Origin: Planctomycetales bacterium
GTDB taxonomy: Bacteria; Planctomycetota; Planctomycetia; Isosphaerales; Isosphaeraceae
Direction: 5' to 3'
Length of the DNA stretch: 32,000 nucleotides
Assembly (NCBI GenBank): GCA_027452145.1
Contig: DAIDHB010000418.1
Span: forward strand, 11,332-43,331
The translations under genes were made by a program, and so were the position numbers. Position 1 is the first letter of the stretch, and every line of letters begins with the position of its first letter. Positions 1-32,000 of this stretch are shown here, piece by piece. Below the pieces are notes generated by a model that saw only the letters and a list, made by a program, of their open reading frames with translations, ran no database searches and was not told where the DNA came from.

Positions 1-354
1 CCCGTCGAACAGGAAGAACGTCCGCGGGTCGCCCAGTACCCCGTATCCGCCCATGCTGTCGCCGAACGCCAGGCTGAAGCCGACCAGCACCCAGAGCAGG
101 CTGATCACGCCGAGCGCCACGATGCTCTGCAACATCGTCGAGACCACGTTTTTCAGGCTGACCATGCCGCCGTAGAAGAACGACAGCCCCGGCGTCATCA
201 AGAGCACCAGCGCCGAGGACGTCAGCATCCAGGCCACGTCGCCCGAGTTGATCGCCTCGCCGGCCGGCGCCGTGGACGTCCCCTTGGGCACAAACAAGGC
301 CGCCGCGGCCAGCACCACAAGTACGAGGAACGGAAATGAAGCTGCACGTTTCAT
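1..354 (-). CDS. amtB: Ammonium transporter (Amt family), N-terminal part; the gene continues past the left window edge
   Basis: My own minus-strand translation from the ATG at 354-352 gives MKRAASFPFLVLVVLAAAALFVPKG...GDVAWMLTSSALVLLMTPGLSFFYGGMVSLKNVVSTMLQSIVALGVISLLWVLVGFSLAFG. This is a signal/TM segment followed by the Amt-family AWxLxSxALVLLMTPGLxFFYGG signature. It is absent from the ORF track because the window edge truncates it. Confidence 0.85.
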   Translation of the reverse strand, partial: MKRAASFPFLVLVVLAAAALFVPKGTSTAPAGEAINSGDVAWMLTSSALVLLMTPGLSFFYGGMVSLKNVVSTMLQSIVALGVISLLWVLVGFSLAFGDSMGGYGVLGDPRTFFLFDG

Positions 355-527
355 GAGCAAACCCGACCTTTTCTTGTGCAATGTCGCCGCCCACACGGAG
401 CCCGACAGCCGCTCCCTCGCGCGGACACTGTCGAGGGCACTCTTCCCAAGTTCCTGCCTGGCTTAGCCTTGAGCCGACAAGATCCGATACGGGCGGGGCG
501 GAGAGTGAGAATTCGCCCATGACCTAG

Positions 528-544
528 GGCGAATGTCGTGCCGA
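528..544 (-). promoter_or_regulatory. Candidate sigma-54 (-24/-12) promoter reading toward amtB
   Basis: The minus strand reads TCGGCACGACATTCGCC, against the consensus TGGCACG-N4-TTGCW. The GG and GC dinucleotides are correctly spaced and there are two mismatches. It lies about 175 nt upstream of the amtB ATG. It overlaps an 8-bp inverted repeat, ATTCGCCC (511-518) / GGGCGAAT (527-534), which weakens the call. Confidence 0.2.
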
Positions 545-694
545 TGAGCGACACAGGCCGATCGGCGGCATGCCCGATGGCCCAGCATGCCGCAAATCGC
601 CGGTCGAATCTGAAACCCGGACTCGTCTCGCGGGTTAGAGGATTGGTGGGCACGTGGGGTGGGATCGGAAGGTCGGCCGGCGAGGGCTTCGATC

Positions 695-1684
695 ATGGCG
701 GTCGGCATCTGGTCCGCGTCTCTGGGGATCGCACTGGCGACGATCGGAGGGCCGGGCGACGGGGCGAAGCGCGCCGCCTTGCCGCCGGGGCGGCCCTACG
801 TCCTGAAGATCACCGGGAATAACACGATCACCTTCGTCCCCCAGGCCGGGCTGAACCCGCTGGCGATCGACTATCGGGCCGAGGTCGGTTACCTGGTGAA
901 CTCGCGAGCGATCGAGCCGGGCCGGGTGAAGGCGGTCCCCTCGCGGGCGAGAGCCGGCCGCCGGGGATCGCGCACGGCCAGCCAGGGCGACGAGACTGGT
1001 GGCGAGGAGGAGCGTCCCGGCGTGGTCGCCGCGGTCGACCTGGCCCTCCACGCGGCCGAGTGGACCGTGCGCCACGACGGGAAGATGTTCGTCGAGGCGC
1101 GGCTCAGCCGGGCGCGGTTCCGGGGACGTCTGCGGCCGGAGGCTCCGATGATCTCCGTCGCCTACAACGAGGCACCGCCGGCCCTGCACGAGCTGCTCAA
1201 CGTCTTCGACACCACGGCGGCCTCGCTCCTGATCGACGACCGCGCCCGCGTGGTGAGGCGTCGCATCCGCAACGAGGCGCCGATGCACGCCCTGGTCGAG
1301 ACGCTGCTGTCGATTCATACGCCGATCCCCCGGGATGTCGGCGCGTGGGAGGCCCCGACCCGCCTCGCGATGGGGCACGGACAGACCGCCAGCGGAATGC
1401 TCCGCTTCGAGAAGGTAAAGCCGGCCGGCCCGGAGCGCGGCGGCGCGGTGAAGGTCAAGGTCTCCGGCGTCCTGAAGGCCGAGGGCGCGGTCGTCGGCAA
1501 CCTGGTCAAGGACGGCACCTACACCGTCCTCGGCGAGCAGTCGTACGACCCGCGCGCCCGCGAGTGGGTCTCCGCCCGGTGGTCCGTCGAGATCCGCACC
1601 GAGCTCGCCAGCCAGGGCGCCACGGTGGCGCACGGACAGGGCAAGATGCTCGTCGAGGCCGAGCCCTTCGTGGACAGGAAATGA
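695..1684 (+). CDS. Hypothetical secreted protein
   Basis: This is track ORF 659..1684. I prefer the internal ATG at 695 because it gives the signal-like N-terminus MAVGIWSASLGIALATIGG. The frame has high GC3 and a normal amino-acid mix (K, Y, F, N, I present). The overlapping minus ORF 635..1633 has R/G/P/D-rich antisense character. No family was recognised. Confidence 0.6.
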   Translation: MAVGIWSASLGIALATIGGPGDGAKRAALPPGRPYVLKITGNNTITFVPQAGLNPLAIDYRAEVGYLVNSRAIEPGRVKAVPSRARAGRRGSRTASQGDETGGEEERPGVVAAVDLALHAAEWTVRHDGKMFVEARLSRARFRGRLRPEAPMISVAYNEAPPALHELLNVFDTTAASLLIDDRARVVRRRIRNEAPMHALVETLLSIHTPIPRDVGAWEAPTRLAMGHGQTASGMLRFEKVKPAGPERGGAVKVKVSGVLKAEGAVVGNLVKDGTYTVLGEQSYDPRAREWVSARWSVEIRTELASQGATVAHGQGKMLVEAEPFVDRK

Positions 1685-1784
1685 CGCGAGTGGAAACGTC
1701 CCAGAGGACGAGCGCGGCCCCCGGCTCGCCCGGGACCCTCCCTCTGGAACCGACCTTCCGAACCGAAGCCCTCGGACGACCCGC

Positions 1785-2216
1785 TCAGGCCCTCGAATCG
1801 GCGAGCGTGGGGTAGTCCACCGTGTCCTCCTCGCCGCGGCGCCAGTCGTTCCGGGCGTCGCGGATCGCCTGCGCGCGGCTCCGGGAAAACTCGACCTGAT
1901 CGTCGAGCCCGATCAGCGACGCGCCGAGCCGCAGGATATCGTCGAGATTGCAGAGCCTCACGCGACCGGCCCGGCGTACGAACCGGGCGATCTCGGCGAA
2001 GACGGTGCTGCCGAGCGAGCGGACGTTCGCGAAGTCGATGACGAAGTTATGGGGTAAGCCGGGCTGGATCAGCGAATCGAGCTGCTCGGCCAGCTCCTCG
2101 GCCTGGACTGGCCCGACGATCTCGGGACTCAGGAACTCGATGACCAGTACTTCCGCATCGTCCCCGCCTATGGCCTCGCAGGCGATGTGGGCATGAGTGA
2201 TCGGCGCCGCCGTCAT
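1785..2216 (-). CDS. STAS-domain protein (anti-sigma-factor-antagonist-like)
   Basis: The track ORF 1785..2330 contains the SpoIIAA-like pattern VLVIEFLSPEIVGPVQAEELAEQLDSLI...NFVIDFANVRSLGSTVFAEIARFVRRAGRVRLCNLDDILRLGASLIGLDDQVEF. I set the start at the ATG at 2216 (MTAAPITHAH) because GGAGGAG lies 7 nt upstream on the minus strand. Confidence 0.75.
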   Translation of the reverse strand: MTAAPITHAHIACEAIGGDDAEVLVIEFLSPEIVGPVQAEELAEQLDSLIQPGLPHNFVIDFANVRSLGSTVFAEIARFVRRAGRVRLCNLDDILRLGASLIGLDDQVEFSRSRAQAIRDARNDWRRGEEDTVDYPTLADSRA

Positions 2217-2455
2217 GGAATCACTCCTCCGGATGTGGATGGAACGGACAGATTCGACATGCGCAGGACAAGAGTGCAAAGGAGATGCCGACTCAGGACG
2301 CGCCTGGATCCTATCCGGATCCTGTTTCATGCCTTCGACTTATGCGCCTGTCTTTCGTCTTCGTCCTCCCATCCGGGGTGTTCCTTCTTTCCTATTCGCT
2401 CTCCAATCTTCAATGGCATGACGCCGCGGGGCCCATTCGCCGCTCACGAAGGCAC

Positions 2456-4006
2456 TCAGAAGCGGAAGATCACATCGACCGCCAGGGTGAGCTGGCTGCC
2501 GCGGGTGTCGTTGCTGTAGGGGGCGCCGAACTGCGCCCAGTCGTAGCGGGCCTCGGGCCGGATCCAGACCGGGTCCCACGGCTTGTAGATCAGGCCCAGG
2601 GTCATCTCGTGGTAGGTGTCGGGATACCCGGTACGGTCGCCGGTGGGGTCCCAGAAGATCTCGCTCCGCCAGACGCCGGTGACCTTGGGATTGAACTGGT
2701 AGAGGAACCAGTTGCCGATGCTGAACCACTCGGCCGTGCGCGATGCGCCATTCTTGCCGTTGGACGCCAGGCCGGGGACGTTCAGCTCCCACCCCTGATC
2801 GGACTCGATGACCTGGGTCAGCTTCTCCGTCCACTTGTAGGTGAAGACGGTGGTGAACAGCGTCCGATCGTCGCCCGCGTAGCCGGGATTGCGCTTCCTG
2901 GCGAGGCTGGGGATGTTGACGTAGCCGGTGGGATACAGCGGCTGGTTGCTCGGGAGGAAGCGCGGGAACTGGTCGGGCCCCCACACGCAGGTGAACGCGA
3001 GGTTGGCGCGGCTGTCGCGCGAGGTCCACGAGAAGCCGCCGATGTATCCCCACTTATAGTTCTGGTCGATCCAGCGGTCCCAGCCGTTGATCGTCCCGTT
3101 ATACAGGTTGATGCGCGGCGTCAGGTGCAGGGTGGTCAGGACGCCGACGTGACGGAACGGCTGACCGTAGTTGAACATGTAAGGGACGGACAGGAGCGGC
3201 CGGGCGATGGCCGGCACCTGCTCGTAGCCGGCGAGCGTGTACCAGAGGCCCCCCTTCACGTCGAGGCCGCCGGGCGTGAGGACCGGCAGGTGCACCTCGC
3301 CGTAGAGCTGCGACAGGTCATATCCGGCGAACTGGCCCGGCGGGAAGGCCCGGTTGAACAGGCCCTGGTTGTAGTTGAACTGCCAGTCGTTGCCGAGCAT
3401 GTTGTCCATGCGGAAGCCGAAATTCACCGAATCGTTCAGCTCGAGCGGGTTCTCGAAGACGAGGTAATACTGGTTGCCCATCCACGAGTCGGCCTTGAAG
3501 TTGGGCGTGACGCCGAAATTCACCCCATTGCCGCGGCCGTTGGCATTGCCGGTGTAGCTGTTCTGGATCCAGCCGTAGACCTTCACGGGCGAGTCGCGCA
3601 TCTGGAGCGTCTTCATCAGAAGCGTCAGGGGCACCGGCGACGGCTGCGCGGCCGCCTCCTCCTCGGCGACGGCCTCGGTCGGCTCGCCGCCGCCCAGCCC
3701 TCGCTCCTCGGCCGGCACGGTCAGGTCCGGCGTCGGCACGTCGCTCGTCGGCGCCGCCGTCGCTCCCGCTCCCGCTCCCCCGCCCGTTTGCTGGGTGCGC
3801 ACCACCGCCGGATCGGGCGCAGACCGCCGCGGCGGCGGGATCACCGGACGATCCGGGGATTCCGTCGGCGTTTGATCGCCGCTGACATACCGCCGAGGCG
3901 GCGGGATCACCGTTCGCGCCGCGGGCCGATCGCGATCGGCCTCATCGTCCGCTGCGCATGACCCCGACATCCCCAGCACCGTGAAGGCCAGGACCCAGTG
4001 CATCAT
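2456..4006 (-). CDS. Outer-membrane beta-barrel protein with a Pro/Glu/Arg-rich N-terminal linker
   Basis: This is the C-terminal 516 codons of track ORF 2456..4972. The start is the ATG-ATG at 4006 (MMHWVLAFTVLGMSGSCAADDE, a signal peptide). About 110 aa of low-complexity sequence follow, then Gly/Asn/Tyr/Trp-rich alternating-strand sequence. It ends in the typical OMP beta-signal ...LTLAVDVIFRF. The rest of the 838-aa ORF is antisense to rpe. Confidence 0.8.
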   Translation of the reverse strand: MMHWVLAFTVLGMSGSCAADDEADRDRPAARTVIPPPRRYVSGDQTPTESPDRPVIPPPRRSAPDPAVVRTQQTGGGAGAGATAAPTSDVPTPDLTVPAEERGLGGGEPTEAVAEEEAAAQPSPVPLTLLMKTLQMRDSPVKVYGWIQNSYTGNANGRGNGVNFGVTPNFKADSWMGNQYYLVFENPLELNDSVNFGFRMDNMLGNDWQFNYNQGLFNRAFPPGQFAGYDLSQLYGEVHLPVLTPGGLDVKGGLWYTLAGYEQVPAIARPLLSVPYMFNYGQPFRHVGVLTTLHLTPRINLYNGTINGWDRWIDQNYKWGYIGGFSWTSRDSRANLAFTCVWGPDQFPRFLPSNQPLYPTGYVNIPSLARKRNPGYAGDDRTLFTTVFTYKWTEKLTQVIESDQGWELNVPGLASNGKNGASRTAEWFSIGNWFLYQFNPKVTGVWRSEIFWDPTGDRTGYPDTYHEMTLGLIYKPWDPVWIRPEARYDWAQFGAPYSNDTRGSQLTLAVDVIFRF

Positions 4007-4414
4007 CCGGATATCTCGCAGTTCAAACAGAATACCCAGTTGACGCAAATCTCCGGGGAGAGCGGAGTTCGCGACGTTACCAGCCAGACCGAGCGCTCGG
4101 GCACCCGACCGGCCCGGACACAGCCGTTCGTCGGCCTTGTCGATGATCGACCAGCCATCGAACCTTGACGACTGTTCGGCTTGTATCGGCCATACAAATG
4201 GATTTCTCGACAAGATCCATGCCCATCGCCCGGGAATCCGCGCCAGGCCGGGTGGCCGGCGTCCTCCTGGAAACCGGGGGACGATTCGGGTGAAATGGGA
4301 CGACGCCCGTTCGTTCGCGGCCCGACACCGAATCGACCGGGCCGGCGGTGTGATGATGGACCCCGCACCCAGGTGCAAGCCCAGCGAGTCCCGGACAGGA
4401 AACAGGCAGCGACC

Positions 4415-5101
4415 ATGAGCATTCGACCCGAAGCGATCAAGCTTGCGCCGTCGATCCTGGCGGCGGACGTGTCCCGCCTGGCCGAGGAGGTGTCGGCGGT
4501 GGTGGCGGCGGGGGCCGACCGGATTCACGTCGACGTGATGGACGGCCACTTCGTGCCGAACCTGACGTTCGGCCCGGTGATCGTCCGCCGGCTGCGGCCG
4601 GTGTGCCCGATCCCGCTCGAGGTGCACCTGATGATCGAGGAGCCCGATCGTTACATCGAGGCGTTCGCCGAGGCCGGCGCGGATACCCTGATCGTCCACC
4701 AGGAGGGGGGTATCCACCTCAATCGCACGGTCCAGGCGATCCACGCGCTGGGCAAGCGCGCGGGCGTGGCGATCAACCCGGCGACGCCCGCCTCGCTGGT
4801 CGAGGAGATCCTGCCCAACCTCGAGCTGTTGCTGGTCATGACGGTGAACCCAGGCTTCGGCGGCCAGCAGTTCCTCGCCGGCACGCTGCCGAAGCTGCGG
4901 CGGGCCAGGGCCATGATCGACCAGGTTCGCCCCGACTGCGAGCTCGAGGTCGACGGCGGCATCGAGCCGCACACGATCAACCAGGTCGTGACGGCGGGCG
5001 CCACGGTGATCGTCGCCGGCTCGTCCGTGTTCGGTGCCCCGGGCGGCGCCGCCGATGGCATGGCGCGCCTGCTCCAGGCGATCGAGTCAAACCGGGCCTG
5101 A
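4415..5101 (+). CDS. rpe: Ribulose-phosphate 3-epimerase
   Basis: From the ATG at 4415 the product reads MSIRPEAIKLAPSILAADVSRLAEEV...GADRIHVDVMDGHFVPNLTFGPVIV...LEVHLMIEEPDRYIEAFAEAGADTLIVH...LLLVMTVNPGFGGQQF...LEVDGGI. These are canonical Rpe motifs along the full length. Confidence 0.95.
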   Translation: MSIRPEAIKLAPSILAADVSRLAEEVSAVVAAGADRIHVDVMDGHFVPNLTFGPVIVRRLRPVCPIPLEVHLMIEEPDRYIEAFAEAGADTLIVHQEGGIHLNRTVQAIHALGKRAGVAINPATPASLVEEILPNLELLLVMTVNPGFGGQQFLAGTLPKLRRARAMIDQVRPDCELEVDGGIEPHTINQVVTAGATVIVAGSSVFGAPGGAADGMARLLQAIESNRA

Positions 5102-5293
5102 CCGATCCGGATCGAATCCCCAGCGATCCGATCACTCGATCTTCACGCCCGGCAGCGATTCCTGCCGGTGCCGGGCCTCAGCGTGCGACGGCCCCGACGC
5201 ACCGGCAACGGCGGGGTCGTTCGGGCGCGCTCGTCGCCCCGGTTCCACCGGAGACGCCGCCGCGCGCCGGACTATTACGCCGGCATGAAGGGA

Positions 5294-5344
5294 GTCGGGC
5301 ATTCTTGCCCGACAGGGCCGGTGCGTCGGGCAAGAATGTCCGAG
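5294..5344. repeat. Palindromic repeat family 2, copy A (double hairpin)
   Basis: The sequence is GTCGGGCATTCTTGCCCGAC (5294-5313, self-complementary 8-bp stem with TTCT loop), an 11-nt spacer, then GTCGGGCAAGAATGTCCGAG (5325-5344, near reverse complement of the first arm). A second copy lies at 30987-31038. This copy sits between the convergent rpe and VOC genes. Confidence 0.8.
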
Positions 5345-5381
5345 CTACCTGAGGATCTTTGCTGCCGAAGTAATAGTCCGC

Positions 5382-5816
5382 TCAGCTCGCTGGGGGAGCC
5401 GGGGGCACGCTGACCATCCAGCGAAGGCCGAAGCGGTCGGTGACCATCCCGAAGCAGGAGGACCAGAACGTCGAGGAAATCGGCATGTCGATGGTCCCCC
5501 CATCGGCGAGGGCATCGAAGGCTCGCCGGGCATCCGCCTCCGTCGGGACGACCAGCGCGAGCCCCATCCCGTCGAATTTCGAATTGGCATCGACGCCGTC
5601 GCTGGCCATCAACGGGATTCCGCGGACGCGGAACGAGGCGTGCATGATCTTCTTCTCGAACCCCGGCGCCAGCATCCCGGGCGGCGGCGGTGTCGGGCAC
5701 TCGTCATAGCGCATCACCATGTCGACTTCGGCGCCGAGGGCCTGACGGTAGAACTCCAGGGCTTCCTCGCAACGCCCGCTGAAATCCAGGTACGGGGTGA
5801 TCGTCGTGCCGGCCAT
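5382..5816 (-). CDS. VOC-superfamily / PhnB-like protein
   Basis: The product reads MAGTTITPYLDFSGRCEEALEFYRQALGAEV...IMHASFRVRGIPLMASDG...MGLALVVPTEADARRAFDALADGGTIDMPISSTFWSSCFGMVTDRFGLRWMV. This is the typical PhnB-like glyoxalase-fold pattern. Confidence 0.85.
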   Translation of the reverse strand: MAGTTITPYLDFSGRCEEALEFYRQALGAEVDMVMRYDECPTPPPPGMLAPGFEKKIMHASFRVRGIPLMASDGVDANSKFDGMGLALVVPTEADARRAFDALADGGTIDMPISSTFWSSCFGMVTDRFGLRWMVSVPPAPPAS

Positions 5817-5924
5817 GAATCCTACTCACCTTCTTCATTGAGGGTTTTTCGACCATCTCCTGCGGCGGCACCCTGCCGCCCATCGACCTGTTCTCCATCT
5901 CGTCGCTCGAGGGCCGCGGGAATC

Positions 5925-5950
5925 GACGGAACGTCCGATTTTTTGCGACA
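5925..5950 (-). promoter_or_regulatory. Candidate ECF-type promoter upstream of the VOC gene at 5816
   Basis: The minus strand reads TGTCGC (5950-5945), a 16-nt spacer AAAAAATCGGACGTTC, then CGTC (5928-5925). It is about 110-135 nt upstream of the ATG at 5816. It is part of a roughly 30-nt module repeated at 6843-6868. Confidence 0.3.
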
Positions 5951-5987
5951 CGTCCTTCGGACGCTTAAAGCACGTCGCCCCTCAATT

Positions 5988-6017
5988 CTTTTTTCGCGTC
6001 TTTCGCGCTTTTCGCGG
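5988..6017. repeat. Palindromic repeat family 1, half copy (right arm only)
   Basis: Three 9-nt units, TTTCGCGTC TTTCGCGCT TTTCGCGGTT, abut the stop codon (6018-6020) of the DGPF gene. They are the reverse complement of the ACCGCGAAA-type units at 18677-18704. The left arm (about 5912-5940) is degenerate. Confidence 0.6.
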
Positions 6018-6779
6018 TTAAACCCGGGCCTCCTTCAGGCTGGACATGTCGAACAGCGGCCGGACCTCGACGGCGCCGGCGCGTGCGCCGGGGTGCTGGG
6101 CCGCGAGGCGCAGGGCGGCCTCGCGGTCCTCGGCCAGGATGAGGTAGTAGCCGCCGAGGGCCTCGTGCGTCTCGGCGAACGGGCCGTCGGTGATGAGGCG
6201 GCGGCCGTCGCGGACCCGGACGCATGTCGCGGTTGCGGCCGGGTGGAGCGGCGAGGCACCGAGATATCGCCCCTCGTCCGAGAGCTGACGCGCGAGCCCC
6301 AGGCCCTCCTTCCGGGCCGAATCGAGTGCCTCGGGCCCGGCGGCCTGCCAGGCGGCCTCGTCGTCGTAGCAGAGGAGCAAGAACGCGGTTCGCGAGCCGT
6401 CAACGGTATTGCCCAGCACCGGGCGATCGGGCGGAAGCCCCTCCATCGGCACCAGCGGGCGGATCTCGACGGTCCCCTTCTGGGCAGGCGGCAGGCGCCC
6501 GGCGACCGCGATCGCCTCGTCGAGATCCGGCAGGTCGACCAGGTAATAACCGCCGAGGGCCTCGGTCGTCTCGGCGAACGGGCCGTCGGTGACGAGCGAC
6601 TGGCCGTCCCGCACCCGGACGGTGGCCGCGGTCGCGACCGGCTGGAGCGGCGATGCGCCCAGAAAAACCCCGCGGGCCGCCAGTTCGTCGCAGACGACCA
6701 TCGAGTCGGCCATGCAGGCCCGCCGCTCGTCGTCGGTCCAGGCGTCCTCGGCGCCGTAGATCAGCATCATGTATTTCAT
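6018..6779 (-). CDS. Tandem (two-domain) YCII-related / DGPF protein
   Basis: There are two YCII-like modules. The first is MKYMMLIYGAED...VTDGPFAETTEALGGYYLVDLPDLDEAIAVAGRLP...VEIRPL. The second is AFLLLCYDDEAAW...ITDGPFAETHEALGGYYLILAEDREAALRLAAQHP...VEVRPL. The duplication is also visible at DNA level, with a period of about 399 nt. Confidence 0.9.
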   Translation of the reverse strand: MKYMMLIYGAEDAWTDDERRACMADSMVVCDELAARGVFLGASPLQPVATAATVRVRDGQSLVTDGPFAETTEALGGYYLVDLPDLDEAIAVAGRLPPAQKGTVEIRPLVPMEGLPPDRPVLGNTVDGSRTAFLLLCYDDEAAWQAAGPEALDSARKEGLGLARQLSDEGRYLGASPLHPAATATCVRVRDGRRLITDGPFAETHEALGGYYLILAEDREAALRLAAQHPGARAGAVEVRPLFDMSSLKEARV

Positions 6780-6791
6780 TTGGTAGGAGCT

Positions 6792-6810
6792 GGGGGTTAG
6801 GGGTTAGGGG
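6792..6810 (+). repeat. Short G-tract repeat GGGGGTTAGGGGTTAGGGG
   Basis: Read directly from the sequence. It lies 13-31 nt upstream of the DGPF gene ATG (6779, minus strand). The transcript would therefore carry CCCCTAACCCCTAACCCCC in its leader. Confidence 0.7.
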
Positions 6811-6958
6811 CCAGGAATTCAGGACGACGGGCGAGCCGAAACGTCGCATGCGACACGCCCTCCGATCGAGAAGGCGAGCCTCCTGGCGAGCCGGCGCGCG
6901 GTGGAGCTTCAGCCAGTCGGGCGCGGGTCTCACGACCCCGCCGGGCAGCCGGATCTTC

Positions 6959-7037
6959 ACCACGAATGGCACGAATACCACGAATTCAAGGGAGGATCGG
7001 CGTATCTCCCATTCGTGCCCTTCGTGTCATTCGTGGT
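6959..7037. repeat. Palindromic repeat family 1 copy (3 + 3 inverted 9-nt units)
   Basis: The sequence is ACCACGAAT GGCACGAAT ACCACGAAT, then the loop TCAAGGGAGGATCGGCGTATCTCCC, then ATTCGTGCC CTTCGTGTC ATTCGTGGT. The outer 9 bp are perfectly complementary. It lies 41 nt 3' of the stop of the 7078..7602 gene. Confidence 0.8.
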
Positions 7038-7077
7038 CGGGATCGGTGGTCGAAATCCGGTGCCTGGGGATCCGTTC

Positions 7078-7602
7078 TCACCCCGCGACCGCCGCCTCCT
7101 CGAGGGCACGGATGTCAAGCTTGCCCATTTTCATCAGCGCGTCCATCACGCGCTTCGCGCTCGCCCGGTCCTCGCCGGAGAGCAGCTCCACCAGCCGGCT
7201 CGGTACGATCTGCCACGACAGGCCGAAGCGGTCCTTGAGCCAGCCGCACGGGCCCTGCGACCCGCCCGCCGAGAGCTTCTCCCACAGCTCGTCCACTTCC
7301 TCCTGGGACCGGCAGTCCACCGACAGCGACACGGCCTCGCTGAGCTGATGCGCCGGCCCGCCGTTCAGGGCGAGGAACTCCGTGCCGGCCAGCCGGAAGG
7401 CAACGACCAGCGGCCGGCCGTTCGGGCCCGGGGTACTGCTCGTGATGGCGGAGTCCAGATCCTTGAAGACCGAGACATAGAACTCGGCGGCCTCGTGGGC
7501 GTTCGCGTCGAACCAGAGGAAGGTCCGGATCTTCTGGTGGGCCTTGAGTTTCCCTCGACAAACAAGGAGTCCCGCGCCGGGCTCACCCGGCCCGGTCGTC
7601 AT
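7078..7602 (-). CDS. VOC-family protein (3-demethylubiquinone-9 3-methyltransferase-like domain)
   Basis: The product contains KIRTFLWFDANAHEAAEFYVSVFKD...FLALNGGPAHQLSEAVSLSVDCRSQEEVDELWEKLSAGGSQGPCGWLKDRFGLSWQIVP...MKMGKLDIRALEEA, the characteristic pattern of this VOC subfamily. No in-frame ATG, GTG or TTG lies closer to the domain start, so the ATG at 7602 is used, giving a 24-aa N-terminal extension. Confidence 0.85.
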   Translation of the reverse strand: MTTGPGEPGAGLLVCRGKLKAHQKIRTFLWFDANAHEAAEFYVSVFKDLDSAITSSTPGPNGRPLVVAFRLAGTEFLALNGGPAHQLSEAVSLSVDCRSQEEVDELWEKLSAGGSQGPCGWLKDRFGLSWQIVPSRLVELLSGEDRASAKRVMDALMKMGKLDIRALEEAAVAG

Positions 7603-7616
7603 TCCGACTGCCCATG

Positions 7617-7643
7617 GTCGAACCGATCGGACGTGGATCGACA
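7617..7643 (-). promoter_or_regulatory. Candidate ECF-type promoter upstream of the VOC gene at 7602
   Basis: The minus strand reads TGTCGA (7643-7638), a 17-nt spacer, then CGAC (7620-7617). It ends 15 nt upstream of the ATG at 7602, within the 63-nt gap after the Rieske gene. Confidence 0.3.
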
Positions 7644-7665
7644 GGCCCCGCGGATTTTCTGAAGT

Positions 7666-8670
7666 TTACGGCGCCTCGTTCGCGGATTCGGCCGCAAGGC
7701 TCGCCGCCGCCTCGATCAGGTCGCGGCGGTGCTGGAGGTAAACCGCGATCGGCCGGTCGGCCGGGATGAAATGCTCGCCGATGTCGAGGTCGCCCACCCG
7801 CGGGGACTGCGACCGGATCACCACGTAGTCCTCGGCCAGGATCCGCAGATTGTAAAAGTTGCCGAGGCGTCCCACCAGGCGGACCAGGGCCGCGGGCAGG
7901 CTCGTCTTGAAGTAGCTTCGCAGGTAGTTGACGCAGCGCCCTTCTTCGACCGGGGCGACCACGTTGACGATCCGGAACCGGTCGGCGATCCGGAGCATCC
8001 AGGCGTTCGGGAAGCGGAACTCCAGCGAGGGGGGCTTGTCGGGCGGCGGGAGCTGCGTCGGCCGCGCCGCCGGCAGGCCCTCGTCCGGCTGGTTGGTGAC
8101 CCAGACGCGGATCGTGTCGTCTTCCAGCGTGGTGTACGGCCCGTTGACGAGCGTTCTCCCGTTGCGGCCGATCGTCCGGGCGTGGACGAACGGCAGGTGG
8201 CTGACGTCGAGCAGACCCTCGATCGCACGCGACATGTCGACGTCCCATTCCTTGCTGGTCGTGGCGTGGGCGAAGTCCTCCAGGCCGCCAAACCACGGGA
8301 CCGGCGGATACTCGTCGCGCGGGCGGCCGTGCCAGACCCAGACGAACCCGTGGGCCTCCTGCGTGGGATAGACCCGGCACTGGAAGACCCGGGGGACGTG
8401 CGCGGCCCGCCCGTTGGCCGGGATGAGCTGACAGGCTCCGTCACCGTCGTACTCGAATCCGTGAAACGGGCACTGGAGCCGCCCGGCCACGATCTTGCCG
8501 AGGCTCAACTGACTGCTCCGATGCGGGCATCGATCCTTCAAAACCGAGAGCCGGCCCTGGCCGTCCCGCCAGAAGACCAGATCTTCCCCCAGCCGGCGGA
8601 CGCCCAGCGGCTTGCCCGCGATGACCTCGCGCGATTCCAGTACGGCATACCAGCAATCGGGGATCAGCAT
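7666..8670 (-). CDS. Rieske [2Fe-2S] non-haem-iron oxygenase
   Basis: The Rieske motif is CPHRSSQLSLGKIVAGRLQCPFHGFEYDGDG (CxH...CxxH). The mononuclear-iron motif is EGLLDVSHLPFVH. GGGAGG lies upstream of the ATG at 8670. Confidence 0.9.
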   Translation of the reverse strand: MLIPDCWYAVLESREVIAGKPLGVRRLGEDLVFWRDGQGRLSVLKDRCPHRSSQLSLGKIVAGRLQCPFHGFEYDGDGACQLIPANGRAAHVPRVFQCRVYPTQEAHGFVWVWHGRPRDEYPPVPWFGGLEDFAHATTSKEWDVDMSRAIEGLLDVSHLPFVHARTIGRNGRTLVNGPYTTLEDDTIRVWVTNQPDEGLPAARPTQLPPPDKPPSLEFRFPNAWMLRIADRFRIVNVVAPVEEGRCVNYLRSYFKTSLPAALVRLVGRLGNFYNLRILAEDYVVIRSQSPRVGDLDIGEHFIPADRPIAVYLQHRRDLIEAAASLAAESANEAP

Positions 8671-8910
8671 GCCCGCGACCTCCCTTTCTCGGCCTGGTCC
8701 GTCGTTCCAGTCACCCCCGCTCAGTGTAAGCGAGCGGCGAGGCTACAGCAGGGGCACCATCGCCCGCGGCGAGGCCGTTACCGGAGGTCTCGCCGGCAGT
8801 CCGCACGGCCGGGCGGCCGAACGGCCCGGCCCGATCGCTCGACGCCCGAGGACAGGCCGCAGAGGAGCGGATTGCTTCCCGGTGCCCCTGGTCGTCGCCC
8901 AAAGCGAAGA

Positions 8911-9249
8911 TCAAACCGGCTCGCAGTCCGAGCCCATCATGTTGCCGACGGCCCTGACCAGCACGCGCCACCGCGTTTCGTCCAGCGCCTCGAGATGTTC
9001 GCCCAGTTCTTCTCGGCGGATGGAGAAGAGGGACTCGGTCTGTGCGACGCAATCAACATCGAGGCCGAATTCCCCGGCCCGAAATGGGATGCAATTGGGT
9101 TGTCTCGAGCGTTCCTCGAACCGTTTGGAGGTGATCAGGACGGCCACGACCCAGTTGCCGCGGTTCAACTCCTCGCGCGAGATGATCACGATCGGGTGTG
9201 GCGGCATTTCTTCGAAGTCGGCGAGATAGATTTCACCAGGCCGGATCAT
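8911..9249 (-). CDS. Type II toxin, PemK/MazF family
   Basis: The product reads MIRPGEIYLADFEE..HPIVIISREELNRGNWVVAVLITSKRFE...GEFGLDVDCVAQTESLFSIRREELGEHLEALDETRWRVLVRAV. This follows the PemK/MazF pattern (GDIYxVDF...RPxVVxS...VVxPITS...SxVxxDQIxTIxKxRL). Its start overlaps the upstream stop as ATGA. Confidence 0.8.
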   Translation of the reverse strand: MIRPGEIYLADFEEMPPHPIVIISREELNRGNWVVAVLITSKRFEERSRQPNCIPFRAGEFGLDVDCVAQTESLFSIRREELGEHLEALDETRWRVLVRAVGNMMGSDCEPV

Positions 9250-9458
9250 GCATCCTCCATCAGGCGGGCCCTGGCGTTCCGCTTGGCCACACGCAGGAAC
9301 GCCTCCTGTTCGCGCCGTTCTTCCTGATCGATGAGTCGGTCGTAGGCGTCGGCGCCGATCAGGACATAGCCGCGGTGCGTCTCCGGATCCGTGAGTCGGA
9401 CGGGCGAATCTCCGGCCTGCTCGATGGCGTGCTTCAGTTCCGGGGTCAGCGTCTCCAT
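9246..9458 (-). CDS. Antitoxin, Phd/YefM-like
   Basis: From the ATG at 9458 the product reads METLTPELKHAIEQAGDSPVRLTDPETHRGYVLIGADAYDRLIDQEE.... GGAGGAG lies 7 nt upstream of this ATG. The core resembles the Phd/YefM pattern PVxITxxGxxxxVLxSxExYxxL. It overlaps the toxin gene by 4 nt. Confidence 0.65.
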   Translation of the reverse strand: METLTPELKHAIEQAGDSPVRLTDPETHRGYVLIGADAYDRLIDQEERREQEAFLRVAKRNARARLMEDA

Positions 9459-9591
9459 GGGTCGGCTCCTCCGTCCGGCCGTTTCCGGTCGCTGTTCGTA
9501 CATTCGCTCAAATCGCGAGCCTCCATCGTAATCGCGGACCGCTCCCCTTGGGGAGGGCGATCGGCGCTGCTCTGGCGGTCGGGTGCCATCG

Positions 9592-10878
9592 TCAAACCTG
9601 TTCCAGCCGCATGCGGAGGAACCGGCGCTCGGGCTCTTGCTGGGCGAGGGCCAGCGCGCGCTCGTACGCCCGGCGCGCGTCGTCGCGCCGGCCCAGGCGC
9701 CGGAGGAAATCGGCGCGGGCGGCGTGCGCCAGGTGGTACCCGGTCAACTCGCCCCGGTCGAGGATCGCGTCGACCAGGTCGAGCCCGGCCGCCGGGCCGT
9801 CGCGCATCGCCACCGCGACCGCGCGGTTCAGCTCCACAACCGGCGAGGGGGTGATCGCCACAAGCGCGTCATACAGCGCGGCGATCTGCCGCCAGTCGGT
9901 GTCGGACGCCGCGGGCGCCGAGGCGTGGACGGCCGCGATCGCCGCCTGGACCGTGTACGGCCCGAACCGGCGCGAGGCCAGGGCCCGCTCGACCAGCTCC
10001 TGCCCCTCGGCGATCAGCCGTCCGTCCCACTTCGAGCGATCCTGGTGCTCGAGCAGCACGATGTCTCCCTCTGGCGATACCCGGGCCGTACGACGGGATT
10101 CGTGGAGCAGCATCAGGGCGAGCAGGCCGAGGATCTCCGCGTCGTGCAGCAACTCGGCAAGGAGCCGCCCCAGGCGGATCGCCTCGCCCGAGAGGTCCGC
10201 ACGCGTCAGCGACGCGCCCGACGTCGCCGAATAACCCTCGTTGAACACCAGGTAGACCACCGCAAGCACCGCCTCGAGCCGCTGCGGCAGCTCCTCGGCG
10301 GCGGGGATCGCGAACGGGATGCCGGCATCCCGGATCTTCGCCTTGCCGCGGACGATCCGCTGCGCCATCGTCGCCGGGGCGACCAGGAACGCCGCCGCGA
10401 TCTCGTCGGTCGTCAGACCGCACACCTCGCGAAGGGTGAGCGGGACCTGCACCTTCAGGTCGATCGCCGGGTGGCAGCAGGTAAAGATGAGCCGCAAGCG
10501 GTCGTCCTCGATCTCCTCGCTCGTGCGGCTCGCGTTCGTGTCGGCGACCTCGGCGAGCCGGCCGGCGATCTCGCGCTGGCGGCCGGCGAACGCGCCGCGG
10601 CGCCGCAGCGCGTCGATCGCCTTGAACCGACCCGTCGAGACCAGCCACGCCCGCGGGTTCTGCGGGACACCCTCGTGCTCCCACCGCTCGACGGCCGCCG
10701 CGAACGCCTCGTGCAGCGCCTCCTCGGCCAGGTCGAAATCGCGGATCAGCCGCACGAGGGACGCAAACACCCGGCGCGATTCCGTCCGGTAGATCTCGTC
10801 GATCAGGCCATGCAGGCTCCCCGGGGGCAAGCCAGACTCCGGGCCCACGCTATCCTGGCCTTCCTGCGCCAACCGCAT
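9592..10878 (-). CDS. ECF sigma factor with a long C-terminal (TPR-like/DUF6596) extension, ECF42-type
   Basis: The region 2 signature is [19 protein letters not shown]...[21 protein letters not shown]. The region 4 signature is [55 protein letters not shown]. About 220 aa of helical extension follow ([10 protein letters not shown]...[31 protein letters not shown]). DGPF/YCII and VOC genes are close by. Confidence 0.9.
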
Positions 10879-10901
10879 CGCGCCCCCCTCCCGGTCCGTC
10901 C

Positions 10902-10925
10902 GACGTTATCAGATGTCCAGGTTCC
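10902..10925 (-). promoter_or_regulatory. Candidate ECF-type promoter of the sigma-factor gene
   Basis: The minus strand reads GGAAC (10925-10921), a 15-nt spacer, then CGTC (10905-10902). It ends 24 nt upstream of the ATG at 10878, and GGGAGGGGGG lies between the two. A TGTCGA hexamer also sits at 10943-10938. Confidence 0.3.
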
Positions 10926-11377
10926 AGAAGAGTATCATCGACACCGGGCGCGGGGAAGACCAGTCCTCACATCGAGCTATCCCGAAACGGCCGGCGTGGC
11001 GTCATCATCACCACGGACCGAGGCACGACGACGCGCCGGGACGGAGGTGACGACGACTCATGAACCTCATCCGACCAGGCAAGCGAAGGCCGTCGAGCCC
11101 CCGAATGTGCAGGGGGCGCGAAGCTCCCGGGAAACTCCCGTGAGTGTCGCCACAAACGCTTGGATTTGACGCGAAGTCCGAGCATACTGCATTCGTATAC
11201 CGAGATGCTCTGATAAGGGTCGGTGAGCGCAAGATCGAATCGAGGCCACCGGACCGGACCGGACCGGCCGGCCTCGACCGACAGGAAACGGCTCGCGAGC
11301 GCGACGGAGCGATTCCGCCGACCTGCCGCGCGGGCCAGCAACCCGGCCGACTGATCCGATCCGAGGGGCCATCGACC

Positions 11378-12169
11378 ATGCCGTCCGACCCCAGGCGAAG
11401 CCCAGGGCCGACCGACGATCGCTACGACTGCCTGATCATCAGCGACCTGCACCTCGGCAGCGAGGTCTGCCAGGCGAAACTCCTCGAGGAGTTCCTCGAG
11501 TGGGCCGTCGACCGCACGCGCGAACTCGTCATCAACGGGGATATCTTCGACGACCTGAACTTCCGGCGGCTGTCGAAACGCCACTTCGCCTGCCTCAAGA
11601 TCATCCGCCGCAACTCGGACCGCGACGACCTCCGCCTGATCTGGATCCGCGGCAATCACGACGGGCCGGCCGACGTCGTCGGCCACATCGTCGGCGTCGA
11701 GGTGCGGGACGAGTACGAGTTCCGCAACGGCGACGTCCGCCTGCTGATCCTCCACGGCGACCAGTTCGACCGCTTCGTCAACAACTACGGCCTGCTGACC
11801 GAGGTGGCCTGTGGCGTGTTCTACTACATCCAGAAGTGGGCGCCGCACCGGACCGCCCGCTACATCCGACGGGTCTCGAAGCGATGGCAGCGCAGCAGCG
11901 CGACGATCCGCGAGGGGGCCGTGCGCTACGCCCGGTCCCGAGGCTGCCGTGCCATCGCCTGCGGGCACACGCATTTCCCCTCGCTCGACACGAACCAGGG
12001 GGTCCTGTACGCCAACAGCGGTACGTGGACCGAACCGCCCCCCTGCCCCTTCATCGCCGTGAAGGGCTCGGAGATCCGCCTGGAATACTGGCCGCTCGCC
12101 GACCGCGAAGCCCGCGCCCTGGTCCCGGGCGAACACAAGGCCCCGAACACCGAACCCGCACCGGTCTAG
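11378..12169 (+). CDS. Calcineurin-like metallophosphoesterase, LpxH-like
   Basis: From the ATG at 11378 the product reads ...DCLIISDLHLGSE...ELVINGDIFDD...LIWIRGNHD...LLILHGDQFD...IACGHTH. These are the DxH / GDxxD / GNHD / H / GHxH metallophosphoesterase motifs in the correct order. The upstream 78 codons of track ORF 11144..12169 look non-coding. Confidence 0.85.
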   Translation: MPSDPRRSPGPTDDRYDCLIISDLHLGSEVCQAKLLEEFLEWAVDRTRELVINGDIFDDLNFRRLSKRHFACLKIIRRNSDRDDLRLIWIRGNHDGPADVVGHIVGVEVRDEYEFRNGDVRLLILHGDQFDRFVNNYGLLTEVACGVFYYIQKWAPHRTARYIRRVSKRWQRSSATIREGAVRYARSRGCRAIACGHTHFPSLDTNQGVLYANSGTWTEPPPCPFIAVKGSEIRLEYWPLADREARALVPGEHKAPNTEPAPV

Positions 12170-12208
12170 TCTAGACCGAACACCCCGAACCGCGAGCACC
12201 CTCCCATC

Positions 12209-13027
12209 ATGAGCAGCGCACCGGCCGTCCAGCACGCGTACAACGACGTCGTCGCCTCGCATTACGACCTCGATCCCCAGGGGATCATCGGCCAGTCGCT
12301 CGACCTGGGGATCGGGCAGCTCGAGCAGGAGGGACTGCTCGACCCCTCGCGGGGCTGGCGGGTACTCGACCTGGGCATGGGAACCGGCCTGTTCCTGGGC
12401 AAGCTCCGCACGCGGGCCGGCGACCGGCTCGAGCCGTTCGGGATCGACCTGGCCGAGAACATGCTGGAAGTCGCCCGACGCCGGCTCCCCGACCTCAACG
12501 CCGTGGCCGGCGACGCCGGCGAGCTCGACTCACATTTCCCCGGCCTGACCTTTGATTGCGTCTGCACCCACTTCGTGACCGGGTTCGTGCCGATGGCCCG
12601 CCTGGCGCCCCAGATCGCCCGGCGAGTCGAGCCGGGCGGATACTGGTCGCTCATCGGCGGGACAAAGGCCGCATATCCGGCGCTCCAGGCCAGGGGGAAC
12701 TCCAGGCTGCTCCGCCGCCTCACCGGCGCCGGAAATCGCAAGATGGACGACACGGTCCTCAATCCCGCCGACCTCCGCGAGGTCGCCGACACGATGGACG
12801 CCCACGGCTTCGACCTCTGCCGCGGCGAGACGTTCGAACCGGCGCTCACCTTCAACACCTTCGACGAGTTCATGGAGTTCGGCTACCGCGGCGGCTGGCT
12901 GACTCCGCTGCTCGAGTCCATGGGCCTGCACCGCGCCGGGCCGATCAAGCGCTGGGTCCTCGACCGCATCGCCTTCCCGGTCCACGACCAGCACAACATC
13001 GTCGTCGCGCTCGGACGCAAGAGGTAG
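12209..13027 (+). CDS. Class I SAM-dependent methyltransferase
   Basis: Motif I is RVLDLGMGTGLFLGKL. It is followed by FGIDLAENMLEVARRR and FDCVCTHFV, the post-I and motif II/III pattern. Confidence 0.85.
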   Translation: MSSAPAVQHAYNDVVASHYDLDPQGIIGQSLDLGIGQLEQEGLLDPSRGWRVLDLGMGTGLFLGKLRTRAGDRLEPFGIDLAENMLEVARRRLPDLNAVAGDAGELDSHFPGLTFDCVCTHFVTGFVPMARLAPQIARRVEPGGYWSLIGGTKAAYPALQARGNSRLLRRLTGAGNRKMDDTVLNPADLREVADTMDAHGFDLCRGETFEPALTFNTFDEFMEFGYRGGWLTPLLESMGLHRAGPIKRWVLDRIAFPVHDQHNIVVALGRKR

Positions 13028-13069
13028 GACGCCCAGAACGCCAAGTGAGAAACCGCGAGCCGGAGACAA

Positions 13070-13183
13070 GAGGAACCACGAAAAACACGAAATGACACGA
13101 AAAAGAGGGCGATCGAGGTGCCGGCGAGTGTGACTCCCCTCCTGTTTCCCTTTCGTGTGATTCCGTGTTTTTCGTGGTTCCTC
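13070..13183. repeat. Palindromic repeat family 1, longest copy; likely bidirectional terminator
   Basis: The sequence is GAGGA ACCACGAAA AACACGAAA TGACACGAAA, about 40 nt of spacer, then TTTCGTGTGA TTCCGTGTT TTTCGTGGT TCCTC. The outer 19 nt (13070-13088 and 13165-13183) are perfectly complementary. It lies between convergent stops at 13027 and 13199. Confidence 0.85.
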
Positions 13184-13198
13184 CGGGATTCTGTACCC

Positions 13199-13732
13199 TT
13201 ACCTCGTCCAGTCCTGCCGGCGGAACAGCAGGTAGTTGAGGCAGATCGGGATCTCGTAGACGAGCAGGATGAGATTCAGATCCCGGCCGGGCGGGAAGCG
13301 CCGGTTGAACTCGGACATATCGGCCGCGGCCGTCCAGATCCGGTGGTTCCACGACTGGAACTTGTAGAAGGCCGGGGCCATCGCCAGGAAGCCCAGGATC
13401 GACCAGGCCGGCAGCGTGGGCAGCACCAGCACGCTCGCGACGAAAATGATCAGCAAGGCAGCCGTCGCCAGGATGACGCGCGCCGGGGCATTGATGGCAA
13501 CCACCGCGAGATACATCGCGGCCATCGCCGCCAGTATCGGCCACGTGGCCGGCGCGCCGAGGTGCCGGGCCGCCTGGTCAATCGCCGCATAGATCCCGTA
13601 CCACAGTCCGTAGAGCGCCACAACGTGCGCCACGTTGATGCCGAATTGCGAGTGCCGGCCCAGGTGCCGAGCATACAGCTCGTCGAAGTCAACGTGCCGC
13701 AAGCTGAGCGGCCGGGTCGTCTGCGTGCTCAT
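13199..13732 (-). CDS. Integral membrane protein, possibly DUF962/Mpo1-like
   Basis: There are about four hydrophobic segments (VVALYGLWYGIYAAI, WPILAAMAAMYLAVVAI, ILATAALLIIFVASVLVL, WSILGFLAMAPAF). His-containing patches HSQFGINVAH and FQSWNHRIW resemble the HxxxxNVxxH and FQFxGHxxF patches of Mpo1-like proteins. That comparison is from memory and is a weak call. The start overlaps the upstream gene by 44 nt. Confidence 0.65.
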   Translation of the reverse strand: MSTQTTRPLSLRHVDFDELYARHLGRHSQFGINVAHVVALYGLWYGIYAAIDQAARHLGAPATWPILAAMAAMYLAVVAINAPARVILATAALLIIFVASVLVLPTLPAWSILGFLAMAPAFYKFQSWNHRIWTAAADMSEFNRRFPPGRDLNLILLVYEIPICLNYLLFRRQDWTR

Positions 13733-15860
13733 GATCTCCCTTCTTCCGGATTGGTGACGGCAGGATCAGGCCGCCGAGACCGGCGGCCAGAAGCTTCCAG
13801 AATGGCGAGTTCACCACCTCGGCGATCGTCCGGCAGGCTGCGCGGACATCGTCCGGCCCGGCGTTGAGCGGCGGGGTGATCTTCAGGACGTTCGGCTCGT
13901 ACTGGCAGAAGCCGGCGAGCACCGGAAACCGCGGGTGCCGGAGCATGGCGAGGAGCACCAAGGCCCCGAGCCGCTTCCCCAGCCATCGCCGTGGTGGACG
14001 GCTCGCGTCAAGCTCGACGCCGATCAGCAGGCCGAACGCCCGCACCTCGCGGACGTGGCGGCTCGAGGCCAGAGACTCGGCGAGCCCGGCGCGGAATACT
14101 TCGGCTGCCTCCTCGACCTGCCGGCTCAGGTCGATCCGCTCGCCCAGGCGGATGAGATTTATGACCGTGCGATATCCTTGCTCGTAATCGAATCGCCCCT
14201 TGATCGCGTCGACCAGCGTCGGCGCGAGCGCATCGAGCCGCTTGGCCATGGCGTCGGAATAGAGCGTCAACGCGAAGGGGAACATCATATCCGAGGTGCC
14301 CTTGCCCAGCAGCAGCAGGTCCGGCGTCAGGCCGATGGCACGCGACCGGACGAACGGCCCGGTGCGGTACATCCCGGTCTGGACCTCGTCCACCAGCAGC
14401 AGATAGCCGTGACGACGGCGACCCTCGTCAAGGTGCCGAATCACGGCCTCCGGGATCGCGCGCACACCACCCACGGACTGGATCAACTCGAGCTGGACGA
14501 CGGCAAAGTCGTGCGTCTCCATGAGCGCGTCGATCCGGGCGCAGGCATCGGGCTCGAACGGGTCGACGTAGTGGACCTCGGGATAGAGGGGGCCGATCCC
14601 CTCCTTGTACTTGGGATTGGCGGTGCCCGTCAGCGCGAACAGGGTCTTCCCCCCGAACCCGGCCTCCAGTGCGAGCACATGGCCACGGGGATGCTGGGCC
14701 GCGAGCGCCAGCTTGAGCGCGATCTCGACGGCGCCGCCTCCGCTGGCCGCGGGCAAGAACCGGCCGAGGCCGGTGAGCCGCCGCAGACGGTCGGAGAGCT
14801 CGGCCTCGAGCTCCGCGCCGCTCGGGATCGCGGGCGAGGTCGTCTCGTCGAGATAGTTCGGCGGATTGTGCCCGCGCATGCTGCACGCGACGCCGCCCAC
14901 CACGTCATAGATCGGCTGCCCGCCCACGACCACGAACGAGCCCGACGCGCGGACGTCCGCCGTCTCGAACCCGGCCGCACGGATCAGCCGAAGGAGCGAG
15001 GGATTGTAGTGACGCCGGAACGCCTCGCCGCGGCGCTCGAGGTCGTCGCGCACGGCTCGAAGATCGTCGGCGTGGCGGTCGACGAACGCTGGGTCAGCCC
15101 CGGCCAGGCACGCGAGGAAATGCCGCGCCGAGATCGTGTTGGGCTGGAAGGTCGTCGAGTGGAACGTCCCCTTGCCCGGCCGGTTCCACACGGCGAAGAG
15201 CGACCGCCGCGCCGTGAACGCACCGAACGGGACCGCGCGATCGACGAACGACTCATCGAAGACGATCACGTCGGGCACGACGAGGCCCGGCAGGCGTCCC
15301 GGATCGGCTCGGATCGCATCGAGGGCCGCGCGATCGACGCAGGTAACGACCCCTGGCGCGTCGCGGGTCAAGATCCGCTCGATGGCCGCCGCGTGCTCAT
15401 CCAGAAGCTCGTCATCCGAGGCGACCAGCACGAGCGGATCGATCCGCGTCGCGCCCGAGGCGGCCGCAATTCCTTCAAGCGTCTCGCCGGGCGCGCGGAC
15501 CTCGGGCAGGAACTCGACGCGCCCGCCGCCGGCCAGCTCGGCCGAGGCGAATCCGGCGAGCCGGCCGGCGGGGTCGAGGATCAGGGCCGTCGACCGGGCG
15601 TCGGGCCGCGCCCGATTGCACCGCAGGAGCTTCAGCGCGCCGCTCAGCGCCTCCTCGAGGCCATTGGCCAGGAACGACTGGTAGTCCTCGTCGTCGCGGC
15701 CGTCCGCCCACGTCGTGCGGGCGTAGCGATCCAGGCACAGGCAGAGCTGCGCGACGTGCGGGTTGAGATACAGCCGGAGGAAGTTCGGCTCCTGCTCGTG
15801 CAGGATCGACGCGATCGTCTCGGCGAGCGGCGGCGCGCTTTGCATTCGTGGCCTGGCCAT
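13689..15860 (-). CDS. Double-length class-III (omega-type) PLP aminotransferase with a degenerate N-terminal copy
   Basis: The C-terminal half carries GHNP, SGGGAVEIALKLA, FGGKT, VDEVQTGMYRTG and LLLGKGTSD (Schiff-base Lys). The N-terminal half shows a diverged copy without that Lys. The track start is a TTG at 15869. I prefer the ATG at 15860, which is 10 nt after the upstream stop. Confidence 0.85.
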   Translation of the reverse strand: MARPRMQSAPPLAETIASILHEQEPNFLRLYLNPHVAQLCLCLDRYARTTWADGRDDEDYQSFLANGLEEALSGALKLLRCNRARPDARSTALILDPAGRLAGFASAELAGGGRVEFLPEVRAPGETLEGIAAASGATRIDPLVLVASDDELLDEHAAAIERILTRDAPGVVTCVDRAALDAIRADPGRLPGLVVPDVIVFDESFVDRAVPFGAFTARRSLFAVWNRPGKGTFHSTTFQPNTISARHFLACLAGADPAFVDRHADDLRAVRDDLERRGEAFRRHYNPSLLRLIRAAGFETADVRASGSFVVVGGQPIYDVVGGVACSMRGHNPPNYLDETTSPAIPSGAELEAELSDRLRRLTGLGRFLPAASGGGAVEIALKLALAAQHPRGHVLALEAGFGGKTLFALTGTANPKYKEGIGPLYPEVHYVDPFEPDACARIDALMETHDFAVVQLELIQSVGGVRAIPEAVIRHLDEGRRRHGYLLLVDEVQTGMYRTGPFVRSRAIGLTPDLLLLGKGTSDMMFPFALTLYSDAMAKRLDALAPTLVDAIKGRFDYEQGYRTVINLIRLGERIDLSRQVEEAAEVFRAGLAESLASSRHVREVRAFGLLIGVELDASRPPRRWLGKRLGALVLLAMLRHPRFPVLAGFCQYEPNVLKITPPLNAGPDDVRAACRTIAEVVNSPFWKLLAAGLGGLILPSPIRKKGDHEHADDPAAQLAAR

Positions 15861-15870
15861 CCGGTTCAAT

Positions 15871-17742
15871 TCAGTTGCTGTGCTTGCCGGGGTTGTAACG
15901 GACGTCCGGGAGTGTGCTGGCGGTATAGGCGTCGAATCGCTTCTTATCGACGCGGAACAGGAACAGGTCGGCAGAGACGCGGTCCTCGTCGCAAAACGGC
16001 GAGTGCGGCATCCCGTCGCGGCGGATGTAGCGGAGCTGGATCTTGCGGAGCGGGACCTGCGCGTGAGTGCGCCAGAACGTCTCGAACTCCCCCGGCGTGA
16101 AGAAAAGCTCGGTGTGCCAGGCCACGCGGCGGCTCAGGGCGTGCATGAGGAACGAGGTGACCGGGTTCTCCTCGAGCCGATCCCAGAGCCGGCCCAGGGC
16201 GTCGCGGGGCAGCTCGAGCGCGCGGCCGCTCGGGTCGTCGAGATCCGTGTAATAGCGAGCGACCGCGACGGTGCGGCTGGCGGCATGCCCCTGGCGGATC
16301 TCGACGTTCCCGGCCCCGACGTCGCGGAGCGCGGCGAGCAGCTCGGCGGCCGTCGCGTCGGTCAGCGTCTCGCGGCGGACGAAGTACCGCGATTTCGGCC
16401 GGGCGCGCAGGTACAGGCGCAGGACGATGGCCGGGGATTGCAGGTTGTAGACGTTCTCGGCGAACTCGCGATCCTCGCGCTGTGCCGAGACGATCCGGTC
16501 TCGCCCGGGGTCGTACAGCACGACGCGGGTGATCGTATCGGCCACGGTCGCATAATCGACGGCCGACCCGTGGATCGGCACGAAGAACGCGGTCCCGAGC
16601 GCGACGTACGAGTAATTCGGGACGACGTGCAGCTCCTCGCCCCCCTCGGCCAGGCGGGCCATCGCGTCGTGGATCGTGGCCCCGCAGTCCGCCTTGAGCC
16701 GGGCCGCCCCGGCGCGGACGCGGGCCGTCCGGCGGCAGCGGACCGTCGAGACGATGGTCTTGCCCGGATAACGATGGCCGAAGTGATGGACGCCGTTGTT
16801 GTACCCGACCACGCGGACCCGCCCGATGTTCCCCGCGTGGCAGAGCGCGATCAGCTCACCGAACGAGCGCGGCCGGATGACGGGCACATGGAGCTGACGC
16901 ACCACCGGCGAGAGCCGCGCCAGGGCCGTCACGATGAGCCCGAGCACCTCGCCAACCAGCAGCCACGAGAAGATCCTGGCGATCGCCGACACCGCCACCT
17001 GCACGGGCGAGCCGCCCCGATTCCGCCGGAGCAACTCCCGCCAGGGCGTGTTCGCCCCCAGCAGCGTGAAGGCCCGGCGATCGCGCGGCAGGCGTCGCCC
17101 TGCCGCGGCCTCGTCGGCCGGGCAGCCCGCGTCGAGCCGCTCCGCCTCGATCGCCTCGAACATCTCCGACGCCGGCAGGAAGCAGGCCGACAGCCGCGCC
17201 GGGATCAGCGGCCAGAGCGGGGCGAGCCATCGGATCGCCCGGCCCGCCGGCGAATGCGGACCGATCAGGTGACCCGGGCGGAACACGATGATCCGAGGCC
17301 CCGGGACGGCCTTCTCGAATAGCGCCCGCGCGAAGCGCTCGGCCTCCTCGGCCGCCGGGTCATCCAGGTGCACGCGGAAACTGCCGACGATGCCGACAAA
17401 CCCAATCGACCATCGCCGCGCCTGCTCCGCCAGGCCGGCCAGATCGCGGCGGCGGGCCTCCGACAGCCGCGGACCGATGAAGACGATCATGGCATTGGGC
17501 TGATCGCGGCCGGCCGGTCCTTCGGATGGGGAGCGTAGCCACTCGCGCGGCAGGCGGCCCGGGTCGTCCCCGAGCAGCACGGCCTCGCCCCGAGCGCCCT
17601 GGCCCACGAAGGCGGCGTAGTCGGCCGCGGCGGGATGGCCGAGTCCCGCGACGAGCACGACGCCGGCGCCGGCCTCGACGGCCGGCGCCCGGCGCTCAGC
17701 GATCGCATGCGGGCTCGCCGAGCCGGAAGAGTGGCTGTCCAT
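15871..17742 (-). CDS. Three-module protein: degenerate Rossmann/SDR-like domain, TM helix, FAD-binding PCMH-type oxidoreductase domain
   Basis: The N-terminal part reads GVVLVAGLG...IVFIGP...IIVFRPGHLIGP. The TM segment is VQVAVSAIARIFSWLLVGEVLGLIVTALA. The C-terminal part reads VRVVGYNNGVHHFG...LKADCGATIHDAMARLAEGGEELHVVPNYSYVALGTAFFVPIHGS, which resembles the FAD_binding_4 core. The start is set at the ATG at 17742 (MDSHSS), because the upstream 66 codons of the track ORF lie inside the psd gene. Confidence 0.75.
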   Translation of the reverse strand: MDSHSSGSASPHAIAERRAPAVEAGAGVVLVAGLGHPAAADYAAFVGQGARGEAVLLGDDPGRLPREWLRSPSEGPAGRDQPNAMIVFIGPRLSEARRRDLAGLAEQARRWSIGFVGIVGSFRVHLDDPAAEEAERFARALFEKAVPGPRIIVFRPGHLIGPHSPAGRAIRWLAPLWPLIPARLSACFLPASEMFEAIEAERLDAGCPADEAAAGRRLPRDRRAFTLLGANTPWRELLRRNRGGSPVQVAVSAIARIFSWLLVGEVLGLIVTALARLSPVVRQLHVPVIRPRSFGELIALCHAGNIGRVRVVGYNNGVHHFGHRYPGKTIVSTVRCRRTARVRAGAARLKADCGATIHDAMARLAEGGEELHVVPNYSYVALGTAFFVPIHGSAVDYATVADTITRVVLYDPGRDRIVSAQREDREFAENVYNLQSPAIVLRLYLRARPKSRYFVRRETLTDATAAELLAALRDVGAGNVEIRQGHAASRTVAVARYYTDLDDPSGRALELPRDALGRLWDRLEENPVTSFLMHALSRRVAWHTELFFTPGEFETFWRTHAQVPLRKIQLRYIRRDGMPHSPFCDEDRVSADLFLFRVDKKRFDAYTASTLPDVRYNPGKHSN

Positions 17743-18595
17743 AGCGGACCTTCTCGTTGGGGGTGACCAGGGGAATCGCGCCGGGCGCCGGCGGCGCAAG
17801 CAGGACGACGGTGGAACCAAGCTCGAAGGTCGCCATCCAGTCGCCCCGCGCGACGGCCGGCGGCGGGTCGCGGTCGAACGACTCGACCCGCCGCGAACGG
17901 GGGCGAAATCGGGGCACGAGCGGGCCGGTGACGTGCCCAACGCCCCAACCGGCGACCATCACGACGGCCATCGGGCCGGCCTGCGTCGACAGATGCAGGA
18001 TCACGCGTTCGTTCAGAGTGTAGACCGGGTACTCCGGGCGCTGCAACGTCGGGTGCACCAGCAACCGCGAGCCCGGCACGTGCACCACGCGATCGAGCCG
18101 CCCGCCGGCCGGGCTGAACACGCGGTGGCAGTCGATCGGTGAGAGGAAGACGACCGCGAAGAGGCCGCCCTCGAACGGCCGGGCGTCGCCGCCGGCCAGC
18201 AGCGAGGCGACCGAGTATTCGATCCCCTTGACCGTCAGCAGCGTCCCGTCGTCCACGCGGCCGACGTCCTGCACGCGGCCGTCGCACGGGCTGAGCACCG
18301 TCGCGTTGCCCATCGCGATGGGCCTCGCCTCGGGCCGCAGGCCGCGAGTGAACAGGGCATTGAGAGACGGGTAGTCCTCCAGGGCCCGCTCCGACTCGGC
18401 CTCGTCCAGGCCGGGCGGATACCGGCGGACGTACTGATCCCGAAACAGACGGCGCCGCACCCGCCGCGACGGGATCGGCACACGCGAAAGCTTCACCGCC
18501 AGCGCCGCCAGGCCGAGCGACACCAGCCCGCCGTGGATGGCGCGGGCCTGGCGGATCTGCTCCAGCCGGATCGACAATCGCCGCGCGAGGGTCAT
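17696..18595 (-). CDS. psd: Phosphatidylserine decarboxylase family proenzyme
   Basis: This is the C-terminal 299 codons of track ORF 17696..19744, starting at the ATG at 18595 (MTLARRLSI). It has an N-terminal TM helix (GGLVSLGLAALAV). It carries the PSD motifs FLSPIDCHRVFSP and FELGSTVVLL (the LGST self-cleavage site), followed by a 35-aa tail. Confidence 0.85.
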   Translation of the reverse strand: MTLARRLSIRLEQIRQARAIHGGLVSLGLAALAVKLSRVPIPSRRVRRRLFRDQYVRRYPPGLDEAESERALEDYPSLNALFTRGLRPEARPIAMGNATVLSPCDGRVQDVGRVDDGTLLTVKGIEYSVASLLAGGDARPFEGGLFAVVFLSPIDCHRVFSPAGGRLDRVVHVPGSRLLVHPTLQRPEYPVYTLNERVILHLSTQAGPMAVVMVAGWGVGHVTGPLVPRFRPRSRRVESFDRDPPPAVARGDWMATFELGSTVVLLAPPAPGAIPLVTPNEKVRYGQPLFRLGEPACDR

Positions 18596-18676
18596 GACAG
18601 GCGGGCCTCTCCTCAGGGCGTCTGACACCACATCGAAGGAACCGACCCGATTCAGGTGCGGTCCCTTGAATACTGG

Positions 18677-18773
18677 AACCGCGAAAGACGCGAAAACGCG
18701 CGAATGAGTGGGCCGATCCATCCGACGGCGAGTGGAATTCTCATCTGTTCTCCATTTGGCGTTTGTCGCGGTT
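18677..18773. repeat. Palindromic repeat family 1 copy (CGCGAA variant)
   Basis: The sequence is AACCGCGAAA GACGCGAAA ACGCGCGAA, a spacer containing GGGCCGATC...CGGCGAGTG, then TTTGGCGTT TGTCGCGGTT. The outer 8 bp are perfectly complementary. It lies 47 nt 3' of the GMC gene stop. Confidence 0.75.
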
Positions 18774-18819
18774 AATCCGAGACCTTTCCGCGGACTCTTC
18801 GGAATCTCTTCGAATCCGA

Positions 18820-20379
18820 TCACACCTCCGCGACCACCTTCGACGCCACGCGCAGGGCGTTGGCGATGATCGTGAGCCCGGGGCCGACGCCCAGGGAGGT
18901 CGGCAGGAAGCTGCCGTCCACGGCGAACACATCCGGGTTCGCGAACATCCGGCAATCCGGGTCGAGCACCGCGTGCGTCGGGTCGCGGCCGAAGCGGAGG
19001 GTTCCGCACTGGTGGGCGACGTGCTCGTGCGAATCCCGCCGCGTCGAGACGAAATACATCGCGCCCGACCGGCGGAGGATCCGCGCGAGCTGCGGCTTCA
19101 TGTGCTTGCGCCGGGCGAGGTCGAACCGCGAGTACCGGTGGGCGAGCAGCGCCTGGTTGCTCGGGCCCAGCGTCACGCGGTTGGCCGGGTCGGGCAGGTC
19201 CTCGATCAGGCCGAGCAGCGGCAGGATCCGCTGGCGCAGGAACTGCCGCACGGGCGGCGGCACGAACGGAGCGAACTTCGCCACCATCAGCGGCCCCGGT
19301 ACCGCCAGCGACTGGATCACTCCCATCTTGTGCGGGAACCGCCTCGTGCCGAAGTAGAAGTCGGCGAATCCCACCTGCTTGACAAACGTCGAATCCGCGT
19401 CGATCGTCCGGGGATACACACCGACCACGACCGCGCCCAGGTGGAGCATGTAATTCCGGCCGATCAGCGGATGGACCATCCCCGAGCGCAGGAGCAGCAG
19501 CGACGACCCGATGGCGCCCGCGGCGATCGCATAGCGCCTCGCCCGGTAATGCCGGCGACGGCCGGTCGACCGATCGAGCACCGAGAGCAACGTCGCCCCG
19601 GTGCCCGGCTCGCGGACCAGCCGCTCGACCTCGACCCGGGTCTGGACCTTGATGGGCTGGCCGCCGCTCATGGCCGACTCGAGCAACTGCGCCGAAGATC
19701 GACGCGCTCCCGTCGGGCAGAGATACCCCGCGCACGCCGCGCACCTCAGGCAGCGCGACGAGTCGATCGCCAGCGGCAGGTGGAACGGGTGCAGGCCGCG
19801 TTCGCGATTGGCCGTCATCAGCCGCTGGTTCAGCGGATGCAAGGGCAACGGCGACCCCGGGTACCCGCGGGCCGGCTTCTTCAGCGGGGCGAAGTCCTCG
19901 TCCCCGCAGCCCGCGACCCCGAAGAGCCGCTCGGCCTCCGTGTAGTGCGGCTCGAGCTCGTCGTAGCCGATCGGCCAGTCCCAGATCGCGCGCGGGACCC
20001 GATCGCCGTAGTACCGCCCCGGCTGGAAATCCTGCTCGCTCGGCCGGAGCAACGCCCCGCCGTACAGGCTCGTCCCACCCCCCAGTATCCCGCCCATGTA
20101 CAACCGGCTGGATCGGCCGTTGACATCGACCTCGCGATCGTCGTATGGCCCCTTGTCGATCAGCACCGCCTGCTCGTCATGCGGCGCAGCCTCCGCCGGA
20201 TACCGATCGCCCCGCTCCAGCACCAGGACCGACTTCCCCGCGCCCGCGCAGGCCGCCGCGAAGGTCGCGCCCCCCGCCCCGCTGCCGACGACGATCACGT
20301 CGCAGTCGTACTCCACCCCAGCCTCCCGACGGCCGCCACCCGAAGGGCCGACATGCACATCCTCGCCCGTCGCCGTCAC
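18820..20379 (-). CDS. GMC-family FAD oxidoreductase
   Basis: The N-terminal dinucleotide fold is YDCDVIVVGSGAGGATFAAACAGAGKSVLVLERG. The C-terminal GMC pattern is HVAHQCGTLRFG...VLDPDCRMFANPDVFAVDGSFLPTSLGVGPGLTIIANALRVA. The start codon is the GTG at 20379, as in the track. Confidence 0.9.
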   Translation of the reverse strand: MTATGEDVHVGPSGGGRREAGVEYDCDVIVVGSGAGGATFAAACAGAGKSVLVLERGDRYPAEAAPHDEQAVLIDKGPYDDREVDVNGRSSRLYMGGILGGGTSLYGGALLRPSEQDFQPGRYYGDRVPRAIWDWPIGYDELEPHYTEAERLFGVAGCGDEDFAPLKKPARGYPGSPLPLHPLNQRLMTANRERGLHPFHLPLAIDSSRCLRCAACAGYLCPTGARRSSAQLLESAMSGGQPIKVQTRVEVERLVREPGTGATLLSVLDRSTGRRRHYRARRYAIAAGAIGSSLLLLRSGMVHPLIGRNYMLHLGAVVVGVYPRTIDADSTFVKQVGFADFYFGTRRFPHKMGVIQSLAVPGPLMVAKFAPFVPPPVRQFLRQRILPLLGLIEDLPDPANRVTLGPSNQALLAHRYSRFDLARRKHMKPQLARILRRSGAMYFVSTRRDSHEHVAHQCGTLRFGRDPTHAVLDPDCRMFANPDVFAVDGSFLPTSLGVGPGLTIIANALRVASKVVAEV

Positions 20380-20587
20380 GCCGATATGGTCGCCGATGAA
20401 GAGTCAGTGATCAAGACATTCAGAAATGATTCATCAAATCTTGACCGGGGCTTCTCAATCCGGCCATTGCAGGCATCGCCGCTTGCTGCGATCGACGGGC
20501 CCTTGTGTCGGACGGATCCGATCGATTAGCTTCTGGTTACTCCGGATCAAATGGACGCAGGTCGATCACCCCGCGCTGGAGCGGACC

Positions 20588-22195
20588 ATGAATCCTCATC
20601 GTCGGTCGATCGGGTCGGCATGGCTGATCGGATGTCTGCTCGTGACGGGTGCCTTCGGATTGGGCCTGCCCGCCCGTTCGCGGGCGGACGAGATCGAGCT
20701 GACCCTCCGGACGCGCGACCCGAAGACCGGCGCCGTCCGCACGACCGCCGAGCGCGTCGACCCGCGCCGGGTCGGCGTCATCGCCGTGGACGTGTGGAAC
20801 TTCCACTGGTGCAAGACCGCGACGATGCGGGTGGACGCCCTGGTGCCGCGGATTGATCGGGCGCTCGAGGCGGCCCGGGCGATGGGCATGACGGTGATGC
20901 TCTGTCCCAGCGACGTGGTGGACAACTACGTCGGATTTCCCCAGCGCGAGGCGGTGTTCGCCCTGCCTCGCGTCGACGTGCCTTCGGTGGTCGAGGTCAA
21001 GTGCCCGCCGGCGCCCGATGCCGGCGGATGCGCCTGCGGCCGCGAGCGGTGCGCCGTCAATTACGGGTGGGACGGGATGCACCCCGGCCTCCGGATCGGG
21101 CCAGATGACCTGATGCCCGACACCCGGGACGAGGTGTATGCCATCTGCCGGAAGAATGGCCTGACCCATTTGATCTACGTCGGCTTCCATACGCAGGTCT
21201 GCCTGCTGGGCAAGCCGATGGGCCTGAAGGCGATGAAGTCCGCGGGGCTGAAATGCGTCCTGGCGCGCGACATGACCGACGCCCACCCCGGCTATGACCC
21301 GGCGCGCGGCTTCACGCCCGACCTCAACACCGAGCAGGTCGTCGAACATTTCGAGAAGTACCTGGCGCCCACGATCGGGCTTCAGGAGGAGCTGGCCCGG
21401 CTGGGTCGCTGGGATTCCCGGTGGGTCCTGGACCCGGTTTGGATCGCACCCTGGGGGGCGCCCCAGCGGCCGCACCTGTTCGAGCAGCCGATCATCGTGA
21501 CGCTATCGGCGCCCTTCCAGCCGGGCGCCGAGATCCGCTACACCCTCGACGGCTCGGCGCCGACCGCCGGCTCGCCGAGATACACGGCTCCGCTGACGCT
21601 CGCCGACACCACGCACCTGCGAGCCTCGGCGTTTCGCGACGGGCAGCCGGTCTGCCGCGAGTCCGAAGGTTCGTTCGCCCGGATGGGTCCGATGCCTCCC
21701 TTGCCCGATGTCTACCTGGGCGATCTATCGCCGATCCGCAGCGTCGGGTTCGGGCATACCTATGGCCAGAACGTCCGCTACTCGGGAAACACCCGCGCCC
21801 CGCAGAAGGACCATGCCAACCTGGGAGGCGACATCCGAATCAATCGATCCAAATATCGTCGCGGGATCGGGATGCACGCCCCGTGCGAGCTCGCCTACGC
21901 GATCAAGCCCAGCTACGCGCGGTTCGTCGGCCTGGCGGGGGTCGACGAAAACCTCATCGGCATCAGCAACGGTTCGAACCTCGCCCGCTATCCGAGCGTG
22001 GTCTTCAAGGTGTTCATCGACGGCAAGGAGGCGGCGTCGAGCCCGTTGATGCGCATCCAGTCGCCGGCCTGGCGGTTCGACGTGCCGATCCCCGAAGGCG
22101 CGCGGCTGATCAGCCTGGCGATCACCGACGCGGGCGACGGCTCGCGCGAGGACTTCGCCGACTGGGCCAATGCCGGGTTCGTCGTCCGGAAGTAA
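20588..22195 (+). CDS. Secreted fusion protein: isochorismatase-like (cysteine hydrolase) domain, chitobiase/hexosaminidase-C-like domain, NPCBM domain
   Basis: The ATG at 20588 gives the signal peptide MNPHRRSIGSAWLIGCLLVTGAFGLGLPARSRA. The first domain reads VIAVDVWNFHWC...GLTHLIYVGFHTQVCLLGKPMGLKAMKSAGLKCVLARDMTDA. The middle domain reads IIVTLSAPFQPGAEIRYTLDGSAPTAGSPRYTAPLTL. The C-terminal domain is NPCBM-like: VYLGDLSP...INRSKYRRGIGMHAPCELAYAI...FVGLAGVDE...VVFKVFIDGKE...DFADWANAGF. Confidence 0.85.
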   Translation: MNPHRRSIGSAWLIGCLLVTGAFGLGLPARSRADEIELTLRTRDPKTGAVRTTAERVDPRRVGVIAVDVWNFHWCKTATMRVDALVPRIDRALEAARAMGMTVMLCPSDVVDNYVGFPQREAVFALPRVDVPSVVEVKCPPAPDAGGCACGRERCAVNYGWDGMHPGLRIGPDDLMPDTRDEVYAICRKNGLTHLIYVGFHTQVCLLGKPMGLKAMKSAGLKCVLARDMTDAHPGYDPARGFTPDLNTEQVVEHFEKYLAPTIGLQEELARLGRWDSRWVLDPVWIAPWGAPQRPHLFEQPIIVTLSAPFQPGAEIRYTLDGSAPTAGSPRYTAPLTLADTTHLRASAFRDGQPVCRESEGSFARMGPMPPLPDVYLGDLSPIRSVGFGHTYGQNVRYSGNTRAPQKDHANLGGDIRINRSKYRRGIGMHAPCELAYAIKPSYARFVGLAGVDENLIGISNGSNLARYPSVVFKVFIDGKEAASSPLMRIQSPAWRFDVPIPEGARLISLAITDAGDGSREDFADWANAGFVVRK

Positions 22196-22351
22196 ACCCC
22201 GGTAGGCAATGCCCACCGTCTACCAGCCAACCGCCCTGCCGGGACCGGCCGTGAGTGCCCTGCCACGTCATCGCCGACGACGCGATCCGGAAGAATTGAG
22301 CTGCGCCGATCGTCCGTCGAGCCGCGACGGGCAACCGATCACCCTTCCGCC

Positions 22352-22386
22352 TTGACTCCCACGGCCGACTGGTTAAGATATTAACC
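22352..22386 (+). promoter_or_regulatory. Sigma-70-like promoter with an overlapping palindromic operator for the MarR gene
   Basis: The promoter is TTGACT (22352-22357), a 16-nt spacer, then TAAGAT (22374-22379). The imperfect palindrome GGTTAAGATATTAACC (22371-22386, 14 of 16 positions symmetric) covers the -10 box and ends 2 nt before the ATG at 22389. Confidence 0.45.
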
Positions 22387-22388
22387 AA

Positions 22389-22868
22389 ATGAGCCCGACG
22401 CGAAAGCCTGAAAAGCCTGCGCTGCCCGTCCTGAACGACGACCCCCGGAGCTGGGACTTCCGGGCGGCGGTGGCGATGCTCCGCCTGCACGGCCGGCTCG
22501 AGCGGTGCCTGTCCGACGGGCTGGCGGCGCACGGGCTCACGCTCGCGCAGTTCGACGTCCTGATGACCCTCTGCCACGGCGAGGGGATCACGCAGCAGGA
22601 GCTGGCCGAGTGGCTCCTGGTCACAAAGGCCAACGTCGTCGGGCTGATCGACCGGGTCGAGGCGGCCGGCTGGGTCGAGCGCCGGGCCGACCCCGAGGAC
22701 CGTCGGGTGAAGCGGCTCTACCTCACCGACGCCGGCCGCAAGCTCGCCCGCAAGGCCCAGCCCGGCCAGCATGCCCTGGTCCGGAGGATCTTCGGCAGGC
22801 TCTCCGAGGCCGAGCTCCGCCAGTTGCACGCGATGCTCGCCCGGCTCGAGGAAGCGTGTTCCGGCTGA
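22389..22868 (+). CDS. MarR-family transcriptional regulator
   Basis: The winged-helix pattern is LTLAQFDVLMTLCHGEGITQQELAEWLLVTKANVVGLIDRVEAAGWVERRADPEDRRVKRLYLTDAGRKL. Confidence 0.9.
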   Translation: MSPTRKPEKPALPVLNDDPRSWDFRAAVAMLRLHGRLERCLSDGLAAHGLTLAQFDVLMTLCHGEGITQQELAEWLLVTKANVVGLIDRVEAAGWVERRADPEDRRVKRLYLTDAGRKLARKAQPGQHALVRRIFGRLSEAELRQLHAMLARLEEACSG

Positions 22869-22944
22869 GGCCCCCTTTTTTTCGGCAGATGGTCAATGTG
22901 TTGACCGTCAGGAGTCAAACCTTCACGCAGGAGGGATCGAGACG

Positions 22945-23547
22945 ATGGAGACGACCGATCGGAAGCGAGTGGACGGCAAGGCGCTCGACGTCCTGTTTCG
23001 CGAGGCGCGCACCCACGGCGCGTGGCTGCCGCGCCCCGTGAGCCAGGACGTGCTGCACGCGGCCTACGAGCTGGCCCGACTGGCGCCGACGAGCGCCAAC
23101 ACGTCGCCGGCGCGCTTCGTGTTCCTGACGACCCCGGAGGCGAAGGAGCGGCTGGTCCCGGCGCTGATGCCGGGCAACGTCGACAAGACCCGCTCAGCGC
23201 CGGTGACGGTCATCGTGGCGCAGGACATGGAGTTCTACGAGCAATTGCCCCGGCTATTCCCGTTCGTCGACGCTCGCTCGTGGTTCGCCGGCAACCCCGG
23301 CATGATCGCCGACACCGCGGCGCGGAACAGCAGCCTCCAGGGGGCGTACTTCCTCCTGGCGGCCCGCGCGCTGGGGCTCGACTGCGGCCCGATGTCGGGC
23401 TTCGACGCCGAGAAGGTCAACGCCGAGTTCTTCCCCGACGGCAAGTGGCGGGCGAACTTCCTGATCAACCTGGGTTACGGCGACCCGGCGCAGCTTTACC
23501 CCCGCGCTCCCCGGCTGGAATTCGACGAGGCGTGCCGCGTGCTCTGA
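22945..23547 (+). CDS. Nitroreductase-family protein, RutE/malonic-semialdehyde-reductase-like
   Basis: From the ATG at 22945 (GGAGGGA lies upstream) the product reads ...ALDVLFREARTHGAWLPRPVSQDVLHAAYELARLAPTSANTSPARFVFL...PVTVIVA...QGAYFLLAARALGLDCGPMSGFD. This closely follows the RutE-type pattern. Confidence 0.85.
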   Translation: METTDRKRVDGKALDVLFREARTHGAWLPRPVSQDVLHAAYELARLAPTSANTSPARFVFLTTPEAKERLVPALMPGNVDKTRSAPVTVIVAQDMEFYEQLPRLFPFVDARSWFAGNPGMIADTAARNSSLQGAYFLLAARALGLDCGPMSGFDAEKVNAEFFPDGKWRANFLINLGYGDPAQLYPRAPRLEFDEACRVL

Positions 23548-23569
23548 AAGCCTGACAGGGGTGCGGCCG

Positions 23570-23611
23570 GGCGAGGCTCCGGCCGAGCCGGGAGGACGCG
23601 ATGGCCTCGCC
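23570..23611. terminator. GC-rich inverted repeat between convergent genes
   Basis: GGCGAGGC (23570-23577) pairs with GCCTCGCC (23604-23611). A second imperfect stem (CTCCGGC...GCCGGGAG) lies in the loop. No U-tract is present, so the terminator function is only inferred from position. Confidence 0.25.
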
Positions 23612-23668
23612 ATCTCCCGGTTCGCCCCTCCGATCAGGACCTGTCCAGTAACGGCCGATCATCTTCGA

Positions 23669-24787
23669 TCAATCAAAAGGGATTCCGGTCTGGCGCGCGA
23701 TATCGCGAAGGTCCTCGACGACCGCCGGGACCAGCGGGATGCCGGAGGTGCGCCGGACGGCCTCGGCCTGGCGCTCCGGGTCGCCCGGGATGAGCAGGCC
23801 CGACGTGCCGGAGGCCGGCCGGGCGGCGCGGAACGCACGGATCCATTCGTCGATCCGGCTCTTGAACTCATCCGGATCGAGGAATCCGTCGATCCGCATC
23901 GCGCCGAAGGAGTGGCCGATCCCGCGGCCGACGCCCCGCGCGGGGAGATCCCGCCGCAGCGCGAACGGCGGCGCGAAGGGCCCCCAGTCCGCCCCGCTCA
24001 GCACGGCGGAGAGGATATCCACCATCGCCGCCAGACAGTAGCCCTTGTGCCCGCCGTGCTCGCGGTCGCCGCCGAGCGGGAGCAGCGCGCCTCCCTCGAT
24101 CAGGCCGCGGGGCTCGGTCGTGGGGCGGCCGTCGGCGTCGACCGCCCACCCCTCGGGGATCGGACGCCCCTGCCGCATCGCGATCTCGACCTTGCCGAAC
24201 GCGACGGCGCTCGTCGCCATGTCGATGACGATCGGCGGCTCCTCGCCGCCGGGGAACGCGATGGCGATCGGGTTGGTGCCGAGCATCCGATCGGCCGACC
24301 AGAGCGGCGCCACCAGCGGGCCCGCGTTGGTCATCGCCCAGCCGATCAGCCCTCGGCCGAGTGCCTGGAGGGGATAATAGCCGGCGATGCCGAAATGCGT
24401 GGTGTTGCACACGCCGACCCACGCCGAGCCGACGGCCTCGGCCTTCTCCATCGCGACCCGGTTGGCCCACGGACCGACGACCAGCCCCAGCCCGTTGTCG
24501 CCGTCGACGGTCGCCGTGCCGGGCAGCTCGCGGACGATCCGGATCTCGGGCCGGGGGTTGATCCGGCCGAGGGTCAGCATGTCGAAATAGGTGTGCAGCC
24601 GCGCCACGCCGTGCGAGTCGATCCCGCGCAGGTCGCTCGCGGCCAGCACGTCGGCGGCCTGGCGCGCGTCGGCCTCGGGGACGCCGAAATGCCGGAACAC
24701 TCGGGCCGAGAACTCTTCGAGCCGTTCGACGGGATAGGTCCGCATCTCGTCGGGTCCGGTCATGAACGCCTCCGGCAGGTCGGTCAT
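23669..24787 (-). CDS. Ldh_2-family (malate/L-lactate/sulfolactate-type) NAD(P)H-dependent dehydrogenase
   Basis: The product contains DLRGIDSHGVARLHTY...DGDNGLGLVVG...VCNTTHFGIAGYY...GTNPIAIAFP...IDMATSAVAFGKV...LPLGG...HKGYCLAAMVDILSAVLSG, the characteristic Ldh_2 family blocks. Confidence 0.9.
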   Translation of the reverse strand: MTDLPEAFMTGPDEMRTYPVERLEEFSARVFRHFGVPEADARQAADVLAASDLRGIDSHGVARLHTYFDMLTLGRINPRPEIRIVRELPGTATVDGDNGLGLVVGPWANRVAMEKAEAVGSAWVGVCNTTHFGIAGYYPLQALGRGLIGWAMTNAGPLVAPLWSADRMLGTNPIAIAFPGGEEPPIVIDMATSAVAFGKVEIAMRQGRPIPEGWAVDADGRPTTEPRGLIEGGALLPLGGDREHGGHKGYCLAAMVDILSAVLSGADWGPFAPPFALRRDLPARGVGRGIGHSFGAMRIDGFLDPDEFKSRIDEWIRAFRAARPASGTSGLLIPGDPERQAEAVRRTSGIPLVPAVVEDLRDIARQTGIPFD

Positions 24788-24809
24788 TCGATTCGGTCGG
24801 CCGGCCGGC

Positions 24810-26009
24810 TCACGCGAACCGGGGGATCAGCCGCTCGACGATCGTCTTGCCGATGTTCAGCGACGCGGTCGCCGCCGGCGAGGGCGCGTTGTTCACGTTG
24901 ATTACCCGGTCGGCCTCCTGGATCAGGAAGTCGTCGACCATCGAGCCATCCGGCAGCACGGCCTGGGCGCGGATGCCCGCCGGCGCGGGGTGCAGGTGCT
25001 CGGCCCGGATCTCGGGCACGAGCCGCTGCAGCGCCTTGACGAACGCCGCCTTGCTCGCCGACCGCCAGATCTCGCCCAGCCCGGTCTTCCAGTACTTCGC
25101 CGCCATCTTGCGGAAGCCCGAGTAGCCCAGCGTCTCGGCCATGTCGGCGAGGTTGAAGTCGGTCTTGCGGTATCCCTCGCGGGCGAAGGCCAGCACGGCG
25201 TTCGGGCCGCACTCGACGCCCCCCACCACCATCCGGGTGAAGTGCACGCCGAGGAAAGGGAAGTTGGGGTCGGGCACCGGGTAGATCAGGTTCTTGCAGA
25301 GGTGCTCGGCCTCGCGGGTGAGCTCGTAATACTCGCCGCGGAACGGCACGATCTTGGCGTCGGGCGTCTGGCCGCTCATCGCCGTGACCCGGTCGCAGTG
25401 CAGCCCCGCGCAGTTGACCACCTGGGATGCCTCGACGTCGCCCGCGGCCGTGGTTACCACGACCTTGCCGTTGGAGCGGTCCATCCTCGTCGCGCGTGCC
25501 GAGGTGAGCACCTGGCCGTCGCGCTCGCGCACCCGCTCGGCCAGCCGCTGACACACCTGCTTGTAGTTGACGATCCCCGCCTCGGGGACGTGGATCGCCT
25601 TGATCCCGGCCGAATGCGGCTCGAGCTCGTTCAGCCGCTCCTTGCCGATGACCTCGCACTTGACGCCGTTGGCCACGCCGCGCTCGTAGATCCGCTCCAT
25701 GGCCGGCAGCTCGGATTCATCGAGTGCCACGATGACCTTGCCGCAGATCTCGTACGCGATCCCCTCGGCCGCGCAGAACTCCTCCATCAGCTTCTTGCCT
25801 TCGCGGCAGTTGATCGCCTTGAGCGAGCCGGGCTTGTAGTAGATGCCCGAGTGCAGCACGCCCGAGTTGTGGCCGGTCTGGTGCAGGGCCAGCTCGGCCT
25901 CCTTCTCCAGCACCACGACCCGCTTGCCGGGGAGCGCCCGGGTAAGCTGATAGGCCGTCGCCAGCCCCACGATCCCCCCGCCGATGATGGCCACGTCCGT
26001 CGAGATCAT
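24810..26009 (-). CDS. lhgO: L-2-hydroxyglutarate oxidase/dehydrogenase (FAD)
   Basis: The product reads [22 protein letters not shown]...VVVLEKE...[23 protein letters not shown]...FRGEYY...[18 protein letters not shown]...[11 protein letters not shown]. This is the LhgO/YgaF pattern. An alternative ATG lies 7 codons upstream at 26030. Confidence 0.88.
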
Positions 26010-26321
26010 TGCTATCCTTGGAGTTGGCATTCGAACTCGCGTCAGGCCGGTCCGCGCGGCCCTTCATTTTCAGCGCAACAGCCTACCCGAGAATCCCGGC
26101 CGCGGCCAGGGTCGCTCCGGCCGTACCGTCGTTCGGCCGGCCGTCGACCGGACACGCGGACCGGAATTCATACCGTTTGGCGCGGTTCATGCCTTGTGTG
26201 GTGGTATTGAATCGATCATGATCGTCGAGTCCCAGACAGACCACGAATCGACCGGCTCGGTGGAAAGACCGCCCAGAACAGGACCGACCATCCCCGGATT
26301 GCGCCACGGATTCAAGACGGT

Positions 26322-28031
26322 ATGTCAGGATCAGATGAACCCGACGGCAGGGCGGTGAGCCTCGCCGACGTCCTGTGCACCGACGAGCTGCGGACCCGGC
26401 CATCCCGATCGCCGGATCACGCGGCCGAGAACCGCGCACTGAGGGCGCTGGCCGAGGCGATGGGCGAGGCGCCGCACGCGATCCTCCAGAGGCTGGTGGA
26501 CACCGCGTGTGCTCTCTGCCGGGCCGACTCGGCCGGGATCAGCATCCTGGAGAGCCGCGACGGCCGCGAGATGTTCCGCTGGCCGGCGATCGCTGGCCGG
26601 CTCGCCGCAGCCGCTGGCGAAGGGATCCGAAGGGACGCCGCCGCATGCTGGGTCGTGCTCGAGCGCGACTCCGTCCAGCTCTTCGTCCACCCCGATCGGT
26701 ACTTCGCCCCCTCCACTCCATTGGACCCTCCGGTCGTGGAGTCCCTGCTGGCCCCGTTCCACCACGACGGCAAGCCGGTCGGCACGGTCTGGGCCATCGC
26801 CCACACCGAGGATCGCAAGTTCGACGCCGAGGACGCGCGGCTGCTCGAGAGCCTCTCCCGGTTCGCTGCCGCCGCCTACCAGATGACCCGCGCCCTGGAC
26901 GCCGCCGAGTCCGACCGGACCGAGCTGGTGCGCGAGGTCGCCGAGCGCAAGCGGGCGGGCGAGGAGCTGCGCCGCCAGCGGGACCTGGCCCGCGAGCTGA
27001 TCGACGCCGCCCCGGCCATGGTGCTCATGCTCGACCCCGACGGCCGGGTCACGCTCTTCAACCGCTTCGCCGAGCAGCTCTCCGGCTTCCCGGCCGAGGA
27101 AGTCGTGGGGCGCGACTTCTTCACCCGGCTGCTCCCCGAACGCGACCGCCGGCGAATCCGAGCGGTCCACCACGAGACGCTGGGCGAGGTGGACACCAGC
27201 GGCACCGTCAACCCGATCCAGACGAGGGACGGCCGCGAGCGCCAGATCCAGTGGTCCAACCGGGTCCTCCGCGACGCGGAGGGGCACGTCGCCGGTGTGC
27301 TGGCGGTCGGGCAGGACATCACCGAGCTCAGCGACGCCCACGACCGCGCGCTGCGGGCGGAGCGCCTGGCGGCGATCGGCGAGCTGATCACCGGGCTGGC
27401 GCACGAGAGCCGCAACGCGCTGCAACGCAGCCAGGCCTGCCTCGAGATGCTCGCCATGGCGGTGGCCGATCGCCCCCGCGCCATGGACCTCATCGCCCGG
27501 TTGCAGACGGCCCAGAACGAGCTGGCGCGCTCCTACGACGAGGTGCGGCACTACGCGACAGCAATCCGACTCGAGCGGCAGCCGATCGAGGTCGCCGAGG
27601 TCTGGAGGGCCGCCTGGACCGACCTGGAGCCGGACCGGAGGGGCCGGGTCGCCCTGCTGCGAGAGCAGATCGAGGCCGGGGATACCCGCTGCCGGGTCGA
27701 CGCGTTCCGGATGAAGCAGGTCTTCCGCAACCTGCTGGACAACGCGCTGGCCGCCTGCCCCGACCCGGTCGCGATCACGATCCGCTGCGACGGCGACGAG
27801 CTGCACGGCCGACCCGCGTTGCGGATCTCGGTCCAGGACGACGGCCCCGGCGTCGCGCCCGAGCAGGTGCCGCGGATGTTCGAGGCATTCTACACCACGA
27901 AGGTGAGGGGCAGCGGCCTGGGCCTCGCGATCTGCCGCCGGATCGTCGAGGCCCACAGCGGCCGGATCGACCTCGGCGCCCCGGACCGCGGGGCGGAGTT
28001 CATCATCCGCCTCCCGCGGGGTGACGGATGA
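26322..28031 (+). CDS. Soluble sensor histidine kinase (GAF - PAS - HisKA - HATPase_c)
   Basis: A GAF-like N-terminus (LQRLVDTACALCRADSAGISILE...) is followed by a coiled linker and a PAS domain (MVLMLDPDGRVTLFNRFAEQLSGFPAEEVVGRDFF...VLAVGQDITE). The H-box is LITGLAHESRNAL, the N-box is FRNLLDNALAA, G1 is QDDGPGV and G2 is GSGLGLAICRRIVEAH. No TM segment was found. Confidence 0.9.
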   Translation: MSGSDEPDGRAVSLADVLCTDELRTRPSRSPDHAAENRALRALAEAMGEAPHAILQRLVDTACALCRADSAGISILESRDGREMFRWPAIAGRLAAAAGEGIRRDAAACWVVLERDSVQLFVHPDRYFAPSTPLDPPVVESLLAPFHHDGKPVGTVWAIAHTEDRKFDAEDARLLESLSRFAAAAYQMTRALDAAESDRTELVREVAERKRAGEELRRQRDLARELIDAAPAMVLMLDPDGRVTLFNRFAEQLSGFPAEEVVGRDFFTRLLPERDRRRIRAVHHETLGEVDTSGTVNPIQTRDGRERQIQWSNRVLRDAEGHVAGVLAVGQDITELSDAHDRALRAERLAAIGELITGLAHESRNALQRSQACLEMLAMAVADRPRAMDLIARLQTAQNELARSYDEVRHYATAIRLERQPIEVAEVWRAAWTDLEPDRRGRVALLREQIEAGDTRCRVDAFRMKQVFRNLLDNALAACPDPVAITIRCDGDELHGRPALRISVQDDGPGVAPEQVPRMFEAFYTTKVRGSGLGLAICRRIVEAHSGRIDLGAPDRGAEFIIRLPRGDG

Positions 28032-28131
28032 GCCGAACACGAGCGGTTCGCACCGAGCGGCCGGCCGGCCGCCGCGCTCCATCCCGCCGACCACGTCGTG
28101 CCCGGGATATCGGTCGATCCGTCGATCCTGA

Positions 28132-29175
28132 TCAGTAAGCCTCTCCCCCCACGACCTCGCCCCCGGCGACCGTGCCGAGCGCGCGCCAGACCATCCCGTC
28201 GACCGTACCCTTGACGAACTTCACCGACCCGTCGCCCAGTAGCGCGTTCACCCCGCCGGGGTGGTAGCTGCGCGAGTTGATCGCCGCGAAGGTCGGGCCG
28301 CCGTTCTCCTCGTTCTTGCCGTTCAAATCCAGGTCCATGCCGGGGTAGAACGACCGGCCGATGATCGCCTTGCTGGGGGGCCAGGCCGTCGTGAAGCCCG
28401 ACGCGTGCACGTGCCCGTCGGACCACTCGGTGTGGAACTCGTACTGGTTCTCCGTCGCGCAGATGCCGTCGTCGTATTCGGGCGCGACCTGGAACGGATC
28501 GGCGTACGGGCTCGGGATGTCGTTCGGATTGTTCACCGAGGGCAGCGTCGTGAACCGGCAGTTCGACGACGGCTGATACGCCTTCACCTCGGCCGCAAGC
28601 AGGGTACCACCCAGCCCGTCGGTGAAGGCCGCCAGCCGCAGGCTCCGGTTCGGCCCGAACGCCGAGCGACCATACGGCCCATTGAACCCGCCCCAGACGA
28701 ACCAGTCGCCGCCGCTCATCCCGTAGTTGATCACGCCCGACCGGCCGTAGTCGTGCGTCGAGACTCGCGGCTGGATTTCGCTCGGGCAGATGAACCCGGC
28801 GATCGTCAGCGAGATCACCGTCGAGTTCACGGGGTCCTCCTTGAATACGACAATGTTCGCCGCGTTGTACAGCGGGTTTCCCTCGAGGTACGGCAACAGC
28901 CGCGCCTGGGCGCTCCACCCCGTGTCGTAATCCACCGTATTGGCCACGCCCCGCATCGACATCGTCATCGGCAGGACGCCCAGGGCCGACTCGTAATTGT
29001 GCAGCGCCAGGCCGAGCTGCTTGAGATTACTGGTGCACCGGATCCGCCGCGCCGCCTCGCGCGCCGCCTGCACGGCCGGCAGCAACAGCGCGAGCAACAG
29101 CGCGATGATCGCGATCACGACCAGGAGCTCGATGAGCGTGAAGCCCCGGCGCGTCGGTGTCCTCGCCATCGTCAT
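28132..29175 (-). CDS. DUF1559 protein with prepilin-type N-terminal cleavage/methylation motif
   Basis: The N-terminus reads [69 protein letters not shown]. The C-terminus carries the H-X9-DG-type end [17 protein letters not shown]. This is a typical planctomycete paralogue family. Confidence 0.9.
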
Positions 29176-29199
29176 CGCGGGGCCGCCTTTCTCGATGGC

Positions 29200-29856
29200 T
29201 CACTTCGATGCGGAGTCGCTCACGCCGAGGTCGTCGAAGCACGTCCGCGCGTCGGACTTCGTCCACAGGCCGATCATCCCGGCGTCGGAGAAGGTCGAGT
29301 CCTCGGCGACCAGGAGCTTCTTGCCGTCGAGGTAGCCGAGGATCTCGCGGTCCTTCATCGTGATCCGCAGCGTGTGCCACTCGCGGTCGCCGGGCGCGTC
29401 GGCATGGTCGAGCTGCGTGCGCTTGCCGTCCTCGACCTTGTAGACGCGCAGGTTATCCTCGAGCGGGTTGTAGCGCGCAATGTAATAGTTCCGCGCGTCC
29501 TTCGCCCGCCAGACGATCCCCCCGCCCTGGTCAATATTTCCCGAGCCGGCGCGAACCCGCACGCTGAGGTCCAGGTCCCTGTAGCTCGTGCCGTCGACCA
29601 GCGCCAGGTTGAACGTGCGATCCTCGTTCTCGGCCCTCTGGCAGAGGACGTGCCGTCCGCCTTTCTCGGAGACCTCCCAGCGCCCGACCGCGACGGTGAA
29701 ACCCGACGCGATCCGGCCGGGAGCGTCCTTCTCGAAGTCCCAGGTCCTGCGCCCGACGCCGACATCGCCACCACCCGCGGCGGCCAGGCCAACGGCTCCG
29801 ATCACGGCCAGCGCCGCGAGGATGACACGCGGAGCAAGGTTCGCGGACAATCGCAT
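29200..29856 (-). CDS. Secreted DUF1080-like (concanavalin/LamG-fold) protein
   Basis: The signal peptide is MRLSANLAPRVILAALAVIGAVGLAAAGG. The domain pattern is W...GRWEV...LALVDGTSYRDLDLSVRVR...GGGIVWRAKDARNYYIARY...WHTLRITMKD..ILGYLDGKKLL...GMIGLWTK. Confidence 0.7.
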   Translation of the reverse strand: MRLSANLAPRVILAALAVIGAVGLAAAGGGDVGVGRRTWDFEKDAPGRIASGFTVAVGRWEVSEKGGRHVLCQRAENEDRTFNLALVDGTSYRDLDLSVRVRAGSGNIDQGGGIVWRAKDARNYYIARYNPLEDNLRVYKVEDGKRTQLDHADAPGDREWHTLRITMKDREILGYLDGKKLLVAEDSTFSDAGMIGLWTKSDARTCFDDLGVSDSASK

Positions 29857-29858
29857 CG

Positions 29859-30917
29859 TCAGCCTCCGAACTCATCCACGAGGAACGCCGCGACCCTGTC
29901 CCACAGGTTGGCCGCGGCCTGGAAGTCGGCCGCCATCGCGTGCACGGTCCTCGGCGTCTCGACGCGAGCCGGGGCCTTCGTGCTGGTGAGCAAGGGGATC
30001 TGCGCCGCGGGCCCGTTGGCCAGCTCCGCCTCAACCTCGGGGCTGAGCAGGTAATCGGCCAGCGCGCGCGCCGGTCCGACATTTTCCGCCCCCTTGATGA
30101 TGGCGATCGTGTTGGGGATGAACAGCGTGCCCAGCTCATCGGGTGCGCGGTCGGGATACACGATCGCGACCGGGCTGCCGGCATCGACCTCGCCCATGGC
30201 GTCGTCGGTGTCGGTGATGCCGAAGGCGATCTGCCCCGATCCGGCCGCGGTGGCGACCTGCTTGTTCCCCGAGAGCACCTGCACACCGTTGGCCCTGAGC
30301 GCCCGGTAATAGTCCCTGGCCTTCTCATCGCCCCAGGCGGCGAACAGGCAGGCGGCGTGCGTTGCCGTCGTGCCGAACAGCGGCTTGGCGATGCCGACCT
30401 TCCCCTTCCACCTCGGGTCCAGCAGGTCGCGGATCCCCTTCGGTCGTTCGCCTTCGGGGACGAGCTTCGTATTCACGACCAGGACGCGGGCGCGGCCGGC
30501 GAAGCCGTACCAGGTTCCGTCATCCGCCCTGAACGTCGCCGGGATCTCCCCGGCGTGCGACGGCCGGAACGGCTCGAGCAGCCCCTGCTTCTTCAGCCGC
30601 AGCGTGTTGAGGATCTCGTTGTTCCAGAACAGGTCGCACCGCGGCCTCGCCTTCTCGGCGATGATGTCATTGGCCAGGCCGACCGTCTTGGTGCTCTCGA
30701 CGTCGAACTTGGGCAGGAGCTTCACACCCGACTGCTTGCGATAGGCGTCGAGGATCGGCTCCGCGAACACGCGGTCCTGCGCCGAGTACACCCGCACCAC
30801 CGCCGACGGCGGCGAGCCCCCTGCCCCGTCGCGAGCGCCGCCGCACCCGGCCAGCACGACCGCCGCCATCCCGAATCCGAGATTGAACCACCCGCGCACC
30901 TTCGCCCGTCGTCTCAC
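29859..30917 (-). CDS. ABC-type periplasmic solute-binding lipoprotein (family 1, iron(III)/FbpA-like)
   Basis: The GTG at 30917 gives MRRRAKVRGWFNLGFGMAAVVLAGCGG, a lipoprotein signal with the lipobox LAGC. This is followed by VRVYSAQDRVFAEPILDAYRKQSGVKL...DLFWNNEILNTLRLKKQGLLEPF...GTWYGFAGRARVLVVN. The upstream 76 codons of the track ORF cover a repeat element and were rejected. Confidence 0.85.
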   Translation of the reverse strand: MRRRAKVRGWFNLGFGMAAVVLAGCGGARDGAGGSPPSAVVRVYSAQDRVFAEPILDAYRKQSGVKLLPKFDVESTKTVGLANDIIAEKARPRCDLFWNNEILNTLRLKKQGLLEPFRPSHAGEIPATFRADDGTWYGFAGRARVLVVNTKLVPEGERPKGIRDLLDPRWKGKVGIAKPLFGTTATHAACLFAAWGDEKARDYYRALRANGVQVLSGNKQVATAAGSGQIAFGITDTDDAMGEVDAGSPVAIVYPDRAPDELGTLFIPNTIAIIKGAENVGPARALADYLLSPEVEAELANGPAAQIPLLTSTKAPARVETPRTVHAMAADFQAAANLWDRVAAFLVDEFGG

Positions 30918-30986
30918 GATCCGCCCCTCAAAGAGTACGCCGCAGGGCCCGTCATCTTGCGACGGATATGAAAGGGTCTCGAGTAG

Positions 30987-31038
30987 GTCGGGCATTCTTG
31001 CCCGACGGGGCCCTGGGCGCCGGGCAAGACTGCCCGAC
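30987..31038. repeat. Palindromic repeat family 2, copy B
   Basis: The sequence is GTCGGGCATTCTTGCCCGAC (30987-31006), a 12-nt spacer, then GCCGGGCAAGACTGCCCGAC (31019-31038). Arm 1 is identical to copy A at 5294-5313. It lies between the DUF1559 gene stop (31172) and the solute-binding-protein gene start (30917). Confidence 0.8.
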
Positions 31039-31171
31039 CTTCTTTCATGCCGGAGTCGTCCCGCCCCGACTCGTGTCTCCGGCGAGTCTATGACGTCCGT
31101 CGGACGAGTGTCAATCCCCCTGACGAAGTCATTCGGAGTCGCCACCGGGACGAACGGGCCGAATGCCCGAC

Positions 31172-32000
31172 TCAGAACTGGTCGGCCGAGAGGACCTCGC
31201 CGCCGGCGCGGGTGGCGAGCGCCTGGAAGACGCGGAAGCCGACCTGCTCCTTGATGAACCGGACGCTGCCGTCGGCGAACAGGAAGTTGGCACCGCCGGG
31301 ATGCATCGCCCAGTACTGGTCGCCGTGCGCGAGCCCCGAGGGGGAGTTGGGCCCGTGCCCCTCGCCGGTGTGCGAGAGGACAAGCGCGCCGCTGCCCTCG
31401 GGGTCGAGGCCGGCCTCGGCCTGGAGCAGGACCAGCGGGACCGCCGCGTTGGTGACGGCGCCGGTCCAGGTGGCGCGCGACAGGTTCTGGCTCCGCTCTC
31501 CCACGGCGAACGTCTGGCTGGTGCCGTCGGTGATCGACGCGATCCGGATCGAGTGGTTGCGGAAAAATAGTCCGTTGCCGTTGTCGCGGCCGGGGGGCGC
31601 GTCTGTGTTGATCCAGGGATACAGGCTCGACGGGTCGCTGTTGCCGACCGAGCCGACGTAGTTCGACGACGCGACCTGGCAGATTGGCGCGCCGGGCGTG
31701 GTGTTCGACGTCGACGAATCGACCACGGTAAAGAGGTCCTCGCGCCAGGCATCCGACGGGCAGAGGAAGCTCTTGAGCACCGTGACCCGAGCGGTCTGAT
31801 TCGCGGGGTACTCGATGTTCATTACGAAGTTGATGCTGTTATAAACCGGGGTTCCTTCCATCTGGTTCATGGCGAGGGCCGCCCAGCCCCAGCCCGGCCC
31901 GTCGTTGCGATAGGTGACCCGGTCCATCAGCGAGAGGTACCCGGGCGGGAAGGCGCCGCAGGTGTCGTGGTAGTTGTGCAGCGCGATGCCGATCTGCTTG
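31172..32000 (-). CDS. DUF1559 protein, C-terminal part; the N-terminus is beyond the right window edge
   Basis: The track ORF 31172..31927 stays open upstream to the window edge. My own translation of 31928-31999 gives KQIGIALHNYHDTCGAFPPGYLSL, the conserved DUF1559 N-terminal block. The C-terminus has HPGGANFLFADGSVRFI. Confidence 0.9.
   Translation of the reverse strand, partial: KQIGIALHNYHDTCGAFPPGYLSLMDRVTYRNDGPGWGWAALAMNQMEGTPVYNSINFVMNIEYPANQTARVTVLKSFLCPSDAWREDLFTVVDSSTSNTTPGAPICQVASSNYVGSVGNSDPSSLYPWINTDAPPGRDNGNGLFFRNHSIRIASITDGTSQTFAVGERSQNLSRATWTGAVTNAAVPLVLLQAEAGLDPEGSGALVLSHTGEGHGPNSPSGLAHGDQYWAMHPGGANFLFADGSVRFIKEQVGFRVFQALATRAGGEVLSADQF

Follow-up and report, generated by a model that had tools for sequence, protein, structure and literature searches.

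The window (the whole 32,000-nt stretch that was analysed) carries five minus-strand genes packed into a core operon, with a pair of plus-strand genes convergent with it. These genes, their domains and the repeats in the spacers are as follows:

11375-12169, plus strand: metallophosphoesterase gene (Pfam Metallophos, Metallophos_2)
12209-13027, plus strand: class I SAM-dependent methyltransferase gene (Pfam Methyltransf_25, Methyltransf_11), convergent with the core operon
13070-13183, no strand: REP-like palindrome in the methyltransferase/small-membrane-protein spacer (33-nt arms, 94% complementary, 48 nt apart)
13199-13732, minus strand: small membrane protein gene (3-4 TM segments), final gene of the core operon
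13689-15860, minus strand: aminotransferase gene (Aminotran_3)
13689-15110, minus strand: predicted active class-III aminotransferase domain, aa 251-723 (Aminotran_3)
15111-15860, minus strand: predicted degenerate class-III aminotransferase-like N-terminal domain, aa 1-250 (profile against PDB)
15871-17742, minus strand: FAD protein gene (open reading frame), in three parts
15871-16890, minus strand: VAO/PCMH-type FAD domain, aa 285-623 (AlphaFold model pLDDT 85, Foldseek)
16912-17007, minus strand: hydrophobic helical hairpin or TM segment between the two domains, aa 246-277 (hydropathy and model)
17008-17667, minus strand: extended-SDR-like Rossmann domain, aa 26-245 (domain model pLDDT 87, Foldseek)
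17696-18595, minus strand: PSD-family pyruvoyl decarboxylase proenzyme gene (Pfam and TIGR00163)
18596-18819, no strand: GMC-PSD spacer with an inserted REP-like inverted repeat (arms 18677-18695 and 18755-18773)
18820-20379, minus strand: GMC-family flavoprotein dehydrogenase gene (Pfam GMC N and C domains)

The coordinates, overlaps and gaps that the first-pass annotation had given for the five minus-strand genes were all reproduced: the PSD and FAD protein genes overlap by 47 nt, the FAD protein and aminotransferase genes are 10 nt apart, the aminotransferase and small membrane protein genes overlap by 44 nt, and a 224-nt spacer separates GMC from PSD. Independent NCBI gene calls are identical for the PSD (299 aa), the small membrane protein (177 aa) and the methyltransferase (272 aa), and overlaps or very short gaps are seen again in independent gene calls of related loci, which agrees with a single packed unit. 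The metallophosphoesterase gene ends 39 nt upstream of the methyltransferase gene in the same direction. One of three alternative in-frame GTG codons (20358, 20316 and 20298) may be the true start of the GMC gene.

We compared this locus with a set of 44 related loci from planctomycetes (Isosphaeraceae, Gemmataceae, Tepidisphaerales, Planctomycetaceae and Pirellulaceae, i.e., four or five families) and cyanobacterial MAGs. All 44 share the order GMC, PSD, FAD protein, aminotransferase, small membrane protein as far as the contigs extend, an arrangement far beyond chance; this check had been set beforehand, with a gene order that varied among relatives named as evidence against the proposed unit. 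GMC is missing from one cyanobacterial branch, and the small membrane protein was found in 34 loci. The methyltransferase adjoins the core in 32/44 loci, in variable position and orientation, and the metallophosphoesterase is found in 17/44, which bears out the view that both convergent genes are part of the unit. The invariable core consists of the PSD, the FAD protein, the aminotransferase, the methyltransferase and the small membrane protein, and no families other than those of the cluster are conserved around the locus. A GT4 glycosyltransferase occurs in most loci outside the Isosphaeraceae and was not found within 10 kb in Isosphaeraceae, this window included. The unit is bigger than first described, as it takes in the methyltransferase, the phosphoesterase and, in most lineages, the GT4.

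The further surroundings differ between lineages. Mastigocoleus-type loci have FAAL, ACP, TE-ACP-oxoamine synthase, SDR, desaturase and CMAS genes adjoining the core, and a FAAL-PKS gene follows the core in locus L045; acyl-activating or oxoamine-synthase genes were found in none of the planctomycete loci, and no pssA lies near the loci examined. The best NCBIfam match of the GT4 is the GlcNAc-phosphatidylglycerol synthase GpgS (122.7 bits, cut-off 480). Together with the membrane anchors of the core proteins, this GT4 and the cyanobacterial neighbors (FAAL/PKS, TE-ACP-oxoamine synthase, desaturase, CMAS) are in line with the lipid-related setting proposed at first. Singulisphaera orthologues of the FAD protein, aminotransferase, small membrane protein and methyltransferase carry generic names only (4 checked, NCBI), and a targeted full-text literature search found no description of the gene set, as expected if no pathway with these genes has been characterized.

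The GMC protein matches both Pfam domains of its family (GMC_oxred_N, PF00732, E 1e-16, 61 bits; GMC_oxred_C, PF05199, E 6e-14, 53 bits), and the FAD motif DVIVxGxGAGG is conserved in its relatives. It also contains a CxxCxxCxxxxC motif (aa 210-221, 19717-19752), with all four Cys present in 30/30 relatives, which aligns with the Cys-rich stretch (8hdd) of its closest PDB relatives, the alpha subunit of FAD-glucose dehydrogenase (E 2e-25) and the large subunit of fructose dehydrogenase (E 1e-13); in that branch, such a motif is where the Fe-S cluster binds. Other PDB matches include 6'''-hydroxyparomomycin C oxidase. The protein had been annotated as a flavin alcohol oxidase; the four-Cys motif and the nearest relatives suggest instead a dehydrogenase of the Fe-S sugar-dehydrogenase kind. 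Genes for a partner cytochrome c or a small hitch-hiker subunit are absent from the families conserved around the 44 loci.

For the FAD protein, the Pfam score is sub-threshold (FAD_binding_4, 22-23.4 bits, cut-off 26.4), but the fold search recovers the PCMH-type FAD assignment: the two-domain VAO fold is matched with a Foldseek probability of 1.0 against 8qnb, 2vft and 5oel, and the top matches of the FAD domain are L-galactonolactone dehydrogenase, alditol oxidase, DprE1 and type II cholesterol oxidase (E 4e-16 to 1e-13). The Rossmann domain is matched by Foldseek to WbmH, MoeE5, RMD, RmlD and GDP-fucose synthase (E about 1e-5, TM about 0.45), the fold of NDP-sugar SDRs, and its sequence profile gave no match against the PDB. 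It conserves H125, D128, E135 and R155, and no conserved Tyr or Lys corresponding to the catalytic YxxxK of extended SDRs was found in it. Between the two domains, hydropathy peaks at 2.1 (aa 257-275) with a clear TM call at aa 249-275, and the model places helices at 246-260 and 263-277. TM segments had been predicted for three products; this prediction stands for the FAD protein and for the small membrane protein (3-4 segments), but not for the N-terminus of the PSD, where hydropathy stays below the threshold.

The aminotransferase had been called a tandem class-III enzyme, a label that, like DUF962-like and the TM predictions, is now less firm. A single Pfam domain was recognized (Aminotran_3, E 3e-37, 128.5 bits), which spans only aa 304-623, and hhalign of the N-terminal against the C-terminal half was not significant, but when aa 1-250 were searched as a profile against the PDB, 13 of the 17 matches (E<=10) were class-III aminotransferases (best 2eh6, E 0.0055), in a consistent motif register. 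The predicted catalytic Schiff-base Lys of the active domain is K520 (codon 14301-14303), DEVQTG and LGK are conserved, and the best PDB relative is PigE (4ppm, E 6e-28), with acetylornithine and putrescine aminotransferases next in rank; Glu203 occupies the catalytic-Lys position in the N-terminal domain. By these sequence signatures, the protein consists of two fused copies, one degenerate and one active. Class-III aminotransferases are homodimers: the PLP phosphate is bound by a Thr that the partner subunit contributes from its HxSTfgGNP motif. Here the active domain lacks the motif and the degenerate one retains it (HSTTFQPN), an arrangement that suggests an intramolecular pseudo-dimer with a single active site.

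The PSD is a clear family member (PF02666 PS_Dcarbxylase, E 2e-46, 158.9 bits, cut-off 22; TIGR00163, 145 bits, cut-off 111.75), and its self-cleavage and catalytic motifs are intact, as first described. Alignment to E. coli PSD identifies Ser261 of LGST (codon 17813-17815) as the pyruvoyl precursor and H157 as the counterpart of His144; the latter is kept in 36/37 cluster PSDs, and the Gly-Ser dipeptide of the cleavage site in all 37, with slight variation in the flanking residues. Also kept is the region that corresponds in the alignment to the N-terminal portion of E. coli PSD, a membrane-associated enzyme. However, the cluster PSDs form a clade sharply apart from canonical PSDs (about 40% identity), and the side chains that bind phosphate in E. 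coli PSD, Tyr137 and Ser166 (PMC7952604), are not retained: Phe150 (codon 18146-18148) stands at the Tyr137 position, which is Phe in 34/37 cluster PSDs and Tyr in 130/134 of the nearest canonical representatives, and Leu179 (Leu in 30/37) at that of Ser166. The loss of the phosphate-binding Tyr in this clade makes it doubtful that the membrane-bound serine-type head group initially proposed as the substrate is a phosphoserine.

The remaining products are less well anchored to known families. The small membrane protein of the window has no Pfam match at E<=10, so that its DUF962-like label comes from its relatives, 9/14 of which weakly match PF06127 Mpo1-like (best E 7.8e-4); with H27, N33, H36, Q126, H130 and D138 invariant, it is weakly placed as a possible distant Mpo1/DUF962 relative. 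PDB relatives of the methyltransferase are weak and mostly N-methyltransferases (CalS10, PmtA, PEAMT, DesVI, TylM1; E 1e-6 to 1e-3), and an identification as PmtA was rejected (NF045882, 24.7 bits, cut-off 390; NF045881, 17.2 bits, cut-off 250). The phosphoesterase is supported by Pfam (Metallophos, E 4e-10; Metallophos_2, E 5e-11) and by metal-binding motifs SDxHLG, GDxxD, GNHD, LHG and CGHxH that are all conserved in 13 relatives, and the PDB search gave no relative; the label LpxH-like falls, with scores far under the cut-offs (PRK05340, 28.8 bits vs. 134; TIGR01854, 15.4 bits vs. 190).

We tentatively interpret the locus of this genome as seven genes, i.e., the five-gene core operon and the convergent phosphoesterase/methyltransferase pair, which would encode a membrane-bound pathway tailoring the polar head group of a lipid and ending in a methylated amine. 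From the amine-forming membrane-lipid pathway of the first-pass annotation, the conserved packed unit and the lipid context stand, but the GMC enzyme looks like a dehydrogenase, the LpxH-like label finds no support and a phosphoserine head group is doubtful. In a first step, probably on the cytoplasmic side of the membrane, hydroxyls of a head group of polyol or sugar type would be oxidized by two flavoenzymes: the putative Fe-S GMC dehydrogenase, a relative of sugar and aldonate dehydrogenases, and the membrane-anchored fusion of an SDR-like domain with a DprE1/alditol-oxidase-like FAD domain. A terminal -CH(OH)-CH2OH or -CH(OH)-COOH would thereby be turned into a 2-oxo acid. This arrangement recalls DprE1/DprE2, the epimerase of decaprenyl-phosphoryl-ribose, where a VAO flavoenzyme oxidizing a lipid-linked sugar hydroxyl works with an SDR; both folds are fused and membrane-anchored in the cluster, but identity is about 14% and the SDR-like domain is without the conserved YxxxK, and as an aminotransferase comes next in the cluster, the keto intermediate would more likely be aminated than reduced.

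In the second step, amination of the 2-oxo acid by the class-III aminotransferase would give a serine-like head group, an alpha-amino acid, just as the phosphorylated serine pathway leads from a 2-hydroxy acid through a 2-oxo acid to a serine-type amino acid. That likeness is a functional analogy only, as the families are unrelated (SerA is NAD-dependent, SerC a class-V aminotransferase) and the SerA/SerC substrates are soluble. The PSD-type pyruvoyl enzyme would then strip the carboxylate to leave a primary amine, from a lipid whose linkage may not be a phosphodiester, given a pocket without the phosphate-binding Tyr, and the methyltransferase would N-methylate this amine, giving a zwitterionic or cationic head group that resembles ethanolamine or choline. 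For the Mpo1-like protein, two roles are proposed: it could oxygenate the 2-hydroxy-acid intermediate as an Fe-dependent enzyme, or assist the dehydrogenases as their partner in the membrane. The phosphoesterase and GT4 may supply diacylglycerol and glycosyl-lipid, or decorate the product, in a manner similar to the PlcP-Agt operons of phosphorus stress, in which plcP is often followed by agt and Agt makes glucosyl- and glucuronosyl-diacylglycerol (PMC4796936). The likeness here is one of gene neighborhood, a metallophosphoesterase lying beside a GT4 in loci L036, L040 and L041; unlike those operons, the window is without GT4, and six further enzymes are attached in the cluster.

This reaction chain is favored since no other was found in which the ever-present PSD receives an alpha-amino-acid substrate from its neighbors. 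Its fullest form, a rebuild of the head group in situ from hydroxy acid to oxo acid, amino acid, amine and N-methyl amine, independent of serine and CDP-diacylglycerol and yielding an ethanolamine- or choline-like and possibly phosphorus-free product, is a more speculative proposal, which we hold to be possible but doubtful. If true, it would add to the bacterial membrane lipids a new zwitterionic or cationic class with a previously undescribed head group, and extend the PSD-family pyruvoyl enzymes to substrates of a new class.

Several observations stand against the chain. PigE and the putrescine and acetylornithine aminotransferases, the nearest relatives, act on terminal aldehydes and amines, and 2-oxo acids are not their main substrate; a single flavoenzyme would have to suffice in the cyanobacterial branch without GMC; and no obvious path leads to an alpha-amino acid from a hexopyranoside that the GT4 would add. 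The Mastigocoleus-type PSDs still have Tyr at the Tyr137 position, and Y137F PSD of E. coli keeps about 50% of its activity (PMC7952604). The Mpo1-like and SDR-like parts are assigned no step.

A rival reading is a route to an amino-glycolipid. The GT4 would form a glycosyl-lipid from phosphatidylglycerol or from diacylglycerol that the phosphoesterase releases, the DprE1-like and GMC flavoenzymes would oxidize a sugar hydroxyl to a keto or aldehyde group, and amination to an amino sugar by the aminotransferase and N-methylation by the methyltransferase would follow, a parallel to NeoQ/NeoB or ArnA/ArnB chemistry on a lipid-linked sugar, with the PSD acting in parallel, e.g., making phosphatidylethanolamine. 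Both flavoenzymes and the SDR-like domain are closest to sugar-modifying enzymes, 6'''-hydroxyparomomycin C oxidase is among the GMC matches, the aminotransferase relatives use aldehydes and primary amines, the sugar N-methyltransferases CalS10, DesVI and TylM1 are among the methyltransferase relatives, and most loci outside the Isosphaeraceae have the GT4. We nevertheless consider this route rather unlikely, since it leaves without a role both the Mpo1-like protein and the PSD, although the latter is always present and tightly packed with its neighbors, and since no GT4 lies within 10 kb of the Isosphaeraceae loci, that of this window among them. Two known systems come close. In aminoglycoside NeoQ/NeoB-type pairs (LivQ, PDB 7dve), a GMC flavoenzyme makes the carbonyl and a class-III aminotransferase the amine, as could happen here, but there both enzymes are soluble and have pseudo-oligosaccharides as substrates, and the cluster GMC protein, which is weakly similar to 7dve (E 2e-8), falls in the Fe-S dehydrogenase branch. 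The gpgSDF genes of Pseudomonas aeruginosa, for glucosaminyl-phosphatidylglycerol synthesis (PMC12713373), share with the cluster a GT4 best matched by GpgS, and both would furnish an anionic or neutral lipid head group with an amine; yet with about 123 bits against a cut-off of 480 the cluster GT4 is not a GpgS orthologue, and the cluster has no deacetylase, so that its amine would come from transamination or decarboxylation.

The PSD and methyltransferase could also be ordinary housekeeping genes for phosphatidylethanolamine and PC, with the flavoenzymes, aminotransferase and small membrane protein unrelated or ancillary. Wetland planctomycetes contain phosphatidylethanolamine, MMPE, DMPE and PC, so the two enzymes could form the usual PE-to-PC route; PC is a major lipid of S. 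acidiphila, related planctomycetes have phosphatidylethanolamine, MMPE and DMPE, the PSD passes the TIGR00163 equivalog cut-off and the methyltransferase weakly resembles PmtA. As in PssA/Psd/PmtA, a pyruvoyl PSD with intact LGST and catalytic His adjoins a SAM methyltransferase, and the net logic leads from an amino-acid head group to an amine and an N-methyl amine. However, the whole gene set moves together, also in cyanobacterial assemblies, and to our knowledge cyanobacteria are not known to make phosphatidylethanolamine or PC. The cluster is moreover without a PS synthase (no pssA nearby), its PSDs form the separate clade with Phe for Tyr137, its methyltransferase scores only 17-25 bits against PmtA cut-offs of 250-390, and the pair is obligatorily accompanied by two flavoenzymes, an aminotransferase and an Mpo1-like protein, all of which makes this explanation improbable.

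It is equally improbable that the product is a long-chain amine, made from a long-chain 2-hydroxy acid or 2-amino-1,3-diol by way of a 2-oxo or 2-amino acid, through transamination, PSD-like decarboxylation to a long-chain amine or amino-alcohol, N-methylation and optional glycosylation. Mpo1 has only one characterized substrate, a 2-hydroxy fatty acid (PMC10398889), the PSD pocket is more hydrophobic (Tyr to Phe, Ser to Leu), and the FAAL, ACP, TE-ACP-oxoamine synthase, SDR, desaturase and CMAS genes of Mastigocoleus-type loci and the FAAL-PKS of L045 would suit such a route, but the Mpo1 assignment is itself weak, the flavoenzymes resemble sugar and polyol rather than fatty-acid enzymes, and planctomycete loci are without acyl-activating or oxoamine-synthase genes. 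A soluble small-molecule pathway (polyamine, compatible solute or secreted natural product), with the PSD-family enzyme decarboxylating a free amino acid, is just as unlikely: PSD-family enzymes with soluble substrates have been described (PsiD, Aspergillus arginine decarboxylase), the aminotransferase resembles putrescine and acetylornithine aminotransferases and the phosphate-binding Tyr is lost, but the FAD protein has its membrane hairpin, the small membrane protein 3-4 TM segments and the PSD the region shared with its membrane-associated E. coli counterpart, while the GT4 is of lipid head-group type and the cyanobacterial neighbors are lipid-building genes.

The palindromic repeat first described between GMC and PSD is present as an inverted repeat (19-nt arms, 84% complementary). 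The fold energy of the spacer is ordinary (z = -0.15), and the same spacer measures only about 3-40 nt in most other loci. The repeat belongs to a dispersed REP-like element, whose arm motif recurs 5 times in the window against 0 expected by chance.

The cluster lies where the first-pass annotation had placed it: all five genes are on the minus strand of the window (G+C ~68%), with a 47-nt overlap between the PSD and FAD protein genes, a 10-nt gap and a 44-nt overlap on either side of the aminotransferase gene, and a 224-nt spacer between GMC and PSD. The PSD, the small membrane protein and the convergent methyltransferase are residue-for-residue identical to independent NCBI gene calls, and Pfam and NCBIfam agree with the family labels of GMC, PSD and the class-III aminotransferase.

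Features of the window, with one copy of the REP-like element from a related locus
18820–20379, minus, GMC
17696–18595, minus, PSD
15871–17742, minus, FAD protein
13689–15860, minus, aminotransferase
13199–13732, minus, small membrane protein (DUF)
20426–22195, plus, divergent neighbour (589 aa)
13935–16100, plus, shadow ORF
15763–17322, plus, shadow ORF
18763–20529, plus, shadow ORF
17696–19744, minus, shadow ORF
28132–29175, minus, DUF1559 (SBP_bac_10) gene
31172–31927, minus, DUF1559 (SBP_bac_10) gene
5992–6019, REP-like element
13070–13183, REP-like element
18677–18773, REP-like element
14596–14616 of related locus L001, REP-like element

A scan of one genome per GTDB species, based on an alignment of FAD-protein homologues, yielded 44 loci, whose gene order was read by tblastn with the window proteins as far as each contig reached. 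To these contig limits, the co-directional order GMC-PSD-FAD-aminotransferase-DUF was found in every locus, from Isosphaeraceae (including Singulisphaera, Aquisphaera and Paludisphaera), Gemmataceae, Tepidisphaerales, Planctomycetaceae and Pirellulaceae to MAGs labelled Trichodesmium, Mastigocoleus and 'Cyanobacteria bacterium' (the cyanobacterial assignments being the labels of the MAG records). The order is thus kept in related genomes, and the loss of synteny that had been named beforehand as grounds for refutation is not seen. Metagenome contigs with independent gene calls have the same tight packing (overlaps of at most 50 nt, most gaps below 45 nt, maximum 90 nt).

Leaving out shadow ORFs on the strand opposite these genes, just seven families among all window ORFs recur in at least four loci: PSD (43/44 loci), FAD protein (42/44), GMC (40/44), aminotransferase (38/44), small membrane protein (34/44), methyltransferase (32/44) and metallophosphoesterase (17/44). 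All-against-all ORF clustering returned no more conserved neighbours in the window's lineage, and the genes around the cluster, among them an ECF sigma factor, a Rieske oxygenase, a MarR regulator, a nitroreductase and DUF1559 proteins, are unrelated. The unit is larger than the five proposed genes: the methyltransferase and the phosphoesterase go with them, and in most non-Isosphaeraceae loci a glycosyltransferase (GT4) does as well, the typical layout being phosphoesterase(−) / GMC PSD FAD aminotransferase DUF (+) / GT4(−) methyltransferase(−). The GT4 adjoins the methyltransferase in most of these loci and in the Trichodesmium-type locus, and was not found within 10 kb in Isosphaeraceae loci, window included.

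Two cyanobacterial types lack GMC. The marine branch (L045 and L046) has the layout PSD-FAD-aminotransferase-methyltransferase-DUF, then a FAAL-ACP-KS-AT polyketide synthase; on L045, a Tara Oceans contig, this type I enzyme is encoded at 8120–11986, downstream of the core on the same strand, its gene being interrupted by the contig end. Mastigocoleus-type loci (contigs L028/L049, 1–9137, and L048, 79–8185) likewise have no GMC, and their core lies directly behind genes for FAAL, a methyltransferase, CMAS, ACP, a fatty-acid desaturase, a TE-ACP-alpha-oxoamine synthase fusion, SDR and GT4, which resembles a cyanobacterial gene cluster for sphingoid- or amino-lipid-type biosynthesis. With GMC missing from these types, PSD, FAD protein, aminotransferase, methyltransferase and DUF are left as the invariable core. 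An MFS transporter occurs near the core in two cyanobacterial-type loci (L047, 10219–12196, where a HAD hydrolase follows; L030, 3–662; the copies 43% identical), and is possibly an exporter or flippase of the product.

The GMC protein had been taken for an alcohol oxidase, which its relatives do not bear out. Among solved structures, the catalytic subunits of membrane-bound FAD glucose dehydrogenase and fructose dehydrogenase come nearest, and in these a Cys-rich stretch binds an Fe-S cluster; a CxxCxxCxxxxC motif aligned with that stretch is invariant in 30/30 GMC relatives, which suggests that GMC is an Fe-S dehydrogenase and not an oxidase. GMC has no linked cytochrome subunit gene. The FAD protein has three parts: an N-terminal SDR-like domain, a hydrophobic helical hairpin, and a VAO domain that has galactonolactone dehydrogenase, alditol oxidase and DprE1 as its nearest relatives. 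Its FAD(PCMH) label holds for the fold, which is VAO/PCMH in a confident model (pLDDT 85), but the FAD_binding_4 score is under the Pfam threshold. A sequence profile of the N-terminal domain had no matches among PDB sequences, so its fold was identified from the predicted structure instead, as the extended-SDR fold of NDP-sugar enzymes without the conserved YxxxK.

In the PSD, the LGST motif is intact, as annotated, and the catalytic His is also kept. A full-library search set the cluster PSDs apart as a separate clade, with scores falling from 336 to ~160 bits for canonical PSDs. Tyr137 and Ser166 of the E. coli enzyme bind the lipid phosphate (PMC7952604), and the window PSD has Phe150 and Leu179 at these positions. 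At the former, 130/134 canonical representatives nearest to the clade have Tyr and 8/10 cluster-type ones have Phe; Mastigocoleus-type PSDs keep Tyr. Loss of this phosphate-binding residue hints that the lipid linker in the substrate may not be a phosphodiester.

The C-terminal domain of the aminotransferase (13689–15110) keeps the catalytic Lys, and its nearest relatives are PigE and the putrescine and acetylornithine aminotransferases. Single-sequence searches of aa 1–300 against PDB and Pfam gave nothing useful; the one search that supports a degenerate aminotransferase domain there, a profile of aa 1–250 against PDB, returned weak matches, mostly to class-III aminotransferases in consistent register. 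Glu203 occupies the catalytic Lys position of this N-domain (15111–15860), which alone keeps the HxSTfgGNP motif (HSTTFQPN), lost from the active C-domain. In class-III aminotransferases the Thr of this motif, from the partner subunit, binds the PLP phosphate. We infer that the protein is probably a pseudo-dimer in a single chain, its N-domain catalytically dead and only one active site left, an architecture of which we know no description. The tandem aminotransferase of the first-pass annotation thus gains from the profile matches but not from hhalign, which gave an insignificant probability of 0.4% for the N half against the C half, so that internal duplication is not demonstrable by that method.

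The small membrane protein has 3–4 TM segments, several of its His, Asn, Gln and Asp residues are invariant, and its DUF962-like label comes down to a weak profile match to Mpo1-like/DUF962. Mpo1 is a yeast Fe-dependent 2-hydroxy-fatty-acid dioxygenase (PMC10398889), and a literature search on it confirmed this function and nothing beyond. The methyltransferase is of class I, its weak structural relatives being enriched in amine N-methyltransferases. The phosphoesterase has all metallophosphoesterase motifs intact and only generic motif matches in the PDB; its proposed likeness to LpxH was rejected on profile score. The best match of the GT4 is the GlcNAc-phosphatidylglycerol synthase GpgS (PMC12713373), well under its cut-off, and its pairing with the phosphoesterase is similar to that in the PlcP-Agt operons, which remodel lipids under phosphorus stress (PMC4796936).

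Read from sequence, the set has consistent themes: membrane anchoring, two flavoenzymes with relatives that act oxidatively on hydroxyls of sugars, polyols or aldonates, an amine-forming transaminase, an alpha-amino-acid decarboxylase and a probable N-methyltransferase. We consider it reasonably probable that this locus modifies the head group of a membrane lipid and yields an amine. A particular four-step chain is a more tentative proposal, in which we place somewhat less than even confidence: the flavoenzymes would oxidise a terminal diol or 2-hydroxy acid to a 2-oxo acid, the aminotransferase would convert this to an alpha-amino acid, PSD would convert the amino acid to an amine, and the methyltransferase would N-methylate it. 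On a phosphatidylglycerol (PG) head group this would lead through PS-like and PE-like (PE, phosphatidylethanolamine) to PC-like lipids, and the phosphoesterase and GT4 may supply diacylglycerol and glycolipid, or decorate the product. We favour this chain because it is the only one we found that gives the always-present PSD a substrate from its own neighbours.

An amino-glycolipid route, as one rival, would leave the PSD unexplained. Ordinary PE/PC synthesis is another: related strains contain PE, MMPE, DMPE and PC (PMC7828035), and in S. acidiphila PC, PG, PA and trimethylornithine lipid occur together with four lipid spots that are unidentified (PMC12493201). In planctomycete loci neither a PS synthase nor an acyltransferase accompanies the cluster. 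Two more are a fatty-amine or sphingoid route, in favour of which the Mastigocoleus-type contigs speak, and a soluble-metabolite pathway, against which the membrane anchoring of the set speaks. Trimethylornithine-lipid genes were dismissed, that pathway being already assigned to OlsG, OlsH and OlsI, and hopanoid side-chain amination (HpnO-like) was dropped because no hopanoid genes are linked and the PSD would have no role.

Each enzyme comes from a known superfamily, and the combination matches no characterised pathway that we could find in a targeted literature search, as the first-pass annotation had supposed; four Singulisphaera orthologues looked up carry generic annotation only. In S. 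acidiphila, orthologues of the core genes are AGA28330–AGA28332 and their neighbours. We rate the cluster as a probable lipid head-group modification operon, noteworthy for its divergent PSD clade, putative pseudo-dimeric aminotransferase and fused SDR-VAO membrane flavoprotein. The mapping of bacterial membrane-lipid diversity is still in progress and most planctomycete lipids are without assigned genes; a conserved eight-gene system that couples two membrane flavoenzymes, a seemingly single-chain pseudo-dimeric aminotransferase, a divergent PSD and a methyltransferase would open an unknown lipid class to genetics. It would also add to the substrates known for PSD-type pyruvoyl enzymes, and could reveal amine/choline-like head-group synthesis without serine and perhaps without phosphorus, a matter of relevance to the physiology of nutrient stress in soils, peatlands and the ocean. 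Work on the system has become practical with a published method for deleting genes in Singulisphaera (PMC12493201).

The GMC-PSD spacer (224 nt in the window vs. ~3–40 nt at most other loci) does contain the palindromic repeat noted earlier, which is better read as a REP-like insertion than as a structured or regulatory element. A dispersed REP-like palindromic element with the core AACCGCGAAAGACGCGAAA has 5 copies in the window's intergenic spacers, where chance alone predicts 0, and between the convergent methyltransferase and DUF genes it forms a 33-nt inverted repeat, 94% complementary. The unusual spacer length is better explained by this element; a structured RNA or regulatory palindrome was rejected (fold z = −0.15), promoter and terminator scans stayed at chance level, and no Rfam families were found in the window.

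Very long shadow ORFs are typical of high-G+C DNA, and those listed (519–721 aa) lie on the opposite strand to, or in another frame than, genuine genes. The PSD frame, read on upstream across the spacer and into an out-of-frame overlap with GMC, gives the 682-aa ORF that ends at 17696; PSD itself starts at 18595. The divergent neighbour, not conserved together with the cluster, encodes a likely signal or TM segment (aa 65–83), a weak isochorismatase-like stretch, a chitobiase C-terminal/Fn3-associated domain and an NPCBM domain. DUF1559 proteins are a hallmark of planctomycete genomes, and one of the two in the window carries an N-terminal prepilin-type methylation motif. Their presence agrees with an origin in Isosphaeraceae, to which the closest matches also point (85% identity to an Isosphaeraceae MAG). 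At L010, L011, L032–L035, L039, L042 and L043 (loci from MAGs named MFD...), tblastn recovers the cluster genes in several frame-shifted pieces, which looks like assembly indel error rather than pseudogenisation.
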